From: Epithemia pelagica
Taxonomy: Eukaryota; Protista; Bacillariophyta
Assembly: GCA_946965045.2 (NCBI GenBank)
Contig: OX337235.1
Location: forward strand, 1,488,001-1,552,000
Direction: 5' to 3'
Length of the DNA: 64,000 nucleotides
Part shown: in pieces, positions 1 to 64,000 of the stretch
How the letters are laid out: the number at the start of each line of letters is the position of its first letter
Position numbering within the stretch: position 1 is the first letter of the stretch
Made by a program: the position numbers and the translations under genes
The notes under the pieces: model-generated
Databases searched by the model: none
The model's input: only the letters and a program-made list of their open reading frames with translations
Told to the model about the DNA's origin: nothing

Positions 1-305
1 GAAACGAGCGCACGAGCCAACATGGCGGACGCCTTGTTTTTGGGCTGATCCATATCAATGGCGGCCCTTCCAAAGAATTCTTCCTTCTCCTCGGGCGAAG
101 AGATGCACATAATGTCTGCCTTTTTCAGCAAGCGATTTGCCAGTGTCACATCTTCGTATTCGGCTGGATCTGTTGTATCAATACTCCCGCAAAAGGTCTT
201 TTCCAGAATGGCCGAGCCCGGAAAACTCTTGTACTTCTCTTTATCACTAATCGAGATTTTCCGGGGGGTCTCTTCTTGCAATTCAGCCGATGGTTGATTT
301 CCCAT
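1..305 (-). CDS. 5' part of an unknown protein running off the window edge (MGNQPSAELQEETPRKISISDKEKYK...)
   Basis: Manual translation: ATG at 305 on the minus strand, open to position 1. It is absent from the ORF track because the stop lies outside the window. The MG start is compatible with N-myristoylation. Confidence 0.45.
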   Translation of the reverse strand, partial: MGNQPSAELQEETPRKISISDKEKYKSFPGSAILEKTFCGSIDTTDPAEYEDVTLANRLLKKADIMCISSPEEKEEFFGRAAIDMDQPKNKASAMLARALV

Positions 306-1973
306 GATGATGATGATGTGGTAATTTCCAAACTATCAAAATAATTCTAAAACCAACGCAGTGAGTCAACACAATGGAGATAATGGGGGATCGAGGCAAG
401 TTGCTGTGTTGATTGTTCGAGGTTGCGATACAGGTGCTGGTACCCCGATGCTGCCGCTGCTACTGCTTCTTTGCAGCAGAGACAAAGGAAACAAAATTGC
501 CTCAAAGTTGCTGTCAAAGGTAGAGAGATGGGTCTTTCTCTCCACGACAACAACAACGACAACAATCACCCTCCTCCTGTTGTTCCAAAGGAAGACGCAC
601 TGTTTGTTGTACAAGTCTTAAATCTTCTTGAGCACGTCCAATGATGGTGTAGGTGAATCTTGAGATTGATGATCCAAAGGTGCACACACTCGGAGGACAA
701 CGACAAGAGTCAAACAGAAAAAAAAGAGATGAGAGAGCGCTCGACCTTTTTCGCGCCTTGACGTTCGTCGCCGTTCCGGCTATGGGCCGAGCGCGAGTAG
801 GTTTTCGGCTCGGTAGTCTTTCACCAGCAAAGTAAAATGATCGCGCCGGGTGAGACGGGTGTTTTGCGAGCCGTCAGTCGTGAAGTCCACTTAGAGCGCC
901 AAATTTAGTGAGCGTTGAAGATCCGACGAATCTCGCCACGCGCGGATAAGGAAAGTTTATGTAGATGCGCGTGCTCGACGACGAGCGACGAACGGACAGC
1001 GCCAGGCGCAACGTCCCAACTGGAGCACAGCAGTACTATGTCCAGATTCTCTGTAGCCTGGAGAGTAGAATTTGAGGCGGTCGCTTGTCTACCGGAATTG
1101 CAGTCCCGGACAACCGCAATCACGAATATAGTAACCAATTGTAGCGCTATGTAGTCTACCATCACAACTTGACAGCTCCTCTATCTCGGTTCTACTTCTC
1201 TAGAGAGGCGTGCATTGTTTGGATGTATGCTTTTCAATTACCAAACCGAATATCAACTATGGCTCTGTGGAATTGACGATTTCAAATATGTTTGACGGGG
1301 GACCGGCGAAGGGTGGAAGCAAGATAAGACCTGGTTCTCAACCCTTTCGCACCCAAATAGACTTGTGTAGGGAGGCAAGAAGTCTTTGGGGCAGCGGTGA
1401 TCCGTAAACATTCCTGAAATATGGCATCAAGGAGATGTGGACTTTTTTATAGGAGTAGCTATTGGATTAAAAGTTCTAGGATGTGTTTTCGTCGCATGCC
1501 GTCGTGTGAACAACAAAGTCTTCCATCAATGGATGCCCAGACACCCTCGTCCCGCCACAAATGTGAGATTTTAACGACGCTTCTGTCCAATGGTGTCTGT
1601 CCACATTTGGCTAAACCAACATCCTTTAGTATGCACCTCCCATCCATGGACATGCCGGGTAGCAAGCAAATTCGTGCCTACCGATACTCCAAGTACGTAT
1701 CCATCGTGATGGCGCACCCGTGACTGGTGATTCCCTCCCAAAAAATGAGGCTCAACGGTCCAATTCGTGCAAGGTGTCACAGCATCTTTTAGGGTCGCAC
1801 CCTTGCGAAACGACTGTTTGTTCTTGACAAAACGGTCCCGAGGTGCTCCGTTCGTGCCGAAGGACTCCATGTACAAGAGCAAGAGATTTCGACGACAAGG
1901 CAAAAAACAAACGAGGTGACAACCTGTGGTTCATGCCATAATCATACCATCTTGTTCCAAGCAACGAGCCACG

Positions 1974-3389
1974 ATGGATCCAGAAGGAAGCAAAAACAGC
2001 ACCACAAGCATGGAACACGAGTCCGTCGACGACAAGAAGATGATTTCTGGAAACGCCATTTGGACCTACCGGAAACCCATTTTTACGGCCATTGTAATTC
2101 CCAAAAAGGACGCCGGTACCACAACGGATGAAAAGGCGGTTCCCCTGCTTGCTGCCACCGACAAGGAGTTGGCAGTGAACGACAAGCTCACCGAAGACGA
2201 CGCTTCCACCCGTGAAGAACGAGATCAATGGCTGTTTTCTTCCTTGTACAAGTACAGTCTCGTGTTTGGTTTGGTCATCGGCTGCTTTATTCAATCCAGC
2301 TCTTTGGGAGCAAATTACATTTTGATGATCTTGTTTCGCCGTGATTCTCGTGAAATGGCACAGCACCAAAGTGCTATTGTTACCTTTAGTTTGGGATGGT
2401 CTTTCTTGACAAGCTTGATGGGCATTCTCATGCTCCTCATTCTCCGTTCTCTGGTGGCTTCGGCCGCTCGAGGTTTGAACCAAAACAATGTCCTGGCCGG
2501 TCGTCCTACTGTCTTTTCCAACACTCAACAGTCGCTTGTCGCCTTTTTGGAGTTTCCCTTTGCCTTTGGTGCCTTGGCAGGAGTCTGCCTTTCTTGGGCT
2601 GCCATTGACATCACCTTGGGTCTTCGAAGCCATGCCTACAACTCTCTGTACACGTTGGCATTTGCCTACGTCGGCAAGGTTGTCTTTGAAGCATTCTCAC
2701 CCAAGACGCCTTTGGAGAAAGATGACGAAGAGGACGAACTTAACACAGAAGAGCTTATCAAAGCTTCTAGAAAAGAATCTGAAGATATGGGTGTCGAGAT
2801 CAACAACGAATTCAAGGTCAAGGGCTTGTTAACAGGTCTCTTGGTTGGTTTCTTTATCCAATTCAGTTCTCTTGGTGCAAGCTTCCTTATTGATGCGTTG
2901 GCTCGTGGTACAGATGCAGCACCAATGATGCTGACAAAACAACGGCTGTTGTTTTTCTCTTTGGGGTGGTCTTTTGTTTTTGGAACCATGGGTGTGGCAA
3001 TCCTTCTTCTTCTTCGTTTCTTGGTCGGGATTGTATGTGATCGCATTTTGTGCGAGACTCATGAGTCCGAAGACGAACTGGAAGACGAGGAAGAAGAAAC
3101 GGTGGACCGTTGGTCCATGAGTCTCGAATTCTTCTTTGCTGTCGGATGTCTGGTCGGAGTCAATGTGGCATGGTTGATCACGGACCTAGGATTGGGATTG
3201 AACGCCCTCGTCTGGAGGTCACTTGGTACTCTGGCCGTCGCCGCAGTCTGGTGCTGTATCTTGGCCCATAGCTTTGGATTCGAAACGGTGATTTACAACG
3301 CCCCCTTTACCAGCCGCCGTGGCCGTCGTCGTGGAAAGAAGGTGACCAAAGCCACCCAAACCACGCAAGAAGGCTTCTTGATTGTGTAG
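1974..3389 (+). CDS. Multi-pass membrane protein with two copies of a ~4-TM repeat unit (unassigned family; paralogues at 23162 and 33134)
   Basis: First ATG at 1974. Two internally similar hydrophobic units: GLVIGCFIQ..FSLGWS..LEFPFAFGALAGV..W..D..LG and GLLVGFFIQ..FSLGWS..LEFFFAVGCLVGV..W..D..LG. Confidence 0.8.
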   Translation: MDPEGSKNSTTSMEHESVDDKKMISGNAIWTYRKPIFTAIVIPKKDAGTTTDEKAVPLLAATDKELAVNDKLTEDDASTREERDQWLFSSLYKYSLVFGLVIGCFIQSSSLGANYILMILFRRDSREMAQHQSAIVTFSLGWSFLTSLMGILMLLILRSLVASAARGLNQNNVLAGRPTVFSNTQQSLVAFLEFPFAFGALAGVCLSWAAIDITLGLRSHAYNSLYTLAFAYVGKVVFEAFSPKTPLEKDDEEDELNTEELIKASRKESEDMGVEINNEFKVKGLLTGLLVGFFIQFSSLGASFLIDALARGTDAAPMMLTKQRLLFFSLGWSFVFGTMGVAILLLLRFLVGIVCDRILCETHESEDELEDEEEETVDRWSMSLEFFFAVGCLVGVNVAWLITDLGLGLNALVWRSLGTLAVAAVWCCILAHSFGFETVIYNAPFTSRRGRRRGKKVTKATQTTQEGFLIV

Positions 3390-3904
3390 ATCCGAAACAA
3401 ACGTGTTTGTCATTTTGCCTAAGCATGGTCTCGCCACAAAAAACAATACACAAGACAAGGAATTATCTTGATTCAGAAGCCCGTATACAACCACTGACAA
3501 TGGGCCTGTCTGTCTCCACCTTGTCCACGTGTGTTTGTATACACAACAAATTCCAGAACACCAACAATACTCGAGGGGCTTGTCACCGCTGCTCCATCCA
3601 TGGGAGCAGGATTCGATAAAATAGAAAACCACTGATTCATGTAAATTGGCAACTTGGTCGCTTGTCTTGTGTACAAGATTGTAGATCCATCCAGTAAAGA
3701 TACTCGGCGGTTGTCGCCTTTCGTTTTGTTGTTGGAACAATTCAGTTGTCCCATGCCCCGGATCGTTCCTCCATGCTGAGTTTAACCATTTGATGACGAG
3801 AATGTGCGCTTGGTTCAATGATTGCTTTCAGTACGTCGTTTCAACACACCCAATAGCTAGCTCCATGTAACCAGACAGGTACCGATCCTTGGTGATGTTT
3901 GTCT

Positions 3905-5059
3905 CTACGAGGACGGGAGATTGATTGGAACCATGCTGGAAAAGCCGCCATCCACATAGACAATTTGACCCGTCATGGCCGGATTGAGTGTCAGGTGGAC
4001 GACGGTGTGTGCCACTTCGTCGGCCGTGACGGAGCGTCCCAAGGGACTATGGTCGGCCACGACTTGTTGGAGGTGCGCAAACTGGGCAATTCCACCCCGC
4101 GCCGACAGGGTAGCAATGGGACCCGCGGACACGGCATTGACACGCAAACGATACGATGGACGAGGAGAAAAAGGACTGGTGGTTGTTGTATCCATGGGGT
4201 CCTGGTGGTGGTGCTGGTTGGCCCCAAACTCCAAGGCCATGCCTCGTACCAAGGCTTCCAAGGCCGCCTTGGCCGGTCCCATGACATGATAGGGATACAC
4301 GGCTCGAACGGCGCCGAGATAGGAGAGGGCCGTCAGGGAGGCCTCGAGGGCCAGAGGCAATTGGTGTTGTGCCGCCGCCTCGAGGGCACATTGAGCCGTC
4401 TTCAAAAAGGAATAGGCCGAGACATGCTGGGCCTCCTGAAAGACATTCCAGGAAACGTGTCGCAAAGACTGAGTCAAGTCTCCATGCGCAATGCAATGCA
4501 CAATGGCTTGAATCTCTACAGTATCTTGCGTGGGAGTGGTCGCTTCGGATGTGACAGGCTCGTTTGGGAGACGGTCCAACACACTGGGTATCTGTTGCGA
4601 GAAGAGGAGCGGCAAGTCGGTTTGCACGTTGCAATTCACATGTCCTAGTATTTGACCATGATTCTCCTTGTTGTTGTTATTGTCGTCGCTGTTGTTGTTG
4701 TGCGTTTGGATGAGAGATTGCACCTTGTCGTGAAATCGATCTTGATGCGTGACAATGACATGATAGTTTTGACGCAACAAGGCCTTGACACACGACCATG
4801 CAATGGATCGTTGATTGGCCACGCCGAGGACAATTGCCACCTTGCGTTTGTGGTTGTGGGCTGTGGTGTCATTCGTGGTTGTGTGCGAGTGTACTGTGGT
4901 TGTGTCGTTGGCAAACGTTCGTAGCCACAGTGCTTTTGTGGGGAGACTGGTTGTGGTCCCTGATCGCAATATACGACACGGATGCGCGTTCGATTGTTGT
5001 GCCAAGGTGCGAAGCACCAAACGAGATGGAACGACTGCCATTGATGCACCTTTCATCAT
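3905..5059 (-). CDS. fabI: Enoyl-ACP reductase, FabI-like SDR, with a possible mitochondrial presequence
   Basis: Motifs KVAIVLGVANQRSIAW, YHVMGPAKAALE (compare E. coli FabI YNVMGLAKASLE), RVNAVSAGPIATLSA and TGQIVYVDGG. The start codon is uncertain (5092 or 5059). Confidence 0.85.
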   Translation of the reverse strand: MMKGASMAVVPSRLVLRTLAQQSNAHPCRILRSGTTTSLPTKALWLRTFANDTTTVHSHTTTNDTTAHNHKRKVAIVLGVANQRSIAWSCVKALLRQNYHVIVTHQDRFHDKVQSLIQTHNNNSDDNNNNKENHGQILGHVNCNVQTDLPLLFSQQIPSVLDRLPNEPVTSEATTPTQDTVEIQAIVHCIAHGDLTQSLRHVSWNVFQEAQHVSAYSFLKTAQCALEAAAQHQLPLALEASLTALSYLGAVRAVYPYHVMGPAKAALEALVRGMALEFGANQHHHQDPMDTTTTSPFSPRPSYRLRVNAVSAGPIATLSARGGIAQFAHLQQVVADHSPLGRSVTADEVAHTVVHLTLNPAMTGQIVYVDGGFSSMVPINLPSS

Positions 5060-6114
5060 GGTTTCTTTGGTTGGATGAAAAATGAACCACATCGTGAGAG
5101 CCCCGGGGCAGTCTACAGTCCGATCCACGGACAGACAGAGGATGGACACGTGCGACCCTCCAAGACCAAAGCGCGCCGGGACTCCAAGGTCGTTGCGGCT
5201 TTGGTTGGTCCTGTTTGGGGTGTCGAATGTTTGTCACATGGGACCATTCTGCCAGAAAGCAATGCAGGACCTGGACGAAATGCACTCTCCATCGTCTTGA
5301 GAAGAATTTCTTCTATTGAGATTTGATGAAACAAGAGCCCAGTAATCTAGAAATTGCCAATGCCGTTGTGTCTTGTCTGGTCCCGGACTGGAACAATGCC
5401 GCGAACTGTAGGCATCTTGTTCTGCAAGTAACCGGGCACGACTGAATCTTTCAGTCGTGAAGCCAACGTGACCGTCAGAGGCTTATGCATAAGTTGCTTG
5501 CTGGCGTGCATGAATTGTACCTGCGACACATGGCTCGCGCGTACGAATTACGTTTGGGTATTAATCGATTTTCCTGGATTCCCCCAAAAGGGTACACTAC
5601 ATATAAATTAGTGCACGTGCCTGTACAAGCCTGGGTTAGTTATGGCTCTTCCGTTCTCTTGTTTTTGGTCTGGTTTTTCAGTTGGGGGTGTGGGTTTGCT
5701 CCATCATTCCTTGCTATTGTGTGGTTGGTCGGCCGCGGTGCCGCATCCGACGGGGCCAGCAAGTGCGAGTTGCCTCCTTTGTTGGTATTCTCACTTGACT
5801 GCAGTGTGTGTTTAACCAAGAATGTATACTCAAGTTGCAACAACCACCAACACAACAATTTTGTGATCAAGTCTCGGATCACACACACAAGAGGAAGGCT
5901 TCAAAGAGGTGCCCTCTCGTTCTTCATCGGTTCCTATCAACACCAACAAGCAACTTGGTTGTTGTTGTTGCAATCAGCACTCTCTGGTTTCACAATTTCT
6001 CAGGTTGTTGTTGGTATTGGTGACCACAGGATCGTTGTGAACGACTGTGGGTGAACGTTCTCTGTATCTTCTACTTTTGATTCGTCTGGATTGACAATCA
6101 TCATCATAAGTATC

Positions 6115-9100
6115 ATGTTGCCCTTTTTTCGTCCAGATCCAGCCTGGCAACGTCGCAAACGGCGATCGGCGGCTACCGAACAAGAAGGAGAAGCATCTGC
6201 CGCTGAGACAAGAGACTCCTCGGCTGCAGTGGTAGAAGAGGGTGGCCATGCTCCTCTGAACATGACGGCTCGGAGTGGTCGCACCCACGGTGCCGCGGTG
6301 GTCAAGATGCGCACCTTTGGCAGTACGACCGAGGACAGTGACAGTTATCCTCCCAGTGCCACTCCTTCTTCTCCAGTCGGAGAGGAAGGAGGAGAAAGGA
6401 GGGCAGGATCCCCCGATGCATCTTCGGCATTGCTGTACTTTGATCCCTTGACGATGACGAATAATGCCCGGGAAATGGTGGAGGGCGATGAAGGACCCTT
6501 GCGGAACGATGCCATAGAACCACAAGCCACCAATCACACCAACAGCAACAACACGTATTCACCCTCCGACATTACAGCGGCACAATTGGAATGGTTGAGT
6601 CATCCATCGGGGAGTGCCGATCCGACCAGCAGTGCCACAAGTTCGTCTCTTCCCGTGCCGCAACAGCAGCAACAACCACCACCCCAACGACCCACGACAC
6701 CCTTGGTTCGCAACACCAGTGGCAACAGTCCTCCACCACCGCCGCCATTGGAGACGACGGTTCCCCTTTCGCCGTCTCAAGTCGGACCGTCCTTTCCCAT
6801 GGTCATTCCTCCTCATCAAGTCGAAGATGAAACCATTGTCAACAGTGCCTTGGCCGAAGCCTGGTTTGCCCGACGACGAGACATGCGGTTGCAACAAATG
6901 ATGGCGTACAATCCAGCGACTGGATCCTACACACCTCCCAGCACGACCAACAACAACAGCAACCACAACGTCCTGCCGCCCTCCTCGTCCTCCCTCATGA
7001 TGATGGATCCACGAACCGGAGGATTTCAACAACAGCAACAACAACAACAACAAGGAGGTGCCCAACCACCATCGCCTCAGCATCATCATCATCATCAAGC
7101 CGTACTGGTAGGTCCAGTGGATGTCGATAGTGGCATCTTGGTGGAAGCGCAACCAGCTCCCACGGCCCAAGCCGTCATGTTACGGAATCCCTTTGATCCT
7201 GCACAAAATCCTCCATCTCCCATGCATCATCAGTTTGTCTCCTCCATGCATCATCATCATCAGGGCCCATTTGTGGACAATTCCGATTCGGCCACGGTGG
7301 TCTCCAAACCCAATTCCTTGGCGTCCGCCACAACCTCGGATATGACACCCATTGCGTCCAATGTCCAATTCCCGACCCACCCCAAGTATGCCGCCAGTAT
7401 GAATAGCAGTTATGCCGCCAGCAGCAGCAGTGTCGCCTACAGTTATCCGGTCCATCCACGACCATCCGTGGCACCCGAAAATGCGCAGGCATCCTCGTCC
7501 ACTACCACCAAGGGCTTTTGGGCCGTCTGTTGCGGCAATCCTTCGTCGTCATCGTCCAACGATCGCAACAGTTGCAAAGGATTCTTGGATGTCCGTACCT
7601 ATCATGGCAAATTGGCCATTTTGCTGGTAACTGTCTTGGTCCTGGCCATTGCTACCATGGTGGTGTCTGCCACCATGACCTTTCAAGGCAACAAGTCAGG
7701 CTCGAGCCAAGCCTCGTCCGTACAAGGACAAGGAGGCGATGGTACAGTCCCCACCGCTGCACCATCCATTCTGGTGATTCCCAGCACAATGGCACCCTCA
7801 CCCGAACCCACTGCGTCTCCTACAACCGCTGCACCGACACGAGGACCCACACTGGCTCCGACAGTGCCACCCATGGTCGGACCGACCGTGTCTCCCACGA
7901 CGGCGGCACCATCCCCGGCACCGACGACTGCCGCACCCGTGCCCACGCATAGCCCCACGGCACGACCCACCGATTCCTTGGATGAGTTTGACTTGCCTCG
8001 CGTGGCCACTATTCCGGGTCCCGATCGAGGATCGCATTTTGGCAGTTCCGTGGCCTTGTCCACCGATGGACGAGTCTTGGCCGTGGGAGCACCCGAATAC
8101 ATGGGACGACGAGGGGAAGTCCGCGTCTTTTTATCCGAAGAAGACAATGACGAATGGGAAATTCTGGCCATTTTGCAGGGAGATTTGTTGGTCGAAACCT
8201 TTGGAGTCGATGTGGCGCTCTCTCGAGATGGATCTATCTTGGCCGTGGGAGCACCGGGTATTAATGGCACGGTGTATACCTTTGCCTTTAATCCCAGCAA
8301 CGATTTAACGACCCGATATGTTCCCATTAGTCATATCCGAAATGACGAACCCTCGTCTGCCTTTGGTGAATCCGTCGCCCTGTCCGAAGATGGCTTTCGT
8401 CTTGTGGTGGGGGCTCCCTACAGCAGTACAGACGTGGGAATTCTCAATGGACAAGTACGAGTCTATGAACTCGATGGTGATAATTGGGAACCCATGGGAG
8501 ATTCCTTGGAAGGAGATACCACCTATGATTGGCTGGGAGCCGCGGTGGATATTTCTGGAGATGGAAGCATGGTCGTCGCTAGTGCTCCTCGCAATCGATC
8601 CAAAAAGGGTTATGTCCGCACCTGGACGTGGGATGGCGTGGGTATGTGGAATCAGACTGGACCGGACATTACCAACAATGTTCGACCGGCCTTTTCGACG
8701 GACCGCTTTGGGCATTCCATTGCCCTGAGTGTCAGTCCGGACACGAAACGACCGCGAGTAGCCATTGGCAGTCCGTGGAAAATTGTCTCGGCCATGCGCA
8801 ATGCCGGCGTGACGCTCGTGTACGAATTCAACGACACGCAATGGAATCCACTGGGTGAACCCGTGACCGAATCGCCCGCGGCCTTGAATATGGAAAATGG
8901 CAATGCCGTTGATTTGGAAGGTGGTATTTTGGTCGTGGGTATTCCGGGATACAATAGTACAGGCGCCGTCGCCCTGTATCGATATTTGGACGGTGAATGG
9001 GTCAAACGGTCGGAACTCATTGAAGGTGATGTAGAAGGAGATGACTTTGGTGTCTCCCTTGCGACTCGAAGAATTCCCGAAACCGATGGCTTTGCCTTGT

Positions 9101-9171
9101 TGGTAGGAGCACTGATGCATGGCAATAACGGGGATGGATCCGTCATGTCCTATGTCAAAGAAGACACATAA
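6115..9171 (+). CDS. Single-pass type II membrane protein with a Pro/Thr stalk and a C-terminal FG-GAP (integrin-alpha-like) beta-propeller
   Basis: One TM helix (LAILLVTVLVLAIATMVVSATMTF), PTxAPT repeats, and repeated FGSSVALSTDGRVLAVGAP / FGVDVALSRDGSILAVGAP / FGESVALSEDGFRLVVGAP units. Confidence 0.85.
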   Translation: MLPFFRPDPAWQRRKRRSAATEQEGEASAAETRDSSAAVVEEGGHAPLNMTARSGRTHGAAVVKMRTFGSTTEDSDSYPPSATPSSPVGEEGGERRAGSPDASSALLYFDPLTMTNNAREMVEGDEGPLRNDAIEPQATNHTNSNNTYSPSDITAAQLEWLSHPSGSADPTSSATSSSLPVPQQQQQPPPQRPTTPLVRNTSGNSPPPPPPLETTVPLSPSQVGPSFPMVIPPHQVEDETIVNSALAEAWFARRRDMRLQQMMAYNPATGSYTPPSTTNNNSNHNVLPPSSSSLMMMDPRTGGFQQQQQQQQQGGAQPPSPQHHHHHQAVLVGPVDVDSGILVEAQPAPTAQAVMLRNPFDPAQNPPSPMHHQFVSSMHHHHQGPFVDNSDSATVVSKPNSLASATTSDMTPIASNVQFPTHPKYAASMNSSYAASSSSVAYSYPVHPRPSVAPENAQASSSTTTKGFWAVCCGNPSSSSSNDRNSCKGFLDVRTYHGKLAILLVTVLVLAIATMVVSATMTFQGNKSGSSQASSVQGQGGDGTVPTAAPSILVIPSTMAPSPEPTASPTTAAPTRGPTLAPTVPPMVGPTVSPTTAAPSPAPTTAAPVPTHSPTARPTDSLDEFDLPRVATIPGPDRGSHFGSSVALSTDGRVLAVGAPEYMGRRGEVRVFLSEEDNDEWEILAILQGDLLVETFGVDVALSRDGSILAVGAPGINGTVYTFAFNPSNDLTTRYVPISHIRNDEPSSAFGESVALSEDGFRLVVGAPYSSTDVGILNGQVRVYELDGDNWEPMGDSLEGDTTYDWLGAAVDISGDGSMVVASAPRNRSKKGYVRTWTWDGVGMWNQTGPDITNNVRPAFSTDRFGHSIALSVSPDTKRPRVAIGSPWKIVSAMRNAGVTLVYEFNDTQWNPLGEPVTESPAALNMENGNAVDLEGGILVVGIPGYNSTGAVALYRYLDGEWVKRSELIEGDVEGDDFGVSLATRRIPETDGFALLVGALMHGNNGDGSVMSYVKEDT

Positions 9172-9382
9172 TCCATGAATGATATTCGGGCTGATTGATC
9201 CCTTCGACTCCTCCGTCTCTGCTACCATTGGATTTCTAAACGTTTGTGTATAGTAACTAGCGTTTAGTATAATAGATGTGCTTTTATACATTCGATTTTG
9301 GTTAATCCTTTATCCATGATATTCTGGCTGATTGATCCCTTCGACCCCTCCATCTCTGCTACCATTGGATTTCTAAACGTTT
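9171..9382 (+). repeat. Imperfect direct repeat of about 70 bp (9171-9245 and 9312-9382) just 3' of the FG-GAP gene
   Basis: Both copies read atccatga..tattc.ggctgattgatcccttcgac.cctcc.tctctgctaccattggatttctaaacgttt. Confidence 0.9.
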
Positions 9383-10332
9383 ATAGGAGAGAGGAGAGAG
9401 GAGAGAGCAGTAAACAACATCGTATTCTTCTTCTCTCTGTCTTGTGTCATGTATTCCGGTGACTCCTGAATTGGTTTGTGGGGTAGGTGAGGAGGGTTCC
9501 CCCATTACTGGTACACTTCATCCTATATAGACTGCGTATCCGGAACCAGGTGACATCATCAGTTCCCCCAACATCGAAGTTCCCCCTGGTGTAGATACTT
9601 CCGAATCAGGGTCGGCAATTTTGCTCTAATGTGCTCTCACAAAAACACAAACTTGTAAAACGAAAAAGCCAACAAACACAAACAAAAGAAAATTGAAAAG
9701 CATCCTTCCAGACTTGATCTCTGATACAATGAAGCTATTGAAACGTATGCTACGAAAAAACGACGATGGAACGAGCAAGTCGGGCAAGAAGACGAAAAAT
9801 ATTCGAAAAACGACCAGTACTACACCAAGTCGATCCGCCACAACGCGAGTGATTCATTATCCCGTCAAGAAAACCACCAAATCAACATCTACAGCTCGAA
9901 GTACAGGAGGAGGTGGATTCTTTGGTGGTGGGCTCTTTTCGGGTGGTAGTGGAGGATGTAGTCACACGTACAGCAGTGGTGGTGGTGGATGTGGGGGAGG
10001 CGGTGGTGGCGGTGGAGGAGCGGGAGGATGTGGCGGAGGTGGTGGTGGCGGCGGCGGTGGAGGAGGGGGAGGATGCGGTGGTGGAGGTGGTGGAGGATGT
10101 GACTAGTACCATCGTACGACGAGCAAAATGACTGAATGGGGATCAGCAGCAAAAAACCTCCGCCCCACGTTGGTTTGACATACATGACCATAACTTGTAG
10201 AAACCTTTCCACATGAGAGAATTCCTCTTTACTACCTCGCCCCACTTTCGCTCTATACCATAGCTCCGCCATGAGAATTTGAAGTTGCAACATGCGTACG
10301 TTTCATGACAAGGGCTTCTAGCATATTGGATC
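9197..10332 (+). repeat. Segment duplicated in inverted, rearranged form at 20058-21080
   Basis: 9450-10326 matches the reverse complement of about 20164-21080, and 9198-9303 matches the reverse complement of 20058-20163. Confidence 0.9.
9729..10106 (+). CDS. Small protein with a Lys/Ser/Thr-rich N-terminus and a Gly/Cys-rich tail (copy 1)
   Basis: ATG at 9729; MKLLKRMLRKNDDGTSKSGKK...GGGGCGGG...GCD. The frame is preserved in the second copy despite indels in the Gly tract. Confidence 0.65.
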   Translation: MKLLKRMLRKNDDGTSKSGKKTKNIRKTTSTTPSRSATTRVIHYPVKKTTKSTSTARSTGGGGFFGGGLFSGGSGGCSHTYSSGGGGCGGGGGGGGGAGGCGGGGGGGGGGGGGGCGGGGGGGCD

Positions 10333-11185
10333 GAGACGACATTGTATACTTCATGGTTTGAAACTAGATCCAACCAACCTTGTAGACCTCGTGTCATGAT
10401 GGAAGTATGGGTGATTGGTGAGAAGGTATCCTGGTACCAATCATGTCGTAACATCACTAGTACTTCTCGAAACTATCGAAAGGTCGCGATCTCCCCCATT
10501 GATTCAGAAATGTTGCATGGTGTGTCGTCGCAATCTCCCCCAGAGCTTGATTCCAAACAAGCGCTGTTGGGGATTCCTGTAGTGTCGCTTCCCCCCATGG
10601 ATCTGCTGGATGATGCATCGTCACACAACCGACTGTTTCATGCAGAGTGAAAGGACAAACTGCGTCCCCAACACCACTCAAAGACACCTAGTATTCGAGT
10701 AAGGACACACGAGACTGGTTGCTGTTGGACGAGAGAATGTACTCTATAACAGTAGTGAAACAAGTGTTGTTCTTCTTCTTCTTCTTCTTGTATAGTAGCA
10801 GCGTTTCGTTTCAAAGAGTGGTGCGCCCGTGTGTCGTTGGTCGGAACCCAACAAGGATTGTTGGATCCATCTGTTTTATGTTTTTGGAGGTGTAAGGATG
10901 GGCTCTTGGATGTGTATGTATGGACCTATTGGTCGAACAGGCGCGCACAAGGTCGTTGGTCCGTTCGTTGGAGGGTGATCCTGGTGGTTTGTACGAGTTC
11001 GTCCACACATGTGGTACCCCACCCGCACTCCATCCATCCACGTTACAGTCGTCTTTCTTTCTCTCTCTCTCTCTCTCTTGCTCCTATTCTCGACCAAGCG
11101 TCCGGAACAAGAGGAGGCCCTCGATCCTGGTGCACACACTCGTGACCACACGTCTTGTGTGGGTCTCGTCGTGTTTCGGAGTTAC

Positions 11186-13558
11186 TTATGGTGGTGAAGA
11201 AAGGAGATTGGAAGTCAGGAAGAGTTCATGAGGTTGTCGTTCGGATCGCCACGACCGCAACGACTCGTGCTGGATGTGGTTGTGGTTGGTATTCCGCGGC
11301 CGTCGTCCACTGTGTCCAAAGGCGAGATTGGACAGGGCAATCAAGAGGAGGCCACCCCCGACGACGGCAACCCAAAAGGCGTCTTGCAAATCAAAATTCA
11401 CTTGCAAACAGGTTCCATCCTCGGACACGGACGAACACAATTCGGGTTTTATCACGACCGTTCCCGTAATGGCCGGCATGAGCATGTCGACCATGCCGAC
11501 TGCCACGCAAAAGACTTCCCAGGCACAAAAGGCGCCGACCAATTCAATCGACGCCAAGACTTGGCGGCGTTGCCGTCCCTGCAACCAGGGTCGAGTCCAC
11601 CAGGCCACGACACAGAGGAGGGCTCGCGTCGTTGGACCGACAATGACAAACAAGCCAAAAGTTCCCAGCAACAACCAATCCATACCGCCCGCGGCACCAG
11701 TCGTTTGTACCAAGGTCCATAGGGAATAGTTCCGATTCCAAACCACGCCCAAGACATCTCGCAACAAGTCGGGAATGGCTCCATGGACATTGCGTTGAAT
11801 GGTGGGAATCAAAATGCCGGTACCCACCATGGCACATGTTCCGAGACAAAGCAACAAGAGGGCATAGCGTTGTACGACGGTGCACACGATTTCCCGGACC
11901 GTGGTGGGAGACGTGGTGGTGGATTGAATCAAATCATGATAGGCTTGGTCCTCGTCGGTTCCAGATGGATATGCCGTGCCATGTTCCAGTTCGTCGTCGT
12001 CGTCGTCATCATCATCTCCCACCAAGGATGGATCCTGGACACCATACAAATCTCCGACATTGGAATCGTCGTCGTCGTCATGGTCCTCCTCGTTGTCGTT
12101 GGTAGTTCCCGGCAACAAATAGAGTCTGCCATGTCGTCCTTGTCGTCCTTGTTGGTGTTGTCGTGCGGCATGAGCCCGATGAGCCTTGCCATCCAAGACA
12201 TCGACCAGGAGGGAAATGAAAATGGACATAATGACGGCCGCTCCAAAGGCATAAATGCCCTTGAGGCCCAAGACGCGCAAGGTCACGTGACCACCACCGG
12301 ACACGGCAATGCCATGAAGGGCCGTGTGAAAGGTGGCCCGGGCCTGTTCGGGATGATCCAAGGCCGTCTTGACGAGACCGACACAGGCTTTGCATTCAGA
12401 CCATCGTTTCCAACTGTGGTGATGTTCATGACAATCGACATGTTTCAGGAGCATGGTGCAAATATCCGAGGCCGAATACAAGGATTTCACGACTCGCAAC
12501 AAAAAGGGCAAATGATCCAAGACTCCGGCGCGAATGGCATCCGGATCGACCATCCAATCCAAGTGCAAGACACCGACCATGACACAAACGACCAAGACAT
12601 CGGCCAAACTCCACTTGCCCAAGGTCGATAACCAAGTGAGCATGCGCGTTCGTCGACGTTGATGAATGGCAAACAACCACGTGGTATTGAGCAAGAGCAA
12701 TTTCAAATGGGGCCAAATGCCCGAAAAGATGACGAGCAGAACGGCTGCCGATCGGGGCAAGACCTTGCCGGGCATGTGTTTGGCTTTCCACAATTCTTGA
12801 ATGGCATACCAATAGGAAAAGGTCTTGACTTGTCGTTCATCATGACTGGACACTTCATTGTGCGGGGGCAAGCCCAAGGTATGCAAGACGCCGCGCGATT
12901 CCATGGTGGTGGCATTGGCCCACAAATCGACTTGTTGACTCAAATGCAAATGCCACATTGGACGGGTTTGACCATAATAAAAAATCCAATGCGTCAACAG
13001 AGACAAGAGAGGGACCAACCACGTCATCCAACAGGGTGTCGTGCCAGCCCGCGACAAGGATAAGGCATGACGTTTCCACAAGCGCCACACCGGAACTCGT
13101 TCGGCGGCGTCATGGTCATTGTCGTCGTGATCGTCTGCTCGTCGTCGTTGGGATGTTCCCAGTGACACTGTGACGGCAGCATTTGCATTGTGAGAAGTGG
13201 GTAATGATTGTGCAAGGAGATTGTCTTGTCGTCGTTCGGTGGATTGTGCTTCTTGTTGTTGTTGTTGTTGTTGTTGTTGTGGATGGGAATGTCCATTGGT
13301 CAACGGTGGCGGTTGTTCTGGTTCGTTCCGGTCCCGAAGGACAAACGTGTTGGTGGTCGTCGTCGTCAAAGGAGGATTGCTCTCAACGCTGGATTCGGTG
13401 GCGGTACTATCCGTGGCGGAACGATCCAAGGCGTGTTGTTGTGGAGTCGCCTTGTTTGGGTGGTGGGACCGAATGGTCCGTCGTGTCGGTGTCGTGGCGG
13501 CGGCCGCCAAGAGAGATTCGTAGGCGGTAGTGGTAGTGGTGGTTGCTTGGTCGTCCAT
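11186..13558 (-). CDS. Paraquat-inducible protein A (PqiA/LetA)-like multi-pass membrane protein, probably two PqiA domains
   Basis: FSGIWPHLKLLLL...LSTLGKWSLADVLVV resembles the PqiA signature. A second similar block reads FVIVGPTTRALL...ELVGAFCAWEVFCVAV. Likely ATG at 13558. Confidence 0.7.
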   Translation of the reverse strand: MDDQATTTTTTAYESLLAAAATTPTRRTIRSHHPNKATPQQHALDRSATDSTATESSVESNPPLTTTTTNTFVLRDRNEPEQPPPLTNGHSHPQQQQQQQQQEAQSTERRQDNLLAQSLPTSHNANAAVTVSLGTSQRRRADDHDDNDHDAAERVPVWRLWKRHALSLSRAGTTPCWMTWLVPLLSLLTHWIFYYGQTRPMWHLHLSQQVDLWANATTMESRGVLHTLGLPPHNEVSSHDERQVKTFSYWYAIQELWKAKHMPGKVLPRSAAVLLVIFSGIWPHLKLLLLNTTWLFAIHQRRRTRMLTWLSTLGKWSLADVLVVCVMVGVLHLDWMVDPDAIRAGVLDHLPFLLRVVKSLYSASDICTMLLKHVDCHEHHHSWKRWSECKACVGLVKTALDHPEQARATFHTALHGIAVSGGGHVTLRVLGLKGIYAFGAAVIMSIFISLLVDVLDGKAHRAHAARQHQQGRQGRHGRLYLLPGTTNDNEEDHDDDDDSNVGDLYGVQDPSLVGDDDDDDDDELEHGTAYPSGTDEDQAYHDLIQSTTTSPTTVREIVCTVVQRYALLLLCLGTCAMVGTGILIPTIQRNVHGAIPDLLRDVLGVVWNRNYSLWTLVQTTGAAGGMDWLLLGTFGLFVIVGPTTRALLCVVAWWTRPWLQGRQRRQVLASIELVGAFCAWEVFCVAVGMVDMLMPAITGTVVIKPELCSSVSEDGTCLQVNFDLQDAFWVAVVGGGLLLIALSNLAFGHSGRRPRNTNHNHIQHESLRSWRSERQPHELFLTSNLLSSPP

Positions 13559-14382
13559 GATGAGGCTTTCTTGCTGTGGTAGTGATTGTGTTGCGCTTTT
13601 AGGTTCGTCGAACGAATACGAAGTGTATAGTCTGTTGTTCTTTATTATAGTGTGTTCCACAACCACAAAAGGTTGGATTTCTCTCCAGTTCCAGTTGCTT
13701 TGTCTTCCAATTCCCGGGCCGGTCAAATCTTGCTTCGTCGGCCAAACCAAAAGACGCTGTGACAAGCACACAAGGCTGCTTCTCCTCTCGTGGATGTCTG
13801 TTTCAAAGAAAGAGTCGTCTCGATTGGGCGCACTAATACACCACACACGAACCAAAGACCACTCTTCTCTTTGAGAAAAAGAGAGAGTTGGCACACAAAG
13901 TGGCAACGTCGTGGGTGTCGTGTCGCGTTGTGGTTTGTGGTTGTTCCGCGATTTTGTCTCGGCTTCTTTGGAAGCACACGGGGCAATCCTGGAATGTGCA
14001 ATGGAAAGACTGAAATTTTGAATTTGAACGTCTGCGCGATGGAAACTGGTCGCTCTTCAATCGCTTCTATCCATGGATTTCCTTCACTATAAGCCTAAAG
14101 TGTAGAAGACTTATTCAATCTGTACACCCGCCAAAGGATCCATCCGCTGGGTAGTGTGGAGCCGACGACCATGGCGGGAACCGCAACAAGAAAAAAGTGG
14201 CACTCCTCTCGTCCTCTTGGATCGGAACATACAGAAGAAACGATACTATCTTCTGTCGACAGCCCGTGCTGTGTCAGAACCAAACGAGAAGCAGAAGAAG
14301 CTCCCTGCTGGAACGTCGTCATCCTCTCCTTTTTTGGGCGGGTCGTGTCTTGCCAATCTCTCGTTTGTGTTCGCTGGCCACC

Positions 14383-17300
14383 ATGACAAATGATCCACGA
14401 CAAGAACAACAAGATCCATCCATGTCCGATGATCCATCAACCACCGTAACCGACGAATCCAGGACTACAAACCATGAGACTGTCGTCGTCGAACCAGAAG
14501 AGCCAGGAGGGGTGCAGACTTTGCCACCAACCACCCACGAAATCATCGAAACGAACGACAACGATGAAGAAGACCAAGCCTTGATTCAGATTGATACAAC
14601 GACCGATGACAACAGTGTACCGCCACCGTCACCACCGAGTTTGCCTCATTCGTCTTCCACCCACCAAAATGACGCTACAACCACAACCACAATGGACCCA
14701 AAAGATCCAACTCCACCACCATCACAACCACAACCAGATGCAAAGGAGGAGGACGAGGACGACAAACTCCGACCCACCCACAACCAGCAGCAGGACGAGT
14801 CGTTTGGCTTGGAAGAAGAACAAGAAGAAGAACCGCAGCACCAGGAGGACGACGACGACCAGGACGAATTGCCATCGCTGCTGTTTTATACGCGCTTGCA
14901 AGGCACCTCCTTGCGACCCCCTCCGCGACAAGCTCCTCCTCCTCCTTCGGCTGCTGCTTTGGCGGCCACCAACCACCACCACGACACGAGTGCGGCGGCG
15001 GCCGCCGCCGTGTCATCCCTTCCCTTTACCGTGGATTGTACCTGTAGTACCATGGGACAAATTCGATGGTCACCCGACATGTTGCACATTCCTCCGGGAT
15101 CCACGTCGTCCCCCGAAGACTTTTTTCGAACCGGACGACTCTTTGCCTCCCATACGAGTACGAGTAGTAGTAGTGGTGCGGCCGCCGATCCCAATTCCAA
15201 TTACCACAGCACGGCAGGGGCTGCCACTCAACTGTTACTGGGAGGCACCTTGTCTCCAGCGACGACCAATGGATCATTGGCAAGTGGTGGTGGGGATGGA
15301 ACCACATCCAATACTACTGTGGTAGAAGACGAACACGATATATGGGCGGCCGCCGCCAAATTGGCCATGGAACAACCCTTGCCGATTGTCGCCTTGGGCA
15401 TGGCCAATGGAACCGTCCAAGTGGTGAATGGTCGTGCCTTGCCGCAGCAAACAAACAGCACGGTGGTGGGCCTGACGGCGGCTCCCTTGACGCTGCGCGA
15501 CGAACCACCGTCGTCTCGACGGAGTCATGCTCGTGCCAGTGCGGTACCAGCGGTTGTGGATGTGGCGGTGGATGCCACGGGAACCTGTTTGGCCGCCATC
15601 GATCAAGGCGGCCTGTGTTGTATTTGGGAGTACAAGTTGGAATATCAGGCACCCACCACTCGACGACGAACAACCAGAGGAGGAGGTACCGACGGACCTC
15701 CCACAACAAACACCAATGCGACACCATCCTCCAACCCCAATCCTCCGTCGGCCAGTGTCTTTACCTCCTTCATGTCCGCCTTGACGGGATCGTCCACCAA
15801 CACGACGACGACGACGTCCACAACTACTCTGGCGGGATCCGATTCCACCAACTCGACCACGGTGGGAGTGTGGCGGTTGGCCGCCCTCCAAGTTCATCGC
15901 ATTAGTTATCCCCAAACCTTTGTGGGTGGACCCACCGTGTTGGTCATGGATCCCGCCTACAAGCGCAAACGAGAAAAAACCGTCTTGGTGGGCTTTGCCG
16001 ATGGACGCTTGCTCATGACCAAACGAGGATTGCTCTTTCAACGACGAGTCGACAATGTCCTTTATCAACAAGCGGCCACCAGCAGTACCACCAGCACGGC
16101 CGTACCCAACTCCACTTCTGCATTGTCATCATCGTCCGTGGGCATTCAAGCCGTGGCATGGCGTGGATCCTTGGTGGCCTGGGCCGATGCCACGGGCATT
16201 CGGTTGTTGGATGCCGATGCCGTGGTACGGATTGCCCATATTGATCCACCCGTCGGTGCCCGACCGTCCTTGTATCGGCATCAATTGACGGGCATGAAAC
16301 CGCACCTGTGTTGGGAAACGAGTCATGAATTACTCGTGGCCTGGGGCGATTGTCTCTTGCAATTGCACTTGAGCGAAAGCAAGGGTACGACGACCAGCCA
16401 CACTCCATTGAATACTACTACTACTACTTCTACGAGCAGCTCCGCTACGACGCAACCACCACCACAACAACCAGCATCGTCATCCTCCGTATCGGAATCC
16501 CACCAGAATGGAGGAGCATCGTCCCCCGATACCACCACGACGACTGCAGCCGCAGGTGCATCATCCTCCTCACAACCTGTAGTACGACGGCGGACCGTGG
16601 AATGTACCATGGCCTGGCAATTGGATTGTGTCGCCTGTGGTGTCGTACCATTGGATGCTCATCATGTCATGGTCTTGGGGGCGGCCGTGGTGGCACCACC
16701 CACCGATGACGACGACGATTGGAGAATACCACCCCACAATGACATGGAACTCCAAATCCTGTCCCGTGTCAATGGACAAGTCACCTATGCCGACGTCTTG
16801 CCCTTGATTCGCAAACCACAACCATTGCCGTCCAAACGAGGAGGAGTACGGGGTGGCCACAACCAGCACACGGGCACTACCACGAGTCCCAGAATGCCAA
16901 AAAACAACAACAACAAGTCAGGCTCGACGACTGTGCCCGAATCGATTGCCTCCTTTTCTCTCTTGTCCACCTTTTGTATGCCGCGCATGGACAATGCTGT
17001 GGAACTCCAACAAGAACAACAGCAACAACAACAAGGTGCCATGGTGCCAGGAACCTCGTTTGATTTCTTGTACGGTGCCGTCGATTCCGCCAGTGTCATG
17101 CCGGGAGCCTCCTTGGTGGGAGCGGCAGCGGGCGTTCCACCCTCACTGCTCTTGACGGGTATTGGCAACGGCAATACGAATACTAGCAGTGGAGGAGGGG
17201 GAGGAACGACGGGTGCCTATGCCGATCCTCATGTCCGGTGGAATTTGAACATGGTGGCCTTTGATGTCGATTCACAACAAGAACAAGAAACCAAGTCATT

Positions 17301-19974
17301 GGATGCCATGGATCGTGATGCACGAAATGGCCTTGACGGCGAGGCCCCCGACGGCTTGGAGGAGGACGATGATGATCAAAACAGTGTCGACAGCGATCAT
17401 TATGATTTTGTCTGTCATCCGGTCACATTGCGACGGTCCATTCCGTCAAGCCACCCACCACACCTGCGCGGTGGAGAGGCCAACAACGATACCGTCGCCA
17501 CCGTCCCAGTTCCACCTCAAGCGCCATCGCTGCTGGTGGTTTCCTCTTCGGATGCGGTGGCGGTTCGACTCCGAACAGTAGACGATGCCATTGACCATGC
17601 ATTGGAGAAGGGAAAACCGGCATTGGCCCTCCAACGAGCCATTGCTTATTCGTCCGGTCTCCGTGATTTTACCATGGGCGATGTGGTCAATGAATATTAT
17701 AGAGCCCTTCTTCGATTGCCGTCTGTCGATGACAATGACGACAACGAACCAACAGAGCAGGGGGATGGGACCGAAGACCAGAGTTTGTCACAACAACAGC
17801 AACACCATGGTCACGAACATAGGGGATTGTCGCTCCGAAGAATGAAATTAGCAGCCTTTTCCATGCCTGTCTTGTTGGGTGGAGATGTGGGCCTCTGGTC
17901 CAAATGGATTGGAGCACTGGGTGAAATACCCGGATCACTCTTTGTTGTTTGGAATTGGATTCCAGTACGAGGTAAGTAAACACGAAGCCAATACTCTTTC
18001 TCAGCCAGAAAGACACTCGTCCACGGTGAATACGCTTTCCTCTCACACTTCCCCCGTTTCATGCAAACAGACCCTATTCTTCCGAAACATGTCTACACCA
18101 ATGCTCTCTGCCGAATGATTCAGCATGTGGATCATTTACGACGTCGTGATAACCACAACAGTGGCGTTGATTTGGAAAAACTCGTCGTGGAAGCGGAAAA
18201 TCATTTCCTGCAAGCCTTGTTGGCGTGGGGAAGCACATTGGTATTAAAAGAGTTTTTGAAACTCTATCGATACCAGACAACTCTTTCGTCGCGATACACG
18301 AACCTTTTGGCGGCCACAGAGAAAAATCTGCGACATCGATATGATCAAACCTCGGCTGTGTACTTGTCCTTTCCAGTGCGAATGGAAATTGAAGCTTATG
18401 AAGATCGACCAAGCACTGAAATATCAACTGGGAATGAATTCCCCGATGACTTGGGGTCGTTGTTCCAGATCGAAAGAATGATGGAATTCTTGAGCGATCA
18501 TTTGAAACAATCACCGGAGTCTAGCAAAGTCGTGTTAGAGGCAAAGGCCAGACTCAGCATGATGAAAGGAAGTTTCGAAGACGCGCTACAATCATTTCTA
18601 CTTCTCGGTGCTCGCCATGGCCCAATCACGCTCGAAGAAGTGGAAGCGACGGCACTTCGTACGGTTGAGGATCCCACGGACAAAAATGACCGAAAACCCG
18701 ACGATGTTCCGCACTCCTTCTTGATTCCTCTCATTGAGAACCGCAACTTGCACCAATGTCTGCTCGATAGCAATTTCATGACAAAACAAGCAGACATGCC
18801 ACCAATCTTTGCCTTGCTACAACTGGTAGGTCTCAATGCAGTGGAAAAGTTCCTGTTAGATCATTGCGTTGCTCCTCGTGAGGTATCCAAGTCGCCCAGA
18901 GGGAGAGGATTGACTGCTTCACCCCAACCTTCTGCGAAAGAGAGATCACACTCCATGCCTTTGGATGTTGTTGCTACGCAAATGGATGGAAGCCCAAAGA
19001 TATTGTTCTGGTACCTTCATGCACTCTTCATTCACAAGCCCGAACTGTATGTGAGCTTTCCCAAAACAGCCAATTTACCAGCTTCAATCACCCTGTTATA
19101 TCGAAAAGGATTGGATCTCTATATCAAATATGCTGGGGACAAGAGAGACTCGACAAAGGCTCTAGCTGGAATCGAATCGTATCGGGTGACCCAAGTGGAC
19201 ACACCTCTTTTGGCATTCCTACGGGTTGTGCTTGAGATTGGAGGTATGACACCAGCAGAAGTGGGCAAACGGTTGCAAATTGAGCGAAAAGGTGGTGCAG
19301 GAGTGTCCCGTATCTTTGCATTAGAATTGGCTTATCTCATGGAGAATTATGGAAATGATTCTGGTGAGGAGTTGCGATTGATTCTGGATCTTTATCTCAA
19401 GGGAGCAAAGTCGCTGGTACATGCAGTTTCATTTGCCCAGCGGAAGAAGCAATATTCGACGGAACTTTGGGAGGTCTTGATCGACTACTGCCTGGCAACC
19501 AGTAGTGCCATGGATAAGAAACAAGGACCGGAAGCGTCTGTCGGCGCTGATGGTTCACTCTTTGGTCAACTCCTGGAAGCAGCTGCTCTTTCCGGTGCAA
19601 ATCTGGCCCACTTGGTCTCTCAGATCCCACCGGGCATGTCCATTGAAGGTTTGCGACCGCGTCTTGTCGCAGCGGTTGCAGACTATCGATGGAAACTTCA
19701 AATGCATGAAGGATCGTCTCAAGTCGCCTCGTCTGAGAAAATTGATTTGTTGAGAGAAGTTACGCATCGAAGACGGCGCGGAGTCAGGTATCATCCTTCG
19801 GACGCCATGGAGCGACCATTGTGGGCCCAAAAGACGATATTACCCACATCATCTGCCTCAACACCAAGTGTGGACGGGACTCCTGACGAGCCAGTGTCGA
19901 TTCTACCTCCTAACCTACGACCAAAGATTCGCAAGGCTCACAACTGGCTTTCGTACTCCCAGCCGTACCGATAG
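14383..19974 (+). CDS. VPS41: Vacuolar protein sorting 41 (HOPS subunit), two exons with intron 17972-18070
   Basis: Motifs AWRGSLVAWADATGIRLLD, CWETSHELLVAWGD, ELWEVLIDYCL and IPPGMSIEGLRPRLVAAVADY. The gtaagt...acag intron joins PVR-DPILP in frame. Confidence 0.9.
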
Positions 19975-20057
19975 CTGCAATTTTGCGGTTACGCAAATTT
20001 TCCCATTGTTCTTTTCCTCGCAAAATGTACTCTTTCATAATCTCATAGGAAACACGG

Positions 20058-21080
20058 AACCAAAATCGAATGTATAATAGCACATCTATTATACTAAACG
20101 CTAGTTACTTTACACACACGTTTAGAAATCCAATGGTAGCAGAGACGGAGGGGTCGAAGGGATATTATGCTAAAACCCCTTGTCATGAAACGTGCACATG
20201 TTGCAACGACAAATTCTTGGCGGAGCTATGGTATAGAGCGAAAGTGGGGCGAGGTAGCAAAGAGAGATTCATGTTGAAAGGTTTCTACAAGTTATGGTCA
20301 TGTTTGTCAAACCAACATGGGGCGGAGGGTTTTTTAATGCTGATCCCCATTCAGTCATTTTGCTCGTCGTACGATGGTACTAGTCACATCCTCCACCACC
20401 TCCACCACCGCATCCTCCCCCTCCTCCTCCTCCCCCGCCGCCACCACCACCACCACCGCCACATCCTCCTCCACCGCCACCACCACCGCCGCCTCCCCCA
20501 CATCCACCTCCACCACCACTGCTGTATGTGTGACTACATCCTCCACTACCACCCGAAAAGAGCCCACCACCAAAGAATCCACCTCCTCCTGTACTTCGAG
20601 CTGTGGATGTTGATTTGGTGGTCTTCTTGACGGGATAATGAATCACTCGCGTTGTGGTGGATCGACTTGGCGTTGTACTGGTCGTTTTTCGAATATTTTT
20701 CGTCTTCTTGCCCGACTTGCTCGTTCCATCGTCGTTTTTTCGTAGCATGCGTTTCAATAGCTTCATTGTATTAGAGATCAAGTCTGGAAGGATGCTCTTT
20801 TCAATTTACTTTCGTTTGTGTTTGTTGGCTTTTTCGTTTTGTACAAGTGTGTGTTTTTGTGAGAGCACATTGGAGCAAAATTCGACCCTGTCCCTGATTC
20901 GGAAGCACACCAGGGGGAACTTCGATGTTGGGGGAACTGGGAACTTCATAGATGATGTCACCTGCTTCCGGATACAGAGTCTATAGGAAAAAGTGTACCA
21001 GTATTGGGGGAACCCCTTCATCACCTCTCCACTCCACCCCACAAACCAATGAATGTAGGTGTAGGAGTCACCGGAATACA
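20058..21080 (-). repeat. Inverted, circularly permuted copy of 9197-10332
   Basis: Direct reverse-complement comparison. An internal junction at about 20161-20164 joins the two ends of the first copy. Confidence 0.9.
20380..20766 (-). CDS. Small Lys/Ser/Thr-rich, Gly/Cys-tailed protein (copy 2)
   Basis: Near-identical translation to 9729-10106; ATG at 20766. Confidence 0.65.
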   Translation of the reverse strand: MKLLKRMLRKNDDGTSKSGKKTKNIRKTTSTTPSRSTTTRVIHYPVKKTTKSTSTARSTGGGGFFGGGLFSGGSGGCSHTYSSGGGGGCGGGGGGGGGGGGCGGGGGGGGGGGGGGGGCGGGGGGGCD

Positions 21081-21331
21081 CGAAAGAGAACAGAGGATGT
21101 ATGATACTCAATCCCAATGCCCAATTGATTTGTCAACAGGTCGCCTACCGGATCGTTTTTCTACATCCAACTCCATCACCGTTTTATTGGATGAAGCACT
21201 ACTTACCAGCATTCTGCACGTGCCTCTAGTCTGATATGCTCCGTTACAAAACATAGCTACTAGTGTTTCAAGTTCTTGCTATTCATCCTTTGCCAATTTA
21301 AGACTAATGACATTGTTGGCACTTGGTCTTC

Positions 21332-21448
21332 TCATGTAAGGGGTAAATCGAAGCGTGTTTTCCCTACCCACCTCGGTTGCCTCGATTTCTTCTTCTCCTT
21401 TTTCGTTCCCGTCTCGTCTTTCTGCAACATGCGTTTCAAGAGCTTCAT
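21332..21448 (-). CDS. 38-aa small ORF sharing the N-terminus of the Gly/Cys-rich proteins (MKLLKRMLQKDETGTKKEKKKSRQPRWVGKTRFDLPLT)
   Basis: Manual translation; below the ORF-track cutoff. The first eight residues are identical to the Gly-rich proteins, with synonymous codon differences. It could be a truncated pseudogene. Confidence 0.4.
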   Translation of the reverse strand: MKLLKRMLQKDETGTKKEKKKSRQPRWVGKTRFDLPLT

Positions 21449-21790
21449 GGTGCTGCAATCCTTTGTTTCGGTTGGTTTTTGCCTTGTGGTTTGGACCACT
21501 TCTGCTTTTTTGTGAGACGAGAGAGGGACTTTTTATCGAGCATTATGCAGTAGGAGTATGAACGACCACTCGCTCGTGGAGGTGGGGGAACTTTGACTCG
21601 GAGGAGTTCCTGGGGGCTTGGAGGGTCGCATCGTGTGTTTCAAGGTGGATGTTGCGACCGACGACGGTTGATCTCCGTAGCAGTCAGAGTGCGCAGGCGA
21701 GTGATAATGTTGAAGGGAGCCCATTCTAGTCTCTCTGCCAAGTCGAAATGGAAGTTGACTGGTTGATAAAGAACCAAGCAAGAGAAAAAG

Positions 21791-22765
21791 TTAGGCCATC
21801 TTGAGAAGATGGAGATAAACCATGACGGCAATGAGACTGCTGTCGAAACGATCCAAAACCCCTCCATGGCCCGGCAACAATTTCCCCGAATCTTTGACAC
21901 CAAACGCTCGTTTCATGGAAGATTCCCATAAATCCCCTAGAATGGCAGCCATTGATAAAATGACACCCGTAAGAATTCTCTCTGTAGCGTTGGCTTGAGC
22001 TGTGGTTTGGATCATTCCCTGAATGGAGTTGGTCGATATTGTGAAGGTTGTGGACCACCCCACAACTTGTGTGGACATGGGCAACGGTACGAGGTTATAG
22101 TGACCCACCAACGACCAAAAGAAGGGAAGCGACCAATATGTAAGAGTTCCACCCAGTAGGCCGCCACACAGGCCTTCGACCGATTTGGCCGGTGACACGG
22201 TCCTCAACCAGTTTGGTCGTGGCCAATGGGTACCGAGCCACGATCCCAATCGTCCAGCGACGAGAGCTCCCGTATCGGCGTTCCAGACCGTCAAGAGTAC
22301 ATTCACTGTGTCTTGAAAATTGTTGGAGACGGTCAACCATGCCCGATTGGATGTGGTAACGAGAAGAAAGCCTGCTGTGGATGCTAGCACGGTAGATTGC
22401 GAAATTGAACCCGACAACAGGGGGAAACAGGCTACCGATAGAATCAGAAACAAAAGGAAAACACTATCCTCAGGAATATTTGCCAGTGCCAATGACGTAA
22501 ACAGGAAAATGTACGTTATGAAGCCTGGTCGTTGATTTTGTTGCTCAATTTTGGAAAGTTGTGTCCACTCCCAACCCATGACGACATGAGCACCCTGGAA
22601 AAAGACATGACGAGTCATTGGAAATGACCATATCATCCACAGTATTGGAACACCAATGCATATAGTCATCAAGCGGCGGGGAACATCAGACAACAGGCGA
22701 CGAGTTGCAGGCGAAGCCGACACTCCCCCTCCTGTTCGAGGCCCTCTTGTTCGAGGCACTGCCAT
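21791..22765 (-). CDS. Phosphatidate cytidylyltransferase (CDP-diacylglycerol synthase, CTP_transf_1 family)
   Basis: SPAKSVEGLCGG and GDLWESSMKRAFGVKDSGKLLPGHGGVLDRFDS motifs; multiple TM helices. Confidence 0.9.
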   Translation of the reverse strand: MAVPRTRGPRTGGGVSASPATRRLLSDVPRRLMTICIGVPILWMIWSFPMTRHVFFQGAHVVMGWEWTQLSKIEQQNQRPGFITYIFLFTSLALANIPEDSVFLLFLILSVACFPLLSGSISQSTVLASTAGFLLVTTSNRAWLTVSNNFQDTVNVLLTVWNADTGALVAGRLGSWLGTHWPRPNWLRTVSPAKSVEGLCGGLLGGTLTYWSLPFFWSLVGHYNLVPLPMSTQVVGWSTTFTISTNSIQGMIQTTAQANATERILTGVILSMAAILGDLWESSMKRAFGVKDSGKLLPGHGGVLDRFDSSLIAVMVYLHLLKMA

Positions 22766-23161
22766 TGTTCTGTTTTTTAATGTCTAAAATATCTGGAATG
22801 GAAAATGGGGGAGCCAACAACACGAAAAACCAATGCCCCCCAAACGCCCGCCCGCTGCACCTCTAGTCGTATTCGCCAAAACTTGCAGCACCTCCTTGTC
22901 CGTTGTTATGAGCTGTTCCTGCAGTTGATAAAGCCATCTAACGCCTCCTATCGCTAATGGCACGTGCATTACGTATGTATAGTCGGCCCAAGACCCGGCT
23001 TGCGAATGTGCGCCTGGTGATGGGCAAAAGGTTTGTTGGCGACAAGCAAACCAGCGACACGGATCAGATCTAGAAGAGCGTGAGAGGAACATCATTCATA
23101 ACTTTAGGAATCCCAATCCGCACACTGATGCAAGTGAAGGAATTGACAACCAATAATCAAG

Positions 23162-23716
23162 ATGGAAGAAACCAACGAAGTTTTCACCGCTGTTCCTCTT
23201 TTGGCCGAACATGAGGAGAACAATCGCAGTGGAGTCACGACCAAGACTCTAAAGTCGACCGAGCACCGAACGGCTCCGTTTCTTTCGGGAAGCTTGATTG
23301 GTGTCATCTTTTCTTTGTTGGGATTTCGCATACTTCTTACGCACCAGGGAAGCGGTACCTACATGAATATCTTCCTATTTGCTTTGATCTGGAGTACCGT
23401 CACAAGCACTGTTGCCTATTTCGTTTTTGGTTCAGTATGGTCGTACCTTATGGACAAATACCGTGACATTCCTCTTCTCTATAATTCCTTTACCGACGAA
23501 GACTTTCTTGCTGATATGGAATACTACTTTGCCTTGGGGGTTTTCATTGGATTCTGTGCTGCTTGCACCGTCAGCGACATTATCTACGGACTTCCTTGGA
23601 CTGGGGTTATTCTGACCGTTTTGGTTGCATTCTTGTGGACGCTTGTCATGACTTGGTTTGCTTCACGGGGTCGCACCGAGCGAAAAGGTACCGTCTTGCC
23701 CCTTGTCATGGTCTAG
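23162..23716 (+). CDS. Membrane protein with a single copy of the ~4-TM repeat unit
   Basis: GSLIGVIF..FALIWS..MEYYFALGVFIGF..SDIIYG aligns by eye with the units of 1974-3389. Confidence 0.75.
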   Translation: MEETNEVFTAVPLLAEHEENNRSGVTTKTLKSTEHRTAPFLSGSLIGVIFSLLGFRILLTHQGSGTYMNIFLFALIWSTVTSTVAYFVFGSVWSYLMDKYRDIPLLYNSFTDEDFLADMEYYFALGVFIGFCAACTVSDIIYGLPWTGVILTVLVAFLWTLVMTWFASRGRTERKGTVLPLVMV

Positions 23717-24410
23717 AAAGAGAGTGCCCAATGCATCATTGAGGCGGCTGCATATTCATTCCGCTCATGGCAAAAAACTATCACACGACCAGTCACCAAT
23801 CAGTCAATGACCTTTGCATAGAATCGAAGCTATGGATTGGTTTTGGACTACCGGTGCGGGATTCGTTGCCATTTTGTTATATTCTCATGTAACTACGTAT
23901 AGACATCTTATTATCCACGAACTCCTATTTCTCTTTCCATCTTCCCGCAAGTCGTTAGGTTGAAACCTCATAGATGCCATCTGTCCATGGAGCAAGAACC
24001 GAAAAACCACTGTTTAATTTGCTTGCGGAAGAGATACCTTGACCATCTCTTGTTACCAAAACCTTTCCCCAGAAAATTTGGTTTTGTTCCATACGCCTCT
24101 GTCGTTGCAATTCTCGAGCGGCGCATTTGTGAGAGTACAACCTACCGATGACGACTTCCCTCAGCTGATCTATATTGTTCTCCTTCCAACGCCCAGCCAG
24201 TCTCTCAACAGGCCTGGAGATTTGAGATTAAAATCATTCTCCCCGAATAATGGTGCTAGCTCGGGGAGAACCTGCCAGTCTAAACAAGAGAACAGCAACA
24301 AACAAGACAGCTGCAAGACCTTCCCGAGGATGGTCGGTTAATCCGAAATGCTGTAAATGTTGGATGACGGATGTCTGAACTTGTCTCTATTACATCTAGG
24401 ATTCTGAACT

Positions 24411-24614
24411 TTACCAGTCCTGATCGAGCGAGGCGTGGCGATGGCGCTGGCACTGCACTGAGCGGGCGCGCCGCACAGGCGTGGGCGCGATCTCCCCCAA
24501 GATGTGAAGAGCAAGGAGAGGAAGAGCTCACAATCTTTGGTTTGTGCAGAGTCCCAAGCCATCACACACAGAGACTTGTAAGCGAGTCTCTAGCGTAGTC
24601 ATCTCTAACAAAAA
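24411..24614 (+). repeat. Split direct repeat A1 (204 bp)
   Basis: Identical by eye to 32321-32524. Confidence 0.95.
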
Positions 24615-24660
24615 GATCGATTGTTCCCTTATCTTTGCTGCCGCCTTACGACTATCAACT

Positions 24661-27633
24661 ATGACGTTCAACGAAAACCCTTTCCATATCTCCGATGATC
24701 CCGTTACCCGCCGTTCGGATTCTGACGGGCTGAATCTCCTCGCTGATGTGATTGACAACGGAGATCCCATTCCCGGAGTCTCATCCAAACCCCCTTCGAG
24801 CGATACCGCGGACGATAACCCTTCTTCTAAGAAGAAGAAAAAGAAGACAATCCTGAAGAATCCACCTTCGTCTCCGAAGTCACCCCCGAAGATCCCTTTG
24901 ATTAGCCAGACTGAAACTAAGGAAGGTTTCCCGCCCAGCAATGCTGCGGGACTGATTCCCACTCTCTCTGAGACCCTTCCTGGTACCCCCAAGCATGCTT
25001 CTTCGAAGAGGACCTCCAAGAACTTGACCGATGAGACTCAGGATCCTGTTGACTCCCCTGATACCAAGAAGGATTCTAGTAGCCGGATCTTTGAGACTCC
25101 CAAGCAATTCTACGCTCGAATGGCGCGCGTTCTTCCACGCAAGGAATGTCCCAAGGTAGATTTGTATCTGCACCCTTTCCCTTTAGATGCTGCAATCTTG
25201 GACAAGTTCTCCAACATTGACTGTGACGCCTGGTCTGACTCCTTTTGCGATGGTTTCCATTTGTCTATCGAGAGTGATCCCGCCTGCTGGACTTCGTTAG
25301 TTGCAAAGTTTGACCAAGTGAAGAACCTTACCGACTTTCAGTCCTTCCTCGAAATCCATTCGAAACGTCACCCACTTGCGTTTCTTGGCTTCGACCGGAA
25401 GAAGAACCCGATGGTGATCCATAACGTCTTTGTCTCACCAGATTCTGGTTCTGTTTTGGCACCAGAACCCGTGTTCCTATGTTTTACCAAAGACTCTCTC
25501 GATGTCCCACCTGGAACATTCGATTCTGAAGAACTTACTTCGATCCTCAAGAGCCTTGATTACTCACGTGTACCGACCTTCGACGAGATCCTCTCAGGCT
25601 GTCTCACGAAAGACCAAGATTCACTGGCCGGTCTCTCATTGAAAGCTTCCACGTTTTCAGACTTCGCCCCTTATCTGAGTTACCCTGAAATCTTTTCAGA
25701 CAAACCCGAAGATGTTCAATATCGGAAAGATCATGCATTCGAATGCAAAAGCATCGTTCTTCTCCCACCATCGATCGCGGGAGATATTATTCGCCTCATC
25801 GATCCGGATTGTCATTTCCCCAAGAAAGGCCCTAATGCTGGTAGTCCCAAGTCCTCGCCACCCAGCATCCCCGAGTTGGTTGAATTCATATTCTCAAAGA
25901 TACTCTCGCGATGGCGACGATCATTTGAGAACCCGATTGGTAAACCTTCCACCTCCAAGTTCGATTCGAATGATCCCCACTGCATTCGCTTTTCAGATAC
26001 TATTCGATTCCTTTGGGGAGTACACCGCGGGAAGATTATTGTTGATGATTTGTTCCTGGATCATCCTTCCAATTATGGATCGGCGATGACAGCAGTGGAA
26101 TTCTATTTCAAAACTTCCCTTCCAGACCGGTCTACCCCTATGTATGCAACGAGTCGTGGCCCTCGTCCTCCTGCCGCAGAGCGTTCTGGGAACTTCTCTC
26201 CGTCGAAGTCACGTCGTTCCCAAGACCCGTTGATTGTTGAGAATGATTCTATGCCTTCTCCACCAGTTTCCAAAGACGTTTTATACCTTACGACACAAAT
26301 GACGAAGTCGATGTCAGAGCAATTCTCCAAAACAATTTCCGACCAACGCGATCAACTTTCGCAGGCGATTACTCAACAGAGTAACATCCTCAAGTCTCAG
26401 GAAGAACGGCACGATCACTTCAAAACCTTCACCATTGACACCAGGAATGCCATTATCCTGGGACAAGTTGGACCTCATTCCACGTGCCTTCCGACGACCC
26501 CATCGGAAAAGGCGAAGGAAATTTTCAAACAGAAAAACACCCATAACTTGTACACCACGATACATTCACAAATCTTTCGACGTGCTGACAATACCTGCTT
26601 CCTGATTTTCGGGCAAGTGGGAGTGATCCAGAAATATGGGCTGAAATGGCGCTCCGATGAACATCCTGGAGGCTTCTCCCCCTTTTCCTTCGATCCGAAC
26701 AATCACTCGGGCGCATCAAACCATCAAGCTCTCGACCACGATATCCATCAAGACATATTCGAATCCTCATTGCGCCACTCGAACGGATTATCCACCAAAG
26801 ATATGAAAGATATCTTCACTGACGACAAGCTGTTTTTCCCACTGACCTTAGACCATTATGGAACTCAGCTCAACAGTTACCTTTGTTTCGCTCAAGCGAT
26901 TTGGGGAGAAGATTCGTTCATTGTGCTGAACATTCGCAAGATGTATACTCATCTTTCTCGTCACCGTCGAGTATACTTGGCGAACCAAGCTGATGATAGT
27001 ACCTTCTTTTCGCGGCTTCTGTTCTCTCTTGACAACAGTATTCAAAACTTTATAACCGACAACTTGGAAGATGCGACCTGCCTTGAGGACATCTCTGGAG
27101 AAGCCTTGGACTATCACACCAACAAATTATGCAATAAGGTTATCTCAAAAGAAGATATCTGTCGCATGCCTCGGTTCCTTCTTTCGGCTGTTCAAACAAA
27201 ACACAGGAACGAGAACAACCCGAATTATAAAGGAGGCTCAAACTCGAACAACAAACGCAATGCAGATAGCAAATTGCCAGGAGCACCCCCAGGTGCCTTA
27301 CGATCCAAGCGGGGGCGTACTCACGAGAGTCCGTCAAACGACACGAACCATGCACCCCCAGTCCGACCGAGCTTCGACTTCCCTTCTGCTTGGAAAATCC
27401 CCTCCGACATTCGTTATGGGAAAGCATTTCCTCGAACTGTCCTCAACGACGTGCCCTCTTTGACAGTCGAAGGATCTTCCAAACAATTTTGCGTCAAGTT
27501 CTTTGCCTTGCAAGCTTGCCGCAACGGAGACAAGTGCTATTTTAGTCATGCCGACCCGGCCCAACATGACAAAACAGACGCCTTAAATGCTTTCTTTGAA
27601 AAGGCCTACGACAGAGCGCGTCGGAACACGTGA
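24661..27633 (+). CDS. Retroelement ORF1 (gag-like) with a C-terminal CCCH zinc finger
   Basis: First ORF of the element. FCVKFFALQACRNGDKCYFSH fits C-x8-C-x5-C-x3-H. Confidence 0.8.
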   Translation: MTFNENPFHISDDPVTRRSDSDGLNLLADVIDNGDPIPGVSSKPPSSDTADDNPSSKKKKKKTILKNPPSSPKSPPKIPLISQTETKEGFPPSNAAGLIPTLSETLPGTPKHASSKRTSKNLTDETQDPVDSPDTKKDSSSRIFETPKQFYARMARVLPRKECPKVDLYLHPFPLDAAILDKFSNIDCDAWSDSFCDGFHLSIESDPACWTSLVAKFDQVKNLTDFQSFLEIHSKRHPLAFLGFDRKKNPMVIHNVFVSPDSGSVLAPEPVFLCFTKDSLDVPPGTFDSEELTSILKSLDYSRVPTFDEILSGCLTKDQDSLAGLSLKASTFSDFAPYLSYPEIFSDKPEDVQYRKDHAFECKSIVLLPPSIAGDIIRLIDPDCHFPKKGPNAGSPKSSPPSIPELVEFIFSKILSRWRRSFENPIGKPSTSKFDSNDPHCIRFSDTIRFLWGVHRGKIIVDDLFLDHPSNYGSAMTAVEFYFKTSLPDRSTPMYATSRGPRPPAAERSGNFSPSKSRRSQDPLIVENDSMPSPPVSKDVLYLTTQMTKSMSEQFSKTISDQRDQLSQAITQQSNILKSQEERHDHFKTFTIDTRNAIILGQVGPHSTCLPTTPSEKAKEIFKQKNTHNLYTTIHSQIFRRADNTCFLIFGQVGVIQKYGLKWRSDEHPGGFSPFSFDPNNHSGASNHQALDHDIHQDIFESSLRHSNGLSTKDMKDIFTDDKLFFPLTLDHYGTQLNSYLCFAQAIWGEDSFIVLNIRKMYTHLSRHRRVYLANQADDSTFFSRLLFSLDNSIQNFITDNLEDATCLEDISGEALDYHTNKLCNKVISKEDICRMPRFLLSAVQTKHRNENNPNYKGGSNSNNKRNADSKLPGAPPGALRSKRGRTHESPSNDTNHAPPVRPSFDFPSAWKIPSDIRYGKAFPRTVLNDVPSLTVEGSSKQFCVKFFALQACRNGDKCYFSHADPAQHDKTDALNAFFEKAYDRARRNT

Positions 27634-27927
27634 CTGATTGTTGAGTCTTCGGTCTCTCCAACGTTACCCGTACCCCCACCTTCACTTCCATCTTCACGTT
27701 TCCTGACCGTTGACTCTACCAATCCGATTCCAAGTCCCCTGGACCCTTCACACGCATACCTCGCAACCATTCCACAACAACCCCTACTGCGGCCACCCAG
27801 TACGGATGACTTACTTCGACCATGTGATCAGAAGGATCTCCCACCAACACCCCCTTCCACGATCCATCAACCTCCCACTTCATCCAATCCATTCCTGGAT
27901 CATAGCGAACATCCACACCAACCAAAT

Positions 27928-30900
27928 ATGAAAACGAGGCAAATCTCCTTTTCTTCTCACACCAAACTATACCCATTCTCTCCCTCTTCGGCGCCTTGTG
28001 ACCATATTCACAACGCAGGCCCTGTTGAAGTAGATATGAAAGTTGAGCCTGACCACGACGATTCCACCCAACTTTCACAGCCAAACAAGACCATCCTGAA
28101 CTCCGTCCGCCGAGCCGCCGACGAATCTAGTCTTCCTCCCAAAATTCTTACGAGGAAACCTCCAGACCCCAAAACCAAGAAGCCATCTCATCACCCAGCC
28201 TTACCGGGACATGTGCAACCAGACATCTCCTCCAATACTCTAGGTAAACCGCTGGAAAGGAACATGCGACGATTGCATGAGTCCTTGCTCGAGAATCAAA
28301 AACTTCTTGGTAAGTCAAATCTATCACCCCCGAGTAATCGAAACTACCTGCCGAACGACGTGAGCAGGTTGTTTCCCTCCAAGATCTCGATCCCCACGCT
28401 CCCACCACCCAAGTACCCGATGTCCCTCAAGACTATCCTCGATATATATAACACCGTGACGCCGACTCCATGTGCTTCGCCCTTCATTCATGAACGGTCC
28501 ACTGAAGCCGCTGAAAAGAACTCCGAACTGATCGCTAACTTCGACTTCGACTTACAGAAAACCTTCAACGCTTTCCCCCACTCCACCATCAGTCCAGGAT
28601 CGGAATTCCGTCAGGCCGAAGTATTGGAACCTCTACTTCGCTTCCATCCATTCTGGCCAAAGATCGCACGAGAACTCCGCGATGGAGCAACGTACACTTT
28701 CAAGAATCCAAAACCATCCGACGAAACGCGCCGAGCTGAGAACGAAGCCTTGATCACTTACGGAAATCATAGTTCCGCGAAGAAACGCCCAGAAGCCTTG
28801 ATTAAAGTGTCCCAAAAAGACACTATCCATGGTTGGGCATTCCCGATTACGTTCGACTGCGCTCGACGTATTCGACACGGACGATTCGGACCCCTCGGAG
28901 TGGCTCAACACGCGGGCATCACGGAGAAGGGCGAAATAGTGATGAAAGATCGGCTAGCCCACGATCAGACATTCTCAACTGGGATCGCACCTTCACTGAA
29001 CCAAGCAGTAGATGATTCAGACGACATCGAACTAGTATACGGATGGTGCATTGAGCGACTCATCCATCAGATCATTGCCCTCCGACTCGAATTCCCGGAT
29101 ATGAAGATATTTGTTTGTAAATTCGATTGGGGCGCAGCCTATCGCCAAATCAATGGCGACGGACTTCTTGCGGCCAACGCCCTGACGACCGACGCGTCGG
29201 GGGACTTCGCCAATGTACTGACCCGTCTCTCCTTCGGAGGCAAAACACACCCCGCCATGTTCAGCCTCTACTCCGAAGCGGCATGCGACGTGTGCAACGA
29301 CCTAACAGAGTTTACCGAATGGGACCACACCGTATGTTCCTCCCCCCTGCAGAAACTGATGGGACCACCGAACCGACTGCCCGAGGACATCCCCTTCGCC
29401 CAAGGCAGACCCCTCATAGTCGATGTCCCAGCGCGACCAAAAGGCTCAACCGACGTCTACCTTGATGACATGATTCAGCTGTTTCTCGACCGTGAGGACA
29501 TTGTGGCAAGAGCGTCCGCGGTCGTCCCACTCGTACTACACTTGCTCATTCGTCCCACCCATCCGACGGAAGAACCGATCAAACGAACAGACATACTAGC
29601 CGAGGACAAAATGCTAGCAGAGGGCAGCCCCAGCGAGGTGATGAGAGTCCTCGGCTGGGAGCTTGATACACGCCGACTGCTCCTGATCCTACCCGAAGAT
29701 AAATTCTTGAACTGGACAAAGTCGGTCCGACGACTGGCTGACCCCGACACTCGAAAGGCGACATTCCAGGAGCTCGAGTCCACACTAGGCAAGCTCATTC
29801 ACTCCAGTAAAGGGATCCCCACATCACGCTTCTTCCTCCAACGCACACGCGCATACATCGAAGGCTTGATTGTTGCGTACGATGCAAAACAGAAAGCAAA
29901 ACAGTCAGACGGCAACGAATCCGACACGAGTGCTACATCAGCTGAGAGCGGCACTTACTTGGACACGAGAAAAGACTCAAGGCAGCGTCCGAGGCCATGG
30001 TTCCGCTACCCCATCCCACAATACGTCAAGGAAGATATGCACGTGTGGATAGACTTGCTCAAGCACGCCCACGATGGCGTGAACTTAAACTTACTCACGT
30101 GCCGAGTACCAACCAACGTCTTAATCGCCGACGCGTGCCCCTTTGGAATGGGCGGATACAGTCTCAAATCGGGTAGAGCATGGCAAATACCATTGGATCC
30201 TGACATTTACGAACTCGCAGGGAACGCCAAGGACATGGACATCGACCCAACACTGGCACCACAGAATAACCTCAAGGTGTCGAACAATTTGTTTGAGTTC
30301 ATCGCCCAAGCCGTCACCATATGGCTCGAGAGCGCAAATGAAGATATCGAGGAACTGGGATCAGTGCTGTGCATGTCCGACAATAGCTCGGCCATTGGGT
30401 GGATGCACAAGAGCTCATTCGCAGTCAATCAACCACTCCACCGAAGAGTGACCGAGCTGTTAGTGAACCTATCTTTAACCGAACAGTTTACGATCCACGC
30501 GGAGCACGTACCGGGAAAGAAAAACATCGTGGCCGACTACCTCTCACGTAACTTTGACAACGACGCAGACGGCACTACTCACACCATACATCGCTTGTTT
30601 GCATCGCAGATACCCAGGAATTTTCAAGTCTTCCAGTTGCCACACGAAATCGTCTCCTGGATCTCCTCGGTCGCTCCGCTGCGACCCGCATCTTCTTTGG
30701 AAAAGTGGAATCAAGCCACGAATCCGGAGACAGGACATGGCGACGATGGACGGACCACCTTAGATTCCTCCGACTCGACACCGACCCCTTTTTGGACAAG
30801 GTCCAAACCATCCAAGGACGACTCACAATCGTGGCAACATTCCTCCAACGACTCCGCGACGGCGATTGGGATCGACGCACAAGTCACGGACCTCTTCGTG

Positions 30901-31425
30901 CAACGACTGTCGAGAAAACCCTTGGCGAGCTGGCGGCGGCTTTCCGGCGTAACAACAGGGCAAGCCCCGCCCACCTCCAAGGTAGCAACAATTTCCACCC
31001 TCTTATCGCATCCCTTAAGAAGGGATGGAAGAACCTGGACCCACCGGAGAAAAGGGAAAAGGCAGTCACAGCGAACCACCTCCGGCACCTTTGGCGAATT
31101 GCGTGCACCCCCATTCCACAGGACGCCACCAACACCACCTCGATTCCGACGGAGACCGACAAAACCAGAACGCGATCGGAGACCACACGACCGAGAGGAG
31201 ACAACGACTTCGAAACCTCCTCATTCAGGGCTTGCAACGCCGACATCCTCTGTGGAGGATACTTCTACGCAACGAGGAGTTGCGAAGTATCCACCGTCAA
31301 ACAGCGAGGAAAAACGAAACTCCTCACCATCGCGAACATCTCGTTCAGCAGGAGAGACACATCCAGATCACGGATCGACGCCCGAGACAAAAACTTCTAC
31401 ACCGAAGCCCACTACGTGTCGGTAA
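27928..31425 (+). CDS. Retroelement pol: reverse transcriptase plus RNase H (frame is open from 27634)
   Basis: RT motifs KFDWGAAYRQI, RLSFGG and YLDD. RNase H motifs ADACPFGMGGY, FEFIA, SDNSSAIGW and HVPGKKNIVADYLSR. Confidence 0.93.
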   Translation: MKTRQISFSSHTKLYPFSPSSAPCDHIHNAGPVEVDMKVEPDHDDSTQLSQPNKTILNSVRRAADESSLPPKILTRKPPDPKTKKPSHHPALPGHVQPDISSNTLGKPLERNMRRLHESLLENQKLLGKSNLSPPSNRNYLPNDVSRLFPSKISIPTLPPPKYPMSLKTILDIYNTVTPTPCASPFIHERSTEAAEKNSELIANFDFDLQKTFNAFPHSTISPGSEFRQAEVLEPLLRFHPFWPKIARELRDGATYTFKNPKPSDETRRAENEALITYGNHSSAKKRPEALIKVSQKDTIHGWAFPITFDCARRIRHGRFGPLGVAQHAGITEKGEIVMKDRLAHDQTFSTGIAPSLNQAVDDSDDIELVYGWCIERLIHQIIALRLEFPDMKIFVCKFDWGAAYRQINGDGLLAANALTTDASGDFANVLTRLSFGGKTHPAMFSLYSEAACDVCNDLTEFTEWDHTVCSSPLQKLMGPPNRLPEDIPFAQGRPLIVDVPARPKGSTDVYLDDMIQLFLDREDIVARASAVVPLVLHLLIRPTHPTEEPIKRTDILAEDKMLAEGSPSEVMRVLGWELDTRRLLLILPEDKFLNWTKSVRRLADPDTRKATFQELESTLGKLIHSSKGIPTSRFFLQRTRAYIEGLIVAYDAKQKAKQSDGNESDTSATSAESGTYLDTRKDSRQRPRPWFRYPIPQYVKEDMHVWIDLLKHAHDGVNLNLLTCRVPTNVLIADACPFGMGGYSLKSGRAWQIPLDPDIYELAGNAKDMDIDPTLAPQNNLKVSNNLFEFIAQAVTIWLESANEDIEELGSVLCMSDNSSAIGWMHKSSFAVNQPLHRRVTELLVNLSLTEQFTIHAEHVPGKKNIVADYLSRNFDNDADGTTHTIHRLFASQIPRNFQVFQLPHEIVSWISSVAPLRPASSLEKWNQATNPETGHGDDGRTTLDSSDSTPTPFWTRSKPSKDDSQSWQHSSNDSATAIGIDAQVTDLFVQRLSRKPLASWRRLSGVTTGQAPPTSKVATISTLLSHPLRRDGRTWTHRRKGKRQSQRTTSGTFGELRAPPFHRTPPTPPRFRRRPTKPERDRRPHDREETTTSKPPHSGLATPTSSVEDTSTQRGVAKYPPSNSEEKRNSSPSRTSRSAGETHPDHGSTPETKTSTPKPTTCR

Positions 31426-32090
31426 CATTCATCTCGCAGAAACACGATGTACCCCACGAGACACGAACACAATCAAGGACAACCGACCCAATTCTTTGCC
31501 CCGTCAAGATATGGGGACGAATCATTCGACGACTTTATTTCAACTGCCCCGATGCGCCACCAGACACGCCGGTGAATTGTTGGTTCCCTCCACCAGCACC
31601 CAATGACCCAAATCCGAGACCAAGATTCATCCGCGCCGAAGATAGCCTGCAACTTCTACGCGAAACTTGTGTCGATCCAAAGACAGGACGACGACTCTTT
31701 GGATACCAGCCGAGCGAAATCGGCACCCACTCGATACGTTCTGGAGCAGCCATGGCCTTGTTCCTCTCTCCTGGCATATCGGTCCTTCGAATCATGATTC
31801 TTGGAAGGTGGCAATCAGCCGCTTTCATGAACTATATCCGACCCCAAGTCATGGAATGGACAGCGGGGATGTCCATCGCCATGCTCTCCACCCCTGACTT
31901 CACCCACGCCGACCCCACAACTGCCCCGACGTCCAAACCAAACCTCCCCAACCGCTCCAAAATGACCTTCAACGATGTCGAGACGATCCAAAACAACATT
32001 GAGAGCGCAATCGAGTCTCCAGAGGAGCTGAAATTCAATGGCTCAGTGGCGACAGCTTCCTTCGACCGTCAACTCAATCTCGAATTCTAA
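30705..32090 (+). CDS. Tyrosine recombinase of the element, overlapping pol in the -1 frame; start codon unresolved
   Basis: Catalytic set YATRSCE (R), SQKH (K), THSIRSG (HxxR), GRW and MNYIR (Y). Frame open from 30552; first ATG only at 31752. Confidence 0.9.
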   Translation: MESSHESGDRTWRRWTDHLRFLRLDTDPFLDKVQTIQGRLTIVATFLQRLRDGDWDRRTSHGPLRATTVEKTLGELAAAFRRNNRASPAHLQGSNNFHPLIASLKKGWKNLDPPEKREKAVTANHLRHLWRIACTPIPQDATNTTSIPTETDKTRTRSETTRPRGDNDFETSSFRACNADILCGGYFYATRSCEVSTVKQRGKTKLLTIANISFSRRDTSRSRIDARDKNFYTEAHYVSVTFISQKHDVPHETRTQSRTTDPILCPVKIWGRIIRRLYFNCPDAPPDTPVNCWFPPPAPNDPNPRPRFIRAEDSLQLLRETCVDPKTGRRLFGYQPSEIGTHSIRSGAAMALFLSPGISVLRIMILGRWQSAAFMNYIRPQVMEWTAGMSIAMLSTPDFTHADPTTAPTSKPNLPNRSKMTFNDVETIQNNIESAIESPEELKFNGSVATASFDRQLNLEF

Positions 32091-32159
32091 AGACGATTCA
32101 AAAGATCCAGTTCTGACGCCCCAACGATTTCGATCAGTCGCCCATCAAGTTCAATGGTG

Positions 32160-32320
32160 TTGGGAGCCATCTCGGTTTCCCTCTGGGCCTTTACGGCAAC
32201 TTGCGACTACTCCTATCCCTACAGTCCGTAGCAAGTTCCGACAGAAGATGAGAACGAGAAGAAGACACGCGCACAAGTACAACGAGCTGTCAGGATGGGT
32301 TCGTTGGGTTCCACCCATCG
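32160..32320 (+). repeat. Split direct repeat B1 (161 bp)
   Basis: Identical by eye to 32542-32702. Confidence 0.95.
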
Positions 32321-32524
32321 TTACCAGTCCTGATCGAGCGAGGCGTGGCGATGGCGCTGGCACTGCACTGAGCGGGCGCGCCGCACAGGCGTGGGCGCGA
32401 TCTCCCCCAAGATGTGAAGAGCAAGGAGAGGAAGAGCTCACAATCTTTGGTTTGTGCAGAGTCCCAAGCCATCACACACAGAGACTTGTAAGCGAGTCTC
32501 TAGCGTAGTCATCTCTAACAAAAA
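32321..32524 (+). repeat. Split direct repeat A2
   Basis: Copy of 24411-24614, directly abutting B1. Confidence 0.95.
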
Positions 32525-32541
32525 TAACCCCCTACCCGCCC

Positions 32542-32702
32542 TTGGGAGCCATCTCGGTTTCCCTCTGGGCCTTTACGGCAACTTGCGACTACTCCTATCC
32601 CTACAGTCCGTAGCAAGTTCCGACAGAAGATGAGAACGAGAAGAAGACACGCGCACAAGTACAACGAGCTGTCAGGATGGGTTCGTTGGGTTCCACCCAT
32701 CG
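32542..32702 (+). repeat. Split direct repeat B2 (right end of the element)
   Basis: Copy of 32160-32320. Confidence 0.95.
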
Positions 32703-33133
32703 ATTATTGCATACTCCTACTCCTACACGGTATGCGAAAGCATAGCGATATTCCAATGCACAAAAATGAGGGGAGGAGAGACAAAATGAAAATGAGGGAC
32801 CCCTTCTTAGGAAGCGAACGATCCGGTGAAAGGATGAGCGCGAGCATTGCTTAAAGCACGTGCACCATTCAAACAGATACCAGTACAGATTACAGATACA
32901 GATCGATTCATATTCCTGTACGAATAACGTCATATAACCGCAAATCTATTCAAATAATTCCATCATCGTCACATTCCTGCCGTCAACGGCAACAACGTGA
33001 CAACCAAAAGCGGGTCCTTGTTCCTTGTTTTCATCCCATCAAATCAAAATCTGTCTCTACTTCTTGGCTGGCCTTCTGCATCTGGATTCTGGATGCTCAT
33101 TGTTTGAACGACACGTATACAAGAATATAGATC

Positions 33134-34225
33134 ATGTCGCCCTCTAAAAGCTCACCATGCACAGAAAAGGATCTGGAAGCTCCTCTTCTCGAAGAAGAGA
33201 CAGACAACCTCAAAGAGGTTTCCTTGTATGACAGTAATGCAGATGAAGAGGCTTCCGTCGAGCTTCCGGTCCAAACAAGAACTCGACTCAACGTTCTCTC
33301 TGTGGGAACTGGAGTTTTCGTTGGTCTGATCTCCCAAGTCATCTTGACGGCCTGTATGTGGGATAACTCGTTGTTGGATCGATCGATGCGAGAAATTTTG
33401 GTCTTCAGCATGATCTGGTCTGTTGTCTCCTGCCTTCTCGTTAACTTTTCCATGGCAATTTTCCTACATGACATGAAGGCTAGTTTCTATCGGGCAAAGG
33501 ATGAAGACGATGAGAGCGTGTGGAACAAAGCTTCTTCGACCATGGAAGCTTATGTTATCGGTGGAGCTGGTTTGGCAGTTACAATTTGGTGGCTTACACT
33601 CAACTCAGAATGGTGGACAACTCTTCACATTGGACGAGCGGCACTCCCCCTGTCAACTTCCGAGACGGTGGTATTTTTGATTGCAGCAACCATTCTGTAC
33701 ATTTTCTTCATGGCTCTTGTGATGCCTTGCAGAAGTGGCGCCCCTGCCTGGTGGCATTGTTTGATCGCCAGTATTCTTGGCCTGGTTATTGGTTTTGGTT
33801 CTCAATCCGGCCTGAGTGCCTTCTTTTGGGCTGGAATCTTGCCCAAACCAGCCCCTTCAAGTCTCCTTGTTTTCAGCATGGCATGGACTGGCTTCACCAT
33901 AGGTTTGACCTTTCTTGGTCATGTGGCCCTGCGAAGCCTCAAACCCTCATCTTCAAGCAATGGTTCTCTGGCTGCGGAACGCGCCTACCTTCGCATGGAA
34001 TCATTCTATGTGCTCTGTTCTCTTGTAGGAATTTGTTTTGCTTGGACTTCCTTGGATGTCTTGCTCGGCCTCAAACAGCAGATTGTTCCCTCGCTGCTGA
34101 TGCTCCTTTTCAGTTTGATGCTGTTCCGAGTGATTCTCTACTGTTTCCCGGAAGAAAAGTGCCTCGAAGAGTATGAACAAGAAAATAAGGCCAAGGCCAC
34201 CTCATCGAAAGAGTTGCTTCTTTAG
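33134..34225 (+). CDS. Membrane protein with two copies of the ~4-TM repeat unit
   Basis: GVFVGLISQ..FSMIWS..MEAY and GLVIGFGSQ..FSMAWT..MESFYVLCSLVGICFAWTSLDVLLG. Confidence 0.78.
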   Translation: MSPSKSSPCTEKDLEAPLLEEETDNLKEVSLYDSNADEEASVELPVQTRTRLNVLSVGTGVFVGLISQVILTACMWDNSLLDRSMREILVFSMIWSVVSCLLVNFSMAIFLHDMKASFYRAKDEDDESVWNKASSTMEAYVIGGAGLAVTIWWLTLNSEWWTTLHIGRAALPLSTSETVVFLIAATILYIFFMALVMPCRSGAPAWWHCLIASILGLVIGFGSQSGLSAFFWAGILPKPAPSSLLVFSMAWTGFTIGLTFLGHVALRSLKPSSSSNGSLAAERAYLRMESFYVLCSLVGICFAWTSLDVLLGLKQQIVPSLLMLLFSLMLFRVILYCFPEEKCLEEYEQENKAKATSSKELLL

Positions 34226-34721
34226 TTGCGGATACAAACATGGGGTTTGTATTCCCAACGTTTCAGTGTTCTGTATTTCCCTCGTTACATAAGTTAACTT
34301 TGCATCATGGTTACTTCTCTTTCGATAATATGACAACGCATAGAGAAACGAGGCAAAGATCTGTCGCCTGGCGCGAGAATGCACCTCGCCAGACGGGCGC
34401 GATGGCATGTGCTAAAATTATTGTAGGACTGTTACCGAAGAGAACAAGAAGAACGCAGCAAACGTCATCATAGAGTCATGTCCAAGATGCGTCATAACCC
34501 GTCATAACGCGGCCGTACATCCGCCATCGTACATGATCGATATTTTAGATTGAGCCACCATCGAATCAAAGCGAATCGGCGGTATCGAGGAACAAGAGAT
34601 CAAAGCGCGCAGAGGAATCTTTCGTATTCGATTGCCTTTCCTCTGTGGTCCCCATTGAGAGAAGGTCGAACCAAAGCGGACGAAATCGCCGCAGGATCCA
34701 AGAATATCGAGTTTCACAGCC

Positions 34722-35708
34722 ATGGGACGCAGTTCGGACCAAGCCAAACTTCTTCTCTTTGGGTTGCTTCGTACGGTTTCGGCGTTGGCGTCGACCCAAC
34801 ACAGGGTTGCACCCGTGTGCTCACAAGCTATTGCGGACGCCTCGTTCCAACAAAATCAACCAGATCTGACGCTTCGCCTTGCGCATCGAACCGATGTTCC
34901 TAGTATTCAACGATGCAATCTCGCTACCTTGCCGGAGAATTACAATCAACAATTTTACAGCAATCATTTGCGACAGTGGCCCGAGTTGGCCATTGTGGTC
35001 GAGTGTGCACCGGAACAAAATGATGACCAGGCGTCGTCTGGAGACCAACTCGATGGACAGGGCCGCCTACTATTGAAGCCGGACTCTCACTACTCCTTCT
35101 CCCCGTTCCCCAATGGGAAGAAAGAATCCAACATTGTGGCCTACGTTATTGGAAAGGTTGAAGAACATGTGGAAGAAAGCATTGATGAGTCACAAGAATG
35201 GGGCCCAGCTCCCGGTTTCATTCCACCTGGATTCAAGTCAGAGAGGTTGGGCCATGTGACCAGTCTCGCTGTGCTGGAACCATATCGACGTCGTGGATTG
35301 GCGAATGCGCTCATGGAACAGTTGCATTATCATATGGAGTCGTATTATGGAGTTAAATGGGTTGGCTTACATGTACGGCATTCGAATACACCGGCTGTGA
35401 ATCTTTATAGAGGTTATGGATACAGCGCATCAGAGCTCATCCCTGCTTATTATCAGGATGGGGAAGATGCCTTTCTCATGAAAAAGGGATTAGAGCCACA
35501 GGGTTCTAGAAATAAAAAACCGTACAGCGACAGCAACAGTCTGCCCTTTTTCGGAAACTTGCGCCGGTCCAAAGGAAGAGAAGTGTCACCCCATCTCGTT
35601 CTGCCACGACAAGTAGGACGGCCCCTACCGGATGACACTGCAACAACTAATGATGACGAAGAAGAGTCATCATCAACATCATCGGAGCTACTGACGGGAA
35701 CGATGTAG
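34722..35708 (+). CDS. GNAT N-terminal acetyltransferase, NAA10/Ard1-like, with an N-terminal extension
   Basis: Motifs CNLATLPENY..FY..H..WPEL, GHVTSLAVLEPYRRRGLA, LHVRHSN..A..LY and YYQDGEDA. Confidence 0.85.
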   Translation: MGRSSDQAKLLLFGLLRTVSALASTQHRVAPVCSQAIADASFQQNQPDLTLRLAHRTDVPSIQRCNLATLPENYNQQFYSNHLRQWPELAIVVECAPEQNDDQASSGDQLDGQGRLLLKPDSHYSFSPFPNGKKESNIVAYVIGKVEEHVEESIDESQEWGPAPGFIPPGFKSERLGHVTSLAVLEPYRRRGLANALMEQLHYHMESYYGVKWVGLHVRHSNTPAVNLYRGYGYSASELIPAYYQDGEDAFLMKKGLEPQGSRNKKPYSDSNSLPFFGNLRRSKGREVSPHLVLPRQVGRPLPDDTATTNDDEEESSSTSSELLTGTM

Positions 35709-35987
35709 TTTTGTCAATCAGGTTAAGCGACAGAGAGATTTTTCTTGTCTACCATTTGTTTAGAACGATGGGGAGAATTTTTCTTTTTGGACTACATTTC
35801 AATGGTTCTTTTCGGGAATACATGTGGTCCGTCACTCAATTGCTTATTGATAATCCGCTTGTATGGTAGACTGCTCTTTAGCCGCCGCATTGATTTCACT
35901 GGTGTTTTTTCACTGATTGGCTCATTCTTGCAGTTTGCGTATTGCCGACCTGCCATCCGTCCCAAAAACAAAAAAGTGACATCATAT

Positions 35988-36244
35988 GGGTTATAGCAAG
36001 TTGCCCAATCTTATTAAAATGGATTGGACTACTGGGATTCATTTCGAAGATCGCAGCTGAAAAGAAGTTCAAGTCTACTAGAAGTTCGAGTTTCGACACA
36101 CTACATTTCATACGGGTTATAGCAAGTTGCCCAAACTTATTGAAATGGATTGGACTACTGGGATTCATTTTGAAGATCGCAGCCAACACTCTCTGAAAAG
36201 AAGTTCAAGTCTACTAGAAGTTCGAGTTCGACACACTACATTTC
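35988..36244. repeat. Two-copy tandem repeat, unit about 126-131 bp
   Basis: gggttatagcaagttgcccaa...gaagttcgagtt.cgacacactacatttc occurs at 35988 and 36114. Confidence 0.9.
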
Positions 36245-36651
36245 TGTGATTCCGTCAAAAGTCTTCGCAAAGACTCCCAGAACGGACGTTGGGTCTGACC
36301 TTTATCACCAACGTATCGAGCAGCGCCTGAACTAGCACCGAAGCCACTGTGCTTCTTCTTTTAGTGCCACTCCATGTGTTCGTACTCTTTGCCGTTGTCG
36401 CTACCCATCATCTCTTGTCGGAGAAAGTTAAAAGGACGTCGGATGTCTGGGAGGAGTTTTCGAGGGAGCTGTGAAGGGATCTCCAATACAACTGAAAACT
36501 AGTTTCTATGCATCGGTCAAAATCTGGGTCACAGACTTCTTTCACGTGTAAAACACCGGTCGCCCCATGATGACAAGCATGGGTATTGATTGTTGTTAAG
36601 CAGCAGTTTGACCCGCTGAAGCCTTCAAAGTACGTCAGGTCCCGGTAATCA

Positions 36652-38274
36652 TTACTTTGAGTGTTTCTTTGGTCGTTTCACAAGAGCCAGGCGGCCTTGA
36701 AGCCTGAGCAAATCTGGGAAAAGCTCCACTCTTCCCTGGACGAGATTTCGCAATGGTTGCAGATGACTTATACTATGGATTCGTCCAGTCTTGAGGAGTA
36801 CAGAAAGCCAAACACACAGGTGCTGGGCTCTACTTCCTTTGGAAGCTAGACGAGTCGTCAGAGCATTGAGAAGCTTTACTGCCTGCATATCGGAAAGCCC
36901 CCGACAGGTTTGCACCAACAAGCGATGGTCACGAACCGCAAGTGCAAGCTCCAATAATTTCTTTTCCCCTGATTGGAGGGCTTGATCCATCATTCTTCGT
37001 AGAGATGCTGTAGTTGCTTTTTTGGGGTGAAAACGTTCTCGAGGAGGCGGTAATGGCTTTTTCGGTTCCTCCATATCGCCATCCGGATCACCAACAGCCT
37101 TCTCCAGCAACTGCAAACGTGCCCCCACAGTATCTTTCTCAACATCCATACCATCGTCATCCTCTTCAAGTGCCGGGGCTACTCTGGATCGTTTTGTACT
37201 TGGTCCCTCCGAGATGACAGCGTCACCACCAGTATGACCAGGACCTACTACAGTCTCTTGGGACGAGAGCTTTCGTTTGGATTTCCCGTCCTTCTTTTTG
37301 TCAACCAAATCTGGATTTGTCCACTTGAGAGAAAGTTCATCATCCTTTCCGTTTAGTTGTGCAGTTGCAAGCTGATATTGTCCATTCTTGGCAAGTAATG
37401 ACAGAACGGACGATCCATGGCCCGAACGTGTCTGCACTTCTACAGTAGAGTCTAATGGGCAAGACCATGTCTTTTGAACGGCCCCACGACCAATGGAGAT
37501 CTTGTAAATCTTTTCGCCTTCCTGAACAATGGCAGTTTTCTTGTCGCATTGCCAAACTTTGAATGCGGAATCGCTGGTGACGGCAGTCTTGTCGAGAGTC
37601 ACCGACGATAGTTTCTGACCAGATGAAAGATCACACAGGATGATTTGTCCCTGCGACACTGTTGCTGCCAATGTCTGACAGACTGCAAGATTCAGACCTG
37701 CACCCTCTGTGCCGGGCAAGTCATCTAGTTTGGCGACTTTCTTTCCATTGGAATCCGCCAGAACCCGAATGGAATCTTCGTGTCGAACGACCAAGTAATC
37801 CTTTGTCACACCCAAACCAAAGGCTCCCCCACCTTTCCCAGCTTTTATCTTACGTTCTATCTTTCCCGTGGATGCATTGAATTGATGGATTTGTATTTTT
37901 CCCGACTCACGCACCGACACCAAGACGTACAAACGGAGATCCTCCGAGCGCCCACAAGCGTCGTGAAAAATGGTTGACGCTACAGCCGATATGCAGTGGG
38001 CCACAACGCCTCGATTCAAATCCCAAACAAGAAGCTGATCTTCAGAAACAACCGCCAGCAGACTGTTGGTCACGAAAAAAAGCTTGATAGGGTCCACCGA
38101 CAATAACCTCTCTTCTCCTTTGTATCGGTGCGTCAACGTCGTTTGAAGTGAACCGGATTCCACTTGAAATAGAAGGACGCGTAGAATTGAGGTCACTATA
38201 GGGGATCCTGAGCTTGACGGCACACAGGCTAATGTTTTTCCATCGGGGGACACGGCAATAAGAGAATCGTTCAT
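36652..38274 (-). CDS. UTP5/WDR43-like SSU processome protein (degenerate WD40 plus a C-terminal Utp12/Dip2 domain)
   Basis: C-terminal block SLRRMMDQALQSG...KLLNALTTRL...WLSVLL...LQGRL, preceded by a beta-propeller-like N-terminus. Confidence 0.7.
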   Translation of the reverse strand: MNDSLIAVSPDGKTLACVPSSSGSPIVTSILRVLLFQVESGSLQTTLTHRYKGEERLLSVDPIKLFFVTNSLLAVVSEDQLLVWDLNRGVVAHCISAVASTIFHDACGRSEDLRLYVLVSVRESGKIQIHQFNASTGKIERKIKAGKGGGAFGLGVTKDYLVVRHEDSIRVLADSNGKKVAKLDDLPGTEGAGLNLAVCQTLAATVSQGQIILCDLSSGQKLSSVTLDKTAVTSDSAFKVWQCDKKTAIVQEGEKIYKISIGRGAVQKTWSCPLDSTVEVQTRSGHGSSVLSLLAKNGQYQLATAQLNGKDDELSLKWTNPDLVDKKKDGKSKRKLSSQETVVGPGHTGGDAVISEGPSTKRSRVAPALEEDDDGMDVEKDTVGARLQLLEKAVGDPDGDMEEPKKPLPPPRERFHPKKATTASLRRMMDQALQSGEKKLLELALAVRDHRLLVQTCRGLSDMQAVKLLNALTTRLASKGSRAQHLCVWLSVLLKTGRIHSISHLQPLRNLVQGRVELFPDLLRLQGRLALVKRPKKHSK

Positions 38275-38606
38275 TCTGGCATTACCATCAAGATTTCACC
38301 AAAGTTCACAAGGAGAGAAAACTGTTCGATTGTCTTTGAATAGAGTGGATGGCCATGGTGGAGGGAGACGGCCAGTCAGCCAGACGAGAGACAACAAAAG
38401 CGACTTATATGCGTTCGTGCTGTTCGCGATTCGATCGCACCTCAACTGACTATCCCCCTATGAACTCTAGCTAGGAGAAGGGCGAAAGAGCTAGAAGAAT
38501 TGATACAGGCGGTCGGTTTTCTAGGTGGCCCGACTCTTGGTCAAAGTCAATGGGAGGACGATGGTTGAACTGTTACGGTTAGCAGCATGGACTGTTACAC
38601 GGTATT

Positions 38607-39602
38607 CTAGATGAGACTGCCATACCGTTCTCGGATTACGGTTCCAGGGAGTGCGCAGCTCTTGAGTTCGCCAAAGGACTTGTGTCGGGGGTACAGCAGG
38701 TTTTCCAATTTCGGCCGATCTGGCCAGTGATTGGTCGTCAGACCCTCGTCCACACATTTCTCTCGAAGGTCCCGAGTCCCCTGGTTGGTGATCCGTTCTC
38801 TTGGTACCATGCAAGTGTAGGCCACCAATCGAGTCAGGGCGTTCCGGCTCTTTGGTGAGGTCCGGAAATGTGTATTGGAATGGACCAACTTGCTATCCCA
38901 CAAGAGCAGGGAGCCTGCAGGAATCCGAAGAAGACTGTATGTCTTATACCAGAGGGCATGACCCTCGGGGACTTCGATAAAGTTGTTCTTGGGAGATGGT
39001 TGTACCGATGCCATGAGATTTTCGTGGCTTCCATCGGAATGCGAGCCTGGAAAACACACAAAGCCACCCGTCTCCTCATTGGCCTCGATCAGATTCAAGA
39101 ATCCCTGCACACACCAGTCGCTGACCGAGGTACCCTGATCGACGTGAAGCCAGCCATTTTTGGTTTTGAACCGTGGGTCCAGGGCAGGATTGCGATAGAC
39201 GCCAATGGAGTCAAAGCTTGTGATAAGATCACTGGGTTGACAGCCATGCACCAGAGCAAACGCCTTTTGGACGCAGGGTTGATTCCGACACTCCCAAGCA
39301 AACTCTGACTGACCAATCCCAGTCTTGCTGTCTTTGATTATACCGACCGAGAAGTAACTTGGCCAGAATTGATTGCAGAGCTCCCGAGATTGAGGGTGTA
39401 TCTTGGCCATATCCCGCCAAAAGACTTGCATCAATCGATCAATTTCGGCCTGGTCAATCGCCGCCAGGACCGTATATCCATGTTTCTTGAGATAGGGCAA
39501 CCATTCTTTCTCGTCGGACAAAGTAAAGACGGGCGGTGTAAATGTCTTGATTCCAAGCTCTCGTTTACTCTTCTTTTGTTTCTTTTTCGGAGGAGGAGCC
39601 AT
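38607..39602 (-). CDS. Phytanoyl-CoA dioxygenase (PhyH)-like 2OG-Fe(II) oxygenase
   Basis: Motifs WLHVDQ, VQGFLNL, GGFVCFPGSH and AGSLLLWDSKLVH (HxD...H iron ligands). Confidence 0.85.
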   Translation of the reverse strand: MAPPPKKKQKKSKRELGIKTFTPPVFTLSDEKEWLPYLKKHGYTVLAAIDQAEIDRLMQVFWRDMAKIHPQSRELCNQFWPSYFSVGIIKDSKTGIGQSEFAWECRNQPCVQKAFALVHGCQPSDLITSFDSIGVYRNPALDPRFKTKNGWLHVDQGTSVSDWCVQGFLNLIEANEETGGFVCFPGSHSDGSHENLMASVQPSPKNNFIEVPEGHALWYKTYSLLRIPAGSLLLWDSKLVHSNTHFRTSPKSRNALTRLVAYTCMVPRERITNQGTRDLREKCVDEGLTTNHWPDRPKLENLLYPRHKSFGELKSCALPGTVIRERYGSLI

Positions 39603-39924
39603 GGTTTCGAGTTCGAGGGGGTCTTTCCACGGAAAATCTCAGTCGTTATGCTTTGTTTGTGATACCCGCACGAAAACAGAAACAAGAGCCACACCAGTCG
39701 CGCATGCACGCGACTGGTCCTCATGGTCCAACCTTTGGCTTGGGGACCAAAGGTTTCCGCATGACGACGTTCTATTATTTGAAAAGAGATGCCAGCATGG
39801 TCCGCATTGTGAAAAAACGTTTTAGTCAGACCGTGACTAGATAGTTCCCCGACGCTTCTCTTCCATCGTATGCACGACACAAAAGCCCAGCCACTCAGTC
39901 TCTTGTGGTGAGAGACGTCCACCT

Positions 39925-40480
39925 CTAGTCCTCTGTCCTCCAAGTCATGGCTTCGTAGAGGGATTGGAAACTCAAAACCAGATAAAGAGCTATACTGATG
40001 GTTCCCAGGTTGAACGAAGCCGTGTTGGTGGTTGTTGTCGTCGTGTTAGAAGTAGTAGTACTGCCACTCTTCTCGGTGAGCTGTTGTCGTTGTTGTCGGT
40101 GTTTTTGGGAAGCATGTCCCACACAATAGCCAATCCACATGAACGCGACGGAAATAACAAAGGCATAGAGGGTATTCAAGCCTGCCGATAAGCCCATGAC
40201 TCCACCCGTGACGCCGCCCGCTAAATTGTTGAGTGTCATGGGCAAGGACGAGTGCAGCGAAGCAGGTTTGGTAGGCTTGTCTGTATGGATATTCGTATCA
40301 TCATCCTTCCGCTTCTCGTTTTCGTGCTGCTGTTGCTGCTGTTCTCGGTATTCTTGCAAGGCCAAAATGGCAAAGGCTGCCGATGCCAACAGCAAGGCCG
40401 TACGATTGTTGTTGGTTGGACTGGATGCGGTTGGATGGACGACACTGGTTGCCAGTTCCTCCTCTTTTATGGAATGCCTT

Positions 40481-40512
<32 letters not shown>

Positions 40513-40755
40513 TGCTATGGATGATGGTGTGGTGGTTCGAAACAGCCAGGTACCACCCTCACCACCCGCCATGGTGGCCATCCAACATCCCAACGCATTG
40601 CACAGGGAAATGCCCCACAAGACGTGGAGTGGCAAGGGTTTGCCAGCCAGACCCACCGACAAACCCACGACGAAATTATCTGTCGAGGAGGCCGATGCCA
40701 ACAGCAAGGCATGGAAGTGATGATGATGATGATGATGATACGGATCCAACAGCAT
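39925..40755 (-). CDS. MntP/YtaF-family membrane protein (putative Mn/metal exporter) with an N-terminal His run
   Basis: LLLASASSTDNFVVGLSVG and MTLNNLAGG correspond to the two repeats of the MntP/YtaF fold; HHHHHHHFH at the N-terminus. A short upstream exon is possible. Confidence 0.65.
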
Positions 40756-41006
40756 CCTCCTTGTCCGATATGATCTATGATCTAGGTAGGCAACGGAAAC
40801 AGACGTCTTGGTCTTGAAGACACAAGACCGATGAAGGACGCACGCGCTGAGGATGACCCATGTGCGACTCAATAAATATTCAAGCCGAAGCTGTCTGCCC
40901 TTCGACCGCTTCGCAAACCATTCACTCTGTCAAACAACTTCTCATTTTTTTTTCCAACCACCCGACCATCATGTCTTCATACATTGAAACATTCTCTTGA
41001 TCTGTG

Positions 41007-42836
41007 ATGATCCAATCTACGGCAGAACGACCCCCGAAGAGAACCAGACTTGGTATTTTCACCCCTTTTGTTGCGACTGGCGCCGTTTCCACAAGCAGAT
41101 CGTCTGCAGTTGCGGAAACGGAATACTTGGCCAAATTGACGCTGCAAGAAGTCGAAACAGACGAGATATTTTTCCCAGGGGAAGGCAGAGGTCATCCAGA
41201 TCAAATTGCTATCGGTAAAAATGTCGAGAATGCCTTACAAAGGTCATGGTACAAAGAGGAGGCGCTGCGCAATGCTGTTTATACAGACCTCATCCTAAAC
41301 CACGGAATTTCGTTTCCCGAATCCTCATATCACTGGGCTGGAGAGAGGAAGCTACGCTCTTTAACGAAAGCGGATCAGCGGTACAAAGAATGTGATCTAG
41401 CGCATATCTTGCTCGACTTTCACCAACTACTCACAGGGGCCGACGCGTCACTGCCGATCACTAGACTGCTGCACGGGCTCAATGTTACGACTACATCTCT
41501 CCCGGATATGACTATTCTGAAAGAGAATTGTCTCTGCTTTGGAGAATTCAAAAATAGTAACAAACACACGAATGAGAGCGCCGCGAAGCAGTGCACACTC
41601 TATCTCTACGCTTTGATCTATTTTTTCCGAGTTCGGCTGGGATTAGATGTCAAGGCAGTCTTTGGGTTTTGGGTTTGTGGGCCTGGTTGTTTCACAAGAA
41701 CCAAGGAGTATTCCGTTGGCTTCATCCGATTGTCCGCGCCGGAGCACTTGGGAGATTCTCTTGTTCCGCAGGTTTACTCAAGCTCTCACTGCGTCAAAAG
41801 CGTGGCTGGTATTCAACAGCTTGTCAGTTTCCTAAAATTTGGCAACGCTATTGAGGCAACTCGACTAAAAGCTGTTCATGCAGACTGCCGTATCCCTGCT
41901 CTCCTTTCAATTCCCAGAAAGCTATGGGAATCCCCATTGCTCGTATCAAATGGATCAGCATCCATGGTGTTCAGAGGTTTTGGAGAAGACATGCTCAGCC
42001 TACTGTTGCAGATCAAACGGTCGATTCCATTGTTCAAGTTCTACGTTTCATCGGTGCAGGAATTCGTGAAAAGCAAAGCTGATGGGTCCATTTTCTTCCT
42101 CAAGATACGTTTGAAGGATACGACTTTGCGCGAAAATCCGGCGTCAACAGTAATGGTGCTTTTGGACGAGAAGGCGGACTTTTTTCGAGAAATGTTTCCA
42201 ATTGATCCGACTGGTGATGGGAATTGTGGAATAATTTTGATGAACAATTGCGGCGATCGCCCCGGTGATTCGGTAGCTCTTCGAAACTTGGGTTTTCCTG
42301 CTTTCTGCACCCGCTTCGCAGTTCTTTGGCAGAAGACCATTGCGATATCGGATGCCGTACTGCACGGAGATTCTCTGCCTCATAACATTGTCTACAATGC
42401 AGGCAGTGGAATACTGGTTCTCATTGATTACGATGAAGGAATTGTTGGTAGTAGCGCTCACAAAAGAATCGTGGAGGAAGACGAAGAGACGCTATTTCCA
42501 TACTTGCGCTACCCCAATTTTCTACGGGCATGGAGAAACAGACAACTTTATACTAAAGTCCAATTGGTCGCATCATTTTTGCTGCTGCAAACCCAGATGT
42601 TTCCAGTAGCCGATGCCGTTGGCAGCATCGAGGGCACATCCGCCGGAATAACTGGAGTTGCCGAACCGTACATAACTCATATTGTAAACCTGCACGAGGC
42701 GGCCAAAACAGCAAACTCGTTCCTCAAGTGTACTAATGACGATGACCCAATGAACGCACGTGGTGTCAAGGTTGCCGAGAGCGTGTACCTACTAGTGGAG
42801 CTTTTTCAGGCAACAATGGCCTTGTTTGACGACTGA
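41007..42836 (+). CDS. PD-(D/E)xK (restriction-endonuclease-like) domain plus protein-kinase-like domain; resembles Crinkler/RHS-type effector architecture
   Basis: Nuclease: LPDMTI...FGEFK...KQCTLY. Kinase-like: FFLKIR, LHGDSLPHNIVY and LIDYDEG. Intronless. Confidence 0.7.
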   Translation: MIQSTAERPPKRTRLGIFTPFVATGAVSTSRSSAVAETEYLAKLTLQEVETDEIFFPGEGRGHPDQIAIGKNVENALQRSWYKEEALRNAVYTDLILNHGISFPESSYHWAGERKLRSLTKADQRYKECDLAHILLDFHQLLTGADASLPITRLLHGLNVTTTSLPDMTILKENCLCFGEFKNSNKHTNESAAKQCTLYLYALIYFFRVRLGLDVKAVFGFWVCGPGCFTRTKEYSVGFIRLSAPEHLGDSLVPQVYSSSHCVKSVAGIQQLVSFLKFGNAIEATRLKAVHADCRIPALLSIPRKLWESPLLVSNGSASMVFRGFGEDMLSLLLQIKRSIPLFKFYVSSVQEFVKSKADGSIFFLKIRLKDTTLRENPASTVMVLLDEKADFFREMFPIDPTGDGNCGIILMNNCGDRPGDSVALRNLGFPAFCTRFAVLWQKTIAISDAVLHGDSLPHNIVYNAGSGILVLIDYDEGIVGSSAHKRIVEEDEETLFPYLRYPNFLRAWRNRQLYTKVQLVASFLLLQTQMFPVADAVGSIEGTSAGITGVAEPYITHIVNLHEAAKTANSFLKCTNDDDPMNARGVKVAESVYLLVELFQATMALFDD

Positions 42837-43151
42837 CCTGTGGACCTCCACGACGTAGATCAATCCTCAATAGTTCATGAGCTAGACGTGCAACTTTTGC
42901 CTTTTGATGAACGAAAACAGTTCAGGCAACTGTAACATCGGCTATCCAAATCCAATCTCGCCAATCGAATCGATGACAGGTGCACCAATACTCAACCCAA
43001 TTCCTGTCTGCATCCGAGTGTCTTGAACACCATCATTACAGGAACCCACCGAGTCACAGGTTGTCGTTTTGAATGCTAGCGCATTGTGGTCCACAATGTG
43101 ACACTAAAACCCCAATACCTAGAGCCCGCTTCCATATCGATTAGGTAACAG

Positions 43152-43553
43152 GATTGTTGTTGGTTGAGTGGTCAGGACTGGATGCGGTCGGATGGACGAC
43201 ACTGGCTGCCAGTTCCCCCTCTTTAATGGAATGCCTTGTCGTCGTCGTTGTTGTTGTTGCTATGGATGATGATGTGGTGGTTCGAAACAGCCAGGTACCA
43301 CCCTCACCACCCGCCATGGTGGCCATCCAACATCCAACCCATTGCACAGGGAAATGCCCCACAAGACGTGGAGTGGCAAGGATTTACCAGCCAGACCCAC
43401 CGACAAAGCCGCGACGAAATTATCTGTCGAGGAGGTCGATGCCAACAGCAAGGCATGGAAGTGATGATGATACATGATACGGATCCAACAGCATCCCTCG
43501 TCCGATGTCAGGAGAGGAGGGGGCAGGCGCTGAGGATGACCCATGTGCGACTC
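43152..43553 (-). pseudogene. Truncated, frameshifted copy of the 5' half of the MntP/YtaF-like gene
   Basis: Direct repeat of 40404-40870, with indels and a frameshift after ISLCN; the 3' half is absent. Confidence 0.88.
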
Positions 43554-43715
43554 TATTGAAAACTCAAAAAATCGGATCTTTCGATGCTTTTCTTCGATCG
43601 GCATCGTGGATTGTCGAAGGAGACGGCGATGCTTTTACTCTAAGCACTGCTATTGTTTGACGGCCCTTCGGTATCGCAACGATTCTGCAGCTTTTACAGA
43701 GCCATCCTTTCGAAG

Positions 43716-46700
43716 ATGAAAGCCTTGGATGCCGTCGAAAAGGGCAAGGCGGATTGGCGCGAGTATCGATGTGTGCAGTTGGACAATGGTGTCACGGTCT
43801 GTTTGGTCCACGACGGAGAATCCAAAACGACCGCTGCAGCGGCCACGGTCCAGATTGGAGCGGCGGCCGATCCTCGATCCTTGTCGGGATTGGCCCATTT
43901 TTGCGAACACATGGTCTTTTTAGGATCGGAAAAGTATCCGATTGAAAATGAATACAAAAAGTTTTTGGCCCAACATGGCGGTCGATCCAATGCCTCCACT
44001 TCCTTGCATTTGACCACATTCAAGTTTGAAGTCTTGGCGGACCATGCCGAGCAAGCCCTGGACATTTTCAGCAACTTTTTTGTCAGTCCCCTCTTTACCA
44101 AATCGGGTACCGAACGAGAAGTCAATGCGGTCGATTCCGAAAACTCCAAGAATTTGACGGCCGATGTTCGTCGACGGTTGCAAATTATCAAGGATTTGTG
44201 TGATCCCCAACAATACTTTTCCAAATTCACGACGGGAAATTCACAAACATTGCCGACTCGAAATCCAGACGAATTGGTCCATGTTCGTGATGCACTCTTG
44301 GCCTTTCATCGAAAGCACTATCGACCCGACAACCTCACTGTGGTAGTGGCTGGACCTCAAACATTGGATCAACTCCAAGACTGGGTGGTTCCACGGTTTG
44401 GGACCATGCAAGCCCAGAGTTTTCCAGAAATGGTCCAGGATATGTCAGAGGTGGAACAGTTGGTTCATGAATCAGCCAAGGATGTGCCACCCTATGGGTT
44501 TCATGCACCTTCGGCATCTTTTACCAATCCGTTTAGTGTGCCAGTCCGAACGTCGTTGCCCTCACTGCTTACCATTAATCCAGTACGAAGTATGCGTCGC
44601 TTGACACTCCTCTTTCCTCTTCCTCCCGTCTTTAAAAATGCGGATCAATCTCCCACATCGGTTCTCTCGCATTTGTTGGGACACGAAGGACCGGACTCTC
44701 CTTTTGCCCTTTTGCAAAATCAAGGTCTCATTACCTCTTTATCGGCTGGCAATCGATTTTCTGAGCCCACCTTTTCTCTCTTTCAAATTGACATGGCACT
44801 TACCGAAACGGGAGAAACACGATGGAAAGAAGTGGTCGATGTCATTCTCCAGTATGGTCGGTTTCTGCATGGAGAAACCCTCCGTGCCAAACAGGGCAAC
44901 CCAAAGTCTTCACGGTTGTTGGAAATATGGCAAGAAAATATTCATCTTTCGCGCATCTTTTTTGACGAAACATCTCCTGGTCAGGTCTACAATCTTTGCC
45001 CCAGCTTGTCCTCCTCCATTGTGCAGAATGGAACCCAAAAGTCCATGAGTGCTGGATACATGCTCGATGAAGACATGTCCACCTTTCCCTTGACACAATT
45101 ACAAGAATTTGCTGCCTGTCTGGTGGCAAGCAACTGTTTGATTGAACGGTGTAGCAAAGACGCATGGGACGAAATGGAACAACAACAACAACAACAAGAC
45201 GGTTCGGCACCGTCCTCCAAGAAAACCGAACAATGGTACAATGTTCCCTATCATCTCTCGGATTTGGATCCGTCCGATGTGTCACGATGGAGTTCCGACC
45301 AGCCATCCAAACGCTTTTTGGATGCCAAACATTTGACACTTCCGGCGAGCAATCGCTTTATTCCCCGATCGCTCGAACTCTGTCCGGACTTGAGTGAAGA
45401 AGCCAGAGCTGGACCTCGGATTGACAAGGAAATGGATCCGCCCAAACTACTCATGAACGATGCCAGATTGGGACGCCTGTGGCATCGCCTCGATGATCGA
45501 TACGCCTTACCAAAGTCAAGTGTGACGCTCTTTTTGGCCAATGCGGCCGTCGACAATGTCAAAAGGGATGGTGTTTGGAGTCATGATCCCAAAACAGCAG
45601 CACAGTCCACTTTATTGGCAAGTATGTTCAACCAAGCCTTGGCCCAAGACACCTATGCTGCCTCCTTGGCAGGACTTGGATGGGACTTGAGCTTGTCATC
45701 CGGTGGCATTGGACTCAACTGCAGTGGCTTTTCCGATCGACTCCATGACTTGGCCTTGGAGGTGTTATCGGCCTTTTTGAAGCCTACCTTTATGACGGAA
45801 TTCCATTTTTCGGGAGCCAAGGATCGTTTGATTCGGTCTCTCAAAACCTTTTTTGAGTCTCGCCGGGCCGATTCCCATGCCGTGTACTACCGCAATCTCA
45901 TTCTGGACTCGTCCAGTGTGGATATTGAATCGTCCTTGCAGGCGGCGGAAGCTGTCACCCTCCAAGATGTCCAGGAGCATCACAAATCCCTTGTTCAAAA
46001 CAAGGAGGTGTTTCTGGACTGCTTTTTGTGTGGGAATGTGTCGGAAGGCGACGCCAAGACCTTTTTTGAAAGCGCTACATCACAGCTGTTGAAAGCGCGT
46101 TCGGGTCAGCCGTTGGCGGATGCCACCATGTGGATTCCCGGACCTACCGAAACCCGACTTGGTGCCAACGACGATATTGACTTGCACTTTTCGAGTCAGA
46201 ACCCACACGAGGAAAATGGATGTTTGGTCATGAGCTTTCAATCCAAGTTTCCTGGCTTTCGGGGACAAAAGTTGTCTTCGCCGGAAAGTATCAAGAATTC
46301 TAGTTCGCTCCGTCTTCTTAGCCACATACTTCGAGAGCCCTTTTTTGATGAGCTTCGCACCAAACAAGCACTGGGATATATCGTTCATTCCTACTATGAC
46401 TTTACCACATCCTTGACACCTGCAAGTCACAGTGATCTTATTGGACCGTCTTGTGTCCCGGTGGATTCTCTCACGGTGGAAATTCTGAGTCGCAAAGTCC
46501 CTCCACCCGAACTCAAACGACGTGTGGACGAGTTTTTTGTTAGCTTCAAAGACCTTCTCCGCAAACTCCCCACCTCCGAGATTGAATCGCACAAACAAGC
46601 CCTCAGCACCAAGTTGTTAAAACCTATTCAAAAACTGGGAACAGAAGTATCCACACAGTTCTCGCGCATTCGACGGTACGCGCCCGAAGTCGTCCAGTCG

Positions 46701-47096
46701 GGTGGTGGCGGTGGAGAGGAGGATATGCCGTGGAATATAACCAAAGAGTTGGCGGCAAGTATCCAAAAGTTGAGTCGACAGGATCTTTTGGAAACGTGGG
46801 ACCACATGGTTCCACGAGTATCCAGCATGGTCTACGGTTCAAGCTTTCCCTTAAAAACTGTTCCTCACGGACGCTCTCAAACCACCATCACCAACAGTGT
46901 GAAAGACGCCATTGCGCTTCGCCAAACCCTCCCTCACTACGACAATAAACCAACGCCATCAAATGCACCAATGAACCAAGTTATCCGAAATTTGGTGTCC
47001 AATCGTCCTATCATGGCAATTGCTGCGGTATCGTTTGCGAGTGTCGGTTACTTGGGGTGGACCGTTCTCGCGAAATCGAGGAAAATCGGTCGTTAG
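43716..47096 (+). CDS. M16A insulinase-family metallopeptidase (insulin-degrading enzyme-like) with a C-terminal hydrophobic helix
   Basis: GLAHFCEHMVFLGSEKYP (inverted HxxEH zinc motif), EREVNAVDSE and FFDELRTKQALGY. Confidence 0.92.
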   Translation: MKALDAVEKGKADWREYRCVQLDNGVTVCLVHDGESKTTAAAATVQIGAAADPRSLSGLAHFCEHMVFLGSEKYPIENEYKKFLAQHGGRSNASTSLHLTTFKFEVLADHAEQALDIFSNFFVSPLFTKSGTEREVNAVDSENSKNLTADVRRRLQIIKDLCDPQQYFSKFTTGNSQTLPTRNPDELVHVRDALLAFHRKHYRPDNLTVVVAGPQTLDQLQDWVVPRFGTMQAQSFPEMVQDMSEVEQLVHESAKDVPPYGFHAPSASFTNPFSVPVRTSLPSLLTINPVRSMRRLTLLFPLPPVFKNADQSPTSVLSHLLGHEGPDSPFALLQNQGLITSLSAGNRFSEPTFSLFQIDMALTETGETRWKEVVDVILQYGRFLHGETLRAKQGNPKSSRLLEIWQENIHLSRIFFDETSPGQVYNLCPSLSSSIVQNGTQKSMSAGYMLDEDMSTFPLTQLQEFAACLVASNCLIERCSKDAWDEMEQQQQQQDGSAPSSKKTEQWYNVPYHLSDLDPSDVSRWSSDQPSKRFLDAKHLTLPASNRFIPRSLELCPDLSEEARAGPRIDKEMDPPKLLMNDARLGRLWHRLDDRYALPKSSVTLFLANAAVDNVKRDGVWSHDPKTAAQSTLLASMFNQALAQDTYAASLAGLGWDLSLSSGGIGLNCSGFSDRLHDLALEVLSAFLKPTFMTEFHFSGAKDRLIRSLKTFFESRRADSHAVYYRNLILDSSSVDIESSLQAAEAVTLQDVQEHHKSLVQNKEVFLDCFLCGNVSEGDAKTFFESATSQLLKARSGQPLADATMWIPGPTETRLGANDDIDLHFSSQNPHEENGCLVMSFQSKFPGFRGQKLSSPESIKNSSSLRLLSHILREPFFDELRTKQALGYIVHSYYDFTTSLTPASHSDLIGPSCVPVDSLTVEILSRKVPPPELKRRVDEFFVSFKDLLRKLPTSEIESHKQALSTKLLKPIQKLGTEVSTQFSRIRRYAPEVVQSGGGGGEEDMPWNITKELAASIQKLSRQDLLETWDHMVPRVSSMVYGSSFPLKTVPHGRSQTTITNSVKDAIALRQTLPHYDNKPTPSNAPMNQVIRNLVSNRPIMAIAAVSFASVGYLGWTVLAKSRKIGR

Positions 47097-47139
47097 ATGG
47101 TCCATGGTCGAAAGCTATCTGCACTATTCGCCGCCATAT

Positions 47140-47335
47140 CTAGCTGCTACTCCTACCTTCTACTATGGGGTTTTCACTAATATGGGATCATCTTTTGCAG
47201 CCATCACACACTATATTATCTACCTACCTAGCTACTGCTACCTTCTACTATATACTCCTAGGGTTTTCACTATTTCTAACCCTAATAAGGGATCATCTTG
47301 TGCAGCCATCACACTTTCATGACACTATATTATCA
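47140..47335. repeat. Degenerate two-copy tandem repeat, G-poor on the + strand
   Basis: ctagct.ct.ctaccttctactat..ggttttcacta..gggatcatctt.tgcagccatcacac..cactatattatc occurs at 47140 and 47228. Confidence 0.75.
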
Positions 47336-47468
47336 TGATGGCAACGTCGACGAGGGTGATGAGAGACAAAGAATGCAAAGAATAACTCGATTTGTAATGA
47401 CGAGGTAATACTTTGATCTTGATGCTGGACATTCCTTGTTGCGATTGGAAGAGGGAAGAGCTAATAAT

Positions 47469-49112
47469 ATGGATCATTTGGCAACCGACGACGAACGACG
47501 CGCTCGCTGGTATTCCACACAATGGCCACGATATGTGCAAGTTCGACCAGCCACACAGATTTCCGAGTTACGTCGTACCGTTCCATGTCACGAGGAGAGG
47601 AACGAGTCTGCTGACAGGAGCAACCATCCCCACGAAGAGGAATCCTTATTTGTGTACAGCATGGACTGGACCATGGCTACATCATCATCACCAATCAACG
47701 ACAACCACCACGAGAAGGAGAGTACGAATGTGATCCGCGAAACAATTCAACAGCACGGATTTGCGATTGTATCCAATGTATTAACCAAGCATGATTGTGA
47801 ACATGCCTTGGAATTGGCACGCGATTGGTGGGAAGCGGCCTGTTTTGCCGATCATCATACTATGCAAACCCACAACAGGACAAATAAGACAGTGGAAGCA
47901 TCATCGCCCCTCAATCAAGTATCGAGAGAAAATGAGGAGGTCTGTAAAGAGGATGCAGTTGCTCGGAAAGTTCCTCAACATTCGTTGGAAGGTGGCATGT
48001 TGCCCTTTTATGGATCCGGTCATTCGACATTTGCCTGGTACGTCCGCAGTCGACCACGTCTTCTTCGAGTGTTTCAAGCATTGCACAACATTCACCCTAC
48101 TAATAACAACAAAGAAAAAGACATTGATGAACATGGTTTCGAAAAAGAAGATTCTCAGTTACTCTCTTCTCTTGATGGCATTGTCTTGTGGTCGCGTCAT
48201 CACCAAGCTCCCACCGATGCTGGATGGTTTCATGTGGATCAAAATCCCATTACCAAACCTCATTTTTGTTCCATTCAAGGATTGGTCAATTTACTTCCCA
48301 CGAACCCTGAAACGGGTGGCAATGCCTTGGTAGTGGGATCGCACCAGTATTTTCCACATCATTATTGTAGTTCCAATGGTACCACCACTGAGAATGATGC
48401 TGTTCCTGATAACCGCCAAAACCAACAAAAACGCAAGAACATGACCAAGGGAGAAGCAAATGATTCGCAGCAACCAAGAGTCGGTGAGTCGGCGCCCTTG
48501 TTCTACCAGAAACGGTTGGAGGAACTACAAGGTGATGATTGGATGGAAATTGATCCCTTGGATACCACAGTCTTGCAACCGGACAAAATTGTCACACTTT
48601 TATTGAATGCCGGAGACTTGTTGCTTTGGGATTCCCGTACCGTACATTGCTCGTATCCATCCATCAAGTTTCGTTCCGACCATAAACATCAAGAACAGCC
48701 CAATCACCAGCCACAATCCCATGCGGACAAATCCACCGAAGTGGCTCGTCATGACGGGTTTGTTCGTGCGGCAACCACCGTGACAATGATTCCAGCGCCC
48801 GGCAACCCCACTACAATTTCCCTTCAAGTATTGAAAGCACGAAAGGCAAGTTGCTCTCTCCCGTCCCTGCGAACCCTCACTCACTGGATTGATCACGTCC
48901 AACCGCTGGGAGAGGAACGGCCGAAAATGGCTAATCTCGAACAAGAACGGATTCAAGCCATGTTACAATGGGAACAAGAGCCACGACCATCGTGCGACGA
49001 AGATTCCTCCACAAGACGCAAGAAGAAAAAGGTTCTCCTTGATTTTGGGGAATTGAGTCTGTTGCAGAAACGGTTGGTGGTTGGCGACTCACCGCCATTG
49101 TTGGAAGGATAG
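47469..49112 (+). CDS. Second PhyH-like 2OG-Fe(II) oxygenase
   Basis: Motifs WFHVDQNP, IQGLVNL, GGNALVVGSH and AGDLLLWDSRTVH. Confidence 0.85.
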   Translation: MDHLATDDERRARWYSTQWPRYVQVRPATQISELRRTVPCHEERNESADRSNHPHEEESLFVYSMDWTMATSSSPINDNHHEKESTNVIRETIQQHGFAIVSNVLTKHDCEHALELARDWWEAACFADHHTMQTHNRTNKTVEASSPLNQVSRENEEVCKEDAVARKVPQHSLEGGMLPFYGSGHSTFAWYVRSRPRLLRVFQALHNIHPTNNNKEKDIDEHGFEKEDSQLLSSLDGIVLWSRHHQAPTDAGWFHVDQNPITKPHFCSIQGLVNLLPTNPETGGNALVVGSHQYFPHHYCSSNGTTTENDAVPDNRQNQQKRKNMTKGEANDSQQPRVGESAPLFYQKRLEELQGDDWMEIDPLDTTVLQPDKIVTLLLNAGDLLLWDSRTVHCSYPSIKFRSDHKHQEQPNHQPQSHADKSTEVARHDGFVRAATTVTMIPAPGNPTTISLQVLKARKASCSLPSLRTLTHWIDHVQPLGEERPKMANLEQERIQAMLQWEQEPRPSCDEDSSTRRKKKKVLLDFGELSLLQKRLVVGDSPPLLEG

Positions 49113-49227
49113 GCTTAATCCGTCGCCCAGGCCGCGGTAGACAATTCCATCTTATGTATGTCATAAGAATAGGATAGTCTATAAATTAAGAAGTTACTTA
49201 TATATATATATATGGAAGGATAGGCTT
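49102..49227 (+). mobile_element. 96-bp insertion (49117-49212) ending in (TA)n, flanked by a 15-bp target-site duplication
   Basis: tggaaggataggctt occurs at 49102-49116 and 49213-49227. The paralogous copy at 51906-51920 has one copy and no insert. Confidence 0.75.
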
Positions 49228-49476
49228 GACGTTGAGGGTATTCACATGCTCCACAATACTTCATCAACTATAGGCCCCGCCAAACCTCGATCGACCACTG
49301 TTCATCATGAGTTTCTTCTTTGTTGTAACTCTACTCCATCTTCGGTACTGCGATTCGTTTCTCCCGATTCATTGCGTTGACAATCGTTCCTCACTTTAGC
49401 GTAGCTCCACATTTTTAATATGTTTGACGCATAATTGGGAAGACAAACCAATCGATTGACCTCCAATCAAGTCAAG

Positions 49477-51348
49477 TTAGGAACTGTCCTCCCTCGACTT
49501 CTCAACAACGTAATTCGCTCCGTTGTTGTACATCGCGATCACGAACCCTGCAACGGCCCTATTACTACCACGTTGTTCCATGTCGCGGCGGGTCTGAATG
49601 TACCCAAGAAGCTGTGCGTGAGCATTCGCAAGAAAAGAAGAAGTAGGAGCATTCTTCGTCTGCTTGAGTTCTAGAATCACCACACAGGTATCCGAACCGA
49701 ACGTCACATCTGTTCGCTTCCCCGTCGCCGGCAGACGATCTTCTTGCGTTACTTCCGCGTTGGTATTGAGAGTGGTGAATGCTTCACTGAGGACGTGCGA
49801 CTGAAATTGAAGCTCCAATATATTGTTCTTCTCGTCTGATGCTGCCCAGGACATTAAACTTGCCATACAGGTATCTGAAATACTCGTCACGAAGTCCATT
49901 AGTATGTCCTCGCCACTAGAGTAGAGCTCTTCCTTTGCATTTAGAGACGTCAATTGCTGCAGGGATGACCGCAATGTCGTCAATAAAGGTTCAAGAATAT
50001 CTTTCCGGTAACAGTCAGAGGTCATGTGGAATACTGGGTTTCTTAAGGTACCCCGTGCTGACACAACACCGACGTGAAACAACAGAGTCAAATAATCTCC
50101 CACATCGATATCGGCTGCCAAGATAGCTTCTAAACTCAGTTGAGTGTTGAGCCTATACCCTGTGATCTGGTGGCCATCGGCCAGCATCTTTACTACGGTT
50201 CGGAGATTTCGTGCAGTTTCGAGCACTTTGTACACTGACGAAGGCACGGGTTCACACCCAGCGCGAACACTGTTAAAGCGCAATAATTCTTCCCTACCAT
50301 CAGAATCCTTGAGCAACATGTTCATGCATTCATTGACCAGCGCTGTATGAAAGAGAGAGCTTCCACCAACGAAGCAAAGATTGTTGAAATGGCGTTTGAT
50401 TCGCTCGAAGGCAAGGTCACGCTCTTCATCATCTTTGAACGGGACTGCATCGTGGACATTGTTGATCATCCTTCCGACATCTGCCTCAGTCAGCCCAACA
50501 GCATCTGCCATTGCTGGGTCAAAAGTGAGCACCTTGACGTTGAGACCACTCATCTCCCTAATTCCAATGGGTGTAACACCTGTGAGGAATAGTTTCGCAT
50601 GAGGGTGCACATCTAGAGTCGCTTTGCATGATCTGAAAAAACTGAAGTAGTTCGAAAAGACCCGCCTCATTGTGTCTCGGATCTCTGTGTATTGGATCTG
50701 ACTGCGCTGAGGAAGAAACTGTAGTACGGCATTCCTGATAGGCAGGTCGTACTCGTCCACTAGAAATAACAAACGCCCCCCCACGTGTCTGACTGCAGTG
50801 GTCAGAGCCATAATACGAAAGTCGACGGAGTCTCCATCTAAATCTTCCAAACAACCACTGAATTCTTCTTGAAGCTCCTTGTTTTGGCTCAACATTTGAC
50901 GAATCGCCAATTTGATGCAACCTCCAACTTTTTGGTCGATTGCCGTACCAACCTCTTCCCACGTTGCTTCCCAGGATGACGCAATGAAACCAAAGTCTAT
51001 ACGAACTACGAACCATTTGTTCCTGTCGTTTTCGCCGGGGGAATATTGCAGTTCAGAGTCGATTTGAGAAAAACTGTTGACTGAGAACAGCTCTTCCGCG
51101 AGGGATAGCAGCGTAGTTTTCCCCAGTTGCATAGGCCGGCATAGACATACAGAATGACTGTCGTTTGTAAACATCCTCTCGAGGTACAAACTGTTGTCGC
51201 GGTAATAACCGCGGCGGTCACTTGAATAAATTTCAGTGGCTTTCTGGTTCCGGCCGGGGAAGGTGATGATCTTGTTTTTTTTTGACGTTGGTTGTTCTCC
51301 ATTGCTACCCGCTCGATCTCGGTGATTAGTAGACGACGTCTTCATCAT
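49477..51348 (-). CDS. AAA-ATPase-like domain plus C-terminal PD-(D/E)xK nuclease
   Basis: Walker A CRPMQLGKTT, Walker B LFLVDEYD, LFLTGVTP; nuclease motif RTDVTF..ILELK..AQLLGY. Intronless. Confidence 0.85.
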   Translation of the reverse strand: MMKTSSTNHRDRAGSNGEQPTSKKNKIITFPGRNQKATEIYSSDRRGYYRDNSLYLERMFTNDSHSVCLCRPMQLGKTTLLSLAEELFSVNSFSQIDSELQYSPGENDRNKWFVVRIDFGFIASSWEATWEEVGTAIDQKVGGCIKLAIRQMLSQNKELQEEFSGCLEDLDGDSVDFRIMALTTAVRHVGGRLLFLVDEYDLPIRNAVLQFLPQRSQIQYTEIRDTMRRVFSNYFSFFRSCKATLDVHPHAKLFLTGVTPIGIREMSGLNVKVLTFDPAMADAVGLTEADVGRMINNVHDAVPFKDDEERDLAFERIKRHFNNLCFVGGSSLFHTALVNECMNMLLKDSDGREELLRFNSVRAGCEPVPSSVYKVLETARNLRTVVKMLADGHQITGYRLNTQLSLEAILAADIDVGDYLTLLFHVGVVSARGTLRNPVFHMTSDCYRKDILEPLLTTLRSSLQQLTSLNAKEELYSSGEDILMDFVTSISDTCMASLMSWAASDEKNNILELQFQSHVLSEAFTTLNTNAEVTQEDRLPATGKRTDVTFGSDTCVVILELKQTKNAPTSSFLANAHAQLLGYIQTRRDMEQRGSNRAVAGFVIAMYNNGANYVVEKSREDSS

Positions 51349-51583
51349 GGTAGTACTTCGCTGTGCTCTTCTAGAGACAGGAGGATTGATTGCAAGAGTG
51401 TGAAACACTGAAACACGGCAATCCGTTCTGCCAAAGAAACACCATCGTTACGAGCAAATGATAATAAATCCGTCCGCTCGTCGACCGTACGCTTCACTAT
51501 CAAGGTTTTCGTTCAGCCGGAAGATTCCGAAAATCACGGAAGTTTGCTTGGCAGGCCTTTTTGTATTGCGGTTTCTCGCACGA

Positions 51584-51967
51584 GTGACAATGATTCCAGC
51601 GCCCGGCAACCCCACTACAATTTCCCTTCAAGTGTTGAAAGCACGAAAGTCAAGTTGCTCTCTCCCGTCCCTGCGAACCCTCACTCACTGGATTGATCAC
51701 GTCCAACCGTTGGGAGAGGAACGGCCGAAAATGGCTAATCTCGAACAAGAACGGATTCAAGCCATGTTACAATGGGAACAAGAGTCACGACCATCGTGCG
51801 ACGAAGATTCCTCCACAAGACACAAGAAGAAAAAGGTTTTCCTTGATTTTGGGGAATTGAGTCTGTTGCAGAAACGGTTGGTGGTTGGCGACTCACCGCC
51901 ATTGTTGGAAGGATAGGCTTGACGTTGAGGGTATTCACATGCTCCACAATACTTCATCAACTATAGG
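51584..51967 (+). pseudogene. Orphan duplicate of the 3' end and 3' UTR of the PhyH-like gene (48780-49274)
   Basis: Direct repeat with 6 substitutions counted in the ~335-bp coding part; it lacks the 96-bp insert. Confidence 0.9.
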
Positions 51968-52424
51968 TTCGACAAATTTATCGCACGCTCCAAAATACTG
52001 GCCTCATGAACTATGGGTTCGACAGTTTATCTTTGTGGGCAATCAATCAATCCAGGCCAGGGACAAAGAACCGGTCTTCATGCGACAAATGATGATCAAA
52101 CATGGACCCATTGTCGAGAAAGACTAGCGCACATAGACAATAGTTGCTGAATGATTGCACATGACAAATCGCTGTGTGTCCTACAAGAACTACAAACCAC
52201 ACAGTTTGCTATGAACGAGAAAAGTGTTATGGTGGTCTTTGGTTTATATATTTACAGCTACCAAGACAACTCCTTTCCTTTGACTCTCTTTACGCTACGT
52301 GGGGTAATCCCTGGGTTCACTGTTTCTCGCGCTAGTACAGAGTAAAACCAGTTAAAGGAACATTCCTAGTTCATCCCCCGACGTCGATATAACCAGACAG
52401 GCAAAAGCAGTGAAAGGAATTTTC

Positions 52425-55400
52425 CTAGTTCCACACCCGACGTCGATAAAAGAGCACGTAGGCGGCCGAAGACACCACGGAATCACCTGATTCTCCCACA
52501 CTCTTGACAGTCGAATCATCAAAGAGTTGCCATTCCTTGGATATTTCTCTTTCATTCCAGTTCCGAGCAAACGCGGTGTAGTGACCAAATCCCATTCGGC
52601 CATAATGATTCACCACCGCAAATAAATCGTACATGGCCGGAACTGAATCCTCCACAAAAGACTCTTGACCATTTCCATGTCGAGCACAATGGGTACCCAT
52701 GTCCAAGCCGTCTAAGGGGAAGTTCACCAAGGTCTCCAACTTGTCGCGGCGCATGACATTTTTAAACTCAAACCGCTTCAAATGGACAACCAGAATGTTG
52801 GGAAGGCGCCAAAGTTCCATGGTTTTCATAGCTCGCACATGTTCTTTACATTTAGAACAATACCACATGTTTCGTTCGTCCAGTCGTTCGGGTTTGACAA
52901 ACGTTTCAAAGCACTGGTCCAATGAAACACCACCCTTTCTGTTATTCTGGGCTCGACGTTTCGCTGTCGAATCCTGCCAACTACTGTGGTTGTTAAAAAA
53001 GACAAAGCGATCCAAGTCCAATGTTGCATTCACGGCTTCTGGTCCTGTCTTGTCTTCCGCCAAATCTCTCCATTCGACATGGAGGAACACAAAGTCTTCC
53101 AACGCATTCTCCCCAACAAAACGGACCAACGTTTCCTCGGACTGTCGGGGAAGAATCGAGGTCATTTTCGAGACAGCACCATCTTGCTGAGGACCCATCA
53201 AATCGGGAAAGACTGTCATTCCTTTTCCTCTTGCATCGAGAAGGCGGAACTCAATCGCATCCTTGTACTGCTGACGTACTTCCTCCTCGACTTTATCTTC
53301 CACTAAATGCCACAAATACTCCCATACTTCGCGACAAGACCAATCTGCCGACCAAGAAACCAACAGCGGAATTCCAATAGCTGTTGACGAATTTGGTCGT
53401 TCTCGTTCGCCGGCGTCATCATCTCCCTGTTTCGAGTCCACAACCTTGTGACACAAAATTCCATGAATCACAGGTTTATGGTTTCCGGCACCGTCGTCGT
53501 CATCCAAGGACGCCGCTTCGTAGGCCACCAACAAATTGGACACATTCAATGTGGAAACCATTTCCTGGCGTTGTGCGATACGGACAATTTCGTGCTCCTG
53601 ACATTCCGACAAGTGTAGTTTTGAGGACGGAATTCCTGTCAGTTTGGACAATTCACGAATCACCTCCGATATTGGGTTGTTTCTTCTGACATGTACTGCA
53701 TAGCGAGTAGGACACGAGCCCAAAATCCCTTGTGATGGATTGCAGGCTTTAATGACAAAGATACCTAGCGTGACAATTGCCGTTTGCTGTTGCGGAATTT
53801 CCAAACTCACGTGATTAAAGGCATCAAAGGAAACCGAGACTCGATTGCATTGTGGACAAATGCAAGAACTCTTGAACTGTCCATAGAACGAGTCCATTAC
53901 CAAACTGTCGTTGCGGCGTTTGTGGGAATCCCAGGCCAATGCCCCGGCCACAGCCATGTCTTGGTCTCCGTCCACGTCAGGCATTTCTACATACGGTGCC
54001 TTGCGAATTCGATTCACATCTTCGTGAAGACCATCCAATAGGTAGGCTAGAAATTCCTGGGCATCGTGTTGTAAGAAACCGGCAAACCGAGGAGCGAATT
54101 GGGAAATGGCACGTTTTAACGCATTGGGACTTGTACTTCGAACACCTGTCTTGGTCCACAAATCCTTCATGACCGTCTCGTAGGCCACAGCGAGTTTTCC
54201 TCCCGTACCCAATGGATTGGATTTGTTTAAATCTTGTTTAAACTTTCCCGACAAAAAGTGTCTGGTGAGTGGCGTGGCGTGACTAAGGCACTGCAAGGCC
54301 GCATTCATGAAACAAGTATTGCCCAGATTGTTGAGGCCCACACGTCCATAAGAGAGTTCGGCAAATTTTCGAGCCACTGCCGTCGAGTTGTCTTGTTTAC
54401 TCAAGACACGGCACGTCGCCTTATGCAATGGCCAATGATTCTCTTGACAGCCTCGATCACAGTAATGCACCATGGAACATCTTGTACACCGAAGATTGAC
54501 ATGCAAGGGTGCATGACAAGCACCACAATACTTAGTTTCCACGTTCCGCGTTGCTTCTGTAGCAGGTTCCGGTCCAAGGTAGATTGGAATCGAAACATGA
54601 CCTGTTCGGACATTGCGTGTCGCTCGTCGACAAATCGAAGGGGTCGTTTCCGTATACCATTCTCGCAGAGCCTTGTACACTTCACGTGGAATCAATTCAT
54701 AATGGTAACCACGAACAAGATTGGGTTGGAGCGGAGGAGGTAAAGATTTGGATTTCCCTTCCTTTTGATTGTTTGCAGGAGCTGCATGCATGTACCACTG
54801 CTCAACAAAGACTTGTTGTGTCGTTCGGACGGCTCCGCTGGAGCTGCCTAGCGGCATAGACGACGGAGGGACCAGAAAGAGATTGGAATTATCAATGGGT
54901 CCAGGAGAGGGATGCGCTGTGACCTTATTCTTTCCTGTCGCCTTCTTGTTCATCTCCTCTTCATTTTCGTTACTAGTAGTAGGCAATGTGGGGAGCGTCG
55001 CACCCTTTGGAAGGTAGGAAACAAGTCCATGTTGTTGTGGTTCTTTGCCTGTTGGATGCACCAACTCGACGTGGAAACAAAACTTGCACCACCATTGCCA
55101 ATCTACCAAAAAGAAAGCTTCTCCATGTTGAGCTGCAGGCGTTGCAGCAGCGGATTGTGTTGTCTGCTGTTTGGGCAGACGTCCCTTGAGCAGTCGCAGC
55201 ACAGCGTGTCTTTGATTTGGACCGTCGGGAGACCGTGACACTTGAGCAGTGCTTGGGCCACTACAACTGCTACTGCGAGGAGGAACCGTTTTGCGACTGG
55301 GATGTTTGGTCGATACAACACCACCATTTGTGGTACTTGGTCGGGGAATTTGTTTTGTTTGTTGCAAGGCAAGGTTGTGTTTTTGATACGTGTGTTCGTC

Positions 55401-56450
55401 GTTCCGTGGAGGGATTGGTTGCTTGTCTTGTTTGATTTGATGCAGTAATCGTTGAATCCGTTGCGCGGCTTCGGCAATGGTTTTCTTGGTACCAAAACGT
55501 TCCTTTTCAGATATGGAGTCATCTTGTTCCAGCCATTGCAAGGAAGCTTGCAGGTCTGCCTTGGCCGAATGAATCAGGTCCTGTATCAGCAATGGTTCCT
55601 GTTTCTGAACGTTCACATCCTTGGCCCGATTTTCTCGAGCGACGGCGCGGCGAAACCACACCTTGTACAATCTCAAATTACTGACAGATACAGAGGCCCG
55701 TTGTAGATTGCCAGATTCACTAGACGATGCTTGTTGTTGTTGTTGTTGTTGTTGTTTCAGAATCGATTCGTACTGGTCTTGTTGTTCCAAGACGCGTGTA
55801 CAAGATTCTTCGGCAGCTCGATAATCCTCCAGTTTGATGAGTGCCATGGCTCGATTGGATAAAAGAGAAGCTTGCGTGGTATAAAAGTCCAAGTCCTGAT
55901 CTTTCTTTTCCGACAAGCGCTGCAAGCCTTCGTCGTAGGCTTCCAGTGCTTCTCGATAGCGTTTTCCTGTATAGGCCCGATTTCCTTCCTCTTTCCATTC
56001 CGTTACACTTTTGTTGCGTCCTTCTTCCCCGGACAAGGAGGAAGCAGATGACGATGAGGTAGAATCCGTAGAAGCAGAAGGAGGATCACCCCCACGACCT
56101 GCCGTTCGAGTTATTCGTCGCGTGGTTGTGGCAACTTCTGGAATCGATGGCATGAATTTGACAGCAGAGTCATCTTCGCCGCGACTTGAGCTTCGAGTGC
56201 TGCTAGCGGTGGACGATGTTGCGTAACGATTCTGAAAGGAGCTCATTTCTCCATCGACCCCGACTTTCGAATGTGTGGGCTGTGATTGGTTGGTGTTTTT
56301 TGCGTGTCGAAGATTCTCCGGTCGGTGAGATTGAGACCCTATCATTCCTCCTGAGGTTTTCACGAGTTCCTTGTGGGTGCCGTCCAATTCCTCATTCCCA
56401 ATCACATACTGTTTGGCAACTTCGATGCTATTACTCTTATTATTCGCCAT
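52425..56450 (-). CDS. Ubiquitin-specific protease with TPR, DUSP-like and MYND zinc-finger domains
   Basis: USP boxes GLNNLGNTCFMNAALQCL, QHDAQEFL and GFGHYTA. MYND CGAC..CTRC..YCDRGCQENHWPLHKATC. TPR WKEEGN..SNRA..FRRA. Confidence 0.93.
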   Translation of the reverse strand: MANNKSNSIEVAKQYVIGNEELDGTHKELVKTSGGMIGSQSHRPENLRHAKNTNQSQPTHSKVGVDGEMSSFQNRYATSSTASSTRSSSRGEDDSAVKFMPSIPEVATTTRRITRTAGRGGDPPSASTDSTSSSSASSLSGEEGRNKSVTEWKEEGNRAYTGKRYREALEAYDEGLQRLSEKKDQDLDFYTTQASLLSNRAMALIKLEDYRAAEESCTRVLEQQDQYESILKQQQQQQQQASSSESGNLQRASVSVSNLRLYKVWFRRAVARENRAKDVNVQKQEPLLIQDLIHSAKADLQASLQWLEQDDSISEKERFGTKKTIAEAAQRIQRLLHQIKQDKQPIPPRNDEHTYQKHNLALQQTKQIPRPSTTNGGVVSTKHPSRKTVPPRSSSCSGPSTAQVSRSPDGPNQRHAVLRLLKGRLPKQQTTQSAAATPAAQHGEAFFLVDWQWWCKFCFHVELVHPTGKEPQQHGLVSYLPKGATLPTLPTTSNENEEEMNKKATGKNKVTAHPSPGPIDNSNLFLVPPSSMPLGSSSGAVRTTQQVFVEQWYMHAAPANNQKEGKSKSLPPPLQPNLVRGYHYELIPREVYKALREWYTETTPSICRRATRNVRTGHVSIPIYLGPEPATEATRNVETKYCGACHAPLHVNLRCTRCSMVHYCDRGCQENHWPLHKATCRVLSKQDNSTAVARKFAELSYGRVGLNNLGNTCFMNAALQCLSHATPLTRHFLSGKFKQDLNKSNPLGTGGKLAVAYETVMKDLWTKTGVRSTSPNALKRAISQFAPRFAGFLQHDAQEFLAYLLDGLHEDVNRIRKAPYVEMPDVDGDQDMAVAGALAWDSHKRRNDSLVMDSFYGQFKSSCICPQCNRVSVSFDAFNHVSLEIPQQQTAIVTLGIFVIKACNPSQGILGSCPTRYAVHVRRNNPISEVIRELSKLTGIPSSKLHLSECQEHEIVRIAQRQEMVSTLNVSNLLVAYEAASLDDDDGAGNHKPVIHGILCHKVVDSKQGDDDAGERERPNSSTAIGIPLLVSWSADWSCREVWEYLWHLVEDKVEEEVRQQYKDAIEFRLLDARGKGMTVFPDLMGPQQDGAVSKMTSILPRQSEETLVRFVGENALEDFVFLHVEWRDLAEDKTGPEAVNATLDLDRFVFFNNHSSWQDSTAKRRAQNNRKGGVSLDQCFETFVKPERLDERNMWYCSKCKEHVRAMKTMELWRLPNILVVHLKRFEFKNVMRRDKLETLVNFPLDGLDMGTHCARHGNGQESFVEDSVPAMYDLFAVVNHYGRMGFGHYTAFARNWNEREISKEWQLFDDSTVKSVGESGDSVVSSAAYVLFYRRRVWN

Positions 56451-56927
56451 GATGGGATTCCTCTGTGATTTGTGTCATTCAAATACGTGTGGCGATGACC
56501 TTGATTGCCGACGAAAGGTCGTTCGTCGTTTGCCCTTTGGTTCGTGTGATGCTCTATCCAATACGGCAGGTATAGAGAGGTAGAGATAGACGGTCGGTCG
56601 GTGTGTGTCGTGCGTGGGGTGGTCTTTCTCGCACTCGCGGCGTTTTGCGCGTTGTGCACGTATTGCGAATTGCGAAAGGAGAAGCGTACAGATTAATCCT
56701 ATACTCATCTGCATGCACCGGTCAATTCTCGTCAGTCGTTTCCACGAAAAAAGAGAATGCGATTCCGGTCGTCCAAACGGCGATCCAACAACGGTTGCGT
56801 GTTGCGTGACTGTTCGCACGACAACCCAGCGGATGTCTCAAACAGGACTCAACGATTCACTTGTATGACATCTTTTGAGTCGCGAAGACTTTTTGTCATC
56901 TCATTTTTCTCTCCCGCCGCTGCGACC

Positions 56928-59809
56928 ATGTCTCGCCGTCATCGTGCCGTTCCTCCTCCTCCTCGACGTCCACCAGCGACTCAGAATGATGACAATGTCG
57001 ATGATGACAATGATGAAGAAGAAGATGTCTTTAGTGCCTTGTCCGTGCGAGGAGGACGACGGAACAAAAAGGCCAAACCCAATCCTCCTCTCGGATCGGG
57101 GGGAGCGGTCCCTGTTCCTGCTGGTCCTCCGATGGTGGCCCCCGCCCACGAATCTGCCTCCTCCTCTTCTGCTGTAACGACTGCGACAACAACCGCATCA
57201 ACTCAAGCCAATGCCATGTCATCCACAACATCTTCCATGAAACGTCATCACAAGGAAATGAGTCATGGTCGAAAAGCCAAAATGGATGCCATGTTGCAAG
57301 AACTCTTATCCGAACAGGAACAACAGAAACAGGATGAAATGGATGACTTACAAGATTCTTTTTCCTCCAACAAACGTAGCAGTCGTCAAAGAAACAAATC
57401 CAAGGGATCGTCATCATCGTCATCTTCTGGAAGGAATGCGGCCTATGCACCCCGCAAAGGATCCCACGTCGAACCAGGAGAAGAACGGTTGACGACCAAT
57501 ATCTTTGTCGGCAATTTGGCACCCACGTTAACTGAAGAAGCCTTGACACAACTTTTTCGACAATTCGGTACGAAAGACATGTGTAGAACATTCAATCCTC
57601 TCTGCGGTGAATCGTTCTTCTGAATTGTGTGTACAGAATCCGCTGGATTCGTTGTCCATGACGTGGCAATGTTGTGCTTGTTTGCTCGGATGGCATGTAT
57701 CTGTGCGTAACTTGATTTGCGTTTGACTTTCTCTTGATGATGAAGAATCGTGCATGCAAACTGTGCTTTCGTCTTGAACAACTCTGCTAGTTGTTGAGCC
57801 TGCTAGTTGTTGAGCTACCCAATGGTTGACCGCATGGACACGCGTTCTTCTCACCATTTTTTCTTTCGCATCCCATTGCGATATATATTATAAATGCATG
57901 CACTCCAACAAAAGGGGAATTGTACAGTGTCAAAATCATGTGGCCGCGAACGGCGGAAGACCGAGCCCGACAACGCTTGACTGGTTTTGTTTGTTTTTAC
58001 CATCGCACGGATGCCGAAGATGCCATGGAAGCCTGCAATGACGCCGATCCCTTTCGCAATGGACACCGATTAATGCTTCGATGGGGGAAAAGCGTCCTCA
58101 AAAGCCGGCAGAACGAGCCACCCCGACAACAATCCTCCACTCTGTCTAACAATAGCCAATCCGCACTGCCCTTGACAACTCATCGATCGACAGAATACCA
58201 AGCCCTTGTCGGAAACGCCAAGCCGTCGTCGACAAGCACTGGCAATACGAACACTTGCGCGCCATTGTCACGGAAATCACCTCCAAGCAAGATTCAGGTC
58301 ACGGTGCCCTCGGATCCACGTCGGGCTAATGCGATATCTCTCGTGGCTTCGTTTGTTGCCAAGGATGGAGCTGATTTGGAACACCGCGTGTTGGCACAGG
58401 GACTATCCTCCCACAGCGATTTGTCTTTCTTGACACCAACACCAACAACGTCTAGTGGCGATCGACACACGCTGCTGCAAGAGCATATTTATTACAAGTG
58501 GAGAGTTTATGCCTATTCCCAAGGAGATGGTGATTACACTTGGAGGACGGAACCCTTTGTGATGGTGAAGAGTGGTTGTCTCTGGATCCCTCCACCCATT
58601 GATCAGGAAGCAGCTCGGCGACATCAAGAGGAGGAAAGGCGGAGTCAAGAGGAAGAGGAGCAACGTCGACGGCCCTGGTTAACGAAGAAACGAGGGGCCG
58701 GGCATGGAAAACAACGAAGTCAGGCGCAGCGGCCCTTGACCCATGAAGAATTAAAAGAATTCCACTCCTTGACCCGTGACCAGTTATCAACCAGTCGGGA
58801 AGCGATTGCGCAGGCCATGGCGTTTTGCTTCGATAAAAGCAGTCATTCAGCTTCAGAAATTGCCGACTTACTGAAAGAGTTAATGTTGTTACCGGCTCAT
58901 GGCGCCGAACCTCGGATTGCACGACTGTACTTGTTGTCCGATGTCTTGTTCAATTCACAACAGCCAGGGGTACGAAATGCCTTTTACTACCGAGATGCTA
59001 TTCAGCATATGGCGCCTCAAGTTTTCAAAAGCCTCGGCGACACTGCCAATAGCGGAGGTCGTTGGACGCACAACAAAATGTCCAAGGCCGTATCCAGTGT
59101 ATTAACCGCCTGGACAAACTGGAGTGTTTACAACCATACGTTCCTGGACGAATTACAAGCACGATTTGAAGGCAAAGAAATTACTGCACAAGAAGAGGAT
59201 CAAGGTGACAATGAAAGAGACAATGGAGAAGATGATGAAAACGCGAGACGAAGGAGGGAGGCTGAAGAAGTGGCTGCACAAGTAGCGAGCACGGTGCCTC
59301 GTGGTGGGTGGGAAGAACTAGATGAGACTGAGGTGACCAGCACGTCATGTCCCCTTAATCCGATCAAGGACACCGAAGGAACCCAATCCAACTCAGGTGA
59401 TGAAACCTCTGGTGGACCGCAGACCTCTGAAACATCCCGTAATAATATTGCCCAGATAGATCAGAATGACTTAGTGGATGGCGAACCACTCCACGAAAAT
59501 GGCGCAGGTTCTTCCGTTCGGGTGCAATCGACTCGGCTGTCCACAACCAACGAACTTGGTTCTCAGAACAATGTAGATGGCAGGCCTAGTGAAAGTGGCA
59601 TTGTTGCAAGTGACGACAACAAGGGACAGGAAGGTTTAGAAAGTGACGGCCCGAATTGTGATAGTGAATCGTTAGATGGGAAACCGGTTGATGATGACGC
59701 AGACGGAGAACCACTGGAAGATAATGATACAGATGGGAAACCTTTGGAAGATGACGATGCTGACGGGGAGCCGCTGGAAGACGATGATGTGGATGGGGAA
59801 CCTCTTTAG
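56928..59809 (+). CDS. U2SURP: U2 snRNP-associated SURP-motif protein (SR140): RRM, SURP and CID domains; intron 57568-57914
   Basis: TNIFVGNL..FG|ELYSVKIMWPRT, EHIYYKWRVY and RLYLLSDVLFNS. The GT..AG splice restores the frame; DGEPL acidic repeats at the C-terminus. Confidence 0.9.
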
Positions 59810-60004
59810 TGGTAGCCTTAAGTGCTGCTATACGTTTGTTTTTCTGACGTCTATGAGTTGAAGCGTCCCACTTCCCACTTGTAGTATCCTTAACATACCG
59901 AATATAAGAGGAAATCAGATATTAAAAATGTTATCAGTCAGCTAATCGACTTTGAATATCCAACACAGCCGTCCGAACGAAAGTGGACGAACACCACCAA
60001 ACGC

Positions 60005-60541
60005 TCATATGGATTCAGATAAGTAGGACTCAATCACCTGATTAACCGCATGACATACAAGTGACAGAGTTTTTTTCAGTTGGTCAGGATTGTTTGCAGA
60101 AATGTCAATGTAGGCCGTTGCGGACGTGCAGCAGCCACGGTTGCTCGTTTCTTCGTAGCAGCTCGAACAAGTCTCAGCATAGAATATTGTCACCAACGAA
60201 TGACCCATTCGATCAAATCCGCCGGCTGGAATTTTCCCTTTGGATTGGATGCCAATGAAGGTATCATAGAAAATTCGTGTAAGTTTGTGATCGCTTCCAT
60301 CTGGCACTGCCATCCTCATGTTTTTGTAACACTCAGACAGAACCTTGTCGTCGTTCAAGAAGTCCATGTCCAAGTCTGGATGATTATGATCCCCTTCAGA
60401 CTCGATCAATTGCTCGATTTCCGCATCATCCTTGAGTTCATCAACGTTTGGCATTCGACCTTTTGACAAAGAGTCAACACCACCACCACAGGCCTGAATC
60501 CAAATGTTCATGAAACAAATTGCGATTAGAAGCTTCATCAT
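60005..60541 (-). CDS. Small putative secreted Cys-containing protein of unknown function
   Basis: Signal-peptide-like MMKLLIAICFMNIWIQACGG; C..CSSC..CC..C pattern. Confidence 0.6.
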   Translation of the reverse strand: MMKLLIAICFMNIWIQACGGGVDSLSKGRMPNVDELKDDAEIEQLIESEGDHNHPDLDMDFLNDDKVLSECYKNMRMAVPDGSDHKLTRIFYDTFIGIQSKGKIPAGGFDRMGHSLVTIFYAETCSSCYEETSNRGCCTSATAYIDISANNPDQLKKTLSLVCHAVNQVIESYLSESI

Positions 60542-61905
60542 TTTTATGTCTGCGGATGTACGTGATGTGAACAGAGTCAACTTATTGAATTTCTTGCAAA
60601 CATGCGAAGCAAGGCTTGAAAATGTGGCTGTTGTCTGCGTGCTGAGCAAGTTGTGGCCGATTTTGTGGGGGACATCTCATTAAAAAGGCACGCGCGGCGA
60701 TCAACCATAAGTATTCTGTAGTACACTAAATATGGAATCGGAGATGACGCGGGACGCGAACTACAACAACAACTTTAGAGCGAATGCCCAAAAGAAAACA
60801 GGACCTCGATGCTCTATGACCATGGGATACATCATGTTCTCTTTCAGTCCCATTTCACCCAACAGTCAACGTTAGATCATGCCTCTTGTCGTGGTTCATA
60901 AATACTGTCGTATCGAACGAACTTGGTCAAACGCATTCCATGCTTCACTGATGAGAATATAGAATATACTCAAGGTTTCATGCCATCGGCGATCAATGCC
61001 ATTAGTGGCAAGGCGGCCATTCTCATTCTGTAAGGAAAGATATGGGCTCATGAGAATGAGAAGTATGATCCACAGTGCATGTACTTAGAGCTTTATTCAT
61101 TCACGCTTGGGCTACGAAAGTGGCATTATCACGCTGCAATCCATGGTTCGACAAACCCAAACTAACTTCTTCGGAATAGTTTGACACATCACAAGTCCTT
61201 CCTGATCACTCGGTATAGGATGAGACTTCTCACTCTCCCTACTATTTTCAGTTAGGAAGGAAACATGAATAAAGTCGAGGCTGATGCGGTACAGCCACGC
61301 CTTTCATTCGACAGGGTTAAAGACGGTTCACTGTTTTGTCAGCACGTGTCGTGTGGTTCAATGACGATCGGAACCGTCGTATACGGTATTGGGTATTTTG
61401 GATCTGAGAGCTGAGAGGGACAATGAATGTCTTGGTTATTGGTGTGGCTCTTTTGGTCTTTGATTCTCTCGTCTGGCGCACTGATCGTGAAGGGCTATAA
61501 CATCGGAAATAGGTCAACGGATGCCCGTTACGAATACTTAGCATATTTTGATCTTGGAATAAATTGATGCGTCTAAATATCCAGTCATGGTCTGCTCTGA
61601 CCATAGAAGAAAGAAAATTCTCTTACGATAAATAATACAATAATTAGGAATGCTGACGGAGTAGCCAGGCGCTGTGATTAGTTAACGTTCAGTTGGCTCG
61701 CAGATTATGACGACGAGCGAGGCACGATTGTGACACATGACACACAAAAAGTTCCCCATTCGAGAAACTTTGCGATCGCCCTCATTTTTCTTGGCGAGCA
61801 GTCAGTCGGCTCTACATGAATGTATGGAAGAGGTTGTCCATTGAAGTTGTTCGTTGTTGAATCTCAAGTATATGGAATCAGGTTGTTCTCCTCGCTTTTA
61901 ACGAG

Positions 61906-62994
61906 ATGCAGCATAATGGCTCAGCACAACAAAATGTTGTCGTGGTAACAAGTGTTGACAATATATCGAGTTTTATTGAGAACGGTCCGTCCAACGACGA
62001 ACGCACGTCCTCCTGCTCCTACAAAATAGACCCGGTGATCCAGAACTCGGAAAGCTGCAGCTCATGGGGTACAAGAGGCTTGCCGAACTTTCTCAGACCG
62101 ACCAAGACACGAAGTCTGAGCCAACCCATCACGGAACACGTGGTGAGCGACCCTCAAAAGTGTTTCGACTCTGGAAGCACCGAAGAAGATGAGGAAGAAT
62201 CAACAGATCCAGAAACTGACACTGGATCTGAAGATTCACCATGGCGGAGAACTCCTCTTGATTCTCCTGATTTTTATTTCCGAAAACACCCTAACAATGA
62301 TCAATTCCATGAAACCATAGTCGAGTTCAACACTTCAACATATGGTTGCATCAATTTACAGCCCAGTGATCTCACATACCACTCAGAAGAAGATGATGAC
62401 GACGACGAAGGACGTGACGATGATGATGACATCTGTGATTTCTTCTATGACAACGACAACGTACATCTCCTAGGCAGTATCGAGCCTTTTTCGAAGTGGG
62501 ATGGAAGCATGGAATTTGATTCTTGTCGACTGAAAAAATGTGGGACCATGGAGGCAAGACGCAAAATCAACGAAGACGAAGTCGCACTATTGAGCGAGCG
62601 AGATGATGTTGACGACCGGCAAATCAGTTACAACGTCGACACTATTGAGACAACGGAGTGTCAGAGTTTAGAAGAACTCACATTGCTGGCTTTGCGACGG
62701 AAGGCATATGAAGGCGAGGAAGAATTCAACCCAGAACTGAAAGCAATCGTGTTCCCTGTGATCAAGAAGTGCATTGTTCGAGCCAAAGTCGTTGTCCCGC
62801 CCATCTCTGATCATCCAGGGCCACAATGGAGCGATGACCTGAGAAGACGGCTAGCGATCCAGAAAGCATACCAAAAGAGGCTCAGCTATGGTGGACGAAA
62901 CCCCAAAAAAGCTGTCAAGGAGAATCCACACGGTAAACTGTGGACACTTCGAGAGGGAATAGCAGAAGATGGGGACACTTTGGCTGAATTTTAG
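61906..62994 (+). CDS. Acidic low-complexity protein of unknown function
   Basis: 362-codon ORF from an ATG; no motif recognised. Confidence 0.55.
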   Translation: MQHNGSAQQNVVVVTSVDNISSFIENGPSNDERTSSCSYKIDPVIQNSESCSSWGTRGLPNFLRPTKTRSLSQPITEHVVSDPQKCFDSGSTEEDEEESTDPETDTGSEDSPWRRTPLDSPDFYFRKHPNNDQFHETIVEFNTSTYGCINLQPSDLTYHSEEDDDDDEGRDDDDDICDFFYDNDNVHLLGSIEPFSKWDGSMEFDSCRLKKCGTMEARRKINEDEVALLSERDDVDDRQISYNVDTIETTECQSLEELTLLALRRKAYEGEEEFNPELKAIVFPVIKKCIVRAKVVVPPISDHPGPQWSDDLRRRLAIQKAYQKRLSYGGRNPKKAVKENPHGKLWTLREGIAEDGDTLAEF

Positions 62995-63268
62995 TATCTG
63001 TCACATATATTTTCAAAACTGCGATGAGCCAAAAACAATCAATGTCGCAGCCCCTTAGATCATCTCTTAGATGTAGTAAATAAAGTATTAGAAGCTTGGT
63101 GAAGAACCTGTCCTGAGTTGGCTTCACACCAATCGTGGTTAATCCATAATAAGATTGTTCGAACAAAAGGTCTATACATCAAAGCGTTAATCTATGGTTT
63201 CCTGGTCAACAAACAGACAACAGGAAAATTAGATGTTGAACCAAAGATGTATCGAGGGGTCAATCAAT

Positions 63269-63679
63269 CTAAGAGCCACCTCCACGTCCGAAACCACCTT
63301 CGCGACCGCGGTACTCCCGATCACCGCCTCGGAAGGCAGGTCGTCCCCCAGAGTACTTGTCTTCTTCGCGGTCTCGCATATCGGGACGTGTGGCTTGGTT
63401 CTTGTGGGTGGCAGGGACAATCTCAGCAGGCAAACCCAAGTACCCACGGAGGTAGTCAATTCCTTCGTCGGTCAAGTAGCAGTAGTTGTACTGCCACGAA
63501 AAGGTAATGCGAACGTATCCACGGGATTGGAGCGACTTCATGAGCATGAGCACCTCCAAATTGGTGGGTCCCTCAATGTGAGGGTGTGTCTCCGACCGCG
63601 TGTCCTTTTTGACGACACAGACACCCTCCTTGAAGAGATAGCTGAAGACAGCGATTCGGTTCTCCTTTGGAATAAACAT
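63269..63679 (-). CDS. RPS10: 40S ribosomal protein S10 (eS10)
   Basis: MFIPKENRIAVFSYLFKEGVCVVKKD...NLEV..MKSLQSRGYV..FSWQYNYCYLTDEGIDYLRGYLGLP..IVPAT. Confidence 0.97.
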   Translation of the reverse strand: MFIPKENRIAVFSYLFKEGVCVVKKDTRSETHPHIEGPTNLEVLMLMKSLQSRGYVRITFSWQYNYCYLTDEGIDYLRGYLGLPAEIVPATHKNQATRPDMRDREEDKYSGGRPAFRGGDREYRGREGGFGRGGGS

Positions 63680-63825
63680 ATTGCTCGTCGTATTTGTGCA
63701 GCAAACACGAAAACTGTTCTCTGTATTGCAATCAATAGAATGTGGATGGATTCTGTCCTCGCGCAAAATACTCAAAATAGTAAGACGGTAGACAGTAAAA
63801 GAGTGAGCGATGGAGCAAAATTCCA

Positions 63826-63897
63826 TGGAGAAGGAGGGAATCGAACCCCCGGCATCCTGTATGCGAAACAGGCTATCTACCACTGATATACTTCCCC
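63826..63897 (-). tRNA. tRNA-Ala, anticodon CGC
   Basis: The reverse complement folds into a cloverleaf: acceptor GGGGAAG/CTTCTCC with the G3:U70 Ala identity pair, D-arm TATC/GATA, anticodon stem CCTGT/ACAGG with loop TTCGCAT, T-loop TTCGATT, discriminator A. Confidence 0.96.
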
Positions 63898-64000
63898 ATG
63901 CACAGTCAATTACATTACCAGATTTACATTATACTATCCCTGTGATGCCAAGATTTCGCATCACTGCCTACCAGGCAGATAGAACATAGTGCGATTTCGC

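Follow-up and report, generated by a model that had tools for sequence, protein, structure and literature searches.

The window (the whole stretch of DNA analysed here, 64,000 nucleotides) carries two unrelated nuclease genes, ORF1 and ORF2, each bracketed by a long direct repeat of part of a neighbouring host gene. The two resulting structures, cassettes 1 and 2, are separated by an M16 peptidase gene. Their features are as follows, with positions in the window and the boundaries of repeats and blocks taken from gapped alignments.

39925-40872, minus strand: MntP-like host gene, intact, with an open frame and its ATG at 40862 (Pfam PF02659, E=2.2e-7)
40404-40872: A1, left repeat of cassette 1, comprising the 5' half of the MntP-like gene and some 10 bp of upstream sequence
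40873-43151, plus strand: B1, unique block of 2279 bp holding ORF1 between 131 bp of 5' and 315 bp of 3' sequence
40918-43518, plus strand: segment copied to contig 7 (G000:C7:758880-761479, 98.4% identical), ORF1 and most of the orphan A1'
41004-42836, plus strand: ORF1, 609-610 aa, PD-(D/E)xK (RecB-like, QxxxY) nuclease and kinase-like domain
43152-43553: A1', orphan, frameshifted copy of the MntP-like 5' half; a G-rich filler occupies about 43509-43528
43653-47096, plus strand: M16 (insulysin-like) peptidase host gene (Pfam)
47436-49112, plus strand: PhyH-like host gene, intact (Pfam PF05721)
48780-49274: A2, left repeat of cassette 2, covering the final 111 codons of the PhyH-like gene and its 3' flank
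49102-49212: SINE-like repeat and 15-bp target duplication, in A2 only
49275-51583, minus strand: B2, unique block of 2309 bp holding ORF2, with no further copy in the genome
49477-51408, minus strand: ORF2, PF09820 P-loop ATPase and C-terminal D..ELK..QxxxY nuclease motif, probable start 51345
51584-51967: A2', orphan 3' end of the PhyH-like gene, sharing its frame with the ATG at 51458 upstream of it
52425-56450, minus strand: USP/UCH deubiquitinase host gene, right-hand neighbour of cassette 2 (Pfam PF00443)

Anatomy of the two cassettes

A repeat search and gapped alignments recovered both direct-repeat pairs at the positions given in an earlier note on this DNA. The two cassettes share the anatomy P-A-B-A'-Q, with blunt junctions and a unique B. 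As that note had described, the intact host gene (MntP-like or PhyH-like) lies on the left and the orphan copy on the right in both cases, ORF1 and ORF2 are open and uninterrupted, and the cassettes have neither TIRs (no inverted repeat of at least 40 nt between 38 and 54 kb) nor a transposase domain detectable with Pfam. Structured RNA was not found in the same 38-54 kb interval, and a comparison of B1 with B2 revealed no shared termini. Repeats of such length and identity cannot have arisen by chance. The 64-kb window contains three kb-spaced direct-repeat pairs, two of which bracket its sole two nuclease genes, the third being part of a retroelement; by our own count, repeats bracket 2/2 nuclease genes and none of about 18 ordinary genes (Fisher p about 0.005).

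In cassette 1, A1 and A1' are 92.9% identical over 393 aligned bases (K2P 0.075) and differ by seven indel events, among them frameshifts and the exchange, in the right copy, of about 77 bp for some 20 bp of G-rich filler. The boundaries of B1 are those set by the alignment, its sole other copy in the genome being on contig 7. If B1 was inserted, the sequence upstream of the MntP-like gene was lost except for about 10 bp, and its promoter must come from B1.

In cassette 2, A2 and A2' differ by 6 substitutions in 384 bases (98.4% identity, K2P 0.016), so that the two repeat pairs are of different ages, as previously proposed. A2 alone bears a 111-bp addition, in which about 96 bp belong to a dispersed SINE-like repeat and 15 bp to its target duplication; this addition accounts for the two offsets observed in the cassette (2804 and 2693). 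Since the SINE-like repeat is confined to A2, its insertion postdates the duplication that gave rise to A2 and A2'. Judging from the reading frame, a 152-aa chimera formed by A2' and the sequence from the upstream ATG is possible. The two PhyH-like genes are ruled out as recent duplicates, with 32% identity over 114 aa.

A genome search found neither a second haplotype nor a paralogous copy of the window locus. The M16 peptidase shows 71% identity to an Epithemia clementina protein; a metagenome scan with the M16 profile retrieved 37 loci, but tblastn detected neighbours like MntP, PhyH or USP at none of them, so that the scan yielded no synteny information.

Domains of the ORF1 and ORF2 products

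Motifs and predicted fold confirm the earlier assignment of ORF1 as a nuclease-kinase with a PD-(D/E)xK motif. In the AF2 model (pLDDT 81), residues 1-40 are disordered and residues 41-300 adopt a restriction-endonuclease fold according to VIA-align, with BpuSI (Z 8.2), DrdV (7.6) and HsdR (6.9) among the matches and many other chains of this fold in the top 50; the Z values are middling and the list is consistent. The nuclease residues S-x-P-D168, G-E181-x-K183 and Q196-x3-Y200 lie on strands 169-173 and 176-183 and on helix 190-211 of the model, and all except D168, which is replaced by N in two contig 16 paralogues, are invariant across 18 family members. The C-terminal domain is matched by Foldseek to many kinases with probability 1.0 (TM 0.45-0.54 on the target), and the residues H454-G-D456..N461 and D475-x-D-E478 are invariant in the family, whose conserved motifs can be listed as S-x-PD, GExK, QxxxY, HGD..N and D.DE. 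ORF1 itself matches no Pfam family, even at E ≤ 10, and its paralogues show weak matches to APH, EcKL and Pkinase_fungal.

The identification of ORF2 as an ATPase-nuclease also holds, through PF09820 (AAA-ATPase_like; E=6.4e-13, 49.4 bits for a gathering cutoff of 26.1) and a C-terminal D..ExK motif. Across 15 homologues, the Walker residues G96-K97 and D218-E219-x-D221 are invariant, and the D567..E580-L-K582 motif (D..ELK) is kept. Pfam did not detect PF08011 (PDDEXK_9) on ORF2 itself, although a distant homologue bears PF08011 and PF09820 together; PADLOC returned weak matches of the C-terminal part to PDC-S41 and LmuA.

The ORF1 family counts 11 members on 6 contigs of this genome, and the 10 family clusters sampled (10/10) consist of unnamed environmental, ENA or Logan proteins. 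A viral vector was rejected as the carrier, since no relatives of either family were found in IMG/VR.

The contig 7 copy and other members of the ORF1 family

A copy of the ORF1 cassette on contig 7, newly found here, contains the B1/A1' junction and on either side stops short of the structure seen in the window, which indicates that the copying proceeded from contig 8 to contig 7. Its 2601 bp represent about 95-97% of one repeat unit (2681-2748 bp), in register with the A/B junction, with only about 46 and 35 bp missing at the ends. It matches A1' at all diagnostic positions, without chimerism, and the dN/dS between ORF1 and the copied gene is 0.44. The insertion site is TE-rich and has no MntP homology. 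The sequences flanking the copy (L028:3804-3880 and 6476-7561) adjoin each other on contig 6 (C6:3201737-3201825 and 3201824-3202964), and this contig 6 locus is a paralogous empty site for the insertion. The insertion junction displays 0-8 bp of imperfect microhomology.

These observations bear on the mobility suggested in the earlier note. The movement of the ORF1 cassette as DNA is established by the contig 7 copy and the contig 6 empty site, whereas self-mobilisation by the nuclease is not evidenced. The giant duplications of 400-500 bp proposed there are present at both cassettes but not at the sole insertion whose empty site is visible. Most homologues elsewhere have no flanking direct repeats (on contigs 7, 2, 6, 9 and 11, and copies 2 and 3 on contig 16), an outcome that the earlier note had listed among those speaking against its model, although one contig 16 member has flanking direct repeats of 103 and 177 bp. 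Scars around old paralogue insertions would have decayed. The paralogue loci on contigs 2 and 6 likewise gave no second haplotype, and the three target sites (cassettes 1 and 2, and contig 7) show no common sequence motif.

Two other modes of transfer were rejected. Capture by a Helitron, Harbinger or Pack-type element is discarded, as the junctions show no element ends and the contig 7 Harbinger is located outside the insertion. Retroposition fails as well, since a poly(A) tail is missing from B1, from B2 and from the contig 7 copy, and upstream sequence is part of B.

Origin of the cassettes and comparison with known systems

Both cassettes look like scars of a transposase-free gene insertion at the DNA level, B1 and B2 being, as we infer, the inserted parts at the window locus. 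Our preferred reading, held tentatively at a probability of roughly 0.45, is the repair-mediated insertion of selfish toxin-type genes with a long and variable target duplication. A promoter-to-terminator fragment of about 2.3 kb with a toxin-type nuclease gene would have entered gene-dense DNA at a chromosome break, pasted by the host break-repair or replication machinery without the involvement of a transposase, of terminal repeats or of a target duplication of fixed length. Repair synthesis would have duplicated 0.38-0.47 kb of target on both sides, either by filling in a break with a wide stagger or by switching template and re-entering the target upstream of the break, leaving the whole host gene on the left and an orphan piece on the right. 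Nuclease genes would probably be the usual cargo, as selfish or toxin-like genes with Spok- and Crinkler-type layouts whose new copies are favoured, and their products may themselves supply the breaks; the selfish or toxin-antidote nature of ORF1 and ORF2 is presumed from their architecture. Later, as the sequence shows, a nearly full repeat unit of cassette 1 (ORF1 and A1') was copied to contig 7 and captured by end joining.

The same scar around two unrelated enzymes, together with the variable length of the duplication (0-8, 384 and 469 bp), points to a cargo-independent, repair-type process rather than to an enzyme-defined stagger. The intact state of ORF1 and ORF2, with their family-invariant catalytic residues kept, is consistent with insertion. 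Against this reading, a long duplication is absent from the one insertion whose empty site can be seen, most paralogues are without flanking repeats, and the MntP-like gene would have had to take its promoter from B1.

An alternative that we regard as somewhat improbable is that the nuclease genes are old residents and that A1' and A2' came later, when a break at the gene's far end was repaired with 0.4 kb of templated filler or dispersed duplicate sequence taken from a distance of 2.3 kb; loci of DNA-cutting proteins may be break-prone, which might account for the break. The final structure predicted is formally identical, the MntP-like gene would retain a promoter shared with ORF1, and the filler in A1' is a second repair scar indicative of repeated breakage. 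However, one and the same unusual event would have to recur within 11 kb and on both occasions place the copy precisely across a nuclease gene; moreover, the ORF1 block is shown to insert elsewhere, and both families are patchy and multi-locus. Mobilisation by the nucleases themselves, through widely staggered nicks producing giant target duplications or through released unit-length fragments or circles that re-insert, appears distinctly unlikely. Duplications are known to result from paired nicks, the PD-(D/E)xK catalytic residues are intact in both cargos, and the near-unit contig 7 copy fits cutting at the same site in both repeats, or a circle linearised at the A/B junction; this coincidence of length is merely suggestive, at p 0.05-0.1 by our rough estimate. 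Such behaviour would have to be common to two unrelated enzymes, yet the duplication length is not fixed and is zero in practice on contig 7, the three targets share no motif, B1 and B2 share no terminal sequences, and no observation shows that the nucleases cut the insertion sites, as the earlier note had envisaged.

The Campbell-type integration also put forward there, in which a circle holding B and the host fragment A enters the chromosomal gene by a single crossover, predicts exactly the A-B-A' topology, and a circle formed by recombination between A1 and A1' would fit the near-unit contig 7 copy. As a first step it is impossible, because the circle must already bear the host fragment and so presupposes a filled locus; moreover, the contig 7 copy follows A1' throughout, and integration at a site without MntP homology was therefore not homologous. 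We consider this route very unlikely overall. Hardly credible is either an assembly artefact or an ordinary tandem duplication in which [A+B] was doubled and its second B then lost: tandem and segmental duplications do exist in the family (a pair on contig 8 with a period of 2090 bp, and a 13.5-kb array on contig 16), but the second B would have to be deleted exactly in both cassettes, and a remnant of the B start was searched for after A' and not found. A collapsed or duplicated assembly is excluded because the repeat copies have diverged, one of them with a private SINE-like insert.

A bolder version of the insertion reading would see in these genes (REase plus kinase, ATPase plus REase) transposase-free mobile selfish elements of diatoms, which release unit-length fragments or circles from their own flanking duplications, insert at self-made breaks with variable giant duplications that protect the host gene, and carry orphan pieces to new chromosomes; we think this improbable. 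If the scars do mark a regular insertion route, nuclease genes of the Spok and Crinkler kind would spread through a eukaryotic genome without a transposase, their insertions in gene-dense DNA would spare host genes by duplicating hundreds of target bases, and the process would be a source of orphan gene fragments and chimeric reading frames and of their transfer to other chromosomes. The filled site, the empty site and the unit-length copy offer a concrete, testable case. Single-gene toxin-antidote drivers are known so far mainly from fungi, and the locus bears on the question of such drivers in diatoms.

Among known systems, the Spok genes of Podospora and other fungi encode a nuclease domain followed by a kinase domain, and Spok3 and Spok4 sit in a Spok block of 74-167 kb whose position varies between strains (Vogan et al., 2019, PMC6660238). 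Compared by architecture alone, ORF1 resembles them as a single intronless gene with a PD-(D/E)xK nuclease followed by an ELK/Kdo-like kinase, and its family is, like the selfish Spoks, multi-copy with varying chromosomal positions. In contrast, no coiled-coil N-terminus is seen in ORF1, the Spok cysteine cluster C-x3-C-x13-C-x5-H-x7-H is reduced to C-x3-C (225-229) with only C229 invariant, and ORF1 and ORF2 occupy small cassettes with long target duplications instead of a large block. According to the passage on Zhang et al. (2016) in PMC5289972, the Crinkler/RHS-type (CR) toxins include REase plus kinase and P-loop NTPase plus REase layouts; ORF1 corresponds to the former and ORF2 to the latter, in agreement with the likeness noted earlier, and these are the two commonest layouts as far as that passage goes. 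Pfam detects no Crinkler N-terminal header (Ubl/LxLFLAK) in them, and the PF09820 family of ORF2 is shared with bacteria, with no secretion or effector role implied.

Regarding the mode of insertion, the cassettes recall transposons in having an inserted block between direct target duplications. These are fixed at 2-15 bp in transposons, whereas here they are variable and reach 384-469 bp, and the cassettes have no terminal repeats, transposase or multi-copy element ends as expected of classical DNA transposons. MMBIR/FoSTeS-type or paired-nick events share the foreign segment, the variable flanking duplication and the blunt or microhomology junctions, but in the present case whole selfish-type genes are inserted, recurrently for one class of cargo. 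Finally, free-standing homing endonuclease genes are similar as nuclease genes that spread as DNA beside host genes without a transposase; homing produces no long duplication and has an allelic target, whereas here one copy reached an unrelated TE-rich site.

Two direct-repeat cassettes and their setting

The surveyed assembly is eukaryotic (60.5 Mb in 23 contigs), the window being positions 1488001-1552000 of contig 8. The M16 peptidase encoded between the two cassettes shares 71% identity with an Epithemia clementina protein, its remaining good matches all being diatom, which identifies the host as a raphid diatom and probably a member of the Rhopalodiales. Only three kb-spaced direct-repeat pairs occur in the whole 64-kb window: the two cassettes, as described in the earlier note and both recovered by our repeat search, and one retroelement pair (24.4-32.7 kb). 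Gapped alignment set the following boundaries:

40404-40872: A1, 5' half of the MntP-like host gene
40873-43151: B1, 2279-bp block containing ORF1 (41004-42836, +)
43152-43553: A1', orphan copy of A1
48780-49274: A2, 3' end of the PhyH-like host gene
49275-51583: B2, 2309-bp block containing ORF2 (49477-51408, -)
51584-51967: A2', orphan copy of A2

The remaining ~18 long ORFs of the window are ordinary host genes. The repeat search found no inverted repeats of at least 40 nt between 38 and 54 kb, in agreement with the earlier description of the cassettes; no structured RNA was found in the same interval, and a metagenome scan gave no synteny for the locus. The 3' end of the neighbouring USP/UCH gene (52259-53361) matches a section of a ~2.1-kb repeated element on contigs 6 and 5 (L016, C6:871404-875295; L017, C5:3481751-3485622) at 85-90% identity, as if a repeat had picked up a piece of the host gene.

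Across the 393 bases that align, A1 and A1' are 92.9% identical (K2P 0.075); seven indel events separate them, and A1' is frameshifted. Near the right end of A1', a G-rich filler of ~20 bp (43509-43528) stands where A1 has ~77 bp from the 5' region of MntP, and is followed by a 26-bp block with the MntP start codon. A2 and A2' differ by six substitutions in 384 bases (K2P 0.016). A2 alone carries a 111-bp addition (49102-49212), composed of a ~96-bp dispersed SINE-like repeat ending in a TA run and a 15-bp target duplication; its insertion point is exactly the stop codon of the PhyH-like gene. This repeat has copies at six or more other loci, with 81-86% identity copies on contigs 10, 13, 9, and 3 (L019-L024), and its insertion postdates the A2/A2' duplication. 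An open frame (51458-51916, +) begins in the ORF2 upstream region and reads on, without a shift of frame, into A2', the orphan PhyH fragment; it could encode a chimeric product of 152 aa.

A second copy of the ORF1 cassette and the distribution of paralogs

Window positions 40918-43518 are copied on contig 7 (C7:758880-761479) with 98.4% identity, including ORF1, 86 bp upstream, the complete 3' flank, the B1/A1' junction, and most of A1'. This copy sides with A1' against A1 at all diagnostic positions and its right end falls ~35 bp short of the end of A1'; the window structure is therefore the older one, and contig 8, or a similar structure, was the donor. Because the copy terminates within the G-rich filler, this site may be a recurrent break point. 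The sequences flanking the copy (L028:3804-3880 and L028:6476-7561, in the contig 7 locus) are contiguous on contig 6 in a genome search, at 3201737-3201825 and 3201824-3202964 as placed by the search-match coordinates, with 80-85% identity; the contig 6 site is an empty paralogous site of the contig 7 insertion. No long flanking duplication was found at this copy, its right junction showing an imperfect microhomology of at most 8 bp.

Between the two ORF1 copies (41004-42836 and L028:3966-5798) there are 32 differences, of which 19 are non-synonymous (dN/dS 0.44). Divergence is higher in the coding sequence (32/1833) than in the adjacent non-coding sequence (5/682; Fisher p=0.06), which may reflect fast protein evolution. 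The surroundings on contig 7 are rich in transposable elements. A PIF/Harbinger-type transposon (L028:495-3705, C7:755494-758704) with a DDE_Tnp_4/Plant_tran ORF and 46-nt terminal inverted repeats is nested between the halves of another dispersed repeat (L028:1-494 and 3706-3753), and a young high-copy element (L028:7563-10000, from C7:762562 onward) has at least 25 copies on many contigs with 96-98% identity.

The ORF1 family comprises 11 members, spread over six contigs. A 13.5-kb segmental-duplication array on contig 16 (C16:950000-1020000, L033-L040; 97-99% identity) holds four of them, and a tandem pair on contig 8 (L009/L010, C8:612572-618717) has a period of 2090 bp and stretches at 100% identity. 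In two cases a frameshift or an intron divides the gene into two frames: an ORF1-family member on contig 3 (C3:1495271-1497020) and an ORF2-family member on contig 11 (L013, C11:1327088-1331110). Of the homologs elsewhere, which the earlier note suggested checking for flanking repeats, some have them. Copy 1 on contig 16 has direct repeats of 103 and 177 bp on either side, the left one interrupted by a 3.5-kb insert, and another contig 16 member has a weak 52-bp pair; none were found within 1-1.5 kb of flank for the ORF1-family singletons of contigs 2 and 6, nor within 3.5-5 kb for the ORF2 paralogs of contigs 9 and 11. Flanking duplication is thus recurrent, short of universal, and old scars would have decayed.

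Origin of the flanking duplications

The order of host gene, repeat, block, repeat copy, and next gene has three formally equivalent descriptions: insertion of the block with a duplicated target, insertion of the block together with the repeat copy, or insertion of the repeat copy across a resident gene. We favor insertion of the block, because B1 has provably been inserted elsewhere (contig 7), because both cargos are genes of a selfish type with a patchy, multi-locus occurrence, and because the pattern strikes the only two such genes among ~20 in the window. Tandem duplication followed by exact deletion is disfavored, and so is an origin by retroposition or through a known transposon that captured the gene. 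An assembly artefact, which the earlier note had named as a possible refutation, is excluded because the repeat copies have diverged.

As to how the block would have been inserted, the duplication length is variable (~0-8, 384, and 469 bp), the scar is common to two unrelated enzyme families, and neither a common motif among the target sites nor shared termini between B1 and B2 were found. These observations point away from an enzyme-defined staggered cut and toward scars left by the host, through break repair or template switching. Self-mobilization by the encoded nucleases, as first proposed, and a circular intermediate are less probable alternatives, for which the contig 7 copy is the main argument: its 2601 bp, against a repeat unit of 2681-2748 bp, are in register with the A/B junction and fit a unit-length intermediate, which may be a coincidence (p 0.05-0.1 as a rough estimate).

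Cargo proteins and their likeness to known systems

ORF1 has no sequence matches in Pfam, NCBIfam, PADLOC, or PDB. A profile search retrieved 449 representative clusters (E<=1e-3), those sampled being all unnamed environmental proteins. Across 18 aligned family members, S-x-PD is conserved (D is replaced by N in two contig 16 paralogs), whereas G-E-x-K and Q-x3-Y are invariant, and the three together form a RecB-like PD-(D/E)xK signature; H-G-D..N and D-x-D-E, also invariant, are the catalytic loop and metal site of a kinase. In the AlphaFold model (pLDDT 81), the C-terminal half matches protein kinases with a Foldseek probability of 1.0, and residues 41-300, modeled separately, match restriction-endonuclease-fold nucleases (BpuSI, Z 8.2; DrdV, 7.6; HsdR, 6.9; with many more in the top 50). 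Look-alikes in the ESM Atlas come from fungi and oomycetes and are kinase-like. ORF2 matches PF09820 in Pfam, retains Walker A and B, and carries at its C-terminus a D..ELK nuclease motif conserved across 15 homologs, so that the PD-(D/E)xK-type motif previously noticed in both cargos seems to be borne out. ORF2 is related to proteins of diatoms, found in a Bacillariaceae MAG, in Cylindrotheca and Attheya, and in one MMETSP transcript.

The two commonest modules of Crinkler/RHS-type toxins are REase+kinase and NTPase+REase (PMC5289972), layouts that ORF1 and ORF2 share, respectively, although the Crinkler header is absent here. The REase+kinase layout is also that of the fungal Spok killers (PMC6660238), to which ORF1 is similar as far as their described architecture goes, but with an incomplete cysteine cluster. 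The likeness of ORF1 to Crinkler and Spok proteins, and of ORF2 to Crinkler proteins, is one of layout, with membership in either family at most a possibility.
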